From contig OZ037839.1 in NCBI GenBank assembly GCA_964035575.1, positions 1 to 64,000 on the forward strand: 64,000 bases of DNA, in the 5' to 3' direction. Position numbers and translations under genes: made by a program. Shown here piece by piece: positions 1 to 64,000 of the stretch. Numbering within the stretch: position 1 is the first letter of the stretch; each line of letters opens with the position of its first letter. The notes beneath the pieces were generated by a model, which worked only from the letters and a program-made list of their open reading frames with translations, was not told the DNA's origin and ran no database searches. The stretch comes from Rhynchopus sp. YZ270_cl-10 (Eukaryota).

Positions 1-3000
1 AGGTTTGCGGTTTGCGGGTTTTGCGGGTGGGTTTGCGGGTTTGCGGGTTGGGTTTGCGGGTTGCGGGTTTGCGGGTGGGGTTTGCGGGTTTGGCGGGGTT
101 TGCGGGGTTTTGCGGGTTTGCGGGTTTGCGGGTTGGTTGCGGGTTTGCGGGTTTGCGGGTTTGCGGGTTTGCGGGTTTGCGGGTTTGCGGTTTGCGGGTT
201 TGCGGGTTTGCGGGTTTGCGGGTTGGGTTTGCGGGTTTGCGGGTTTGCGGTGGTTTGCGGGTTTGCGGGTTTGCGGGTTTGCGGGTTTGCGGTTTGCGGG
301 TTTGCGGGTTTGCGGGTTTGCGGGTTTTGCGGGTTTTGCGGGTTGCGGGTTTGCGGCGTTTGCGGGTTTGCGGGTTTGCGGTTGTTTGCGGGTTTGCGGG
401 TTTGCGGGTTTGCGGTTTGCGGGTTTGCGGGTTTGCGGTTTGCGGGTTTGCGGGTTTGCGGGTTTGCGGGTTTGCGGTTTGCGGGTTTGCGGGTTTGCGG
501 GTTTGCGGGTTTGCGGGTTTGCGGGTTGCGGGTTGCGGGTTTGCGGGTTTGCGGGTTTGCGGGTTTGCGGGTTTGCGGGTTTGCGGGTTTGCGGGTTTGC
601 GGTTGCGGGTTTGCGGGTTTGCGGGTTTGCGGGTTTGCGGGTTTGCGGGTTTGCGGGTTTGCGGGTTTGCGGTGGGTTTGCGGGTTTGCGGGTTGCGGGT
701 TTGCGGGTTTGCGGGTTGCGGGTTTGCGGGTTTGCGGGTTTGCGGGTTTGCGGGTTTGCGGGTTTGCGGGTTTGCGGGTTTGCGGGTTTGCGGGTTTGCG
801 GGTTTGCGGGTTTGCGGGTTTGCGGGTTTGCGGGTTTGCGGTTTGCGGGTTTGCGGGTTTGCGGGTTGCGGTGGTTTGCGGGTTTGCCGGGTTTGCGGGT
901 TTGCGGGGTTTGCGGTTTGCGGGTTTGCGGGTTTGCGGGTTTGCGGTTTGCGGGTTTGCGGGTTTGCGGGTTTGCGGGTTGGTTTGCGGGTTTGCGGGTT
1001 TGCGGGTTTGCGGGTTTGCGGTTTGCGGGTTTGCGGGTTTGCGGGTTTGCGGGTTTGCGGGTTTGCGGGTTTGCGGGTTTGCGGGTTTGCGGGTTTGCGG
1101 GTTGCGGGTTTGCGGGTTTGCGGTTTGCGGGTTTGCGGGTTTGCGGGTTGCGGGGTTTGCGGGTTTGCGGGGTTGCGGGTTTGCGGGTTTGCGGGTTTGC
1201 GGGTTTGCGGTTTGCGGGTTTGCGGTTTGCGGGTTTGCGGGTTTGCGGGTTTGCGGGTTGCGGGTTTTGCGGGTTTGCGGGTTTGCGGGTTTGGGTGCGG
1301 GTTTGCGGGTTTGCGGTTCGGTTTGCGGGTTTGCGGTTTGCGGGTTTGCGGGTTTGCGGGGGTTTGCGGGTTTGCGGGTTTGCGGGTTTGCGGGTTTGCG
1401 GGTTTGCGGGTTTGCGGGTTTGCGGGTTTGCGGGTTTGCGGTGTTTGCGGGTTTGCGGGTTTGCGGGTTTGCGGGGTTTGCGGGTTTGCGGGTTTGCGGG
1501 TTTGCGGGTTTGCGGGTTTGCGGGTTTGCGGGGTTTGCGGGTTTGCGGGTTTGCGGTTTGGGGTTTGCGGGTTTGCGGGTTTGCGGGTTTGCGGGTTTGC
1601 GGGTTTGCGGGTTTGCGGGTTTGCGGGTTTGCGGGTTGCGGGTTTGCGGGTTTGCGGTTTTGCGGGTTTGCGGGTTTGCGGGTTTGCGGGTTTGCGGGTT
1701 TGCGGGTTTGCGGGTTTGCGGGTTTGCGGGTTTGCGGGTTTGCGGGTTTGCGGGTTTGCGGGTTTGCGGGTTTGCGGGTTTGCGGGTTTGCGGGTTTGCG
1801 GGTTTGCGGGTTTGCGGGTTTGCGGGTTTGCGGGTTTGCGGGTTTGCGGGTTTGCGGGTTTGCGGGTTTGCGGGTTTGCGGGTTTGCGGGTTTGCGGGTT
1901 TGCGGGTTTGCGGGTTTGCGGGTTTGCGGGTTTGCGGGTTTGCGGGTTTGCGGGTTTGCGGGTTTGCGGGTTTGCGGGTTTGCGGGTTTGCGGGTTTGCG
2001 GGTTTGCGGGTTTGCGGGTTTGCGGGTTTGCGGGTTTGCGGGTTTGCGGGTTTGCGGGTTTGCGGGTTTGCGGGTTTGCGGGTTTGCGGGTTTGCGGGTT
2101 TGCGGGTTTGCGGGTTTGCGGGTTTGCGGGTTTGCGGGTTTGCGGGTTTGCGGGTTTGCGGGTTTGCGGGTTTGCGGGTTTGCGGGTTTGCGGGTTTGCG
2201 GGTTTGCGGGTTTGCGGGTTTGCGGGTTTGCGGGTTTGCGGGTTTGCGGGTTTGCGGGTTTGCGGGTTTGCGGGTTTGCGGGTTTGCGGGTTTGCGGGTT
2301 TGCGGGTTTGCGGGTTTGCGGGTTTGCGGGTTTGCGGGTTTGCGGGTTTGCGGGTTTGCGGGTTTGCGGGTTTGCGGGTTTGCGGGTTTGCGGGTTTGCG
2401 GGTTTGCGGGTTTGCGGGTTTGCGGGTTTGCGGGTTTGCGGGTTTGCGGGTTTGCGGGTTTGCGGGTTTGCGGGTTTGCGGGTTTGCGGGTTTGCGGGTT
2501 TGCGGGTTTGCGGGTTTGCGGGTTTGCGGGTTTGCGGGTTTGCGGGTTTGCGGGTTTGCGGGTTTGCGGGTTTGCGGGTTTGCGGGTTTGCGGGTTTGCG
2601 GGTTTGCGGGTTTGCGGGTTTGCGGGTTTGCGGGTTTGCGGGTTTGCGGGTTTGCGGGTTTGCGGGTTTGCGGGTTTGCGGGTTTGCGGGTTTGCGGGTT
2701 TGCGGGTTTGCGGGTTTGCGGGTTTGCGGGTTTGCGGGTTTGCGGGTTTGCGGGTTTGCGGGTTTGCGGGTTTGCGGGTTTGCGGGTTTGCGGGTTTGCG
2801 GGTTTGCGGGTTTGCGGGTTTGCGGGTTTGCGGGTTTGCGGGTTTGCGGGTTTGCGGGTTTGCGGGTTTGCGGGTTTGCGGGTTTGCGGGTTTGCGGGTT
2901 TGCGGGTTTGCGGGTTTGCGGGTTTGCGGGTTTGCGGGTTTGCGGGTTTGCGGGTTTGCGGGTTTGCGGGTTTGCGGGTTTGCGGGTTTGCGGGTTTGCG

Positions 3001-5628
3001 GGTTTGCGGGTTTGCGGGTTTGCGGGTTTGCGGGTTTGCGGGTTTGCGGGTTTGCGGGTTTGCGGGTTTGCGGGTTTGCGGGTTTGCGGGTTTGCGGGTT
3101 TGCGGGTTTGCGGGTTTGCGGGTTTGCGGGTTTGCGGGTTTGCGGGTTTGCGGGTTTGCGGGTTTGCGGGTTTGCGGGTTTGCGGGTTTGCGGGTTTGCG
3201 GGTTTGCGGGTTTGCGGGTTTGCGGGTTTGCGGGTTTGCGGGTTTGCGGGTTTGCGGGTTTGCGGGTTTGCGGGTTTGCGGGTTTGCGGGTTTGCGGGTT
3301 TGCGGGTTTGCGGGTTTGCGGGTTTGCGGGTTTGCGGGTTTGCGGGTTTGCGGGTTTGCGGGTTTGCGGGTTTGCGGGTTTGCGGGTTTGCGGGTTTGCG
3401 GGTTTGCGGGTTTGCGGGTTTGCGGGTTTGCGGGTTTGCGGGTTTGCGGGTTTGCGGGTTTGCGGGTTTGCGGGTTTGCGGGTTTGCGGGTTTGCGGGTT
3501 TGCGGGTTTGCGGGTTTGCGGGTTTGCGGGTTTGCGGGTTTGCGGGTTTGCGGGTTTGCGGGTTTGCGGGTTTGCGGGTTTGCGGGTTTGCGGGTTTGCG
3601 GGTTTGCGGGTTTGCGGGTTTGCGGGTTTGCGGGTTTGCGGGTTTGCGGGTTTGCGGGTTTGCGGGTTTGCGGGTTTGCGGGTTTGCGGGTTTGCGGGTT
3701 TGCGGGTTTGCGGGTTTGCGGGTTTGCGGGTTTGCGGGTTTGCGGGTTTGCGGGTTTGCGGGTTTGCGGGTTTGCGGGTTTGCGGGTTTGCGGGTTTGCG
3801 GGTTTGCGGGTTTGCGGGTTTGCGGGTTTGCGGGTTTGCGGGTTTGCGGGTTTGCGGGTTTGCGGGTTTGCGGGTTTGCGGGTTTGCGGGTTTGCGGGTT
3901 TGCGGGTTTGCGGGTTTGCGGGTTTGCGGGTTTGCGGGTTTGCGGGTTTGCGGGTTTGCGGGTTTGCGGGTTTGCGGGTTTGCGGGTTTGCGGGTTTGCG
4001 GGTTTGCGGGTTTGCGGGTTTGCGGGTTTGCGGGTTTGCGGGTTTGCGGGTTTGCGGGTTTGCGGGTTTGCGGGTTTGCGGGTTTGCGGGTTTGCGGGTT
4101 TGCGGGTTTGCGGGTTTGCGGGTTTGCGGGTTTGCGGGTTTGCGGGTTTGCGGGTTTGCGGGTTTGCGGGTTTGCGGGTTTGCGGGTTTGCGGGTTTGCG
4201 GGTTTGCGGGTTTGCGGGTTTGCGGGTTTGCGGGTTTGCGGGTTTGCGGGTTTGCGGGTTTGCGGGTTTGCGGGTTTGCGGGTTTGCGGGTTTGCGGGTT
4301 TGCGGGTTTGCGGGTTTGCGGGTTTGCGGGTTTGCGGGTTTGCGGGTTTGCGGGTTTGCGGGTTTGCGGGTTTGCGGGTTTGCGGGTTTGCGGGTTTGCG
4401 GGTTTGCGGGTTTGCGGGTTTGCGGGTTTGCGGGTTTGCGGGTTTGCGGGTTTGCGGGTTTGCGGGTTTGCGGGTTTGCGGGTTTGCGGGTTTGCGGGTT
4501 TGCGGGTTTGCGGGTTTGCGGGTTTGCGGGTTTGCGGGTTTGCGGGTTTGCGGGTTTGCGGGTTTGCGGGTTTGCGGGTTTGCGGGTTTGCGGGTTTGCG
4601 GGTTTGCGGGTTTGCGGGTTTGCGGGTTTGCGGGTTTGCGGGTTTGCGGGTTTGCGGGTTTGCGGGTTTGCGGGTTTGCGGGTTTGCGGGTTTGCGGGTT
4701 TGCGGGTTTGCGGGTTTGCGGGTTTGCGGGTTTGCGGGTTTGCGGGTTTGCGGGTTTGCGGGTTTGCGGGTTTGCGGGTTTGCGGGTTTGCGGGTTTGCG
4801 GGTTTGCGGGTTTGCGGGTTTGCGGGTTTGCGGGTTTGCGGGTTTGCGGGTTTGCGGGTTTGCGGGTTTGCGGGTTTGCGGGTTTGCGGGTTTGCGGGTT
4901 TGCGGGTTTGCGGGTTTGCGGGTTTGCGGGTTTGCGGGTTTGCGGGTTTGCGGGTTTGCGGGTTTGCGGGTTTGCGGGTTTGCGGGTTTGCGGGTTTGCG
5001 GGTTTGCGGGTTTGCGGGTTTGCGGGTTTGCGGGTTTGCGGGTTTGCGGGTTTGCGGGTTTGCGGGTTTGCGGGTTTGCGGGTTTGCGGGTTTGCGGGTT
5101 TGCGGGTTTGCGGGTTTGCGGGTTTGCGGGTTTGCGGGTTTGCGGGTTTGCGGGTTTGCGGGTTTGCGGGTTTGCGGGTTTGCGGGTTTGCGGGTTTGCG
5201 GGTTTGCGGGTTTGCGGGTTTGCGGGTTTGCGGGTTTGCGGGTTTGCGGGTTTGCGGGTTTGCGGGTTTGCGGGTTTGCGGGTTTGCGGGTTTGCGGGTT
5301 TGCGGGTTTGCGGGTTTGCGGGTTTGCGGGTTTGCGGGTTTGCGGGTTTGCGGGTTTGCGGGTTTGCGGGTTTGCGGGTTTGCGGGTTTGCGGGTTTGCG
5401 GGTTTGCGGGTTTGCGGGTTTGCGGGTTTGCGGGTTTGCGGGTTTGCGGGTTTGCGGGTTTGCGGGTTTGCGGGTTTGCGGGTTTGCGGGTTTGCGGGTT
5501 TGCGGGTTTGCGGGTTTGCGGGTTTGCGGGTTTGCGGGTTTGCGGGTTTGCGGGTTTGCGGGTTTGCGGGTTTGCGGGTTTGCGGGTTTGCGGGTTTGCG
5601 GGTTTGCGGGTTTGCGGGTTTACGGGTT
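1..5628 (+). repeat. (TTTGCGGG)n 8-bp satellite, ~5.6 kb
   Basis: Near-perfect 8-mer array from ~1660 to 5620. The first ~1.6 kb is indel-rich, as expected at a low-coverage contig end. The overlapping 'GLRVCGFA' ORFs are repeat artefacts. Confidence 0.97.
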
Positions 5629-5675
5629 ACTCTCTGTATATTACCGCGTTTCAGGTAGCTGAGCCGGCATCTAGT

Positions 5676-8040
5676 TGCGGGTGTGGCGGGTCTGCGGGTC
5701 TGCGGGTCTGCGGGTCTGCGGGTCTGCGGGTGTGGTGTGTGTGGGTGTGGCGGGTCTGCGGGTCTGCGGGTCTGCGGGTCTGCGGGTCTGCGGGTCTGCG
5801 GGTCTGCGGGTCTGCGGGTCTGCGGGTCTGCGGGTCTGCGGGTCTGCGGGTCTGCGGGTCTGCGGGTCTGCGGGTGTGGTGTGTGTGGGTGTGGCGGGTC
5901 TGCGGGTCTGCGGGTCGGCGGGTCTGCGGGTGTGGTGTGTGTGGGTGTGGCGGGTCTGCGGGTCTGCGGGTCTGCGGGTCTGCGGGTCTGCGGGTGTGGT
6001 GTGTGTGGGTGTGGCGGGTCTGCGGGTCTGCGGGTCGGCGGGTCTGCGGGTCTGCGGGTCTGCGGGTCGGCGGGTCTGCGGGTGTGGTGTGTGTGGGTGT
6101 GGCGGGTCTGCGGGTCTGCGGGTCTGCGGGTCTGCGGGTCTGCGGGTCTGCGGGTCTGCGGGTGTGGTGTGTGTGGGTGTGGCGGGTCTGCGGGTCTGCG
6201 GGTCTGCGGGTCTGCGGGTCGGCGGGTCTGCGGGTGTGGTGTGTGTGGGTGTGGCGGGTCTGCGGGTCTGCGGGTCTGCGGGTGTGGTGTGTGTGGGTGT
6301 GGCGGGTCTGCGGGTCTGCGGGTCGGCGGGTCTGCGGGTGTGGTGTGTGTGGGTGTGGCGGGTCTGCGGGTCTGCGGGTCGGCGGGTCTGCGGGTGTGGT
6401 GTGTGTGGGTGTGGCGGGTCTGCGGGTCTGCGGGTCGGCGGGTCTGCGGGTGTGGTGTGTGTGGGTGTGGCGGGTCTGCGGGTCTGCGGGTCTGCGGGTC
6501 TGCGGGTCTGCGGGTCTGCGGGTCTGCGGGTGTGGTGTGTGTGGGTGTGGCGGGTCTGCGGGTCTGCGGGTCTGCGGGTCTGCGGGTGTGGTGTGTGTGG
6601 GTGTGGCGGGTCTGCGGGTCTGCGGGTCGGCGGGTCTGCGGGTGTGGTGTGTGTGGGTGTGGCGGGTCTGCGGGTCTGCGGGTCTGCGGGTCTGCGGGTC
6701 TGCGGGTCTGCGGGTGTGGTGTGTGTGGGTGTGGCGGGTCTGCGGGTCTGCGGGTCGGCGGGTCTGCGGGTCTGCGGGTCTGCGGGTCGGCGGGTCTGCG
6801 GGTGTGGTGTGTGTGGGTGTGGCGGGTCTGCGGGTCTGCGGGTCTGCGGGTCTGCGGGTCTGCGGGTCTGCGGGTCTGCGGGTCTGCGGGTCTGCGGGTC
6901 TGCGGGTCTGCGGGTGTGGTGTGTGTGGGTGTGGCGGGTCTGCGGGTCTGCGGGTCGGCGGGTCTGCGGGTCTGCGGGTCTGCGGGTCTGCGGGTCTGCG
7001 GGTCTGCGGGTCTGCGGGTCTGCGGGTGTGGTGTGTGTGGGTGTGGCGGGTCTGCGGGTCTGCGGGTCTGCGGGTCTGCGGGTCTGCGGGTCTGCGGGTG
7101 TGGTGTGTGTGGGTGTGGCGGGTCTGCGGGTCTGCGGGTCTGCGGGTCTGCGGGTCTGCGGGTCTGCGGGTCTGCGGGTCTGCGGGTCTGCGGGTCTGCG
7201 GGTCTACGGGTCTGCGGGTGTGGTGTGTGTGGGTGTGGCGGGTCTGCGGGTCTGCGGGTCGGCGGGTCTGCGGGTCTGCGGGTCTGCGGGTCGGCGGGTC
7301 TGCGGGTGTGGTGTGTGTGGGTGTGGCGGGTCTGCGGGTCTGCGGGTCTGCGGGTCTGCGGGTCTGCGGGTCTGCGGGTCTGCGGGTCTGCGGGTGTGGT
7401 GTGTGTGGGTGTGGCGGGTCTGCGGGTCTGCGGGTCGGCGGGTCTGCGGGTCTGCGGGTCTGCGGGTCTGCGGGTCTGCGGGTCTGCGGGTCTGCGGGTC
7501 TGCGGGTGTGGTGTGTGTGGGTGTGGCGGGTCTGCGGGTCTGCGGGTCTGCGGGTCTGCGGGTCTGCGGGTGTGGTGTGTGTGGGTGTGGCGGGTCTGCG
7601 GGTCTGCGGGTCGGCGGGTCTGCGGGTCTGCGGGTGTGGTGTGTGTGGGTGTGGCGGGTCTGCGGGTCTGCGGGTCTGCGGGTCTGCGGGTCTGCGGGTC
7701 GGCGGGTCTGCGGGTGTGGTGTGTGTGGGTGTGGCGGGTCTGCGGGTCTGCGGGTCTGCGGGTCTGCGGGTCTGCGGGTCGGCGGGTCTGCGGGTGTGGT
7801 GTGTGTGGGTGTGGCGGGTCTGCGGGTCTGCGGGTCTGCGGGTCTGCGGGTCTGCGGGTCTGCGGGTCTGCGGGTCTGCGGGTCTGCGGGTCTGCGGGTC
7901 TGCGGGTCTGCGGGTCTGCGGGTCTGCGGGTCTGCGGGTCTGCGGGTCTGCGGGTCTGCGGGTCTGCGGGTCTGCGGGTCTGCGGGTGTGGTGTGTGTGG
8001 GTGTGGCGGGTCTGTGGCGGGTTTGCGGGTTTGCGGGTTT
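5676..8040 (+). repeat. Composite satellite: (TCTGCGGG)n runs punctuated by TGTGGTGTGTGTGGGTGTGGCGGG
   Basis: Variable-length runs of the 8-mer, with TCGGCGGG variants, are separated by a constant GT-rich block. Confidence 0.95.
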
Positions 8041-8042
8041 GT

Positions 8043-10874
8043 GGCAAATGATGGCAAATGATGGCAAATCATGGCAAATTATGGCAAATGATGGCAAATG
8101 ATGGCAAATGATGCCAATGATGGCAAATCATGGCAAATGATGGCAAATCATGGCAAATCTTGGCAAATTATGGCAAATGATGGCAAATGATGGCAAATGA
8201 TGGCAAATCATGGCAAATGATGGCAAATCATGGCAAATCATGGCAAATGATGGCAAATCATGGCAAATGATGGCAAATGATGGCAAATGATGGCAAATGA
8301 TGGCAAATGATGGCAAATGATGGCAAATCATGGCAAATCATGGCAAATCATGGCAAATTATGGCAAATGATGGCAAATCATGGCAAATGATGGCAAATCA
8401 TGGTAAATCCCAAGTTAGCCATAAAACTGATATCCAAAAAAAATTTACAATGTTCGGAAATTTTGAACAGTATTTATGTGGGGTGGTTTTTGGGCCCAAA
8501 ATATCAACACAGTGTCTCCACTGGGGAAATTGCGTCAATTAAGGTGGGATAAGTGCTATGTGGCGAAAAAGATCGAAAATTTTGAAATTTGTTCACTACA
8601 GTGGGAAAATAGTGCAAATCATGGCAAAGCATGGCAAATCATGGCAAATCATGGCAAATGATGGCAAATGATGGCAAATGATGGCAAATGATGGCAAATT
8701 ATGGCAAATGATGGCAAATGATGGCAAATGATGGCAAATCATGGCAAATTATGGCAAATGATGGCAAATGATGGCAAATGATGGCAAATTATGGCAAATC
8801 ATGGCAAATTATGGCAAATGATGGCAAATGATGGCAAATGATGGCAAATCATGGCAAATTATGGCAAATGATGGCAAATGATGGCAAATGATGGCAAATC
8901 ATGGCAAATCATGGCAAATTATGGCAAATGATGGCAAAACATGGCAAATGATGGCAAAACATGGCAAATGATGGCAAATCATGGCAAATCATGGCAAATC
9001 CTGGCAAAACAATGCAAATGATGGCAAATCCTGGCAAATGATGGCAAATGATGGCAAATCATGGCAAAACATGGCAAATGATGGCAAATGATGGCAAATG
9101 ATGGCAAATCATGGTAAATCCCAAGTTAGCCATAAAACTGATATCCAAAAAAAATTTACAATGTTCGGAAATTTTGAACAGTATTTATGTGGGGTGGTTT
9201 TTGGGCCCAAAATATCAACAGAGTGTCTCCACTGGGGAAATTGCGTCAATTTAAGTGGGATAAGTGCTATGTGGCGAAAAAGATCGAAAATTTTGAACTT
9301 TGTTCACTACAGTGGGAAAATAGTGCAAATCATGGCAAAGCATGGCAAATCATGGCAAATCATGGCAAATGATGGCAAATGATGGCAAATGATGGCAAAT
9401 GATGGCAAATCATGGCAAATTATGGCAAATGATGGCAAATCATGGCAAATTATGGCAAATGATGGTAAATGATGGCAAATGATGGCAAATCATGGCAAAT
9501 CATGGCAAATTATGGCAAATGATGGCAAATGATGGCAAATGATGGCAAATCATGGCAAATTATGGCAAATGATGGCAAATGATGGCAAATGATGGCAAAT
9601 CATGGCAAATCATGGCAAATTATGGCAAATGATGGCAAAACATGGCAAATGATGGCAAATCATGGCAAAACATGGCAAATGATGGCAAATCATGGCAAAT
9701 CATGGCAAATCATGGCAAATCATGGTAAATCCCAAGTTAGCCATAAAACTGATATCCAAAAAAAATTTACAATGTTCGGAAATTTTGAACAGTATTTATG
9801 TGGGGTGGTTTTTGGGCCCAAAATATCAACACAGTGTCTCCACTGGGGAAATTGCGTCAATTTAAGTGGGATAAGTGCTATGTGGCGAAAAAGATCGAAA
9901 ATTTTGAAATTTGTTCACTACAGTGGGAAAATAGTGCAAATCATGGCAAAGCATGGCAAATCATGGCAAATCATGGCAAATGATGGCAAATGATGGCAAA
10001 TGATGGCAAATGATGGCAAATCATGGCAAATTATGGCAAATGATGGCAAATGATGGCAAATGATGGCAAATGATGGCAAATCATGGCAAATCATGGCAAA
10101 TTATGGCAAATGATGGCAAATGATGGCAAATGATGGCAAATCATGGCAAATTATGGCAAATGATGGCAAATTATGGCAAATGATGGCAAATCATGGCAAA
10201 TCATGGCAAATTATGGCAAATGATGGCAAAACATGGCAAATGATGGCAAAACATGGCAAATGATGGCAAATCATGGCAAATCATGGCAAATCCTGGCAAA
10301 ACAATGCAAATGATGGCAAATCCTGGCAAATGATGGCAAATGATGGCAAATCATGGCAAAACATGGCAAATGATGGCAAATCATGGCAAATCATGGCAAA
10401 TCATGGCAAATCATGGCAAATCATGGTAAATCCCAAGTTAGCCATAAAACTGATATCCAAAAAATATTTACAATGTTCGGAAATTTTGAACAGTATTTAT
10501 GTGGGGTGGTTTTTGGGCCCAAAATTTCAACACAGTGTCTCCACTGGGGAAATTGCGTCAATTTAAGTGGGATAAGTGCTATGTGGCGAAAAAAATCGAA
10601 AATTTTGAAATTTGTTCACTACAGTGGGAAAATAGTGCAAATCATGGCAAATCATGGCAAAGCATGGCAAATCATGGCAAATCATGGCAAATGATGGCAA
10701 ATCATGGCAAATCATGGCAAATGATGGCAAATGATGGCAAATCATGGCAAATCATGGCAAATTATGGCAAATGATGGCAAATCATGGCAAATGATGGGAA
10801 ATCATGGCAAATGATGGCAAATCATGGCAAAGCATGGCAAATGATGGCAAATCCTGGCAAATGATGGGAAATCA
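8043..10874 (+). repeat. (ATGGCAAATN)n 10-bp satellite with four near-identical ~215-bp modules (higher-order repeat)
   Basis: Modules starting GGTAAATCCCAAGTTAGCC at about 8402, 9113, 9724 and 10425 lie between variable 10-mer runs. Confidence 0.95.
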
Positions 10875-11336
10875 TTGACACTCCGTGACACTTTTCAGAA
10901 CACTTCTGATACTGATGCCCCTGAAGTTGTAGAGACCTCAGTCGCTGGAGTGAATACGCTTCTACCCGATGTGAGCAGCTTGCAGGCTACTCACAAAAAT
11001 ATTCTTGGGGATCACATTGCAATGGTGGTGGTGATGGAGTACCAGAAGAGGGGTCTGCCTCATGCTAATGCAATTCTTTGGAACAACAACAGAACATCAC
11101 CGAAGAATCCTTTAAATGTGGGTCACATCGTACAACTCCCTGGACCAGCACACCCAAACCTCTACAAAGCTTTCAGTCAGTATCTGATGAACAACAGGTG
11201 GATGGTTCATTACAATCTTCTCCTGAAATATCGGCGCCACAGAAACAATGAGGAAGTGCGCGGGGTCCTTGTTGTTAAGTATTTGTTTAAATACTTATTC
11301 AAGGGTGAGCCTGTGACAGGTCTATTGATGCAATGA
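10875..11336 (+). pseudogene. Degenerate Helitron Rep (HUH endonuclease) fragment
   Basis: EYQKRGLPHANAILW matches Rep motif II (E-Y/F-Q-K-R-G-L-P-H-x-H) with the second His changed to Asn. NRWMVHYNLLLKY resembles the conserved NRWVVPYNxxLLxKY. KYLFKYLFKG matches motif III (YxxKY). Internally deleted, and no helicase follows. Confidence 0.85.
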
Positions 11337-12048
11337 TTTGTGTGGTAGAGTTGTGAACATTAAGGATAAAATAAGAAAACAAATAAAAAATAGCGATAAG
11401 TGGGGAGATGTCTTTGTGGGCTTGCGGGTTTGCGGGTTTTTTTGTCTCAGTTAATTTTTGTTTTTGCAAAGGAAATCTCTTGTGATGAAGAAAACATTAT
11501 TTTTGGGGAGTTTGTTGTTAATTGCATAAAAAGAAAAGAAAAAAAGAAAAAGAAAAAGATAAAAGTTGAAGTGAAGTTACAATTACTGGCAGTAAAGCAA
11601 ATAAAAAACTTCAACACCAAAACACAGTTCAAATGATCTAAGAAGTGTTTATTTTTCTATTTTAAATTGTTTTTTGTTTGGGTTTGTATTGGATACTTCT
11701 TCCCAGCCGGAGAGAAATCTCTTGTGATGAAGAAAACATTGTTTTTGGGGAGTTTGTTGTTGATTGCATAAAAAAAAAGGGAAAAAAAGAAAAAGAGAAA
11801 AGGTGTATCTACATTTATCAGAGCAAACCCGCAAACAAAATAACATATGGGGTGTCACAGTTTTTGTTTTTTTTTATTCATTGTTTTTAGTGCCTGCTTC
11901 CGTCAGAGGTGTTTGTCAAAAATGAAATATGTCAACAAAAACAAAGAACACTTTAAATTTCATTTTTTACTACTAGTAAAGTAATTTTACGCTTCCAAAA
12001 CACACACACTACCTCAGTCAATCATACACATATTCATACACAAAAAAA

Positions 12049-12522
12049 ATGCCCAAAACCCAAAGGCAACAGCTGAAGCACGACATTGACACGTTTTTGG
12101 ACCTTCCTGTCACAGCTGGCCCTATAGAGCTATCCCTGCACAAGGCAGTGGTGGCTGTCCTCTACTGCGGAGGAATTAATGAATCCGTGTGTGCAACACT
12201 GCAATCCACTGCAATGACAAGTGACGATTATGGTGCCACATTCGAGTACAAGATCGGCGGGAAGCAAAAAAGATTCTCAATTCCAGTGGGAACTCCGGCT
12301 TACGATGCCGTTCACAACTATGTGAGCGTGCGTACGGGGTTCAAAAGCCCCTACTTCTTCCTGGAATGTGACGCCACAAAATGCTTTCTGAGAGACAGGA
12401 GGATGCCAGTGAAAGCAGTGCGCATGATCCTGCAAAGAATGGCTGTTACCGTAGGAACTAATCCTGCAGGGTACCGTCTAAGCGACCTCCGCATGATGAG
12501 CATGACGCGCAGGCCGTACTAA
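12049..12522 (+). CDS. Tyrosine recombinase-like catalytic-domain protein, probably inactive (157 aa)
   Basis: Spacing resembles a YR core: KAVVAVLYCGGINESV (GxRxxE box with R changed to N), KQKRFSIP, YVSVR..YFFL, MAVTVGTNPAGYRLSDLR (HSLR box without His). The ORF ends before the usual catalytic Tyr helix. Confidence 0.5.
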   Translation: MPKTQRQQLKHDIDTFLDLPVTAGPIELSLHKAVVAVLYCGGINESVCATLQSTAMTSDDYGATFEYKIGGKQKRFSIPVGTPAYDAVHNYVSVRTGFKSPYFFLECDATKCFLRDRRMPVKAVRMILQRMAVTVGTNPAGYRLSDLRMMSMTRRPY

Positions 12523-13005
12523 ATATTTTTTTCTACCATGTCATCTCTCTCTTTAAATAAAAGAAATAGCAATACGTTTGTGGGGTGTGGGTTTCTAGGG
12601 TTTCGGGTTTTTTCGTAGTAGTAGTATTTTAAAGTGTCTTCAATATTTTGGTAGTAGTAGTATTTTAAAGCGTCTTGAATTTTTTGGTAGTGGTAGTATG
12701 CAGGTATTTTAAAACATCTTCAATCCGAAAAAAAAGAGCAATAAAAACAAAACAAAAAAAAAGAGAAAAATGTCACAACAAAAACAAAGAAAAGAATCTA
12801 TATATTTTTTTCCTTTTTTACAAAACATTTTACCCCTCCCAAATGACACACATCACAACAGAGTAGTAACAATATGTTAGAGTAAAATGAAATGGAAAAG
12901 GTGAGACAGCATATTAGATAGTTGTAATCTAACATAATTACGCTTCAGGCACACCAGCCTGCTATCACACACACCAGCTAGATAACGATGGTTGCTCACT
13001 TCTCG

Positions 13006-13756
13006 TGCGGGTTTGCGGGTTTGCGGGTTTGCGGGTTTGCGGGTTTGCGGGTTTGCGGGTTTGCGGGTTTGCGGGTTTGCGGGTTTGCGGGTTTGCGGGT
13101 TTGCGGGTTTGCGGGTTTGCGGGTTTGCGGGTTTGCGGGTTTGCGGGTTTGCGGGTTTGCGGGTTTGCGGGTTTGCGGGTTTGCGGGTTTGCGGGTTTGC
13201 GGGTTTGCGGGTTTGCGGGTTTGCGGGTTTGCGGGTTTGCGGGTTTGCGGGTTTGCGGGTTTGCGGGTTTGCGGGTTTGCGGGTTTGCGGGTTTGCGGGT
13301 TTGCGGGTTTGCGGGTTTGCGGGTTTGCGGGTTTGCGGGTTTGCGGGTTTGCGGGTTTGCGGGTTTGCGGGTTTGCGGGTTTGCGGGTTTGCGGGTTGCG
13401 GGTTTGCGGGTTTGCGGGTTTGCGGGTTTGCGGGTTTGCGGGTTTGCGGGTTTGCGGGTTTGCGGGTTTGCGGGTTTGCGGGTTTGCGGGTTTGCGGGTT
13501 TGCGGGTTTGCGGGTTTGCGGGTTTACGGGTTTACGGGTTTACGGGTTTGCGAGTTTGCGGGTTTGCGGGTTTGCGGGTTTGCGGGTTTGCGGGTTTGCG
13601 GGTTTGCGGGTTTGCGGGTTTGCGGGTTTGCGGGTTTGCGGGTTTGCGGGTTTGCGGGTTTGCGGGTTTGCGGGTTTGCGGGTTTGCGGGTTTGCGGGTT
13701 TGCGGGTTTGCGGGTTTGCGGGTTTGCGGGTTTGCGGGTTTACGGGTTTGCGGGTT
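13006..13756 (+). repeat. (TTTGCGGG)n satellite
   Basis: 8-mer array with occasional TTTACGGG variants. Confidence 0.97.
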
Positions 13757-16700
13757 TCTAGTTATTACGGGTTTGAGGGGTACAAAATGGCGACGCTGCA
13801 GGATTGCTGGATCGCGTGGTCCCAGTATTTCTGATAATACACTCCGGTAGATTGGGGCCCAAAAACGACGTAATGTACTGGGTTTGGATGTTAGCATTTT
13901 CTGAAGATACCTAAAATGGGTGCGGCATTTCACGGCTATTTTTGTGAAGGAATTGACGATATTTTGTGGTTCTAAGGTGTGTGTATTGTATGTGACGAAA
14001 ATTTCAAAATGTGACATAAGTATGAAATATGGCCAGTATGCCCATAAAATGAGGCCATTGCAACCCTGGAGGACCACATTGGACATATTGGGCCAAATTT
14101 AGGTGTGTAAGTGTATCGGCTTTAAAATATTTTTTTTCGTGATTTTTGGGGTCATTTTTTGGCTGGGAAAATTGGGCCACATTTAACCACAACTACTCAA
14201 AACATCAAATCTGTGGCTTTAATGGACTGATTGGGCGTTTTTATGACCTGGACATGGGGGTCAGATACCATTTTAGACATGTTAAAAATTGGTCAGAAGA
14301 CCCTGAGAGAAGAACCAAGGTCAAATTGACCTTGAGTACTGGGTCAAATTTGTGTGGGAAAAATGCCCAGTACATAATTGTTGATGCGCAAAAGTGCAAA
14401 ATTCCTTCAGCAATGGCTTCATATGACATTTCCATAACCTGGACATGGGGGTCAGACTCCACTTTTGACCACCTAAAATTTGGTCATACACATGTATGAG
14501 ACCCCAAAAACCAGGATTTTGACCAAAAAATTTTTCCCAGCAATTTTTGCCTACAAAAAATCGAAAAAAAAATTTTTTGATTTTGGCTCTCCGGAGTCTG
14601 TGCGTGCTGTGGTGGGGTCAATTTGCGCTGAGAAATGGGTATTTTTGACCTAAAATGCATGGATCAGTTTTTTCATGATTTTTGGTGTTTTTGGGTTTTG
14701 TGTGGGTTTTTTGGTCAGTACCTAATTTCTGATGCTCAAAAGTACAAAATTCCTTCGGCAATGGCTTCATAGGACATTTCCATAACCTGGACATGGGGGT
14801 CAGACTCCACTTTTGACCACCTGAAATTTGGTCATACACATGTATGAGACCCAAAAACCAGGATTTTTGACCAAAAAAAATTTTCCCACCAATTTTTGCC
14901 TACAAAAAATCGAAAAAAAAAAATTTTGATTTTGGCTCTCCGGAGTCTGTGCGTGCAGTGATGGGGTCAATTTGCGCTGAGAAATGGGTATTTTTGACCT
15001 AAAATGCATGTATCAGTTTTTACATGATTTTTGGTGTTTTTGGGGTTTTAGGTGGGTTTTTTGGTCAGTACCTAATTTCTGATGCTCAAAAGTACAAAAT
15101 TCCTTCGACAATCGCTTCATAGGACATTTCCATAACCTGGACATGGGGGTCAGACTCAACTTTTGACCACCTAAAATTTGGTAATACACATGTGTGAGAC
15201 CCCAAAAACCAGGATTTTGACCAAAAAATTTTTCCCAGCAATTTTTGCCTACAAAAAATCGAAAAAAAATATTTTTGATTTTGGGTCTCCGGAGTCTGTG
15301 TGTGCTGTGATGGGGTCAATTTGCGCTGAGAAATGGGTATTTTTGACCTAAAATGCATGTATCAGTTTTTACATGATTTTTGGTGTTTTGGGGGTTTTAG
15401 GTGGGTTTTTTGGTCAGTACATAATGTGCAATGCTCAAAAGTACAAAATTCCTTCGACAATCGCTTCATAGGACATTTCCATAACCTGAACATGGGGGTC
15501 AGACACCACATTAGAGCAGCTAAAATTTGGTCATACACACGTATGAGACCCCAAAAACCAGGATTTTGACCAAAAAATTTTTCCCAGCAATTTTTGCCTA
15601 CAAAAAATCGAAAAAAAAAATTTTTGATTTTGGCTCTCCGGAGTCTGTGTGTGCTGTGATGGGGTCAATTTGCGCTGAGAAATGGGTATTTTTGACCTAA
15701 AATTCATGTTTCAGTTTTTACATGTTTTTTGGTGTTTTTGGGGTATTGTGTGGGTTTTTTGGTCAGTACATAATGTGCAATGCTCAAAAGTACCAAATTC
15801 CTTCGCAATGGCTTCATAGGACATTTCCATAACCTGGACATGGGGGTCAGACACCACTTTTGACCACCTGAAAATTGGTCATACACATGTATGATACCCC
15901 AAAAACCAGGATTTTTGACCAAAAAATTTTCCAAGCAATTTTTGCCTACAAAAAATCAAAAAAAAAAAATTTTGATTTTGGGTCTCTGGAGTCTGTGCGT
16001 GCTGTGGTGGGGTCAATTTGCACTGAGAAATGGGTATTTTTGACTTAAAATGCATGTATCAGTTTTTACATGATTTTAGAAAACAGAAAACCACCATATT
16101 TTTGACATTGATGACAGGCTTCCCAGCACAAGTCAGTATTTAGAACAGTGTCGTTGTTCATTGGAAGCACAACGATTATCGCTTGCCACACAACTTTGTC
16201 AAACATGGGAAGTCTCAAAATAAACGTGCCTTCCTTACGTTAAGATGTGTGGAAAATAGCCAAGCACACAAGTACCATTATTTTGACACTGGTAGCAGTC
16301 TTCCCCGGAGATGATAGTAAATAACATTGTGCAAACTGTGCAAACTTTCTTATAGTCATGCAAACCTGAAAAATTAATAGCGGCGGAGCAACCACACCAC
16401 AACCAGACAAGCTTGCTACATGTTGGCGAGCTTTCTTATCCCTGTGAGTAATTTTGCGGCGGATCCAAACAGCTTAACAACCACAGTCTCTTATGTGTCA
16501 ATATTAGCGGCGGAGCAAAATATCCTTCCTTAAACACACTGCTAAACTGCTAAATTTAGCAGTTTTTGTCCAAATATTTAGTGGGTAAATCCTGCTACAT
16601 TTCAGTGACCTTTTCTGATAATCTTTTACTGTATCAGTCATGTCAGCAGCATGTATCAATAATTCGCGGCGTAGCAACGTGCCTCAAAACTACATCCTCC

Positions 16701-16866
16701 CTCATTTTTTCGACTTTTCCGTGTCATTTCAGGTTTTCTATGAATGAATAGGCACATCATTTCTGCATTTGCTGAATGATACTAATCTTTTCAACATTAA
16801 TTCGCGGCGGAGCCATATACCTCACAACCACACCATCCTGCCACATTTTAGCGAGCTTTCTTCTAG
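13757..16866 (+). mobile_element. Putative non-autonomous Helitron-like element B (5'-TC...CTAG-3')
   Basis: Starts TCTAGTTATTAC and ends CTTCTAG. Flanks GCGGGTT and TGCGGG rejoin into an intact satellite (T|T site, no visible TSD). Carries an internal tandem array and no ORF. Confidence 0.6.
14230..16080 (+). repeat. ~349-bp tandem repeat, about 5 copies
   Basis: ACCTG(G/A)ACATGGGGGTCAGA recurs at about 14437, 14786, 15135, 15484 and 15832, plus a partial copy at 14247. Fragments recur near 34310-34520 and 52550. Confidence 0.9.
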
Positions 16867-17781
16867 TGCGGGTTTGCGGGTTTGCGGGTTTGCGGGTTTG
16901 CGGGTTTGCGGGTTTGCGGGTTTGCGGGTTTGCGGGTTTGCGGGTTTGCGGGTTTGCGGGTTTGCGGGTTTGCGGGTTTGCGGGTTTGCGGGTTTGCGGG
17001 TTTGCGGGTTTGCGGGTTTGCGGGTTTGCGGGTTTGCGGGTTTGCGGGTTTGCGGGTTTGCGGGTTTGCGGGTTTGCGGGTTTGCGGGTTTGCGGGTTTG
17101 CGGGTTTGCGGGTTTGCGGGTTTGCGGGTTTGCGGGTTTGCGGGTTTGCGGGTTTACGGGTTTGCGGGTTTGCGGTTTGCGGGTTTGCGGGTTTGCGGGT
17201 TTGCGGGTTTGCGGGTTTGCGGGTTTGCGGGTTTGCGGGTTTGCGGGTTTGCGGGTTTGCGGGTTTACGGGTTTGCGGGTTTGCGGGTTTGCGGGTTTGC
17301 GGGTTTGCGGGTTTACGGGTTTACGGGTTTGCGGGTTTGCGGGTTTGCGGGTTTGCGGGTTTGCGGGTTTGCGGGTTTGCGGGTTTACGGGTTTGCGGGT
17401 TTGCGGGTTTGCGGGTTTGCGGGTTTGCGGGTTTGCGGGTTTACGGGTTTGCGGGTTTGCGGTTTGCGGGTTTGCGGGTTTGCGGGTTTGCGGGTTTGCG
17501 GGTTTGCGGGTTTGCGGGTTTGCGGGTTTGCGGGTTTACGGGTTTGCGGGTTTGCGGGTTTGCGGGTTTGCGGGTTTGCGGGTTTACGGGTTTACGGGTT
17601 TGCGGGTTTGCGGGTTTGCGGGTTTGCGGGTTTGCGGGTTTGCGGGTTTGCGGGTTTACGGGTTTGCGGGTTTGCGGGTTTGCGGGTTTGCGGGTTTACG
17701 GGTTTGCGGGTTTGCGGGTTTGCGGGTTTGCGGGTTTGCGGGTTTGCGGGTTTGCGGGTTTGCGGGTTTACGGGTTTGCGG
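16867..17781 (+). repeat. (TTTGCGGG)n satellite
   Basis: 8-mer array with frequent TTTACGGG variants. Confidence 0.97.
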
Positions 17782-17783
17782 AA

Positions 17784-17911
17784 TAAAGTGCCCTTGTCTG
17801 GACATCTAGCTGTTTACATACTCGCTTGACTAGTAAGTACCCCCTCTGTCACTGGATGTAGATAAAAAAAAGCGACGAAAAAAGCGAGCCTAGGGCTAAG
17901 TTGAACAACAC

Positions 17912-17976
<65 letters not shown>
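17784..17976 (+). mobile_element. 5'-truncated copy of the retrotransposon 3' end with poly(A)
   Basis: TAAAGTGCCC...TTGAACAACACC(A)~64 is the reverse complement of 18007-18184, apart from a small internal duplication (GCGACGAAAAAAGCG). Confidence 0.75.
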
Positions 17977-17978
<2 letters not shown>

Positions 17979-18032
17979 CGATTTCGTCTTAACATAGTTT
18001 TTTGTGTTTTTTTTTTTTTTTTTTTTTTTTTT

Positions 18033-18069
<37 letters not shown>

Positions 18070-19055
18070 GTGTTGTTCAACTTAGCCCTAGGCTCGCTTT
18101 TTTTATCTACATCCAGTGACAGAGGGGGTACTTACTAGTCAAGCGAGTATGTAAACAGCTAGATGTCCAGACAAGGGCACTTTACTATTGTACTGGCAAG
18201 ACAGTGCCTGAAAACACAGTTAGTGGCACTAAAATAGAAAGCATGTGGGACAACTACAACCAACACTTCCCTGCAAATAAGCAAAAGGGTAGTATGTGAG
18301 TGCAATTTTTCCCAAAAGGAAAAGGGGAGGGGATGGGACGGGAGGGTTGCTCTGTCTACCGGTGTAGTTTTATTTTGCTTTGTCTTGGGGAGGGGAGGGG
18401 AGGAGAAGGAGGGGATTGAGTGAGCCGTTTCCTCTGTAACACACAAACAAATAAAAAGGAAGTTCCATAATCTTTTTAGTAGTTTTCTTTTTGGTGAAAA
18501 TTTTTGAGAACTTCAGTAAGTGTGACCTGACCCGACTGACTGACACCCAAAGGGGAAAACAACAATAACGCACAACAAAATCAACAACAACAATGGTGGG
18601 TCTCGTGCTTACCTGTGGTGGTTTTGAAAAATGAAAAATTGAAATTGACCTTCACAAGGTAAAAATGAAAAACTAAAGGAGTGAAAAAAGGAACTCAAAG
18701 GACAAGAGTTCTGTACAAACTCTACTCTACTGCACAATCTATAAAAGTGGCCCAATGGCTCCTGATGCCACTGGCCTGGCTCTTAGACAGGTCTTACTCC
18801 GAGACTGCCCTCTACCCTCAGAGCCTCGTCCAAGGGGTAAGGGCCGTCGCTGGGGTAGACCCGTCCTAGCCAGCAGCCAACCAAAAATATTAACAAATAG
18901 GAAGGGGGGCGGAAAGGGGGGAAAGGGGGGGCAAACCCCAAAGGATGAAAAGAACCAAATAACAAAATAAAAAGGGTTAAAAATAAACATGGGGCAAACT
19001 GTCATTCTCTACACGCTTCTACACACACACTCTCACCCTCTAACTCTCTAACTCT

Positions 19056-22000
19056 CTAATTCTTTTTATTCCCCTTTTTCCCCTTCCTTCCTCCGCTCTG
19101 TCTCCCCTTCTGTCCACCACCGCGACCATTGCGCCCTCTCTGCACCTCCTGGGGCGAGAGCACATGCTGCGTCGCTTGTGCCACTGCGTCGGTGAACACG
19201 TTCGACGTGTTGGACCTACCCTGAGCTGCATGGCGCTGGGGTCCTTTGGGAGCTGGGGAAGGAGCAGGTTGGGCGGAGGAGGTTGCATTGCCACGGCCTG
19301 CCGATGAGGAGGAGGAAGAAGTGGAGACTGCAGGTTGGGCGATGGAGGTTGTAGTGCCACGGCCTGCAGAGGTGGAGGAAGAAGAAGAAGAAGAGGAGGC
19401 TTGAGGTTGTCGGCCTATTCCCTCTCGAGCCGCTCGTGCCTCATTCTCCCTCCTTGTACTCTCCGCTGCAAAGGCCTGCCCCCTACTGCTCCGGTTGTCC
19501 GTCAGGGCATGCAACGTCGACTTTGCCTTGCACTTTTCCTTAACCGACCACTCATGCAAACCCACCACCTTCATCACCTCATACCACTGAGTGAAAGTAG
19601 CGGTAGAGAGGGGGAGTGACAACAAGGGTCTGCCATCCTGTTTCTCTCCCTGACGGTAGTGGAACAGGGAGATCCACTTCGTCACAGAAGAAGGCACCGG
19701 CGACCCCATGGTGAGGCACGGGAAAAGACCCCCCCTCTCCGTCCGCTCCTCCTCCGTCCACATCCAAGCCTCGCTCTGCGCCCTCAGCAATTCCCTCACC
19801 CTCGCTTGCTTCTTCTGGTCAGGGATGCCTTCCACTGACAGAGAATGCGAGCGATCCGCCCCCTCCATCGCGGTGTCGAGGTCCTCCTCCTGCTCCTGCT
19901 CATCATCATCCATCTCCTCCACCTTCACACGCACCTCGGTGTCTGCCGCCTCGGCCTGTCGCCCCACCTCCTCCTCCAGCTGATCCCGAGAAGGGGTTCC
20001 CCAGCTGACCCTGCCTTCCCGAACGACGATGACCGCGCTGGTCTTGCCCCAGGTATCGCAGTATCCGGCCTCCCCTGCTATCTTCCTAACCGCCTGACGG
20101 GCGACCACCGACTCCGGGCAATCACCGTCCCCCTCCCCGTTCCCACTCCACGGCTGCTGTGTCGCCCAGCAGTACAGGAACTCGCCCGGGCACGGAGAAG
20201 CACCTTGAGGACCAAAGAGAGCCATCCAGTCGCCGACACAGTCAGGTTCGAGTCCTTCAGGGTCGTCGCCCACCGCTCTCCGCACCGCATGGCAGGGGAG
20301 GAATAGCCGCCCTTCGCACACCACCCCAAAGCACCGCCCGTATGCCACCATGCGTTCCGCCTCCAGCTGTCGGGAGAGGTTCACCGCCGTCAACAACAGA
20401 GTGGTCGCCTTCTGCTCCGACTCATGCTTAGCTGCGATGGCGTAATGCCTCTCGCAGCGTTGCCTGTCATACTCCGCCCGGAGCGACTCTCCTGCTTCGG
20501 GGTGCCGATCGCAGTCTTCCAAGTACTGCGCATGCATCCTCTTCGCGTCCTCTGCGAGTTCCCGCTTGTGCCTGGCGGTCAGCTCCTCCACACGATGCCT
20601 GTCCGCCGCCTTCGCCTGGTCCAGACGCACATTCTGTTCCTCCAGGAAACGACTCAACTCCTGCTGGCGGTCGCCAAAAGTGCCCCGAAGCGCGGCCAAA
20701 TCCGGTCCCCACGACCGACGATGCTCCCGCCGTACCTCCAGGGCTTGCTGCCACGCGTCCGACGCACGCTGCAACGCTTCCTTCTTCTCCTGGTCCGCCT
20801 TTTGTTGTTGCTGCTTCTGCTGTTTCCGTTGCTTCTCGTGCTTCTGCTGCTTCTGTTCTGCCTGCTGCCCCTCTTCGCCCGCCATTGGCGTGTCTACCTC
20901 CTCGACGTCCTCGCCCTCGGGAGCTGGCACTGCTGGAGAAGGAGCCCGTTTAGGTGGTGGGTCTCCGCTCCCCTCCGCAGAGGCAGCCTGAGCCGGAACA
21001 TTCGAGTGCAAAAAAGACAGGGCACTGAAATATTCCGCCCTGCCAATTTGCGACAGAGGGCAGTGCTTGGACCCCTGAGCGCAGTGCAGACATGCCAAGC
21101 CACCACACGTGTGACAGCAGAAGTGTGCGTCCGACGCATCGAAGAGCTTGCTGCATTGTTCGCACTGCAGGAAAGTGTTCGACGCCTCCGCCTCCCTCGC
21201 TCCCACAAAAGCCATGGGGCGCTCTGACTGGCACTCCCCCTTACCACCTGTGGCCTCAAAAGACAGGATGTGCTGCTGCAGAGCCGGGTCCATGGTGAGG
21301 GGCTCGTAGTGTCCCGGGATACTGCCGGATCCATCTGCCGCATCCTGATCACCCGAGTGGAGGAGAAGGACCACTGCCTTAGGCCGTTTTCTTGGCACCA
21401 TCAGAGAAGGGCGGGCGAACTCGTTGAGGATGACCACAGATACCTCAAGAGCCTCCCCTGCCCCCGCCACTGCAATGGCATCCGCCCACGTACGCTGGTC
21501 TCCTCTGTCCCCACTCGTCATCAGCCGCTGCCAGACCCCAAAATTAGGGACAGCCGCACTCGACAGATCAGCGCGGCCCTGGACCTTCTTCACTGCCGCC
21601 TGGCGCAGACCCTCCACCGTCAAATCCGTGCGCCGGGTGGCGAAGAGCAAAGCCTCAAAAGCACAGTCCCCCGCCACAAACGACCAAGTCACCTTCGAGG
21701 CTCCCAGCTTGGCCGCCTGCTCCGTCGCCCGAGGCCTCTGCGCTGCCGGGCACTCACGCAAAAACTCCCACTCACGCACCACATCGAGACCAGGCCCTTC
21801 CGGAATCACGGTGGCCGAATCGAACCTCCCGGTCCGCTTCCTCGGTGGCTCCACGTGGTCCGGCTTCACGTCCCTCTTGCGCTTCCCCTGCTGCTCCTCC
21901 GTTCGGTCTGCAGGACGACTCATATCGTCGTCAGGGTTCGCATCGTCACAGAGAGGTTCCACGGCCCCTGCACTGCGGCGTCCAAACCGGTCCATGTCCT

Positions 22001-25000
22001 CTGCAGACGGTGCCACATCTACCTCCACACACGGCTCCCGCTTCAGGGTGGCAATCCCTACACACATAGCACCCCGCTCCAGAAAGGAAGATGCGACCTT
22101 TTTCTGGTACGCCACCGCAATGCTCTCCCGGATGCGCAACTCTGCCGACCCTGTCAGGTGCGACGTCTGTCCCGTCGTCAGGCCTCCAAGCTGCGCAATC
22201 AAGAGGTTCGCCTCGTCGCCTGCACCCCCGAAGGCTTCAAACACAATAGGGGAGAACTTGGTATTGATCTTGTTCAAATCCCGCTCGTGCTTCTCCCGTT
22301 TGACCTGGCCCTGGTTCTTCGCCGACCAGCCCACAAACTTCGAGGCCCCTGTTCTGTAGGAAGGCAAGGTGGGGCACACGTGGGTGATGTCCAAACAACG
22401 AGGTCCATTTTCCGCCACTCCTACTGGGAGGTAGACGTCGCCTGGCCGCTTCTTCGACTCCAACTCCACTCGCACGGTCTCCTCCAAAGCAGGGTCCAAG
22501 CCCGCCCCTTGAGCAGCTCGGTACACCGAATCCCGCAAGGCGTTGTGGCGGGCGACGCGGTGTTTGGAGTAGGGGCAGCCAAAGGTGTGGTCGCCAAAGG
22601 AGTCCATGACAACCCTTTTCTGCCCCCCCTGACATGCCGAGCAAGTCGTTCCCTCCGCATGGATGGCCACCCCTAGTCGGAAACGGGTCACAACCGCAAA
22701 ATCCGCTGAAGACATCTGGTTCCTTGCTGAGGGTGTCGCCGTGAGGTACGTCCCGGAAAGCGGCAGGAGAAGGGACTTCATCCGTGCTCGGTCTCGCATG
22801 CAGAGCTGTTGCATCAACTTGTCTGCCTGGGCGTCAATCACCGCAGATGACAGACTCTGCTGCTCCAGGATCTTCTTCGGCTGGGCCCTGTCCACGTGAA
22901 ACGCCACCGGTACCCTGGAGTTGTACTCCTCAGCCGCGCTGTTCCATCTCTCCTCATCCCAGGTGAAGGCAGGGTCCAAGGCCTGCGACAGTTGCAGGTT
23001 CCCTGACTGAGAGGCGAGGGACGCAGCTGTCCGATGGTCCACGGTGCGACGGATACCCAGCCCCCCAAGCGCCACAGGAAGCGCCGCCTGCGCCCTTGCC
23101 AACTCCGGCAGCGCCCCATCCGGGTCATGCAGAAGCGCAGCCAGGCACCTGTCGATCAGGTCGTCAAAGGCCGTCAGGTACTCCGCGCACTGTGGGATCC
23201 CCCGCATGTAGAACACCATGCGGCAGTAGCCTTCGCAGTATCTCAGTACGTAGAAGGCTGCCTGGGAGTCCCCGAGGTCCACAAGGGCTTCCAGGTTGCG
23301 GCGGGAATCGTCCACCTTCTGGGCCATGTACTCCTCGCAGAAAGCCACAGACCCAATGGGGATGCCCAAGAAGTCGAACCCATCCACATCCAACAGCCGG
23401 AACCCGCCTTCACCCATGGCGTCCTGTCCACCCTCGTTCAACGTGAACCCCACGGCCTCGAGATCCTCCTTGGAGACGCCACCAGTGGAGATGAGCTCAC
23501 ACTTGTTCGCGTTCACCTCCAACCCCAGTTCGGAGCTACGAGTGCACAGAACCTGGTACGCCTCAAAAACCGCCTTAGGGGACCCCCGCAGAGAGCCGTC
23601 ATCGAGGTACCACAAAGTCCCATCCAGGCCTGGGTGCCCCTTCAGCTCTAGCGCCATCTGGTGGATGGTCAGGGAGAAGAGAAGCGGGCCCAAGGGATCT
23701 CCTTGTTGAGCTCCGCGCTGTGACCTTATGGTATCCCCACCATAAAACAGGCTGGAGGGCTCCAGGTAACACCATCGCACCCATGGGGCCAGCTCGGGGA
23801 GGTTCGCGTCGACCGCTCTTAGCATCGACAGGCGGTCTACGCAGTTGAACGCGTTACGGTAGTCAATTTTCAAAATGACTTTACCTTTTCCGCGGTTGCG
23901 CACGGCGTACTGCGAGATAACATCAGTCGCCACTGCCGCCCCCCTTGCCGTTGCCACCCCCACCTGGTTCCCTCGAAGAAGAAGCGTCCTAGCAGGCACC
24001 CGCACTCGCGCCGACAGAATCTTTCCCACCAGTCTGCGGAGAGTGTCCCCAACCGCAATCGGACGCACGTCCTCCTCCAGGCCCGGCCCCTTTGCAGGCT
24101 TCCGGAGAGCCACCAAGTTAGCGCCGGCGAAGAACTCAGCCACCTCCACTGGAGCATTTCCTCGTGCCAAAGACGTCAACACTGCGGCCAGCGCTGCCAA
24201 AGTGCCCTTAGCCCGCCTCTGTAGGCAAAGTGTACGAAGGTGCGCGCCCGTCACGTTCGAGGGACCCGCCGCCGATGACTTCGGCATGCTCCGCAGGGCC
24301 TTCATCACCTCCACCACTGTCACCGGTGGGACCTCCTGAGGCTGGGGCCAATCCGCCTGCTCCAGGGCCTTGGAGTCGGCAGCGGCTGGGTGCTTCGTCT
24401 GAAGCTTTTCCAGCGTCGCCGGTGTCTGTGGGGCGAGGCCGTCGCTGGTAGCGCAAGACATGGCCTGGCTCGGGAGTCCTGCTCTCGCTTTGGCGATGGT
24501 GCGCTTCCGTCTCCCTTCGTCAGTGTCCTCATCCGACCACCCAGAGGGCCTTGGCTTCCGCTCCTCTACCGTTTGCTCCCACAGGGCGACATACTGGCCA
24601 GCCTTCCAAGCCTCCAAGTCCTTCCCCCAGGTGCTCGTCAAACGTCGCTCCTGGTCCTTGCCCCCTCGTTCTGTCCGTGTCCGGTGCAACACAGTGAAGA
24701 ACAGTGCAAGGCGCTTCCATGCCACCTCGTCTTGGTACTCAAGGATGTCCATAAGAACCCTCAGGAAGAGCTCGCTGTACAGCTGCAGGTGTTTGTCTGG
24801 GCACCCGCCCTTCAGCTGGATCCTGGTGGTCCCCATGACTTCAAAGGAGGGGAGGTCATCCTGATCTGTCAGCATTCCTCGACTGGAGGGAGACGGAGCG
24901 GTGAAGCCTTCTTCGCCAAAGTGCACCGTACAGGTGTTGCAGACCTCCTTGCTCTGCGGCAATAGCATGTCGCACTGATCGTTCGCACAGCGCGACATGC

Positions 25001-28000
25001 CCAAGTGGCCCAACAGCTCGTCGGGGATGTACGCTCCATCCGCCTGGTGGCGACGCATATGCTGCAGCAAGCCCTTACGAGACAGGCCCCCGACCGCATC
25101 ACTCGAAGACAAAATTCCCGCTCTGCATCCATCAAAGGGGCAGAACACCCGATCCGCATTGATGTGCCCCAGCTTGGTAGCCAGGGGGGCGGTGGTGGTG
25201 GTGTTGGTGGGGATGATGCCATCCAAATGCGCTGTGTCCAGCACTGCCTGCCGAGCCTCCTTCCTCATCTTCTCTGCCATCCCCTCCTTGGTCTTCCCCA
25301 CCTCCGGGACAAGCTCCACTGCCTCAAAGTGAGAGTCACAGAGAGCGATGACGACCGTGGGAAGTTTCGCTTGGAAGCTCTCCGCGTACGACTTGGCGAC
25401 TCTTTTGCTACCAGGGGTGATGCGCACGAGGGGGTTCTCTTCCGACGCCTGCACCACCACGATGTTGATGCGGGATGCTGTCGCGGTGAGCTGAAGCCCC
25501 AAGTGGTTGAGGTGGGCCTCGCCGGTCACACCATTGGCAAACTCCGTCATGGCCTCCTGCGACCCCAGCACCTGCACCAGGCGGTTCGACACCTCCACTG
25601 CTGTGTCATACAGCTGCTTGCGCATTGCCCTCACGTCCGGCTGCGTGTCGTGGTCCCAGAGGTGTAGTGCCACATAACCACAATCATTTGTGGACACGTT
25701 GGGGATGCGTTTAGCTCCAAACTTCGCCAGAGTCGCGTCCACAGACACCGCTTGCTCTGTATACGCAGGAGCGTTCACGTTTGCGCACCCACCGGTCAAC
25801 GCAAACGGGGACAAGCTGATCGGGTGCTCCGGATCCGCAGGGGCAGGGCGCAGGTCCCAGGGCGTCACCGCTCGCCACAACAGCGACAGCAAGACCAGTA
25901 GGGACACCACCAGCATGCCAAATGCCATCCCGATCCTACGAGTCCACCTGCGTGCTGCCACACGGCGCACCTCCAAGAGAAGAACCCAGCCAAGTGGGCG
26001 CGCGACGCCGACCAGTGCCACAAAACCCGCCAAACAACCACCTGCGGACCATGCAACCCACACCCACTCGGCTGCACACACCGACAACTGACCCACCCCC
26101 ATCACACTGGCCCTCACCAAGCTGGCAGCCACTCGGATCCCTCCGGTCCATCGGCGCACTCGCTCGCTCGCCCCTTCCAGCCACCGCCATCCTCTCCGAA
26201 CGCGGCACAGTCCCCGCAGCACACCCACCCCCAGCACCTCCGCGTCCCGAAAAAGCGCGCAACCCAAAACATGTGGCGCTGACCTCCCAAGCTCAGACCC
26301 CACAAAAACCAGAACCCAGATGGCCACACACTGCAAAGCACCTCTCAACGCATCGGCGACCCTGATCCTGCGGAAAACTGGGTGCGCTGCCGGAGAGGGC
26401 GGACGATTGCAGGGCGCCTTGCGCCGACGGAGCCTGCCCGCCTGTGACTTGGTCCAGTTCAAGGACCGGTGTCCTCGTCGCGTCCTCCTGGTCCTCCTGC
26501 CCACTAGCCACAAAATGAGATGACTGAGGGTAGGGGCGCGTCTGTCCTTCCACAGATCCAGGACCGCGAACGACACAAACACTCCCCACTCAGGTGCCTC
26601 GACTACCCAGCAGGGGTCAGGTTGACGCAAGGAGGTGAAGACCTCCCAGAGGTTGCACCACCAGTCGAACCAAAACTCTATCTGTACACACCCCTTTTGC
26701 CACACCCGCATCATCACACAGCCACTCTGTCCTTCTCGCCCCTCAAGGCTGACCCCGAACACCAGCATACCTCGCTCACCACCCCCTAAGTTGTTGTTGC
26801 TGCGTCTGCTGTTGATGTTGGTGCTGCTGTTGGACCTGCTGTTGGAACTGCTGCTGCAGAAGTCTATGGAACTGCAGTTGAAACTGCTGTTGTGCCTGCT
26901 GTTGGAACTGCTGCTGGAACTGCTTTTGGAGACGCTGTTGGACCTGCTGTTGGAACCGCTGCTGCAGAAGTCTTTGGAACTGCTGTTAAAACTGCTGTTA
27001 AGCCTGCTGTTGGAACTGCTGTTGGACCTGCCGTTAGAGCTGCTGCCGCAGAAGTCCTTGGAACTGCTGATGAAACTGCTGTTGTGCCTGCTGTTGTGCC
27101 TGTTGCTGGAACTGCTTTTGGAAACGCTGTTGGAACTGCTGCTGCAGAAGCCATTGGAACTGCTGTTTAAACTGCTGTTGTGCCTGCTGCTGGAACTGCT
27201 TTTGGAAACGCTGTTGGAACCGCTGCTGCAGAAGTCTTTGGAACTGCTGTTAAAACTGCTGTTAAGCCTGCTGTTGGAACTGCTGTTGGACCTGCCGTTA
27301 GAGCTGCTGCCGCAGAAGTCCTTGGAACTGCTGATGAAACTGCTGTTGTGCCTGCTGTTGTGCCTGTTGCTGGAACTGCTTTTGGAAACGCTGTTGGAAC
27401 TGCTGCTGCAGAAGCCATTGGAACTGCTGTTTAAACTGCTGTTGTGCCTGCTGTTGGAACTGCTGCTGGAACGGCTGTTGGAAACGCTGCTGCAGAAGTC
27501 TTTGGAACTGCTGTTGAAACTGCTGCTAAGCCTGCTGTTGGACCTGCTGTTGGAGCTGCTGCTGCCGAAGTCTTTGGAACTGCAGTTGAAACTGCTGTTG
27601 TGCCTGCTGTTGGAACTGCTGCTGGAACTGCTTTTGGAGACGCTGTTGGACCTGCTGTTGGAACCGCTGCTGCAGAAGTCTTTGGAACTGCTGTTAAAAC
27701 TGCTGTTAAGCCTGCTGTTGGAACTGCTGTTGGACCTGCCGTTAGAGCTGCTGCCGCAGAAGTCCTTGGAACTGCTTTTGGAAACGCTGTTGGAACTGCT
27801 GCTGCAGAAGCCATTGGAACTGCTGTTTAAACTGCTGTTGTGCCTGCTGTTGGAACTGCTGCTGGAACTGCTGTTGGAGACGCTGCTGGACCCGCCGTTG
27901 GAGCTGCTGCCGCAGAAGTCCTTGGAACTGCTGTTGAAACTGCTGTTGTGCCTGCTGCTGGAACTGCTTTTGGAAACGCTGTTGGAACTGCTGCTGGAAC

Positions 28001-28982
28001 TGCTGTTGGAGACGCTGCTGGACCCGCCGTTGGAGCTGCTGCCGCAGAAGCCATTGGAACTGCTGTTGAAACTGCTGTTGTGCCTGCTGTTGGACCTGCT
28101 GTTGGAGCTGCTGCTGCAGAAGTCTTTGGAACTGCAGTTGAAACTGCTGTTGTGCCTGCTGTTGGAACTGCTGCTGGAACTGCTTTTGGAAACGCTCTTG
28201 CTGCTGCAGAAGCCGTTGGAACTGCTGTTTAAACTGCTGTTGTGCCTGCTGTTGGACCTGCTGTTGGAACCGCTGCTGCTGAAGCCTTTGGAACTGCTGG
28301 TGAAAAAGCTGTAGAGCCTGCTGTTGGAACTGCTGCAGTAAAGGCCTTTGGAACTGCTGCTGCTGCACACCAGGGGTGATACTGGGACCCCACCCAGGAC
28401 TCCGAAGATTTCGTTTTTGCTGCTATCACAGTTGCAGCCACTGATGTGGTTGGGCATACATTGCCTCTTTTTGGGGATATCATGGGGGGAAGGGGGGTGT
28501 GGGTTGTTATGACAACAGTTCTTTACTTTGTTGCCTCCACACACGTTTTTGTTGCTGCTATCAAAGCTGCAGCTGCTTGGGTTGTTGGGCTCAAGAGGCC
28601 TCTTTTTGGGGTAAAAAAGGGGGGGAATGGGGCTCCTGCCACTGATGAGGAAGCTGTTGTAGCATAGGAAGCTGCCGCTCCTGCTGTTGGTGCTCCTGCT
28701 ACTGCTGTTGATGCAGCTTATGTTGTTGCTGCTGTTGCTGCTGTTGCTGCTGTTGCTGCTGTTGCTGCTCTTGTTGCTACCGTTGTTGTTTCTGCTGCAG
28801 TTGCAGCTGGTGTAGCATATGCTGCTGTTGCTGCTGTTGCTGCTGTTGCTGCTGTTGCTGCTGTTGCTGCTGTTGCTGCTGTTGCTGCTGTTGCTGCTGC
28901 TGTTGGTGTAGCACCTGCTGCTGCTGCTGATGCAGACATGCAGCACCACCCACAACGCCCCCAAAAGGGCCTTCCTCCTCAT
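19056..28982 (-). CDS. Retrotransposon polyprotein (~3308 aa): S/N-rich region, hydrophobic segments, OTU-like, Zn fingers, RT, CCHC, RLE, second OTU-like, Cys cluster, coiled coil
   Basis: RT motifs VRPIAVGD, KIDYRNAFN, RGAQQGDPLGP, WYLDD (23598-23612), FLGIPIG and GGLG. CSAC..H..C followed by RHNALRD, RPGDV, LDITHV, KREKH and FEAFGG gives the RLE. OTU-like motifs are NDCGY...SHFE and GDCAF...WAD...GHYE. Start chosen as the first ATG after the ribozyme (MRRKALL). Confidence 0.92.
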   Translation of the reverse strand: MRRKALLGALWVVLHVCISSSSRCYTNSSSNSSNSSNSSNSSNSSNSSNSSNSSICYTSCNCSRNNNGSNKSSNSSNSSNSSNSSNNISCINSSSRSTNSRSGSFLCYNSFLISGRSPIPPLFYPKKRPLEPNNPSSCSFDSSNKNVCGGNKVKNCCHNNPHPPSPHDIPKKRQCMPNHISGCNCDSSKNEIFGVLGGVPVSPLVCSSSSSKGLYCSSSNSRLYSFFTSSSKGFSSSGSNSRSNSRHNSSLNSSSNGFCSSKSVSKSSSSSSSNSRHNSSFNCSSKDFCSSSSNSRSNSRHNSSFNSSSNGFCGSSSNGGSSSVSNSSSSSSSNSVSKSSSSSRHNSSFNSSSKDFCGSSSNGGSSSVSNSSSSSSSNSRHNSSLNSSSNGFCSSSSNSVSKSSSKDFCGSSSNGRSNSSSNSRLNSSFNSSSKDFCSSGSNSRSNSVSKSSSSSSSNSRHNSSFNCSSKDFGSSSSNSRSNSRLSSSFNSSSKDFCSSVSNSRSSSSSNSRHNSSLNSSSNGFCSSSSNSVSKSSSSNRHNSRHNSSFISSSKDFCGSSSNGRSNSSSNSRLNSSFNSSSKDFCSSGSNSVSKSSSSSRHNSSLNSSSNGFCSSSSNSVSKSSSSNRHNSRHNSSFISSSKDFCGSSSNGRSNSSSNSRLNSSFNSSSKDFCSSGSNSRSNSVSKSSSSSSSNSRHNSSFNCSSIDFCSSSSNSRSNSSTNINSRRSNNNLGGGERGMLVFGVSLEGREGQSGCVMMRVWQKGCVQIEFWFDWWCNLWEVFTSLRQPDPCWVVEAPEWGVFVSFAVLDLWKDRRAPTLSHLILWLVGRRTRRTRRGHRSLNWTKSQAGRLRRRKAPCNRPPSPAAHPVFRRIRVADALRGALQCVAIWVLVFVGSELGRSAPHVLGCALFRDAEVLGVGVLRGLCRVRRGWRWLEGASERVRRWTGGIRVAASLVRASVMGVGQLSVCAAEWVWVAWSAGGCLAGFVALVGVARPLGWVLLLEVRRVAARRWTRRIGMAFGMLVVSLLVLLSLLWRAVTPWDLRPAPADPEHPISLSPFALTGGCANVNAPAYTEQAVSVDATLAKFGAKRIPNVSTNDCGYVALHLWDHDTQPDVRAMRKQLYDTAVEVSNRLVQVLGSQEAMTEFANGVTGEAHLNHLGLQLTATASRINIVVVQASEENPLVRITPGSKRVAKSYAESFQAKLPTVVIALCDSHFEAVELVPEVGKTKEGMAEKMRKEARQAVLDTAHLDGIIPTNTTTTAPLATKLGHINADRVFCPFDGCRAGILSSSDAVGGLSRKGLLQHMRRHQADGAYIPDELLGHLGMSRCANDQCDMLLPQSKEVCNTCTVHFGEEGFTAPSPSSRGMLTDQDDLPSFEVMGTTRIQLKGGCPDKHLQLYSELFLRVLMDILEYQDEVAWKRLALFFTVLHRTRTERGGKDQERRLTSTWGKDLEAWKAGQYVALWEQTVEERKPRPSGWSDEDTDEGRRKRTIAKARAGLPSQAMSCATSDGLAPQTPATLEKLQTKHPAAADSKALEQADWPQPQEVPPVTVVEVMKALRSMPKSSAAGPSNVTGAHLRTLCLQRRAKGTLAALAAVLTSLARGNAPVEVAEFFAGANLVALRKPAKGPGLEEDVRPIAVGDTLRRLVGKILSARVRVPARTLLLRGNQVGVATARGAAVATDVISQYAVRNRGKGKVILKIDYRNAFNCVDRLSMLRAVDANLPELAPWVRWCYLEPSSLFYGGDTIRSQRGAQQGDPLGPLLFSLTIHQMALELKGHPGLDGTLWYLDDGSLRGSPKAVFEAYQVLCTRSSELGLEVNANKCELISTGGVSKEDLEAVGFTLNEGGQDAMGEGGFRLLDVDGFDFLGIPIGSVAFCEEYMAQKVDDSRRNLEALVDLGDSQAAFYVLRYCEGYCRMVFYMRGIPQCAEYLTAFDDLIDRCLAALLHDPDGALPELARAQAALPVALGGLGIRRTVDHRTAASLASQSGNLQLSQALDPAFTWDEERWNSAAEEYNSRVPVAFHVDRAQPKKILEQQSLSSAVIDAQADKLMQQLCMRDRARMKSLLLPLSGTYLTATPSARNQMSSADFAVVTRFRLGVAIHAEGTTCSACQGGQKRVVMDSFGDHTFGCPYSKHRVARHNALRDSVYRAAQGAGLDPALEETVRVELESKKRPGDVYLPVGVAENGPRCLDITHVCPTLPSYRTGASKFVGWSAKNQGQVKREKHERDLNKINTKFSPIVFEAFGGAGDEANLLIAQLGGLTTGQTSHLTGSAELRIRESIAVAYQKKVASSFLERGAMCVGIATLKREPCVEVDVAPSAEDMDRFGRRSAGAVEPLCDDANPDDDMSRPADRTEEQQGKRKRDVKPDHVEPPRKRTGRFDSATVIPEGPGLDVVREWEFLRECPAAQRPRATEQAAKLGASKVTWSFVAGDCAFEALLFATRRTDLTVEGLRQAAVKKVQGRADLSSAAVPNFGVWQRLMTSGDRGDQRTWADAIAVAGAGEALEVSVVILNEFARPSLMVPRKRPKAVVLLLHSGDQDAADGSGSIPGHYEPLTMDPALQQHILSFEATGGKGECQSERPMAFVGAREAEASNTFLQCEQCSKLFDASDAHFCCHTCGGLACLHCAQGSKHCPLSQIGRAEYFSALSFLHSNVPAQAASAEGSGDPPPKRAPSPAVPAPEGEDVEEVDTPMAGEEGQQAEQKQQKHEKQRKQQKQQQQKADQEKKEALQRASDAWQQALEVRREHRRSWGPDLAALRGTFGDRQQELSRFLEEQNVRLDQAKAADRHRVEELTARHKRELAEDAKRMHAQYLEDCDRHPEAGESLRAEYDRQRCERHYAIAAKHESEQKATTLLLTAVNLSRQLEAERMVAYGRCFGVVCEGRLFLPCHAVRRAVGDDPEGLEPDCVGDWMALFGPQGASPCPGEFLYCWATQQPWSGNGEGDGDCPESVVARQAVRKIAGEAGYCDTWGKTSAVIVVREGRVSWGTPSRDQLEEEVGRQAEAADTEVRVKVEEMDDDEQEQEEDLDTAMEGADRSHSLSVEGIPDQKKQARVRELLRAQSEAWMWTEEERTERGGLFPCLTMGSPVPSSVTKWISLFHYRQGEKQDGRPLLSLPLSTATFTQWYEVMKVVGLHEWSVKEKCKAKSTLHALTDNRSSRGQAFAAESTRRENEARAAREGIGRQPQASSSSSSSSTSAGRGTTTSIAQPAVSTSSSSSSAGRGNATSSAQPAPSPAPKGPQRHAAQGRSNTSNVFTDAVAQATQHVLSPQEVQRGRNGRGGGQKGRQSGGRKGKKGNKKN

Positions 28983-29047
28983 TTTAAAAAAGACTTTAAA
29001 AAAGCAAAAACCAAAAAACGAAAACAAAGAAGGACAAGACACACTAC

Positions 29048-29199
29048 GCCTTGCGCTTCGCCGGCCTGCACCCTCTACCGTTGCCCAGGGACCGCCCCGT
29101 GGAGGCGTACAAGGCTCACAATAAAACAAAGGAAAGGGGGAGGGAGGGAGGGTAAAAAGAAAGGACAAGTGTGTTGTAATGTGTAAAAAAATGGTCCCC
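29048..29199 (-). ncRNA. HDV-like self-cleaving ribozyme in the retrotransposon 5' UTR
   Basis: On the minus strand: P1 GGGGACC (29199-29193) pairs with GGUCCCU (29093-29087), with a G1-U wobble. J1/2 is 77 nt. P2 GCCUUGUAC pairs with GCGCAAGGC (one mismatch). P3 is GCC/GGC, L3 is UCCACGG, P1.1 is GG. GCAA precedes P4 CGGU/GCCG, and J4/2 is G-C-G-A-A with the catalytic C at 29060. Order and core nucleotides follow the HDV genomic ribozyme. Confidence 0.88.
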
Positions 29200-29480
29200 T
29201 GTAAAAAAATGGTCCCCTGTAAAAAAATGGTCCCCTGTAAAAAAATGGTCCCGTGTAAAAAAATGGTCCCCTGTAAAAAAATGGTCCCCTGTAAAAAAAT
29301 GGTCCCCTGTAAAAAAATGGTCCCCTGTAAAAAAATGGTCCCCTGTAAAAAAATGGTCCCCTGTAAAAAAATGGTCCCCTGTAAAAAAATGGTCCCCTGT
29401 AAAAAAATGGTCCCCTGTAAAAAAAATGGTCCCCTGTAAAAAAATGGTCCCCTGTAAAAAAATGGTCCCCTGTAAAAAAA
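29182..29480 (-). repeat. 16 tandem copies of the 18-mer GGGGACCATTTTTTTACA (ribozyme P1/cleavage-site unit)
   Basis: GGTCCCC occurs on + at 29193, 29211 ... 29464. One copy (29247) is a variant and one has an extra A. Confidence 0.95.
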
Positions 29481-29615
29481 TGTGGAGCTGTGGAGCTGTG
29501 GAGCTGTGGAGCTGTGGAGCTGTGGAGCTGTGGAGCTGTGGAGCTGTGGAGCTGTGGAGCTGTGGAGCTGTGGAGCTGTGGAGCTGTGGAGCTGTGGAGC
29601 TGTGGAGCTGTGGAG
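29481..29615 (-). repeat. (GCTCCACA)n 8-bp array, about 17 copies
   Basis: Perfect (TGTGGAGC)n on +, directly abutting the 18-mer array. Confidence 0.95.
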
Positions 29616-30459
29616 ATCACCTAAAAAGACCCCCCAGGGGTGAGCAGCAATGAAAAATGAGAACACGGAGAGGAGAGGAGGGAAGGGGGATAGTTTTTAT
29701 CTCGAAAAGAGGCGCTACGATGAGGTTTGCGGGGCGAATGTGGCAAGCACTTATCAACACGCGTAACATTGTTCCACCCTGAAAACGTAACCCCTTCCCT
29801 CTAGCACAGACCCACCTCTGGTAGTTGGTCTGCCCTACTGCCTTTTCTGCACCGTAGCTGAGTGCCACGGTGACAGCTTGTACCCACCTGCGAAAGAATA
29901 TTCGCAAGTTCCCTTCTTCAACTAACGTAAAAGCGTAACAAAACCACAACACACCACACTGAAAAAACATCAGAGCACGTACCTGCAGATCCACAGTTGT
30001 TTCACATACAGTGCACACACCCGAGAAGGCAAAGAAGACAAACATTTCACACAGCCCAAATTTTCATCTTTTTTCTAGATCTTGACAATTCCCACAAAAA
30101 TGTGGACCACATTACAAACCGATGCTACCCTCATGAAAACTTAATGTACTGTTGATTCTAAAAACGGGGTGGGGAGAAAATCGCGAATAGAAAAAATGGG
30201 TGAGATATTGAAAAAGTTGGAACGCTTCCTCACCCAGATCACACTTTTTTTTCTCGAAAACATTAAGCAAACAGTTGCCAACTGATGTGTCCTCACTAAA
30301 CTGCCACCATGTCTGCTTTCGTTGACCGCAGCACAGCTGCTTTGCTTTTGGTGCTGTGCTACATAACGGGCATCCTCAAACACAAATGGCACGTGAGCCA
30401 CCACTTGGTACTGCGAACCTCGCTAATTCTGAGGCTGAAACCACCAGCACACCTCATCG

Positions 30460-31794
30460 TCATTGTGCTCTCTGACGTTTGTGTGCTTGCTGGGGGGATT
30501 CGTCTCTGCTGCGTTTCGGATGTGCTTCAACCACAAGATGCCTCAGATCGCACTTCACTACTGCTTTGGACACAGCACTGCTGCAGCCGGTAAGGTAAAT
30601 ACTCTTCAACGAAGTGCAGTTCGGAAGAAATGGGCACTCAACAACCTTAACCCTGCTGAGTGGTGAAAGATCCAGAGTGGTTAAGCCTTTGCAGTCGCAG
30701 AGAAAGCAACCACCGCTTTCGGTCATGTTGCCGAGTGGTGAGAGATCCAGAGTGGTTAAGCCTTCGCAGCCATAGAGAAAGCAGTCAGCGATTTCTGTCA
30801 AGTTGCTGAGTGGCGAAAGATCCAGAGTGGTTAAACCTTTGCAGCCGCAGAGAAAGCTTTCACCGACGTCTGTCAAGTTGCTGAGTGGCGAAAGATCCAG
30901 AGTGGTTAAACCTTTGCAGTTGGAGAGAAAGCAGCTACCGATGCGCGTCAAGTTGCTGAGTGGCGAAAGATCCAGAGTGGTTAAACCTTCGCAGTTGGAG
31001 AGAAAGCAGCTACCGATGCGCGTCAAGTTGCTGAGTGGCGAAAGATCCAGAGTGGTTAAACCTTTGCAGTTGGAGAGAAAGCAGCTACCGATGTGCCTTA
31101 AGTTGCTGAGTGCTGAAAGATCCAGAGTGGTTAAACCTTCGCAGCCGTCGAGAGAGTAGTCACCGATGCGCGTCAAGTTGCTGAGTGCTGAAAGATCCAG
31201 AGTGGTTAAACCTTTGCAGCCTCTGAGAAATTTGCCATCGATTACTGCCACGTTGCTGAGCGGTGTAAGATCCAGAGTGGTTAAGCCTTCGCAGTCGGAG
31301 AGAAAGCAGCTACCGATGCGCGTCACATTGCTCAAGCCAGACAGGTTGATGCTTGTCAACGTTGTGCAACTGGACAGAAAGCTATCACCAACTTCCGTCA
31401 CACACGACACAGCACTCAGATCAAGTCTCGTTAATGATGAACCAGACAAGAAGTCATCCGGAATGACAGTCGCAACCTCCGCCTGCAGAAGCAAACACGC
31501 CACCTCAGGATCCTCCACCTCCTCCAACCGCTCTGCAGTGATGTCCGTCTCACCCAACGCGTGAAGCTCTGCTCGGGCTGCGTACTTCATATTTTTCGTC
31601 AGGATGATTGTGTCTCCAGCACTCAGCTGCGTGATGTCGTCTCCTTCGTCCTTCCCTCCGAAGCCCATGTGGAAGCTGTCTTCGCACAACCCCACTGCAG
31701 ACGCCACCTTCTGCCGCATCGTCTCCGTTGTGTCATCCACACCCACCTCGATCATGAGCAAGTTGTCGTCGTACCCCTTGATGGTTACGTCCAT
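30460..31794 (-). CDS. Ubiquitin-like domain + leucine-rich repeat protein (444 aa)
   Basis: Ubl-like N-terminus (MDVTIK...IEVGVDDTTETMRQKVA), then about 10 LRRs of ~25 aa (LTTLDLSPLSNLTRIGSCFLSNC). Confidence 0.85.
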   Translation of the reverse strand: MDVTIKGYDDNLLMIEVGVDDTTETMRQKVASAVGLCEDSFHMGFGGKDEGDDITQLSAGDTIILTKNMKYAARAELHALGETDITAERLEEVEDPEVACLLLQAEVATVIPDDFLSGSSLTRLDLSAVSCVTEVGDSFLSSCTTLTSINLSGLSNVTRIGSCFLSDCEGLTTLDLTPLSNVAVIDGKFLRGCKGLTTLDLSALSNLTRIGDYSLDGCEGLTTLDLSALSNLRHIGSCFLSNCKGLTTLDLSPLSNLTRIGSCFLSNCEGLTTLDLSPLSNLTRIGSCFLSNCKGLTTLDLSPLSNLTDVGESFLCGCKGLTTLDLSPLSNLTEIADCFLYGCEGLTTLDLSPLGNMTESGGCFLCDCKGLTTLDLSPLSRVKVVECPFLPNCTSLKSIYLTGCSSAVSKAVVKCDLRHLVVEAHPKRSRDESPQQAHKRQRAQ

Positions 31795-33387
31795 TTTGTC
31801 TTCTTTTTTGTGTCGCTCTGTTGTGTGGTGGGGTTGTGGGAGTAGGAGAGGACATCAGAACACTGAAGGAGGCAATCATGGTGGGAAGAAGGCACGGAGT
31901 GCGTGGAGGAAAGCAAGACCTGAAGCCGGAGGTGCTGACATGATGTATGACGTGTTGGGAGAAGTACACGAACCTGAAATGCTCCGCTTTCAGGCAAGCA
32001 GGGGAAGTGCTGAGGGACATGGCAAAGCTGACCTCGCACTACCAGGCTAGGGGAGACGCGAGACAGCAGCGCAGGGGACAATGAATCATTCTCTTGTGGG
32101 AGTCGTGAGCAAGAGGCTGAAACAAAGATGGGAGACGGAGTCTGAAATCGGGAGGGATTATTATTCCAAATACAAGCAGATGACTGAATCAACGAAAAGG
32201 TCAAAGAAGCTTCATGAACAAAAAAAAGGGGGAGGGGAGGGGGTAAGATTTTGTTTGTGTTGCGGTAAAAGAAAAACAAAAAGAGAAAAGTTGGTAAGAT
32301 CCTAAGCTTCTCGTTCTGAGTCACTCAAACGAAAAATAATTGAGAAACGTTTTGCCTTCTTTCTTGGTTGAGACACATCAATGTCGGCTCTGTGGATCAC
32401 TGAACCACCCATATCCTGTATCACATCGTTGATTTATTGTTCCCTGCGTTGACTGCAGGAAAGTTCGCGAACTATCGCGACCGGGATTTTGGGACTTTTT
32501 TAAAACAACAATAAAGACAAATAACGCTAATTCAATAATAGTTCAACATTATCCGGGGTAGCGAAACATCCCCACGGAAAAAAGGAACTAGAAGGTATCA
32601 TCTGCATGGTTGAAAGCATAACAAGGGTTGCGTGTCTGCACACTACCAACAACCTGCAAACCTTTGCTCTCGCTACAACCATCCGATGACACAACACATG
32701 AGTGCAAAGAAAACAAGAGGGTGCACAAAACGACAAATATGATGATACGACGCTAAGAAAAACCATGCACACCGGTCCTAACAGAGGTTGCGTGTCGGGT
32801 TGTACCTGCACACTATCAGCAAACCTCTCGCAGTCGACCCGAAGTCGCACTGCTCCCGATGAAACATTTTTATGAAAACAAATCACACGAGTTAAAAAAA
32901 CACACAGGGGTTACATAGGTAAACATTGGATGATAATAACACGGGTCCACTGGCAGGGGGGCAAAGGGTGGGGCGCGAGGAGCTGGATGCGCGAGGTGTG
33001 TAGCTCGAAGCATATGTCCCTCCATATGCAGAAGACAACCACCAGGAGAAAAGGGGTGTCCGCCGTTTACTACTCCTGTAGTTGCATCAGCGACACCCTC
33101 AGGACAGTGACAGCGAGACGGAGGAGGAAGAGGAGGAACAGGCGGACAATTGTCTGTAACTCTTGGAGAGACTCATCACGGAGGTCAATAGGGTCACTCA
33201 AAAAAGGGGGTTTTCTGCGAGAAAGTCGACGTCGCCGCAGACGACCCGGAGCGTGAAGCTCTTTCGCGCTCTATTTAGAGTGTTCGGAGGGGGCGACAAG
33301 CCTCCACCCCCCTTTCCTCCCCCCCCTTTTTGATAATGGGTTTAGAGACAGATATTAGTGAATTCCTTCCTATATCCTTAGTATTTA

Positions 33388-34393
33388 CAGGTAAAATAAG
33401 GGGACACATAGCTGCTGACATAGCTTTTCCTATCTAAATTAATACCTACTCGGAATTTTTCACCGATTTTTTTTTTAATGAACTCAGAAACTTAACTCTG
33501 AGTTCATTGTAAAAAAAAATCTTATAAATTTTAATTAATAAAGATAATTCCCCTGTATTTTACTAAGGGAAAATCCCTAGTAAAATACAGGCAAAAATCC
33601 AGGTAAAAATCACTTTGTCTTGATTTTTAAGTAAAAATACAGGGTGCAACGAAACCAGAAAAAAACTTCACCATTGGACGTTTCTGGGTTCCGAGCTTCC
33701 AACACAAAATTTTTGTATTTTTTTTTCGCGAATTTTTTTAACTTAGCACTGCATGTGCTTAGAAAACCCGAATTTTTTACCCTTCAAAATTGCATTTGAG
33801 GAACTCACAACGCGTCAAAACGAAAAGGTCGTTTTTGGCACTTTTAAAACCGGGCTCCGCTGAGTTCACCATATTTTTGCTCGATTTATTTAGTGGAGTA
33901 ACTAATTAGTAATCGCATTCTCGGACAAAAACTCGGGACGAGGTGTTAGTAGGGGGTGGATAGCTAGGGTAATTCCTTCACAAAAAGCTGTCCAAAGTAT
34001 TATTTTGTACTTAGGCGTTTTCCGGCATTTTTTTTATTTTTTTTTTATTTTTTATTTCCCCCTTTTTTTCCTCCCAGAATTTTGGGGTTGGGGGCTCTCG
34101 CGTGAATTGGTACAATTGGTGCTTCCCGGGGGGTATGCATTTCACAAAATTTCACAAAATTTCAATTCAATTCACAACTTTTCACAACTTTTCACAACTT
34201 TTCACCAATTTTGACACGCCTGAAGGGTGTGTAAGTTGTGAACAGTGGTGACACTGCATCCTAGTCCCCCCTCCCCCCTCCCCCCTATTGTGATACCCAA
34301 AGTGACTAAAAAAATTTTCCACCAATTTTTGCCCACAAAAAATAAAAAAAATAACCCCCCCTGAATATTGTTTACGACCCATAATATTACCTG
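33388..34393. mobile_element. Possible Tc1/pogo-like MITE
   Basis: Imperfect TIRs CAGGTAAAATAAGGGG and (reverse complement) CAGGTAATATTATGGG, each flanked by TA. Interior is AT-rich and non-coding. Confidence 0.35.
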
Positions 34394-34719
34394 TATACCG
34401 TTTTCCGTTTACGAAACCATACCGTTTACGAATAATTATTCCTTGATTCCGCGGAATAAGATTTATTAATTTTGAACCTGGATGGATGATGGTGTCAATT
34501 TGCGCTGAGAAAAGAGTTTCTTTAACCTGAAATACCTTGTGCGTGAGTTTTTGTGCATTTTTTGTTTCTACATGAATTGTGTGTAAGTTCCTGTGTGGGT
34601 TGTTTGGTGATCGATGAGGTTAGAACAACTGAAAAAGTAGGCGAGTGGATGAGTTACTTTGTGTGTTTGAGATTTTACTTTTTGTTTTTTGAAAACTTGG
34701 TTGTATTAGTGTAGCCACC

Positions 34720-34961
34720 CTAGACATAGTGTGCACACGAGTCGTATTATCGTAATTATCGTATTCGGGATCTGAGCCAAAGATTATCGCATACGACTCG
34801 TATATTATCGTATACACGATTATGTGTGGAAACCCCGTGTAAAAAAATTATCGTATAGTATCGTATGCGATAATATACGATAATTTCATACGATAATATA
34901 CGATAATTATTATCGTATCCGAATAATCCGATAATACGACTGGTGTGCACACTATGTCTAG
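34720..34961. mobile_element. MITE-like foldback element (~240 bp)
   Basis: TIRs of ~33 bp: CTAGACATAGTGTGCACACGAGTCGTATTATCG and CGATAATACGACTGGTGTGCACACTATGTCTAG. Internal ATTATCGTA micro-repeats occur in both orientations. Confidence 0.8.
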
Positions 34962-35379
34962 AGTGTGCTCCACTATATAGCTTTTTCTCTTTTTTTTTAT
35001 CATTTGTGGCATGACAATACTCTCACCCGCCAAAGTGAGCGCCTTCTTCAAGGTGTAGTCTTTAGTCTTTAACCCATTTCCATATTCCCTCTGCAAACCT
35101 TATCATTTTTTTTTAACAGTAATCTACCGAGGTAGGCCTGATGTATACGTTGTATTATTTTTCCCTTTTCATTCCTCATATTCCCAACTCTGATAAATGG
35201 TGTTTTTTTCTTCATCACAAGAGATCTCTCCGGCTGGGAAGAATAAACAAAACAAAACAAAAAAACTGCAATTTCCAACTGAATATTAATCAAAACTAAT
35301 GGACATCTTTTTTTTTTCCTTTCCCCCCCCCCTCCAATCCACAATTCGTAATCCTCATCACCCTCTAACTCAGAGGAGT

Positions 35380-37980
35380 CTAACTCTCATCAGAGTCTGC
35401 ATCTTCGACAACACATTTGCGTTTTTTATGGGGACGACCCATTTCCTGCTGAGGTGAGGGACAGTAAACATTTTCCGCCTCATTGCGCGTCACATCTTCC
35501 AAATTGTTCTTCTCCAAGAGCTCATCCAACCGCTCAAACCCCGCAGTGCTTCGCTCGTTTGTCATGCTCGTTGCGTTCAGGTATTTCTTGGCTTGCTGGG
35601 TAAAAATGGAACCAAACAAAGTTTCAACCTCTGCCCTTTCAGGTTCAGTCGGAACTGAATCCCTGCGACGGAACACTACTTGTGCACGAAGGACCTCGTC
35701 AGAGATCCGCATGTGACCCACGTTTGCCAACACTTTACGTATTGTTGAACAAACGCCCTCCGAGACTTCAGGAGAAAAGTTGTGAGGAAGTCTCACGTCC
35801 AAGTCTTCTTCCTTGAAGTTGCAGAAATCGTCCAACTCTCGGAGGGTGATGAGGAGTGCCCTGAACGCCATTTCCCGGACGAATCCCACAGGAGTGCTCG
35901 TGTCAGAATCAGTTGGCAGTTCCAGGGGAGGCTTCTTGGCTCTCTTGGAACGCTTGGCGCGGACATCAGCCTGGTTCTCCTCTTCGCGATCACGCTTCCG
36001 CTTCGCAACAGCTCTTGTTCCTTCAGCGGCAAGCACTCGGCGCTCGAGCTTAGCACGAACGGCCTTGCTGTGAGGATTGTCAGCCGCAAGCATTACTAAA
36101 TGCTTGGGTCTGTTCTCCTCCTGGGCAAGCTTCAGCGCTTCCTCGAAAGGCAAAACTGGGTTTGCCACATCGAACATAGCTGCAATAGCAGCTTGAGCCT
36201 CCATTTTGGAGACGGGAAGCTTTTTACCCTCTTGGAGGGTGATGCCTGCAACATCAAGAGGGGTAGCAGACAAGTCTGCACATGAAACCTCGCGCCTGGT
36301 CAGAGTTGCAGCTGCCTGAACAGCCGCTCCTCGGGCAAGCGAAGTCTTTGCCAGTTCCCTGGCGTGAACATCCACATGTGCTCGGAGTTTGGTAGCAAAC
36401 TCAACATGACCATCTCTCTGACGAGTTGGCGTGAAAACCACATTGCAGTGGTAGCACTGGAGCTGTGTGGCGGTAACCGGGGAAAAAATGTTTGACCAGT
36501 ACTCTCCGAGTACCTCAGAGTCGGCGAGCTGTTCCCAAAGTTGGGACGTGTAACTTGCCACAGACAGGGTTTTTTTAACCTTCCCCCCGGCGTTGGCTTC
36601 CGCAACGCTGTTTGCCCTCTGGGCGGAAGACGTGCTCCTAACGTGGTTCACAGTGACCTCCACACAAATTTGTGTATCACATCCAGCCACGTGCTCCCAA
36701 AGTTCAGTCCCCAAAACTTCCTCCCATTCCCCCTCTTGTCCCTGTTTAAAACGAAAAGCAGAAAAATCAAACTTTTTCGACCCAGCGATCCACCTCCTTG
36801 CTTTTATCACCTCGTCCACCTTGTTGTGCAGTGCGGTCATGTTGGCGGGGGTCTGGACCAATAAGGGCTTGCTGTTCTTGACCTCGTCTACGCATTTCTT
36901 GAGGCACACCCCTGGGGCAAACACAATCGACAGGCGCCATTTCGGCAATGTCGTGGCGACTGTGTGCAACTTCTCTGCCCTCTGCTGCTGTGTGGCAAGC
37001 AAAATCTCGTTGAAGCCGTCTCCTTCGCCATCGTTTGTTGGGCCGCTTTGTGTGTCTGCTTGTGTGTGTCCGTCAGTTGCGCCGTTGTCTATGTGTTCTT
37101 CTGCTTGTGTGTGTCCGTCAGTTGCGCCGTTCTGTGTGTGTTCGTCTGCTGTTCCGTTGTCTGTGTGTCCGTTTGTTGCACCGTTTTGTATGTGTCCATC
37201 TGCTCCCTCGTAGAGAGAGAGAGCAGGCGGTGGTGCTGCTGGTGCTGCTGGTGCTGCTGGTGCTGCTGGTGCTGCTGGTGGTGGCTCCGACACAGGGAAC
37301 AATTCGCAGCTCACCGCTCCTGATCGGTCATCTTCAGACTCAGACATGTCGTTCGTGCGTTCGTTCGTAGCACCCACTGTGTCCTCCAGCAAATTCCTCA
37401 GGACTGTGTCGCTGCCACCGCGCAGCTTCGCACACTGCACAGCACTACCCATGCCCCTGCGCACCAAGTCACACAAGGAAGACACAACGTGCGGCGTTCG
37501 CCTCCGCTGCCACAGGTAGTCCCGAAGTTCATCAACACGGATACTCACAGCCTCACGTGCCGCATTCATCACGTGCTGAATCTCTGCATTCAGCGTCTCC
37601 GTCAACGTCTCCAAGCAACGGGCTGCCCAAGCACGTGCCTCATCCGCCAGCACAGCGTCCGTCACTCTGCGGTTCACCTTCCGGATGGCGTACACCTGCA
37701 GGGTGGCAGCAGTGTGGAACCTTCCCTTGAAGTTTCCCCGCTTCACGGCAAGTACCAGCGGAGCTTCCCAGGAAAATGGTTGCCCTCTGGTGGCGTGGTC
37801 GATGGCGTCGTCCAACAGGCCGAAACGCTTCTCAGCCCTGTCCGTGTCCTTCACCACAAATCCGGTCGTCTCAGTGTTTGGGTCCCGTGCAGTGGTGGGG
37901 TCAATCTCGAAAATTGGACAATTTTTTGACCACTTAAATTTTGAGAAATATGAGCCCGGTTGCTTATACGTGGGGCCCAT
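35380..37980 (-). CDS. Hypothetical protein (866 aa) with one C2H2-like finger and low-complexity linkers
   Basis: Long GC-richer ORF in AT-rich flanks. Contains CYHC...HVDVH, (PAA)n and HTQNGATDG repeats, and basic NLS-like clusters. Confidence 0.7.
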   Translation of the reverse strand: MGPTYKQPGSYFSKFKWSKNCPIFEIDPTTARDPNTETTGFVVKDTDRAEKRFGLLDDAIDHATRGQPFSWEAPLVLAVKRGNFKGRFHTAATLQVYAIRKVNRRVTDAVLADEARAWAARCLETLTETLNAEIQHVMNAAREAVSIRVDELRDYLWQRRRTPHVVSSLCDLVRRGMGSAVQCAKLRGGSDTVLRNLLEDTVGATNERTNDMSESEDDRSGAVSCELFPVSEPPPAAPAAPAAPAAPAAPPPALSLYEGADGHIQNGATNGHTDNGTADEHTQNGATDGHTQAEEHIDNGATDGHTQADTQSGPTNDGEGDGFNEILLATQQQRAEKLHTVATTLPKWRLSIVFAPGVCLKKCVDEVKNSKPLLVQTPANMTALHNKVDEVIKARRWIAGSKKFDFSAFRFKQGQEGEWEEVLGTELWEHVAGCDTQICVEVTVNHVRSTSSAQRANSVAEANAGGKVKKTLSVASYTSQLWEQLADSEVLGEYWSNIFSPVTATQLQCYHCNVVFTPTRQRDGHVEFATKLRAHVDVHARELAKTSLARGAAVQAAATLTRREVSCADLSATPLDVAGITLQEGKKLPVSKMEAQAAIAAMFDVANPVLPFEEALKLAQEENRPKHLVMLAADNPHSKAVRAKLERRVLAAEGTRAVAKRKRDREEENQADVRAKRSKRAKKPPLELPTDSDTSTPVGFVREMAFRALLITLRELDDFCNFKEEDLDVRLPHNFSPEVSEGVCSTIRKVLANVGHMRISDEVLRAQVVFRRRDSVPTEPERAEVETLFGSIFTQQAKKYLNATSMTNERSTAGFERLDELLEKNNLEDVTRNEAENVYCPSPQQEMGRPHKKRKCVVEDADSDES

Positions 37981-38249
37981 TTTCGGCTAAAATTTTCCTC
38001 AAAATCTGGTTTTGTAAAATTGACCCTTTACTCCCCCCCCACATCGATTTCAATACTATACCTTACTTCACCTACGGTTGCCCTTACAGGGGGGGGTGAA
38101 GGAAGGTAAGTTGAAAATACCCCCAAAATCTCAACCTGATCTCTTATTCGGCCCTGATCTCTTATTCGCCCCCCCCCAGTAACAAAGTAAAATTAAAAAA
38201 TAACGACACACACTAAGTTCAATTATATCTGTAACATAATCAGATATTG

Positions 38250-41200
38250 AGCCGGCCCCATCACACAAATCAGATCGAAACAGACCAAAACATCATATCT
38301 GGAGCAGAATCTGGGTTCAATTGTGAGACGCTTATTGGTTAGAATCAATTTTCGTAATCTTCAGCAACAAAATCGGGCCCCCTCACACAATTCAGGCAGA
38401 AACAGACCAAAACATCGCATCTGGAGCAGAATCTGGGTTCAATTGTGAGACGCTTATTGGTTAGAATCAATTTTCGTAATCTTCAGCAACAAAATCGGGC
38501 CCCCTCACACAATTCAGGCAGAAACAGACCAAAACATCGCATCTGGAGCAGAATCTGGGTTCAATTGTGAGGCGCTTATTGGTTTTCAATAATTTTCGTA
38601 ATTTTCCGCAACAAAATCGGGCCCCCTTACACAATTCAGGCAGAAACAGACCAAAACATCGTATCTGGAGCAGAATCTGGGTTCAATTGTGAGGCGCTTA
38701 TTGGTTTTCAATAATTTTCGTAATTTTCCGCAACAAAATCGGGCCCCCTTACACAATTCAGGCAGAAACAGACCAAAACATCGTATCTGGAGCAGAATCT
38801 GGGTTCAATTGTGAGGCGCTTAGTGGTTTTCAATAATTTTCGTAATTTTCCGCAACAAAATCGGGCCCCCTTACACAATTCAGGCAGAAACACATCAAAA
38901 CATCGTATCTGGAGCAGAATCTGGGTTCAATTGTGAGGCGCTTATTGGTTTTCAATAATTTTCGTAATTTTCCGCAACAAAATCGGGCCCCCTTACACAA
39001 TTCAGGCAGAAACACATCAAAACATCGTATCTGGAGCAGAATCTGGGTTCAATTGTGAGACGCATATTTGTTTTCATCAATTTTCGTAATTTTCCGCAAC
39101 AAAATCGGGACCCCTCACACAATTCAGGCAGAAACACATCAAAACATCGTATCTGGAGCAGAATCTGGGTTCAATTGTGAGACGCATATTTGTTTTCATC
39201 AATTTTCGTAATTTTCCGCAACAAAATCGGGGCCCCTTACACAATTCAGGCAGAAACACATCAAAACATCGCATCTGGAGCAGAATCTGGGTTCAATTGT
39301 GAGACGCATATTTGTTTTCATCAATTTTCGTAATTTTCCGCAACAAAATCGGGCCCCCTCACACAATTCAGCTCGAAACACATCAAAACATCGCATCTGG
39401 AGCAGAATCTGGGTTCAATTGTGAGACGCATATTTGTTTTCATCAATTTTCGTAATTTTCCGCAACAAAATCGGGACCCCTCACACAATTCAGGCAGAAA
39501 CACATCAAAACATAGGGGGGTCCTAGCAGACCAAATTTCTATGGGAGCCTCTGTCGGAAAAACTATTTTCACGCCTTGTCGGCGGGGGAAAAAAAAAAAA
39601 AAAATTTTTTTTTTGTGACCCTGCACCCCAAAAAAATTTGAAAAAAAAAAATTTTTTTTTTGAGCCAGCTGCCAGCACCTTAGCAAAAATCTGAATCCTG
39701 TGAATCTACCGGAATTTTGTTTCATTTTGCACTTTTCTCCCCGCAAAAAGCGAAAAAAAGTGGTGGGACACTGCGGGACACTGGAAAAAATGTGTTCTGG
39801 AGCAATTCCGTGTGTTTTCGGGGACTTAGGCATATTTTTCAAAAAAAATAGTTTTTCCGACAGAGCTTATTACTAGCTAGGATCCCCCTACAAAACATCG
39901 TATCTGGAGCAGAATCTGGGTTCAATTGCGAGACGCATATTTGTTTTCATCAATTTTCGTAATTTTCCGCAACAAAATCGGGGCCCCTTACACAATTCAG
40001 GCAGAAACATACCAAAACATCGCATCTGGAGCAGAATCTGGGTTCAATTGTGAGGCGCTTATTGGTTTTCAATAATTTTCGTAATTTTCCGCAACAAAAT
40101 CGGGCCCCCTCACACAATTCAGGCAGAAACACATCAAAACATCGTATCTGGAGCAGAATCTGGGTTCAATTGTGAGACGCATATTAGTTTTCATCAATTT
40201 TCGTAATTTTCCGCAACAAAATCGGGCCCCCTTACACAATTCAGGCAGAAACATACCAAAACATCGCATCTGGAGCAGAATCTGGGTTCAATTGTGAGGC
40301 GCTTATTGGTTTTCAATAATTTTCGTAATTTTCCGCAACAAAATCGGGGCCCCTTACACAATTCAGGCAGAAACACATCAAAACATCGCATCTGGAGCAG
40401 AATCTGGGTTCAATTGTGAGACGCATATTTGTTTTCATCAATTTTCGTAATTTTCCGCAACAAAATCGGGCCCCCTTACACAATTCAGGCAGAAACATAC
40501 CAAAACATCGCATCTGGAGCAGAATCTGGGTTCAATTGTGAGACGCATATTTGTTTTCATCAATTTTCGTAATTTTCCGCAACAAAATCGGGCCCCCTTA
40601 CACAATTCAGGTCGAAACACATCAAAACATCGCATATGGAGCAGAATCTGGGTTCAATTGTGAGACGCATATTTGTTTTCATCAATTTTCGTAATTTTCC
40701 GCAACAAAATCGGGCCCCCTTACACAATTCAGGCAGAAACACATCAAAACATCGTATCTGGAGCAGAATCTGGGTTCAATTGTGAGGCGCTTATTGGTTT
40801 TCAATAATTTTCGTAATTTTCCGCAACAAAATCGGGGCCCCTTACACAATTCAGGCAGAAACACATCAAAACATCGCATCTGGAGCAGAATCTGGGTTCA
40901 ATTGTGAGACGCATATTTGTTTTCATCAATTTTCGTAATTTTCCGCAACAAAATCGGGCCCCCTTACACAATTCAGGCAGAAACATACCAAAACATCGCA
41001 TCTGGAGCAGAATCTGGGTTCAATTGTGAGACGCTTATTGGTTTTCAATAATTTTCGTAATTTTCCGCAACAAAATCGGGGCCCCTTACACAATTCAGGC
41101 AGAAACACATCAAAACATCGTATCTGGAGCAGAATCTGGGTTCAATTGTGAGGCGCTTAGTGGTTTTCAATAATTTTCGTAATTTTCCGCAACAAAATCG

Positions 41201-42035
41201 GGGCCCCTTACACAATTCAGGCAGAAACACATCAAAACATCGTATCTGGAGCAGAATCTGGGTTCAATTGTGAGGCGCTTAGTGGTTTTCAATAATTTTC
41301 GTAATTTTCCGCAACAAAATCGGGCCCCCTTACACAATTCAGGCAGAAACACATCAAAACATCGCATATGGAGCAGAATCTGGGTTCAATTGTGAGACGC
41401 ATATTAGTTTTCATCAATTTTCGTAATTTTCCGCAACAAAATCGGGCCCCCTTACACAATTCAGGCAGAAACACATCAAAACATCGTATCTGGAGCAGAA
41501 TCTGGGTTCAATTGTGAGGCGCTTATTGGTTTTCAATAATTTTCGTAATTTTCCGCAACAAAATCGGGCCCCCTTACACAATTCAGGCAGAAACACATCA
41601 AAACATCGTATCTGGAGCAGAATCTGGGTTCAATTGTGAGACGCATATTTGTTTTCATCAATTTTCGTAATTTTCCGCAACAAAATCGGGCCCCCTCACA
41701 CAATTCAGGTCGAAACACATCAAAACATCGCATATGGAGCAGAATCTGGGTTCAATTGTGAGACGCATATTTGTTTTCATCAATTTTCGTAATTTATCGC
41801 AACAAAATCGGGCCCCCTTACACAATTCAGGCAGAAACATACCAAAACATCGCATCTGGAGCAGAATCTGGGTTCAATTGTGAGGCGCTTATTGGATTTC
41901 AATAATTTTCGTAATTTTCCGCAACAAAATCGGGCCCCCTTACACAATTCAGGCAGAAACAGACCAAGACATCACATCTGGAGCAGAATCTGGGTTCAAT
42001 TGTGAGACGCTTATTCGTTTTTATCAATTTTCGAA
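38250..42035 (+). repeat. 122-bp tandem satellite, ~27 copies, in two blocks
   Basis: TCTGGAGCAGAATCTGGGTTCAATTGTGAG recurs every 122 bp. The array is interrupted at 39513-39890. Confidence 0.96.
39513..39890. mobile_element. 378-bp MITE (hAT-like TAG termini) inserted in the 122-bp satellite
   Basis: Ends TAGGGGGGTCCTAGC and GCTAGGATCCCCCTA. Subterminal inverted repeat CTCTGTCGGAAAAACTATTTT. TSD CAAAACA at 39506-39512 and 39891-39897. Confidence 0.85.
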
Positions 42036-42414
42036 ATTCTTCACCAAGACCCCTCAAACGATTGTCCGATGGGTCACTCAACAGCTCTCCTACCTGTAAA
42101 GGTAGGAGCCTGGGCCTTGTGACCCCAGGTGGCGTTTTACCCCACAGAACTACGCAGCGGTTGCCGCATAATCCCTCAGCATCAATTCAGAAGTACACAT
42201 CGTTAAGAAATTTGCCTGCGGTGGGTTAGTGGATTTTGGTGGATATGTGCATTTTTATGATACGCTGGGTGTGGAAAAAAATATATAAAAACATCTTTTG
42301 TTTGGACATATGGGTGTCAGAACGACGTTGTGGAGAGAATGTTGGGTGGGAGGCAGTATTTTACATGATATTTGGCCACTTTGAAAAATCATGAAAATCA
42401 CGTGAAAAACGCCA

Positions 42415-43389
42415 TTGTACTCGGCCCCTACAGAACCATGTATTTTTTTTTGTATTTTTTTTCCCACAAAAAGCGAAAAAAAGTGGTGGGACACTGCGGG
42501 ACACTGGAAAAAATGTGTTTTGGGGCACACCCGTGTGTTTTCTGTGTACTTAGAGAATTTTCGAGAAATATTAATACTTTGGACAGGGGTTCATGGTAGC
42601 TAGCCATCCCCTAGGTGTTAGTGAAATACCAATAAGCATGGATGTTAGCTTTAGGGGGGGGTCTTTCGCGGACGCTCCCATATGAGTGGACCCGAGCCGC
42701 ACTGCTCCCGTTGCACCTTTTTTAAAACCTCTCTAAAAACATTTAGTGGAAAAAACAGACCCATGCAACAAAGAGAAGAAGAAACAAGAAACGCTTAACA
42801 CAGCGTAGTCGTACACGTGACGCACTACACCCCACTTTGGCCTTTATCGGGGGTCTCACAACGGCGACAAAGGAAGGAGTGTAAAGCACAAAGGCACACA
42901 ACCTTGTACTCGGCCCCTACAGAACCATGTATTTTTTTTTGTATTTTTTTTCCCACAAAAAGCGAAAAAAAGTGGTGGGACACTGCGGGACACTGGAAAA
43001 AATGTGTTTTGGGGCACACCCGTGTGTTTTCTGTGTACTTAGAGAATTTTCGAGAAATATTAATACTTTGGACAGGGGTTCATGGTAGCTAGCCATCCCC
43101 TAGGTGTTAGTGAAATACCAATAAGCATGGATGTTAGCTTTAGGGGGGGGTCTTTCGCGGACGCTCCCATATGAGTGGACCCGAGCCGCACTGCTCCCGT
43201 TGCACCTTTTTTAAAACCTCTCTAAAAACATTTAGTGGAAAAAACAGACCCATGCAACAAAGAGAAGAAGAAACAAGAAACGCTTAACACAGCGTAGTCG
43301 TACACGTGACGCACTACACCCCACTTTGGCCTTTATCGGGGGTCTCACAACGGCGACAAAGGAAGGAGTGTAAAGCACAAAGGCACACA
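42415..43389 (+). repeat. Direct tandem duplication with a 489-bp period, containing the right end of a related MITE
   Basis: 42415-42900 is repeated at 42904-43389. It shares AAAAGTGGTGGGACACTGCGGGACACTGG and a ...TAGC...ATCCCCTA end with the 39513 element. Confidence 0.9.
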
Positions 43390-43485
43390 ACCAACCTGTC
43401 TCGCGTAGTCTGTTCAGCACGTAGTGTATTTCTCTGCCCACCTCCCCCGTCATGTCTTGTTGTCTCAACTCCCCAGTGTCTTCAC

Positions 43486-45873
43486 TCACAGCCCCGCCTC
43501 CACAAGGTTAATATATCCGGTGAGTGCACCCCAGTGGTAGAACTGGTCCCCTGTGCAATCTGACGTGTTCTTGTGAGGCCCGTAGTTCTCGCAGATGTGG
43601 CGGTTGTCGCGCCACTGGGACAGAAGGAGCTCCTTCATCTGTGCGCACAACGCCTTCCGACCCGTCACAACTGCGGCTGTTTCGTACTGTTGAAGACCCC
43701 AGAACACAATCTGTGCCAATGGGCCCCACACGTACCCCCTCCAATAACCGAGGGCAGGGTAGGCAGGGTCTGCACGCTGGATTGAGGGGAGTCCCCAGTA
43801 GCAGTCGTCGTGGTTGCCTTTCATGTCCCCCGAGGGGGAGACGCAGAAGTGTTCTGGAGACATCAACCAGTTGGCTGCCATAGCCTCTGCCTGCTCCTCC
43901 GTCGCTGCGTTCACAAGCATGGGGTAGAAAGAGGTGGGGGAAATGCGTGTGGACATTGTGTTATTTTGGAATCTGTTCGTGAAGATCTTCAGGTCGTCGT
44001 TCCAAAGGTGTCGTGAGATGAGGTGGGAAAGCAGGTCTGCGCGAGACTGGAGGGCTGCTGCTTCGTCACGGTTGAGGATTCGTGCGATTTCTGCAAGAGC
44101 TTTTGCATCGCTGGCAACGAGAGAGTTGAACCCAACATCGTAGAGGCCCATCTTGTGCGTGCTTGTGTTGAAGAAGTCACCATCGTACATGGGGGAGTTG
44201 TCAAGGCCCGACTCCAGTGCAGCGTCGTGCATTGTGTTCCCGACGTACCCCGACGAGGGATTTTGTTTTACAGCGAGTTCGTTCCACGAGCCAAGGCACA
44301 CCATGTCGAGGGGCGCAAGGGTTCTCTCACGGAGAAACCAGTTGGACCAATCAAGCATGTCGTCGAAGATGACCTCAAGGAACCATTTGTCGTGGAAGCG
44401 GTTGTAGAGTTCGAGGGCAACCTTTGCACCCACAGGGGGCTCACTCCTGTCCTGTGATTTCAGGCCAGCTGCGCTCTTGTTGGGGATGAACCCTGCTGCC
44501 GTCTTCGACTTCGAGGTTTGGATGAAGTTGCTGTACGCAAGGTCGCGGCTCACAAAGCTGGAAAGGAGGGAGGCAAAGAAGTTATCCCAGTCAAAGATGA
44601 CGTACTTGAAGTCTGTCGATGAGTAGTCCCCCACACGGTCCCACGCACGCGACACAGGGAAGAATGGGCCGTTTTCGAGGGGGGTGTACATGAGGTTCCA
44701 CATCACAGAAGCCTGCACAGCCTCTGCCACTTCTGTCATGTTCTTCTCCCCAAACTCTTCCTCAAGGTGTGTTTGGTGTGCCCTCGCAAGCGCTGCAAAC
44801 GACATCTGTGCAGACTCGACAGATGTAGGCTTCGTGGAAACCACAACAGCACCGTTGTCGAGAGGGAACTCAAGGAAGTCTCCCCCTCGTACACCTCCCG
44901 CTGATGTGTACAAGACGGTCTCATCCAGGCCAGCACCCTGGAGAGTCATGGTGCTGGTGGATGACGTCTTCACCGTGCCTTCTCTGTACCACGCAAATCG
45001 CCCCTTCAGGATGAGAGTGTGTCCAGGGCCGGTTGTGGCCTTCTGGGGAGTGACCAGTAGTGTCATGTCCTTCCCGTCTGGTGATGTTGCGAACTCAATC
45101 GAGACGTTCACGTTCAAGGCGCCGCTGTGATTTCCAACGAAGAGCTGAGAGTAGGACAGGTCTGCTGCGCGTGCACCCGCACGAACCTCGACCCCACCTG
45201 CGCGGAAGGGTTCGATGCATGTTCCGTTGATGCATTGCGTGTCTTTGCACAGGATCGTGGTAATAACGGCGGAGTCTGGCATACGGACCACATCAAGCAG
45301 GTTAAAGTTGTTCCAATTCCCCCACCCTTTCACCAGGGAGCGCTGCATCTTTTCTCTCGTCTCTTCCGCTTCGCCCATAGAGGCAGAGAGCACATCGCTT
45401 GGGATGGGGCTGCACAATGTGTTGTTGTCTCCCCAGCGCATTGTGAAGGAGCTTTGCACCCCAGACACGGATGCGTTCCGGTAGAAGTGGGCCCTCACAG
45501 GCAAGGTGCGTCTTGAGTTGGAGACGAGGAAGGGGCTGTCCACATAGCTGTAGGTGATGTTGGGGTGGGTGGGGTCCTTTCTGAACTTCGAGTCTGTGCA
45601 CACAAGGTGGCCGTCAACCCATACAAAAGCAAGGGAAGTGCCTGCAAAAGAGCAGTTGAACCCATGCCATCCAGAGCGAGGAAAAGTCATGGACCCAGTC
45701 ACAATCGAACTGGAGACCCCACTCCCCACGTCAACCCCCTCAAGCGTGGAGACTGTTCGGCGTGAGGTGGGCTCCCCAGCAAACACGTTGTTCCCGTACC
45801 CTTCAAAAGAGAGCCCTTGTGATGCGGCAGCAGAGAAGGACGCGAAGAGCAGCAGTGCCGTTTTGGTGTGCAT
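43486..45873 (-). CDS. Secreted (alpha/alpha)6 glycoside hydrolase, GH63/MGH1-like (795 aa)
   Basis: Signal peptide (MHTKTALLLFASFSAAASQ). Motifs FDWDNFF, RSEPP, ESGLDNSP, YWRGYVW, ENY and FYHWGA. N-terminal PA14-like beta domain. Confidence 0.85.
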   Translation of the reverse strand: MHTKTALLLFASFSAAASQGLSFEGYGNNVFAGEPTSRRTVSTLEGVDVGSGVSSSIVTGSMTFPRSGWHGFNCSFAGTSLAFVWVDGHLVCTDSKFRKDPTHPNITYSYVDSPFLVSNSRRTLPVRAHFYRNASVSGVQSSFTMRWGDNNTLCSPIPSDVLSASMGEAEETREKMQRSLVKGWGNWNNFNLLDVVRMPDSAVITTILCKDTQCINGTCIEPFRAGGVEVRAGARAADLSYSQLFVGNHSGALNVNVSIEFATSPDGKDMTLLVTPQKATTGPGHTLILKGRFAWYREGTVKTSSTSTMTLQGAGLDETVLYTSAGGVRGGDFLEFPLDNGAVVVSTKPTSVESAQMSFAALARAHQTHLEEEFGEKNMTEVAEAVQASVMWNLMYTPLENGPFFPVSRAWDRVGDYSSTDFKYVIFDWDNFFASLLSSFVSRDLAYSNFIQTSKSKTAAGFIPNKSAAGLKSQDRSEPPVGAKVALELYNRFHDKWFLEVIFDDMLDWSNWFLRERTLAPLDMVCLGSWNELAVKQNPSSGYVGNTMHDAALESGLDNSPMYDGDFFNTSTHKMGLYDVGFNSLVASDAKALAEIARILNRDEAAALQSRADLLSHLISRHLWNDDLKIFTNRFQNNTMSTRISPTSFYPMLVNAATEEQAEAMAANWLMSPEHFCVSPSGDMKGNHDDCYWGLPSIQRADPAYPALGYWRGYVWGPLAQIVFWGLQQYETAAVVTGRKALCAQMKELLLSQWRDNRHICENYGPHKNTSDCTGDQFYHWGALTGYINLVEAGL

Positions 45874-46863
45874 CGTGATGTTTGTGGTTTTCTGATGTGT
45901 GGTGTTAGTAGAGCTTTTTGTCCAGAGGGGCAGGGGTATGGGAGGGATGTGGTGAGATTGTGGGGTGATTCGAATTCACTTTCGCACACTGCATTCGAAA
46001 AAGGTCAAGACACTGCAAGAGACTTGTCTGCGTCGGCACCTGGACACACATTTTCCACACGTCTGCGCTTGACAATCAAACACATTTCCAGCAACGTGGG
46101 GTCACAACATGTGGTCACGCTCCCGCTTTGGCAGAGACACTTCTGCACAACATGCCACTACGACCTTTGCCCCTTCGATGCCCGACGGAGTGGGGGAGCT
46201 ATTGACAGCTCCGCCTGAGGCAGCATCTCGCACAGAGTCCATGTTTTCTTCAAATCGCTCCCAGCGTGTCGTGCACGACTCTGCAACGTGGATGGTGAGG
46301 GGATACGGAACATGAGTTCCACGTCAGCATATCTGACGAGAGCTTGTTTCAGAAAAGGTGCCACGCAAAAAGGCTAAGAGCTGTGCTGAAGTAGAGTGCT
46401 TCGACTGCGACTTCCATTCCTTGCTTGTGCACCTCCTTTGCCACAAGGAACGACGCGACACTGCAAGAGGGGTGCAGAAGAGACCCAACACCACCCTCAC
46501 CCCCCAATACGGACGGACACTTGAAGCACGAAATGTGCCTGAAATTGTTTTGTACACAAACATACGAAGCGGTACGCGTGAAAAGGTGGAGGGATGGGAA
46601 GGAACACAGTTATATTTTATCCTCGAACAGTTACAAACGAGTTTTCGAGGGGTCGGTGTTCAATTTCCTTTTAGCATTGCATGAAAGCATAAAACAAATG
46701 AAAGAAGCAATGCACAAAACCCTAACATATGGCGTGCTAATAAAGAAGGGCGACCACCTTGTTTGTTACCCTTCCTGTCCCCATGTACCATCCCCGAATA
46801 TGCCTAGGTTCGTGATACTGGATAAACAACAGCGCACATCAGTTGTCTCACGTACAGTGCACA

Positions 46864-47300
46864 CACCCTGAAAACGTAACCCCTTCCCTCTAGCACAGAC
46901 CCACCTTTGGTAGTTGGTCTGCCCTACTGCCTCTTCTGCACCGTAGCTGAGTGCCACGGTGACAGCTTGTACCCACCTGCGAAACAATGTTCGCAAGGTC
47001 CCTTCTTCTACTAACGTAAAAAAGCGTAAAAACATAACAAAACCACAACACACCACACTGAATAAACATCAGAGCACGTACCTGCAGATCCACAGTTGTT
47101 TCACATACAGTGCACACACCCGACAAAGCAAAGAAGACAAACTTTTTTACACAGACCAAATAGTCATCTTTGTGATCAAGATCTTGACAATTCCCACAAA
47201 AACGTGGACCACATTACAAACCGATGCTACCCTCATGAACATTAAACAAACATTTGCCAACTGATGTGTCACTAAACTGCCACCATGTCTGCTTTCGCTG
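46864..47300. repeat. Segmental duplicate of ~29775-30320 (downstream flank of the Ubl-LRR gene)
   Basis: Shared CACCCTGAAAACGTAACCCCTTCC...GATGCTACCCTCATGAA and GCCAACTGATGTGTC...ACTAAACTGCCACCATGTCTG. Confidence 0.85.
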
Positions 47301-47343
47301 GAAGAGCTACTTGAGGAAGCCCGTTATGCAGCACACCTCATCG

Positions 47344-47727
47344 TCATTGTGCTCTCTGCCGTTTGTGTGCTTGCTGGGGGGATTCGTCTCTGCTGAGTTT
47401 CGGATGTGCTTCAACCACAAGATGCCTCAGATCGCACTTCACTACTGTGTCGGACACAGCACTGCTGCAGCCGGTAAGGTAAATACTCTTCAACGAAGTG
47501 CAGTTCCAAACAAAGTACGAACCAACAACCTTAACCCTGCTGAGTGGTGAAAGATCCAGAGTGGTTAAACCTTTGCACCCGTAGAGAAAGTAACTACCGA
47601 CGTCTCTCAAGTTGCTGAGTGGTGAAAGATCCAGAGTGGTTAAGCCTTCGCACTCGTAGAGAAAGTAACTACCGACTTCTGTCACGTTGCTGAGTGGTGT
47701 AAGATCCAGAGTGGTTAAACCTCTGCA
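47344..47727 (-). pseudogene. 3' fragment of a Ubl-LRR paralog
   Basis: C-terminus is nearly identical to the 30460 gene (…ESPQQAHKRQRAQ). Homology stops abruptly near 47727. Confidence 0.8.
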
Positions 47728-49253
47728 CTGTGGTGTGCACAATACACTCGAGCCTTCCGGAGAGGTGTGCACGTCCTGGTACACACGCATCGAGTTCGTG
47801 TCCTGCGACATCGACGCAGTGAGGCGCTTCAGAGACTCCGTGTTCTTCGTGAAGTTTCTGTACAGGTGTGTCGTACTCACCAAGCTCCAGCACATCTTTG
47901 CCCACTAGTGCGTCGTGTCGCAAGCACCGTCACGAATCTCCACGTTCCCCCCGTGCGACCCAGTGTCCTGTGCCATCCCACCCTCAGCAGTGATGTCTGT
48001 CAGCATCAGGTGGTCCTGGTGAGAGAAGTACTCCTTCTGGTCAAACTCACCTATGATCTTCTATTGCGCATCCCATCCACCCCTGCTTGTCATGTACTCG
48101 TCGACGGCTTACACGAGCGCAGATGGTGACGTGATGTTGGTGTACAGACTGTGCATGTTCGTGTAATCCATGGTGAAGCCCTTCCCTTGATGCTGGGTCC
48201 AGAAGCACCTGAACCTGGAAACCAAAGATGGTCACCAAAGTCATGTTCACAAGGCTTTTGCTGTTTTGTGTCTGTATTTTGGCGCAAGTGCAGAAGAAAC
48301 AAAGCCACTTAGCGATATATGTGCTGAAATGGTACCCATGCAAGCTCCGCATTCCCAAAGAGGCACTCATCAGTGTTGATACCCCATGAAACGGAGAAAA
48401 CGGGACTGACTCTTTCGACGGCATCCACTGCACATGGTTTGCAATGCCTAGTTTTCTATGTGGCCGCCAAACGTAACAACACACGATCAACCAAGTTCTG
48501 TTCGTAATGGTAGAGCCTTACCGCCACCCCGTCGTAGCGTGCGGCATCGTCAGACATGTAAGGAGATTCATAAAGAAGCCGCGGGCTGAGTATCTGGAAT
48601 GGATAGACTCGTTGAAAGCTAGCGCATTCGTCCGTCAGGGCCTGTGTCACAGGCAAGAAAACCGTACCACGAATCTGACCACCCAGCTCCACAGTGTTCT
48701 TCCCCAGATATGCATGCGTCACGTCGATTACGCACCTCCCGCTCTCCACGCCTTGTCCTGACCAGGGCAATCCATTTTAAAATCCATTTTTAAAAAAGAT
48801 GAAAAGCAGAGAGTTAAAAAAGGAGAAAGAACAGCAAAAAACGTTGTGTGAAAAAGTTTTTTCTGTCTTGGAACAGGCGCGAGAGATTGGTCATTTTTTT
48901 CATTTTTTGCATTTCAGAAATTAACAACTTTTCAAAAGTTAAAAATTCTTGCTTTAATGGAAAGATTGGGCTCCAAAAAGCCCAAATTGGGGGTTTTGGA
49001 TTTTTTTTTTTGACGTTTTTGGAGACTTCTGAAGAAACAGCTCCAAATGACACTTTTCGTGACAGCGACTGATATACACGGGGGGGGGTAGGTAAGGAAA
49101 AAATCGCGAATAGAAAAAATGGGTGAGATATTGAAAAAGTTGGAACGCTTCCTCACCCAGATCCACACATTGCAATCCCGAGTCGCGGAGACTCTCGACT
49201 GGTGTTTTCGAGAGTTTTAGCGATTTAAAAAAAAAGGAAAAAATTCGCGATTA

Positions 49254-50269
49254 CTGGGGGGGGGTCGAATAGAAGCCCCCCCCCCCCCCCCCCCTTGTAT
49301 TCACCATGTCAGCGCTTTTTTTAGGGGGGTTTTCAAACATAAAATTATTGTATAAATATTTTATGATCTGTTGAATACAAGTCCCTAAAAGGATTTTGCA
49401 TGTCGCAAAAAATTAAATTTTTTACGTAAAGGGGGGGGTCCAAATAACTATATTATTCGGTAACTTTGAAAAGCTAAAATCGCGGCAAAAATAAAAAGTT
49501 ATTTGGAACCTAAGTTATTTGGGGGTAAACTTATTTGGGCACTGAAAACAGGGTTTTTTCTCGTTGCCAACTTGGTGAAGCTTTTAGACACCGGTATTTG
49601 CATTTTTGGAATCCGTCCAGCCAGTGGTGGGGTCAATTTGCCAAAATGGACAAGTTCTCGTTTTTGATCAATTTCCTCATAGTACACAGTAGCAGGACAG
49701 CACCAGAGGTCGGGGGGTTGGGGGTCCAAAAGTCGGGAGTCGGCGGGAGGGTCAACTCTTATTTTCTGTTTTCCTGTTTTGTAGTTTGGTAAAGACCCCA
49801 GAAGACCCGACCGCCCGAATGATGATGCTGCTTTAAATCTGTTTCACCCCAGACTTCCTTCTCCAGCGTGGCTGCCGCCTAGATGATTATATCTGTGGTG
49901 TAAAAAACTAGCTTTTTACACCGTACCATAAAATTTTTTCGCCTGCGGCGCCATTTTATATAGTACACTATCAGTTTGGGGGAAAATTTTGAAAAATAAA
50001 AAAGGAGGTGAGAGGGGGCGAAGTTATTCGGTAACTTTTTCGGCACCCAAAATCTGAGAAAAAAAAAAGTTATTTGGGAAAATAGCTATTATTTGGGGGT
50101 AAACTTATTTGGGCCCCCCCTTTATGCTAAATACAAGTCCCTACAGTGGAGTACCCCCTACTGGTACTCCGTGTAGGGACTTGTATTCTAAAATATATTT
50201 TATGAAAACGGCCAAAATAAAAGGGGGACTTGTATTCGGCAGGGGACTTGTATTCGTCCCCCCCCCCAG
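49254..50269. mobile_element. ~1-kb MITE with TA target duplication (Tc1/mariner-like)
   Basis: TA|CTGGGGGGGGTCGAATA ... TATTCGTCCCCCCCCCCAG|TA, with subterminal GGGACTTGTATTC repeats. A similar solo end (TATTCGCCCCCCCCCAG|TA) is at ~38163-38181. Confidence 0.75.
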
Positions 50270-50349
50270 TAATCGCGAATTTGTGAAATGTAAAATTCGT
50301 TCTCTAAACATCGCAATGAGCGCCTAGCCTCTCGAAAGATGCACATGCC

Positions 50350-51771
50350 TCACATGCATACACATTTCCTCACTCTGCTGGCTGCGGCACCATCGGCTTC
50401 GACATCATATCCTGCGTCAACTTCTTCTATTCCACTGACGACAACGGTGCGCACGTTGCGAGGAAGCCGTCCAGCCCAAGTGTCTGCTTGCGCGCCAGTG
50501 AGGTGAACTGTCGACAACTTCTTGCAAAAAGATAGGAAGCAGTTCCCGATCGAAGTGAGTGCTTGCATGCCTGTGAAATCAACAGTCGACAACGTCGTGC
50601 AACTGTATAAGAAGCAGTTCCCGATCGAAGTGACTGCTTGCATGCCTGTGAAATCAACAGTCGACAACGTCGTGCAACCATCTAGGAAGTAGCTCCCGAT
50701 CGAAGTGAGTGCTTTCATGCCTGCGAAATCAACAGTCGACAACTTCGTGCAACCATCTAGGAAGTAGCTCCCGATCGAAGTGAGTGCTTTCATGCCTGCG
50801 AAATCAACAGTCGACAACTTCGTGCAACCAGCTAGGAAGTAGCTCCCGATCGAAGTGACTTCTTGCATGCCTGCGAAATCAACAGTCGACAACGTCGTGC
50901 AACCATCTAGGAAGCAGTTCCCGATCGAAGTGAGTGCTTTCATGCCTGCGAAATCAACAGTCGATAACTTCGTGCAATTACGTAAGAAGTAGTTCCCGAT
51001 CGAAGTGAGTGCTTTCATGCCTGCGAAATCAACAGTCGACAACGTCGTGCAACCATCTAGGAAGCAGTTCTCGATCGAAGTGAGTGCTTTCATGCCTGCG
51101 AAATCAATAGTCGATAACTTCGTGCAACCAGCTAGGAAGTAGCTCCCGATCGAAGTGAGTGCTTGCATGCCTGCGAAATCAACAGTCGACAACGTCGTGC
51201 AACCAGCTAGGAAGTAGTTCCCGATCGAAGTGACTGCTTGCATGCCTGTGAGATCAACAGTCGACAACATTGTACAGCCAGCTAGGAACCGGTGCCCAAT
51301 CGCGGTGACGAAGGGCAATTTTGGTAGGTCCAGTATGGTGTCGCAGTGAGGAAGGGAAGTGTCACGAATGTCATCCACAATCGACACGCAACTGGAACCA
51401 ATGCACGTTACTGCACTTTCCGGGAAGAAGCCATCAGGGATCGCAGTCACAACTTCTGCCTGCAGAAGCAAGGAAGCCACCTTCGGATCGGTCACCTTCT
51501 TCAACCTTTCATCTGTGATGTCGGTCTCACCCAGTGCATGAAGTGCTGCTATGGCCTCGTATCTCGTTGTTTTCGTCAGTACTACTGTGTCTCCAGCACT
51601 CAGTTCTGTGATGTCCTCCCCCTCCTCCTTCCCTCCGAAGCCCATATGAAAGCTGTCTTCGGCCAACCCCGTTGCTGTCGCCACCTTCCGACGCAGGGCC
51701 TCCGTTGTGTCATCCTCACCCACCTCGATCACATGCTCCGTTTCGGCATACCCCTGTATCGTCACATCCAT
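50350..51771 (-). CDS. Ubiquitin-like + LRR protein with C-terminal CaaX-like motif (473 aa)
   Basis: N-terminus is paralogous to the 30460 gene. About 11 LRRs of 25 aa (LSTVDFAGMKALTSIGSYFLDGC). Ends CVCM. Confidence 0.85.
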   Translation of the reverse strand: MDVTIQGYAETEHVIEVGEDDTTEALRRKVATATGLAEDSFHMGFGGKEEGEDITELSAGDTVVLTKTTRYEAIAALHALGETDITDERLKKVTDPKVASLLLQAEVVTAIPDGFFPESAVTCIGSSCVSIVDDIRDTSLPHCDTILDLPKLPFVTAIGHRFLAGCTMLSTVDLTGMQAVTSIGNYFLAGCTTLSTVDFAGMQALTSIGSYFLAGCTKLSTIDFAGMKALTSIENCFLDGCTTLSTVDFAGMKALTSIGNYFLRNCTKLSTVDFAGMKALTSIGNCFLDGCTTLSTVDFAGMQEVTSIGSYFLAGCTKLSTVDFAGMKALTSIGSYFLDGCTKLSTVDFAGMKALTSIGSYFLDGCTTLSTVDFTGMQAVTSIGNCFLYSCTTLSTVDFTGMQALTSIGNCFLSFCKKLSTVHLTGAQADTWAGRLPRNVRTVVVSGIEEVDAGYDVEADGAAASRVRKCVCM

Positions 51772-52138
51772 TTTTGTGTCTTTCTCTGTTTGTGGTTGTG
51801 GGACCAGGGAAGAAACAGGGAGCGCAACTCCCCCCCACGGAATCGCCAACTAGTTGCTCTGTAACCGTACGCAGACATGCGGCACTTTGCTATGGTCAGA
51901 AATTTTTATCCCAAAAAAATCAAAAAAAAATTGTTGAAATTTTCTGGCTTTTCTGAACTTTTTCCAGCTACTTTTCTGGTCGAGTAGCCATTTTCACTTT
52001 TCTGGTGTATGAGAAGTTTTCTGGGTGGGTGACTGGATTCTGGGTGGTACAGGGTGTGTCTGCCACCCAGGCACCTGGGTGCCCAGACACACCCTGGGTA
52101 CTGGTGTATTTTGGCCCAGGTACCCAGGTGCCTGCCAT

Positions 52139-52370
52139 ACACAGGTACACAGGTACACAGGTACACAGGTACACAGGTACACAGGTACACAGGTACACAG
52201 GTACACAGGTACACAGGTACACAGGTACACAGGTACACAGGTACACAGGTACACAGGTACACAGGTACACAGGTACACAGGTACACAGGTACACAGGTAC
52301 ACAGGTACACAGGTACACAGGTACACAGGTACACAGGTACACAGGTACACAGGTACACAGGTACACAGGT
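52139..52370 (+). repeat. (ACACAGGT)n 8-bp array
   Basis: Perfect array of about 29 copies, preceded by a palindromic head at 52046-52135. Confidence 0.95.
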
Positions 52371-52579
52371 AAAACCCGTTAAAATTGTGTGTGAAAGTTC
52401 CTCAAAGCCAGAAAATTTCAACAAAGCCCTGTTTTCACCTCCCAAAAAGTCGTTTTCTCTTGATTCGTGATTTCAGAGTGTGCACTCAGAAAAACTCATC
52501 AAGAAAACGACTTTTCTGGTCGGTAGGGGAGCTATATTTTATTTCGGTGCTCCGGAGCCTCTGCGTGCTGTGATGGGGT

Positions 52580-52886
52580 CTTAAACCTTTGAAGCCGTAG
52601 AGAAAGCAGCTACCGATGTGCGTCAAGTTGCTCAACCCTGACATGTCGATGCTTTTTTTTGTCAACGTTGTCCAGAAACCTATCACCAACTTCCATCACA
52701 CACGACACAGCACTCAGATCAAGTCTCGTTAATGATGAACCCGACAAGAACTCGTCCGGAATTACAGTGCGCAACCTCCGCCTGCAGAAGCAAACACGCC
52801 ACCTCAGGATCCCCGACCTTCTCCGCTCTGCAGTGATGTCCGACTCACCCAACCCATGAAGCTCTGCTTGGGCTGCGTACTTCTTA
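52580..52886 (-). pseudogene. Frameshifted internal fragment of a Ubl-LRR paralog
   Basis: KYAAQAELHGLGESDITAE and VIPDEFLSGSSLTRLDLSAVSCV match the 30460 gene, with frameshifts. Confidence 0.8.
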
Positions 52887-53606
52887 GAACGCTGGCGGGG
52901 GTCCGTTTTCGATGCATGCACCCCTATCCGAGATAGGTGATACAATACATCGTGGAGGTGATGTTATATAAGTCCATCACCGCCCCTGCTGTGCCCATCC
53001 TTCTGCTTCTTCTTGAGGAAGCCCCCCATCGTCGTTTGTCGCCCCTTCGAGGTGTAGTGGTGGCGACGGCAGCAGTGGTCCAGCGTCCGCTTCTCTCAGT
53101 TCCCGCACCTCGAGAGTCTATGCGTAGTGCAAGCTTCGTGTCGGATCGGTAACCCGTCGTCGTCGGAGTGGTGCGCAAAGCAGCAATGCATCAGGTCTGC
53201 CTGGGCGTTCTTCGAGCAGGCATCACACTTCGTCTTCCGGTGCAGCACACATATCGCAAACTGGAAGATCGGAACCGCTCCTTCAGGTGCCTTCACGGGT
53301 GCGTCCCAATGGGAAGGGGAAACGGCAAGACTCATGGCACCCGAAGAACGCGTCTTTCATTTCCAGACGTATTGCATACTCGTACAAAATCTTAATAGAC
53401 ACACTCTGTTGATTCTAAAAACAGGGGTGGGAAAATAGGTTTGCGGGTTTGTGAACAGCAATGAAAAATGATAACACGGAGAGGAGAGGAGGGAAGGGGG
53501 ATAGTTTTTATCTCGAAAAGAGGCGCTACGATGAGGTTTGCGGGGCGAATGTGGAGGCCGAAACAACCTAATGAGTGGAGAAGTTGTACAAACACTACCT
53601 CTCCAC

Positions 53607-54725
53607 TCAGTAGGGGTACAGATGTCTCGTCACGATTGTACCAAGTCTCTGGTTCACAAATACCACGACACATGAACAAGGAGATATCGCAAATGAGAAG
53701 GGCTGTACTTGGGGCAGCAACACACGCACAGAAGACATGGTCGTCACATCATACTGGTGCAGTGAATAGTCTTCAGAAAAATCATCCACCAACTCAACTA
53801 CGAGATACTTCCCACACAGAGTGAACTGCATGGAACTGACAAAAAAATACCCCGCTTTTTTAAAGTTACCAAGAGCCGTACCACTCCAATCGTACAGCTT
53901 CACTTCGTTAGAGCACACCACAGCAAAGACAGAGGCGGGCCGTGAAAGCGCCACGCTCCACCCCTCCGCAGACACACAGGCAACAGGGTTACCTGCGTTC
54001 ACATCCCACAGACGTGCGCTGTTGTTCTGCTCGCCATGAGAAGAGGTGATCACCCACCCACCACAGTCCGATACTGCCAGTCCCGCGCACCCCTCGTGCG
54101 GGAGAGAGCGGAGCAACGCCAGGTCTTCGTCATACACAGAGACACTTCCTTGACCACGGGAGACAACAACACCACCACAAGCGAACACTGCATACGAGGC
54201 TTCATCGACTTTGCGGAGCACCTCCCCACCCGGAAGCGCAACCTCAAGCATACCGTCCTTGCACGCAAGGTAGCAGCGTGTCTTGCTCCGGGAGATGGCA
54301 GGCGCACCGCACACCACAATGTCTACTTTGAACGTGAAGGCACGTTTCAAGGTATCTGTATCGAGGCCGGTGACATAGCTTGCCTTCTGTGTAAACAGGC
54401 AGAGTGCTCCGCAACACGACAGCGATAAGTGACTTGTTGCGTTTATCTCCTGCGTTCCAGTTGGCACCTCTACACTGTACTCAGCAGGACACTTAATGTC
54501 GGCAAAGCGGCGGACAAGCACGACCTGCACTCCTTCACCAAGCGCAGTGTCCTGCAGACGGCACTTCCCTTCCAGCACCTGCGTGCCGATGCGCATCTCG
54601 ACAGACGCAGTCGAGACAGCAAGCGCCGTGCACGCAAGCTCCTTTGCCGCCGCAGCATTCCCGTCGCACGGCACTTCCACTGTCGCAGTCACGCCCGACT
54701 CTTCCAGCACAAAGGTCACATCCAT
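53607..54725 (-). CDS. Ubiquitin-like + WD40/beta-propeller protein (372 aa)
   Basis: Ubl-like N-terminus (MDVTFVLE...LQDTALGEGVQVVLV), then blades such as LAVSDCGGWVITS..ARLWD, VKLYD and FAISPC. Confidence 0.8.
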   Translation of the reverse strand: MDVTFVLEESGVTATVEVPCDGNAAAAKELACTALAVSTASVEMRIGTQVLEGKCRLQDTALGEGVQVVLVRRFADIKCPAEYSVEVPTGTQEINATSHLSLSCCGALCLFTQKASYVTGLDTDTLKRAFTFKVDIVVCGAPAISRSKTRCYLACKDGMLEVALPGGEVLRKVDEASYAVFACGGVVVSRGQGSVSVYDEDLALLRSLPHEGCAGLAVSDCGGWVITSSHGEQNNSARLWDVNAGNPVACVSAEGWSVALSRPASVFAVVCSNEVKLYDWSGTALGNFKKAGYFFVSSMQFTLCGKYLVVELVDDFSEDYSLHQYDVTTMSSVRVLLPQVQPFSFAISPCSCVVVFVNQRLGTIVTRHLYPY

Positions 54726-55146
54726 TGTTTTATCTTCTTCTTCCTCTGTTCGGGGGAGATGAGGTGAGCAACCGTATCTGGGGTGGGTTGCTTTGTTTTG
54801 TGTGTTTGTGACGGCGGGTTTGCGGGTTTGTGACATCGTTATGTCTGTGGTTTCCACCAATAGAAAAATTTAAAAAAGAGAGGAAGAGGTGTGTGGTTGT
54901 TATCCTCTGAAATGTCTGAAAAAATGAATTCTCTCACAGGCTAGGTCGAGGGTCCCACACAAATACTGATGCAACGATAGCGACCGCAAAACTCAGTAGG
55001 TACGGATGACAGGCGGCACTTTCCCATGATTCAAAGGTAAGCACTCGTGAACACGACGATATCGCAAACTCACCCAGGCTGTGCGGTATCACACAGGACA
55101 TGGTCGCCGCAACATACCAGAGCAAGGTTCACAGGCGATGTTCCAC

Positions 55147-56337
55147 TCAACAACATGCACAACCTTCCAAGGGTTCACGGGGAACACGCGCGACTGTGTT
55201 CGGGACCATCTTCACCTTTTCGATGAGCAATCTCCACTCGCCGTGCTGCTCCGTCAAGCGACACACGGAGAACAGCATATCGGTTGATACGGCAAGCACA
55301 ATGCTCCTTGTGTCCACTCGTTGCCGCTCACCAACCAAGACGTCCCAGCGTAGTACTACCTCTGACGAGGTGCTGCTGAAGATGTACCGCGAGCACGCAC
55401 TCCACGTGAAGTGCAGGATGGATGATGGATGGCGGAACTTCCTTACGAGGTCACGTCTCTCTGTGTCGAAGACACGAAGCTCCTTATCGAAGTACACTGC
55501 AAGCAGACGCGAGTCCGGCGAGAACAAGGGTACGTTGAATATCAGAGACTTCCTGTCCCACAGCACCGAGGGACGCCGGCTCCTCTCACCGAACCTCATG
55601 ATGCCGTATGAGCTGTAGCTTGTAGCGACCCACCCCCCGCACGGCGACAGCACTGCAAGGTATGTCGTGCCACGCACGGCGTCCTCACAACTGACCGGCC
55701 CCAGCATCAGCATGCCTTTGTCGGTGGCGGCAAGGACGTGGTTACTGCTCTCAGATGCGGACAGCGCCCTGACCAGGAATGCCTGTGTCTGCACTGTGCG
55801 GAGGCTCGTGAAGGTTGTGCTGTCCAGCCACTCGACGGAGGAGTCCTCTGCAAACGCGCACACAATGTGCAGAGATGTGAGTGCAATGCAGGACACTCGG
55901 CGAGTTGTGACTGTTGTTGTTGTGCCACGCACGAGATCGACCTTAAGCAGGTGGCCCGTATCACCGTCCACGAACGCACACCAGGTGCGGCAGGGCGACA
56001 GCGTGAAGGCTTTCCCGTAGTTGCTGTGCTGCACGTCACGCCGCCACTCTCCCTCCACAATGTCGGGCTCGCCGGTGAACTCTGCCAGCAGCGTATCCCC
56101 ACTGCATAGGCCAGTGTCGCGCACGAGCGTTGTGTTCTCGCCCAGTTTCACCTTATTTGCGTCCTTCGTGTCGCGCAGCAGCTGTGCAGGTGCCGGCAGA
56201 CCCTCAGTGTCCACCGGTGGTGTGTCAGGCAGAAGCACCTCTGTGGCCTTGTGTCGCAGCTCCAGAACTGTCTCGCCTTCGCCCACCTCGACAGCACAGA
56301 CCTTCCCGCTTTCGAGACACCTCACGTGGACCTCCAT
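55147..56337 (-). CDS. Ubiquitin-like + WD40/beta-propeller protein, copy 1 (396 aa)
   Basis: MEVHVRCLESGKVCAVEVGEGETVLELR (Ubl), then FSPDSRLLAV, LRVFD and VLRWD. Ends CACC. Confidence 0.82.
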   Translation of the reverse strand: MEVHVRCLESGKVCAVEVGEGETVLELRHKATEVLLPDTPPVDTEGLPAPAQLLRDTKDANKVKLGENTTLVRDTGLCSGDTLLAEFTGEPDIVEGEWRRDVQHSNYGKAFTLSPCRTWCAFVDGDTGHLLKVDLVRGTTTTVTTRRVSCIALTSLHIVCAFAEDSSVEWLDSTTFTSLRTVQTQAFLVRALSASESSNHVLAATDKGMLMLGPVSCEDAVRGTTYLAVLSPCGGWVATSYSSYGIMRFGERSRRPSVLWDRKSLIFNVPLFSPDSRLLAVYFDKELRVFDTERRDLVRKFRHPSSILHFTWSACSRYIFSSTSSEVVLRWDVLVGERQRVDTRSIVLAVSTDMLFSVCRLTEQHGEWRLLIEKVKMVPNTVARVPREPLEGCACC

Positions 56338-58084
56338 TGATGGGTGGGAACAGGTGTATTGTGTTTGCTGGGGTGTAGTGTCAATACAGGTCAACCAAAA
56401 GGAACAACACTAAACACCTTCAATTTTATTTTTCCTTCCTTCAAAACTTCACACACAACGCTTTTTTGGTTTTTGGGAGACACACAAGGTGCCAGGTTCT
56501 ATGGTAAGCACGGAACCACCCTGCACCTGTTTGTCATGTTGTTTCCCGTGCAATACATGGAGAAACGTTTCGCACTCGAAACAAGGGAAACAAAGCTTTT
56601 TTAATAAAAAATGAACGAAGCACAAAAACAAGCGTGTGTGGAAGAAAAAAGAAAAGGGAAAATATTTTTTCTGATTCACAGTGGTGTTTATGTTTTGGGT
56701 ACGGGGCGGAGAATAAAATCTGTTCGATAAAAGAAACGCAAGCTTTTTGTTTTATCTTGTTCAGAGCACAGAATGATCAAAATGCACTAGAGTACCCAAA
56801 GAAGCAGGAGAGGGTATCTGAAGCACGCTCAAACGTGTGAGGGAAATTGCTTCGAAAAAAGGGACATTGAAAGGGATAGTAAAATGTTTTTCGAAAATCC
56901 AAAAAAAAAAGGGCAGTAACGAGAACCAAAGAATAACCAATAATTGGTCATTATTATTCACTCTTGATTTTTGGAGATAAAGTGGTTTTATGCCAATATG
57001 GGGTGTATTTTCACTTTATGGCCAAAAGGGGGCGGCAGTGGGGTATTCTTTTTGTGTTCTTCTAAATTACTAGACTAATTGAATAATTCCACAAACATGT
57101 AAAACAACAACGGTAAAAGGAGGGTGGGAAGTGTAAAAAAATCAGAAAAAATGTAACATTCCGGGGTCAGTGCAAAAGCAACCCAGCAATACTCAGTTTA
57201 CCATAGCAGAGTAGTAGCAGTAGTAGCATCTGGGAGGACTGAACGGGATACAACCCGAACTCAAACAGCAAAAGTATATCCAATCCATATGCGTTTCAGT
57301 TCCGAAGAACAGTGGTGTGTAATTTACTTTTTTTACATTTTCTCTGAAAGTTTTTTCAAAATGGGATATGATAGGTGGTGCTATTTTATTGGGTCGTGAT
57401 CGGCAAAATAGCCGGAAATGAGTCACTTTACAGAGTATAAATTTTACTTTATATCTGTCTCGTTTCTGCTGCGCTCTCACCACATTCCCACTCCATTCGG
57501 TTTTCTCTTACAGATCGCAGTGTAGGGGGCAAAAATGCGGATGACACGGAGCGTGCCACAACTCTTCAATGACTCCGCCTCCCTTTCTTTTCGATGTTGG
57601 AAAACACAAAGGAAAGGGAGTTTAGCGAGAGTGTTTTGAAGCATGGGTAAATCGTATAGGAAACATTGCCAACGGGGGAAGAGGAGAAATTGTAGCTATT
57701 AATGCAGGCACCTCCGACTGAGCCACGATGCCAGCCCCGGATGAAAGAACCAGTACCCTGCAGCCAACATCACGAATATGTAAAAAGAAACCTGGTGTAT
57801 CAAAAGAAAAAGAGTGGTTATCCATCCATACTCCTGATGCGAGCACCCGGCATTGTAGGAGGGAACCACCGTCCATGAATCCCTTTAACGCCACCAAGGA
57901 CGAAGGCCCACAGACGAAACATGAAACTTTCCACCCTCAGGTACAACCGAAGACTCCCGGATGCAATTTAATGTCACAGCCCAGGCAGGACACAAAAGAA
58001 GAAGGGAGAGGTTGTCAAAATAAATAAGGCAGCTTGGCCCTTACCAGGCCAGACGTAGCTGTTCCAATAAACAACCCAAAACTT

Positions 58085-61000
58085 TCATATGTCCGCAACC
58101 GGCAAGAGAGGCTCAAGCTTATACTCCGTCTCGCACACCGCCCTTGCTGCAGTGCAGTGTTTTTCGACCTCCTCTATCAGTGTCGCTGAGCTTCTCCACA
58201 GCAGCAGCGTCGTCCCACTGTGCTGCGAAGACATGCGCCATGGCAGCGTTGTAGCCCTCATAGGGGTTTGCTGCGGCGCATTTGTCCAGCTGGTACATCC
58301 ACTCCTCGTTCTGGGTCTCCATCTCCTCACGCAGCTCGCTCAGGAATAACTTCGCGCGCAACTTTGGGTACGACACACAGGCGACAGTCTTCGAGTAGAA
58401 GGCATTCGCAACAGATGAGTGTGTGATGTTGTCGTGCAGGATCGTTGTGCCGTACGTTTTGTTGAGTCTCTCGAGTGCGTGCAGCCACGGCACACACCCG
58501 CCAAGGAAGGTGTACTTCTTCATGCCTTCGCAGCCCATGTTCCCGCACCGCACCTCTGCACAGACGAAGGCCATAGAGAGTGTCCACGTCTTGTGAGAGC
58601 GCACCCCGTGCGAGAACTTCGCTGCCTGCAGCTTCGCCGAGCTGCAGTGACGTACACCGTTCCAGTGCGTCATGACACGGTCGCCTGAGAAGCCGTCGTT
58701 CACACCGTTGCATCCCTGCGTGATGGACAGCACCGTGCTCAGGTACTCCGTGTGGCGTGCCTGCATCTCGCCACTCGGCAACTCACGTAAGGCTTCAAAG
58801 AAGCCGCGCACGTTCACCACAGAAAGGGCTACCTTCTTTTGGTCAAGCTTCTGCGTGGTGAGGAACTGGTGCTGTGCAGCGGGTGCCACAGGTACAGAGC
58901 CGCTACTGCTGTGGTGCGATGTTTGCGTCTTGACGTCGCTCTCCTCCTCATCCTCCTCCGTCTCAGTCCGCGACACATCCTCAACCAGCACAGAGGCAGG
59001 CATGTAGTTGCGGTACTCCTTCAGGTTGCGAAGCATCTGCAGGAACGACGTCTGCATGTGTCCCACCTCCTCGATGTTGCTGATGGCACGTGTCTCGTCC
59101 ACCTGCGACAGGTTCATCACAGCCACACGCGCCATCTCCTCCTGCAGCTTTACCAAAGGTGCGACAATGCGGATGACCAGCATCAGTGCCAGAAGCATCA
59201 GCAGCACACTTGCAACCACAACAGTCACAACAAGGATGATGCGAGAACGCACAAGCTTCTCATCCACGCTGTCAACCTCGTCACGGATGCGCTCCTGTGC
59301 AGCAAGTGTGCTCCGGTCAATGTCGCCAAGCATGTACTCTCGGTCGAGAATGATCACCAGCCACCAGTCCACACCGTAGCCGTCGTTCACGCGTTGCACT
59401 CTGTTTCGTGGTGTGGTGGGAATTGTTTTTGGACTGCACTAAAAGGTACTCAAGTTGTATTTCTTGAATACACTACTTGGAAAAGAAAGACGTAATTAGG
59501 TGCGCACATGTGCCATTCATTGGGACAAAAGCTACGAAGCAAAAGACACAAACTGGAAGAGAAACAAAACATGCCACCTGACACATACCGCAAGAAGAAC
59601 TGCTCCTCAGTCCCATTGACGGAGATCGGGTATTCGTAAATGGTCTTGTTCGCCATCGCCTCGTAGCGCCCGTCGACAGCGTGAATGTGTCGGGCAGTGG
59701 AGCTGATGATCTCGTCCGTTGCGTTAACATCGTTCAGGGGGGAGGAGACCATAGTCGCTGGGTCGTAAGAGTGCCCGCTGTGATGTGTGTTTCAGTTTAC
59801 TTGGAGTACTTCGTGTTAACTAAATCAGGGCTGCTTTCATGATCCGCACCATTGTTGCGACTTATACCTGAGGGACCATTTTCGGTCAACCAGCATTGCA
59901 ATCACTTTGATAGAACCTTATGTCAGATGTGAACTAAATAAGGAAAAAGTCCCGCACGGCGCCGCCCTGGATACCAGGCACGAAAGCCGTACCAAGAAGT
60001 GCCACTCACTTCTTGCTTGAGCTCTGCAGAATAAAACAAAACAAAAACAAGAAACACATACTCTCCGTGCGAAACTGCGGTCAGAGCGTACTGCTGGTTG
60101 AAGTACGGGACACCCGACATATCGTACATCCAGTTACCATTCACAGACGTGTACAGCCTTCCCTTTGACGTGGGCCCTCCCTTCCCAAGCTTGAGACGCC
60201 CCAGCTCACGTGAAATGGCACGCACGTCAAAACCGTTCATGACAGCACCTAGCCGCACACCGTTTACCGTCTTGTGCGACCATATGCCCATCATGAAGAC
60301 AGCGATGTACGGTGGTATAGGGAAGAGAGGAGTCCACCGCACACCAGCCTCACCAGGCACCTGCAAGAAGTCAGATAACGAATACTGGGCTTGTTGGTCG
60401 TACGCCCATGTTACGCAGCGAGGAGTAGGCTGTGCACCATTCGTATCGAATGCCCTGGAATCATGCTCGCATCCTGTATGCAATCCGGTCGATGATCGGT
60501 ACGTCGAGTTCTCTGGAGCAATAAACCGACCTGTGTCCGCACTGCCGATGATAGTGCGTTCCGTCACCGGTGCACCTGCCTCAGCATCGTAGTCGCTGCC
60601 GTTGTTATTACCCATGTAGTAGTGATGGTACCCGCCAACTGGGTTCGATCGTGCGATAGTCTTCGAAGTAGGAAATAGCCTGCGCCTTGCGCCCGATTAT
60701 GGACATTGCGGTTGCCCCCATATCGTTGAACATACGGATCTCATTTATCATTGAGGAACTCTTCTCAGCCAGGAACGCCCACGACTCAAATACCTCCGGT
60801 GGGAAGGAACCCATCTCAGCAGTCATCTTCTGCGTCCGGACGCGGTGCACGGAAAGGAAGTTGACAATGATCTGCGACGCTCCCTCCTGCACAGACGTCA
60901 GGTAGTCTTGCAGGGCTTCCCGCAAGGACGCGTCCCCGGTGCCAAAGCAGCAGTGTTCTCAACGAGCGTGTTTGTGTCGGCCAGTGCATCGTCGGCACTC

Positions 61001-61089
61001 GTGATGCTCATCACCATGCACACCACGGCTGTGATCACAATGCAGGCTAGCGCAAGCAGGATGTTCAGGTTCCGCAACGACACTTTCAT
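58085..61089 (-). pseudogene. Intron-containing receptor-type adenylate/guanylate cyclase-like gene with apparent frameshifts
   Basis: N-terminal TM, extracellular region, second TM, HAMP-like (PLVKLQEEMARVA...EVGHMQTSF), and a degenerate class III cyclase (FSGDRVM, CGNMG). GT..AG introns at about 60061-60025 and 59589-59402, plus an acceptor near 59779. Frame breaks near 60940, 60635 and 58170. Confidence 0.7.
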
Positions 61090-61496
61090 CTTCGGTGATA
61101 AGATCCTTGGTGGAGGGTGGAGTTGGGTGGGTTGTTGGTGTGGTGAACCAACCATACGGACTCTTGAGAGCCGAAATCAAAAAAAATTGCCCCCCCGATT
61201 TTTTGTTGTGGACAAAAATTGGTGAAAAAAAAGCTGTTAGGATGAACGTCCTTGCGTCTCTCTCACCCTTCTGTTCAGCTGCTCAGTATCGCATCAGCTA
61301 TGCAAACAGCTCTCAAAGCTTGGGGGTAGCGCAAAGGCCTCGGGTTTGTGGTGCACTGTGCAACGTAGCCTTGGGTTGACCTGGCTCGACACAGAAATCA
61401 AGAAGGGCTGATGTTGTGGATGCCGCAGGTGCAACACGGCGTACAACGAGGAAGGAGGAAGAGGTCAGGGTAGGACCTTCACAGGCGATGTTCCAC

Positions 61497-62699
61497 TCAA
61501 CAACATGCACAACCTTCCAAGGGTCCACGGGGAACACGCGCGACTGTGTTCGGGACCATCTTCACCTTTTCAATGAGCAATCTCCACTCGCCGTGCTGCT
61601 CCGTCAAGCGACACACGGAGAAGAGCATATCGGTTGATACGGCAAGCACAATGCTCCTTGTGTCCACACGTTGCCGCTCACCAACCAAGACGTCCCAGCG
61701 TAGTACTAACACCTCTTCGCGGTATGACGAGGTGCTGCTGAAGATGTACCGCGAGCACGCACTCCACGTGAAGTGCAGGATGGATGATGGATGGCGGAAC
61801 TTCCTTACGAGGTCACGTCTCTCTGTGTCGAAGACACGAAGCTCCTTATCGAAGTACACTGCAAGCAGACGCGAGTCCGGCGAGAACAAGGGTACGTTGA
61901 ATATCAGAGACTTCCTGTCCCACAGCACCGAGGGACGCCGGCTCCTCTCACCGAACCTCATGATGCCGTATGAGCTGTAGCTTGTAGCGACCCACCCCCC
62001 GCACGGCGACAGCACTGCAAGGTATGTCGTGCCACGCACGGCGTCCTCACAACTGACCGGCCCCAGCATCAGCATGCCTTTGTCGGTGGCGGCAAGGACG
62101 TGGTTACTGCTCTCAGATGCGGACAGCGCCCTGACCAGGAATGCCTGTGTCTGCACTGTGCGGAGGCTCGTGAAGGTTGTGCTGTCCAGCCACTCGACGG
62201 AGGAGTCCTCTGCAAACGCGCACACAATGTGCAGAGATGTGAGTGCAATGCAGGACACTCGGCGAGTTGTGACTGTTGTTGTTGTGCCACGCACGAGATC
62301 GACCTTAAGCAGGTGGCCCGTATCACCGTCCACGAACGCACACCAGGTGCGGCAGGGCGACAGCGTGAAGGCTTTCCCGTAGTTGCTGTGCTGCACGTCA
62401 CGCCGCCACTCTCCCTCCACAATGTCGGGCTCGCCGGTGAACTCTGCCAGCAGCGTATCCCCACTGCATAGGCCAGTGTCGCGCACGAGCGTTGTGTTCT
62501 CGCCCAGTTTCACCTTATTTGCGTCCTTCGTGTCGCGCAGCAGCTGTGCAGGTGCCGGCAGACCCTCAGTGTCCACCGGTGGTGTGTCAGGCAGAAGCAC
62601 CTCTGTGGCCTTGTGTCGCAGCTCCAGAACTGTCTCGCCTTCGCCCACCTCGACAGCACAGACCTTCCCGCTTTCGAGACACCTCACGTGGACCTCCAT
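61497..62699 (-). CDS. Ubiquitin-like + WD40/beta-propeller protein, copy 2 (400 aa)
   Basis: Nearly identical to 55147-56337, with a net 12-bp in-frame difference (SSYREEVLVLR vs SSEVVLR). Confidence 0.82.
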   Translation of the reverse strand: MEVHVRCLESGKVCAVEVGEGETVLELRHKATEVLLPDTPPVDTEGLPAPAQLLRDTKDANKVKLGENTTLVRDTGLCSGDTLLAEFTGEPDIVEGEWRRDVQHSNYGKAFTLSPCRTWCAFVDGDTGHLLKVDLVRGTTTTVTTRRVSCIALTSLHIVCAFAEDSSVEWLDSTTFTSLRTVQTQAFLVRALSASESSNHVLAATDKGMLMLGPVSCEDAVRGTTYLAVLSPCGGWVATSYSSYGIMRFGERSRRPSVLWDRKSLIFNVPLFSPDSRLLAVYFDKELRVFDTERRDLVRKFRHPSSILHFTWSACSRYIFSSTSSYREEVLVLRWDVLVGERQRVDTRSIVLAVSTDMLFSVCRLTEQHGEWRLLIEKVKMVPNTVARVPRGPLEGCACC

Positions 62700-63315
62700 T
62701 GATGGGTGGGAACAGGTTATTGTGTTTGCTTGTGTTTGCTGGGGTGTGGTGTCAATACAGGTCAACCAAACACTCAAACGCGAGGCGTCAAAAAAAGGGA
62801 TGTTGAAAGAGAGAAGACACAGTTTTGTTATTGAATCTAAAGAGTGCTACCAGTGTGGCCGACATCTCAATTAGCAACCCTCGCATCTCGAACGTGAGGT
62901 GCACCCCTCCAAGACACAGGGACTGTTGGGGTGAACGTCCTTCCGTCTCTCACCCTTCTGTTCAGCTGCTCAGTGTCGCTTGGCTTCCTATCACTCACGT
63001 ATGCAAACACGAACAGCCCACAAAGCTTGGTTGTAGCGTACCTGTATGCACAGCTTCGTCACACACTTTCCCAACCCTCTGTGACGTTTCTTTCACTTGG
63101 TATGGGAGATAAAGGCAAACCCAAACCCGCAAAGTCCCTCGAATTGCTTTGGATGAGCTGCTCTGCACACGGAAGGCCAGAACGGGGCTGATGTCGTGGG
63201 TGTAAGGCAACAAGAGAACGATATCGTGCTCTCGGAAAACTCACCGGGTAATCAGCAGGAGATGTTTGATGTGTCAGTTTGTCTCGTAAAAAAGGTGTCC
63301 TTGGTTGACACACAG

Positions 63316-63504
63316 CTAACGCCAGCCTAAGAGTAGCAGGATGCCGACCACAGCGAAGGCAGTGCCCCGTCGTCCCTGCATCACCACGTACACCGCGACA
63401 GCGTAAAAGGCAAACGCGAGCACGTCACCCAAATCCACCTCTACCTCGTACTTCGTGCGGGATGTTACTCCATCAAATTCCGTTACGTCCATTTTTTTTG
63501 TCAT
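63316..63504 (-). CDS. Small putative membrane protein (62 aa)
   Basis: Two hydrophobic segments, co-oriented with neighbours, and an A/C-rich leader like the other genes. Confidence 0.35.
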   Translation of the reverse strand: MTKKMDVTEFDGVTSRTKYEVEVDLGDVLAFAFYAVAVYVVMQGRRGTAFAVVGILLLLGWR

Positions 63505-64000
63505 TGTTGTGTTTTTTGTCTGTGGTGGTGGTAGTAGGCTTGAAAATGAAATTTGAATTGAAATATCTGAACAGTGTGTACCTTGGTGCAATGACCGGTA
63601 CACCGGGGGGTAGACCCCCAACCGCGCAGTATACGAGGGGGTCTTGTCATTATTTAGTCTTACCTTGTCACATGACTAGTCATGGGTGGTAACTAGGTCG
63701 TGGTGTACTACATCCATTTCGTGGTTGGGTATCTGATGAAGGATCGCAAAAATGACAAAACCTTTCTTTTTATTCATCAGTTTGTTGATCGCATCCATCA
63801 ATTTGTTTTCAAACCCCCAAAAAGACCCTAAAACCCCCTTAAAAGACCCGCGCCCTGAGGTACGGCGAGAGGTGGAGCACAAAAGGGCGGGGGGAAAAGG
63901 GGAACGGTAAGACTTCAGGACAGCCAGAAGAAAAAGCATTGTTTCAGTTCCAGACGTATTGCATCCTTGCAGGGGTTTGTTCTGCAAACAAAATGCAACG

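Follow-up and report, generated by a model that had tools for sequence, protein, structure and literature searches.

A predicted HDV-like ribozyme preceded by sixteen tandem copies of its cleavage-site unit at the 5' end of a likely CRE/SLACS-type retrotransposon

How could a self-cleaving RNA fold come to lie behind a long tandem array of its own cleavage-site strand, and does the ribozyme build that array or merely sit next to it? This question is raised by the minus strand of the window analysed here, a 64-kb stretch of DNA that carries an intact non-LTR retrotransposon with an 18-nt repeat at its 5' end (Table 1).

The preliminary description had placed an HDV-type core on the minus strand at the 5' end of the retrotransposon, and this placement was borne out. 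All HDV helices and conserved positions were found at 29115-29048, 66 nt ahead of the first ATG of the frame encoding reverse transcriptase (RT) and restriction-like endonuclease (RLE). Measured against the HDV consensus, P1 forms 7/7 pairs with G1.U at the cut (-12.0 kcal/mol), P2 forms eight of nine and P3 three of three, L3 reads UCCACGG, P1.1 consists of two C-G pairs (2/2), GCAA is present and P4 has four pairs. A pairing check together with model alignment recovered the nested double pseudoknot, with P2, P3, L3 and P1.1 in the correct order, and the cytosine at 29060, earlier named as catalytic, occupies the expected place in J4/2. A consensus for R2 ribozymes is described in PMC3774820.

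A descriptor search over both strands of the window returned this single match, against two matches in 60 block shuffles of 46 kb, which corresponds to a chance of about 0.03 per window-sized search with the position at the element 5' end left uncounted; the match also heads a full-length retrotransposon at its 5' end. Scoring with HDV-like covariance models, the check put forward in the preliminary description, gave a divided outcome. Rfam RF02682, for which the gathering score is 44, gave the core only 24.9 bits (E 0.32); the short J1/2 of that model cannot reach the P1 strand of the arrayed core. Gathering-level Rfam matches numbered zero across the whole window. A home-made model gave 50.5 bits (E 8e-17; next best 9.5 bits), a value that is partly circular because the 15 metagenomic cores on which it was trained had been retrieved by a pattern taken from the core at 29115-29048 itself. 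Nested folding, a model that leaves pseudoknots outside, attributed no excess stability to the core (z 0.47) and a probability of 0.0 to the nearest P1, the pyrimidine tract of J1/2 pairing with the core instead; in pairwise duplexes, the true P1 reached -14.0 with flanks and was stronger than three competing tracts (-7.9 to -9.5). We regard the fold as a genuine HDV-like ribozyme, predicted to self-cleave and very probably functional.

Table 1. Features of the retrotransposon, its 5' arrays and its flanks, in window coordinates.
Feature	Position	Strand	Details
Flanking host DNA (dispersed repeat), bounding insertion block on outer side	29640..29743	minus	98% identical to 53451-53554
Leader between host flank and arrays, 24 nt	29616..29639	minus	weak degenerate P1-like strand at 29634-29628
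8-nt tandem array	29481..29615	minus	16.9 copies, 100% identical, no P1 strand; directly adjoins 18-nt array
5'-truncated 17th unit of 18-nt array, 12 nt	29471..29482	minus	2 nt in common with 8-nt array
18-nt array, each unit beginning at predicted cleavage site	29182..29470	minus	15 perfect P1 5' strands
Nearest P1 5' strand	29193..29199	minus	predicted cut between 29200/29199; 7 pairs with 29093-29087 including G1.U
J1/2, 77 nt from nearest unit	29116..29192	minus	long pyrimidine tract, could compete for G-rich strands
Predicted HDV-like ribozyme core	29048..29115	minus	P2, P3, L3, P1 3' strand, P1.1, P4/L4, J4/2
Predicted catalytic cytosine (C75 equivalent)	29060	minus	in J4/2, then GAA and P2 3' strand
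Intact single ORF, 3,308 aa from first ATG	19056..28982	minus	Ser/Asn repeats, C2H2, RT, RLE, OTU-like motif
Reverse transcriptase domain	23358..24077	minus	RVT_1, E 3.4e-15; QGDPL and YLDD
Restriction-like endonuclease motifs CCHC, RHN, RPGD..D	22389..22643	minus	compared with SLACS/CRE pattern in available text of PMC12857005
Poly(A) tail of element	17998..18068	minus	
Fold-back	17784..17976	plus	inverted copy of last ~130 nt of element and poly(A), joined to 8-nt satellite

Judged from its sequence, the element is likely of CRE/SLACS type. The architecture of that clade is present, namely a single ORF with a zinc finger upstream, RT followed by RLE, and a poly(A) tail, and the RLE motifs come close to the SLACS/CRE pattern given in the available text of PMC12857005. 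The closest named relatives, among the 120 listed of 184, were SLACS-like proteins of Diplonema papillatum (37-40% identity), and the solved R2 and LINE-1 proteins matched much more weakly (E 1e-8 to 7e-4; R2 E 3e-5).

The stop-free frame of the element spans 29696-19056; it stays open through both arrays and the ribozyme (28982-29696) thanks to the unit with an extra T, probably by chance. Two further regions of the frame, at about 25750-25300 (before the RT) and 21700-21300 (after the RLE) on the minus strand, resemble OTU-type proteases in one short motif and both align to relatives; Pfam gave no match on either. A trans-splice acceptor just ahead of the ATG was considered and dropped, its AG falling within 11 nt that are missing from other copies. 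No target-site duplication was found around the element, and as regards insertion in a spliced-leader gene, a trait of trypanosomatid clade members only, the spliced-leader core motif is absent from the window and no gathering-level Rfam gene was found there. The 3' end itself (17784-18184) carries an inverted duplication of 414 nt at 88%, in which two poly(A) tails face each other across a 30-nt spacer and which is either a real fold-back or an assembly artefact.

The array comprises 16 full tandem units on the minus strand, with starts from 29470 to 29199 and its end at 29182; Tandem Repeats Finder (TRF) reported a period of 18, 16.7 copies and 98%. The P1 5' strand GGGGACC is perfect in 15 of the 16 units, the variant at 29253 having C in place of the first G, and a second variant at 29434 contains one additional T. 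Two earlier statements, that the P1 5' strand lies within an 18-nt unit repeated 16 times and that the unit is in phase with the predicted cut, therefore stand as made: the array ends exactly in this phase, a tandem unit beginning at the cleavage site. The unit ends with a run of seven T and is bracketed by a 12-nt direct repeat, and further copies outside the array were absent from the 64-kb window.

Upstream of the 18-nt array, host sequence resumes at 29640 and its 98% paralogue at 53451-53554 continues with different sequence, so the leader, the 8-nt array and the 18-nt array belong to the insertion or its junction. The P1-like strand in the leader forms 7/7 pairs with wobbles, at -5.8 vs -12.0 kcal/mol for P1, and may be due to chance (such partners occur at 0.7 per kb elsewhere). 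For the 8-nt unit, the duplex with the P1 3' strand amounts to only -1.7 kcal/mol. An 11-nt local duplication in this copy is missing from contigs of three sequencing runs (X1, X3 and X7), and TRF listed 11 rows in the window with units of 8-18 nt and at least eight copies, with further arrays inside the element. The two adjoining arrays are nearly equal in copies (16.9 and 16.7), and in each of them one possible reading of the unit has it end in ACA ahead of a G; a third 8-nt array, at 52138-52371, likewise contains ACAG.

Other features of the window were recorded alongside. A telomere-like, G-rich 8-nt satellite occupies 2-8041, 13006-13757 and 16867-17781, with more than 1,000 copies at the window start; its G-rich strand points into the window, and short copies occur in host flanks, including near 53439 at the paralogue of the insertion site. 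The idea of this satellite as a telomere target found no support, the element not being directly inserted in it. LRR genes of the BspA type, whose N-terminus looks ubiquitin-like (PF00240 on some relatives), lie at 30460-31854, 47344-47904 and 50350-51849; 459 relatives of the first were found, the 120 listed among them being unnamed matches only, which indicates a large lineage-specific family. A short frame at 10845-11336 holds a motif resembling a Helitron Rep domain.

The element or part of it was detected in 14 of 24 listed sequencing runs, from 10 studies; no RNA run was among the listed holders, a fact with no bearing on expression. The core was present in 4/4 runs compared, from four studies (whole in three, part in one), and all four changes listed for it are confined to the L4 loop and include no compensatory pair, at low divergence and with one run perhaps being the window's own source. 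Divergent contigs of run X7 differ in 4 to 13 other letters, mostly outside the listed changes. The contigs of X1 and X3 extend 76 and 84 letters beyond the last aligned base, and the length of the latter fits both an array of at least three units and a single unit with a 12-nt partial copy.

Similar cores were sought more widely, and at least 139 were found in at least 129 metagenomic loci, largely microbial, with 104 distinct cores among the matches listed. Within 500 nt of these 104, perfect P1 partners numbered one in 68 cores, none in 35 and three, irregularly placed, in a single core, so that an arrayed P1 occurred in 0/104. Copies of the element itself were absent among the listed matches of the metagenome scan, a pattern spanning the junction of two units gave no match in viral contigs, and the translated 5' regions of 170 related proteins yielded no credible match to the arrays or core. 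Across 46 distant RT loci (503,355 bases, many without 5' ends), the descriptor produced seven relaxed matches and no strict one; one candidate core (L140) was rejected because the sequence around it, some 800 nt ahead of the RT match, looks coding. On these loci, the home-made model gave one match (E 6.6) and no credible core, and Rfam, run on nine and eight of them, nothing relevant.

Three side observations arose from these surveys. A dispersed metagenomic repeat family with unrelated flanks begins on or beside the predicted G1 of an HDV-like ribozyme whose J1/2 measures about 100-150 nt, and it looks like a ribozyme-headed SINE (loci L015, L020, L023, L032, L036, L037, L039, L042, L061, L066, L070, L074, L075, L085, L098 and L118). 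In two of its loci, L036 and L061, a tandem duplication of 47 nt spans the P1 5' region, some 130-225 nt ahead of the core, and so parallels the R2-type duplication with two copies. CRE-like RT elements also occur, several copies in some cases, in contigs of prokaryotic GTDB metagenome-assembled genomes (L131-L175), some of hundreds of kb to Mb, and these probably reflect eukaryotic contamination of bins.

The closest precedent comes from R2. Eickbush, Burke and Eickbush (2013; PMC3774820) described, for five species, R2 5' junctions that carry tandem duplications of 13-28 nt whose length matches the cleavage site, and presumed cleavage at either P1 of such duplicated junctions; a legend footnote records one junction with three tandem copies of a segment of about 20 nt. 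The preliminary description knew of no described multi-site arrangement, and this comparison does not support the view that none exists. As far as the available text of that source goes, the P1 array is an extreme form of the junction duplication already described for R2. Shared with R2 are a 5' HDV-like ribozyme, a long J1/2, a tandem P1-bearing segment sized by the cut and at least two candidate P1 strands per core; R2 units, however, are 28S target, usually in two copies and at most a few (PMC3774820), whereas here there are 16 and no rRNA target, and the CRE/SLACS-type protein of the element is only distantly R2-like (E 3e-5).

Other known systems resemble the locus in part. The ribozyme bearers named in the available text of PMC3774820 are R2, R4, Dong, Baggins, L1Tc and RTE. 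The Pr77 ribozyme of L1Tc/ingi in trypanosomatids, also HDV-like, cuts a non-LTR element of a euglenozoan out of long host transcripts, as is predicted here, but L1Tc has an AP endonuclease, a compact 77-nt ribozyme and one P1 (PMC5814959), in contrast to the RLE, the 77-nt J1/2 and the arrayed P1 of the present element. Members of the CRE clade (SLACS, CZAR, CRE1/2, MoTeR and FoTeR) share the single ORF with zinc finger, RT and RLE, the poly(A), and internal as well as 5' tandem repeats, with 5' repeat clusters in FoTeR/MoTeR and internal repeats in trypanosomatid CRE elements; in the available texts they differ in that here no spliced-leader gene or target-site duplication was seen and the ORF is much longer (PMC12278014; PMC12857005; PMC7367193). 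Cores of the HDV-F-prausnitzii type (RF02682) belong to the same sequence class in P3, L3 and J1/4, but mostly have a short J1/2 and one P1 strand. In the parts of the literature searched, with most subscription papers lying outside the search, reports of a CRE-clade element with a ribozyme, or of a long P1 array, did not turn up; the presence of an HDV-like ribozyme on an element of this clade and the copy number of its P1 array are possibly new.

For the origin of the array, the account towards which we lean, with a confidence a little above even, combines two steps: an R2-type junction duplication of the P1-bearing first 18 nt, and its later expansion to 16 copies at the DNA level, at the 5' end of a CRE/SLACS-type element with a predicted self-cleaving fold. 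A read-through transcript of a host gene cluster would fold the core, which would pair with one of the 15 perfect P1 strands, all of them transcribed ahead of the P1 3' strand, and cut once. Nearer strands would be favoured, giving element RNAs with 5'-OH ends that are ragged by 18-nt steps. The first 18 nt were likely duplicated once or a few times at the 5' junction, as in R2, and slippage or unequal exchange then likely stretched this seed to 16 copies in DNA, as the neighbouring arrays suggest. Retrotransposition would trim the array in each round and build nothing, and the long array would be a property of this genomic copy or lineage rather than something that the ribozyme cycle makes. 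For free 18-mers to arise, P1 would have to be exchanged and the RNA recut, and they would be a by-product at most.

Several lines of evidence bear on these two steps. The array end is in phase with the cut, which has a probability of about 1 in 18 for a random seed, so it was likely the cleaved 5' end that set the seed, as happens in R2. A loop-entropy estimate assigned 21-31% of cuts to the nearest strand and 1-2% to the farthest, leaving 4-5.5 units on average, and the ribozyme would therefore shorten the array at each retrotransposition. In a simulation that added one unit per cycle (20,000 lineages, 60 cycles) and assumed one cut per transcript, loop-entropy site choice and a simple polymer weighting, arrays never exceeded seven units; to arrive at 16 copies, either the DNA itself must have expanded or a cycle must have added several units. 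Expansion in DNA is the simpler of the two because it also explains the P1-free 8-nt array, the 11-nt local duplication and the other short arrays of the window, and RT jumping is still a candidate because it accounts equally well for a top unit that is truncated and an array end that is in phase.

We regard a plain variable-number tandem repeat as fairly unlikely. On this reading, DNA slippage alone would have produced the array, starting from a 12-nt direct repeat that flanked the cut by chance; only the nearest P1 would be used, and the array would leave the RNA unaffected. The 12-nt repeat that brackets the unit, the neighbouring 8-nt array without P1 and the 11-nt duplication missing from the X1, X3 and X7 contigs are all in keeping with slippage, as are the 5' tandem repeats known in the CRE clade from the available texts of PMC12278014, PMC12857005 and PMC7367193. 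Set against them are the exact phase with the cut, for which we would expect a random seed to account about once in 18 cases, and the loop-entropy weighting, under which the nearest strand receives only 21-31% of cuts.

A distinctly unlikely alternative reverses the roles and makes the ribozyme the author of the array. The core would cut several P1 sites and free 18-nt RNAs, and the RT, in a telomerase-like manner, would jump onto them or re-copy the terminal 18-mer, adding many units per insertion. The units are in phase with the cut, the top unit is cut short in the way expected of a last jump that was broken off, and addition of one unit per cycle could not reach 16 in the simulation. Once it has made a non-templated addition, the R2 RT jumps to another template (PMC8857657), a low frequency of 5' junctions is of the 'extra template' kind (PMC11331408), and the R2 junction with three tandem copies of about 20 nt is a further parallel (PMC3774820), each as given in the available text. 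This reading nevertheless leaves the adjoining P1-free array of equal copy number unexplained; it requires both recutting of cleaved RNA and jumping onto cyclic-phosphate ends, neither of which is supported in the available text of PMC8857657; and an arrayed P1 was seen in 0/104 of the distinct, largely microbial HDV-like metagenomic cores listed. Direct evidence for the repeat-synthesis loop suggested in the preliminary description was not found; the array without P1 next to the 18-nt array matches it in copy number, and 5' repeat arrays are a known trait of the CRE clade.

The 18-nt unit might instead be a host target sequence, as 28S is for those R2 elements whose cut lies upstream of their junction; it might be where a Pol III gene stops at a T-run terminator, and the ribozyme would borrow its P1 strand from this target. 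We consider this improbable, to a slightly greater degree than repeat synthesis by the RT. The unit ends in seven T, and its purine start resembles the 3' end of a tRNA acceptor stem. R2 also offers a precedent for a P1 strand taken from the target sequence (PMC3774820, in its available text). The window, however, contains no tRNA gene and no gathering-level Rfam gene, the unit occurs nowhere else in it, and the 3' flank, though rearranged, is without a matching target sequence. A chance or dead fold, or an array produced by the assembly, is highly improbable: the sub-threshold Rfam score, the fold-back at the element 3' end and the nearly equal copy numbers of the adjoining arrays would fit it, but the descriptor match has a chance of only about 0.03 with its position uncounted, the core recurs in four runs and the two variant units are not what collapsed or looped assembly would usually invent.

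If active, the predicted ribozyme would add the CRE/SLACS clade, with no report of one in the literature searched, and a probable diplonemid host to the range of 5' HDV-like ribozymes. The arrayed core offers a natural substrate for a matter on which Eickbush et al. (2013; PMC3774820) made a presumption for R2, namely which P1 is chosen, over what reach, and with what recutting, and this matter bears in turn on the growth of retrotransposon 5' ends and of long J1/2 loops. Only if the RT does rebuild the array from released 18-mers would the element represent a new kind of repeat synthesis.
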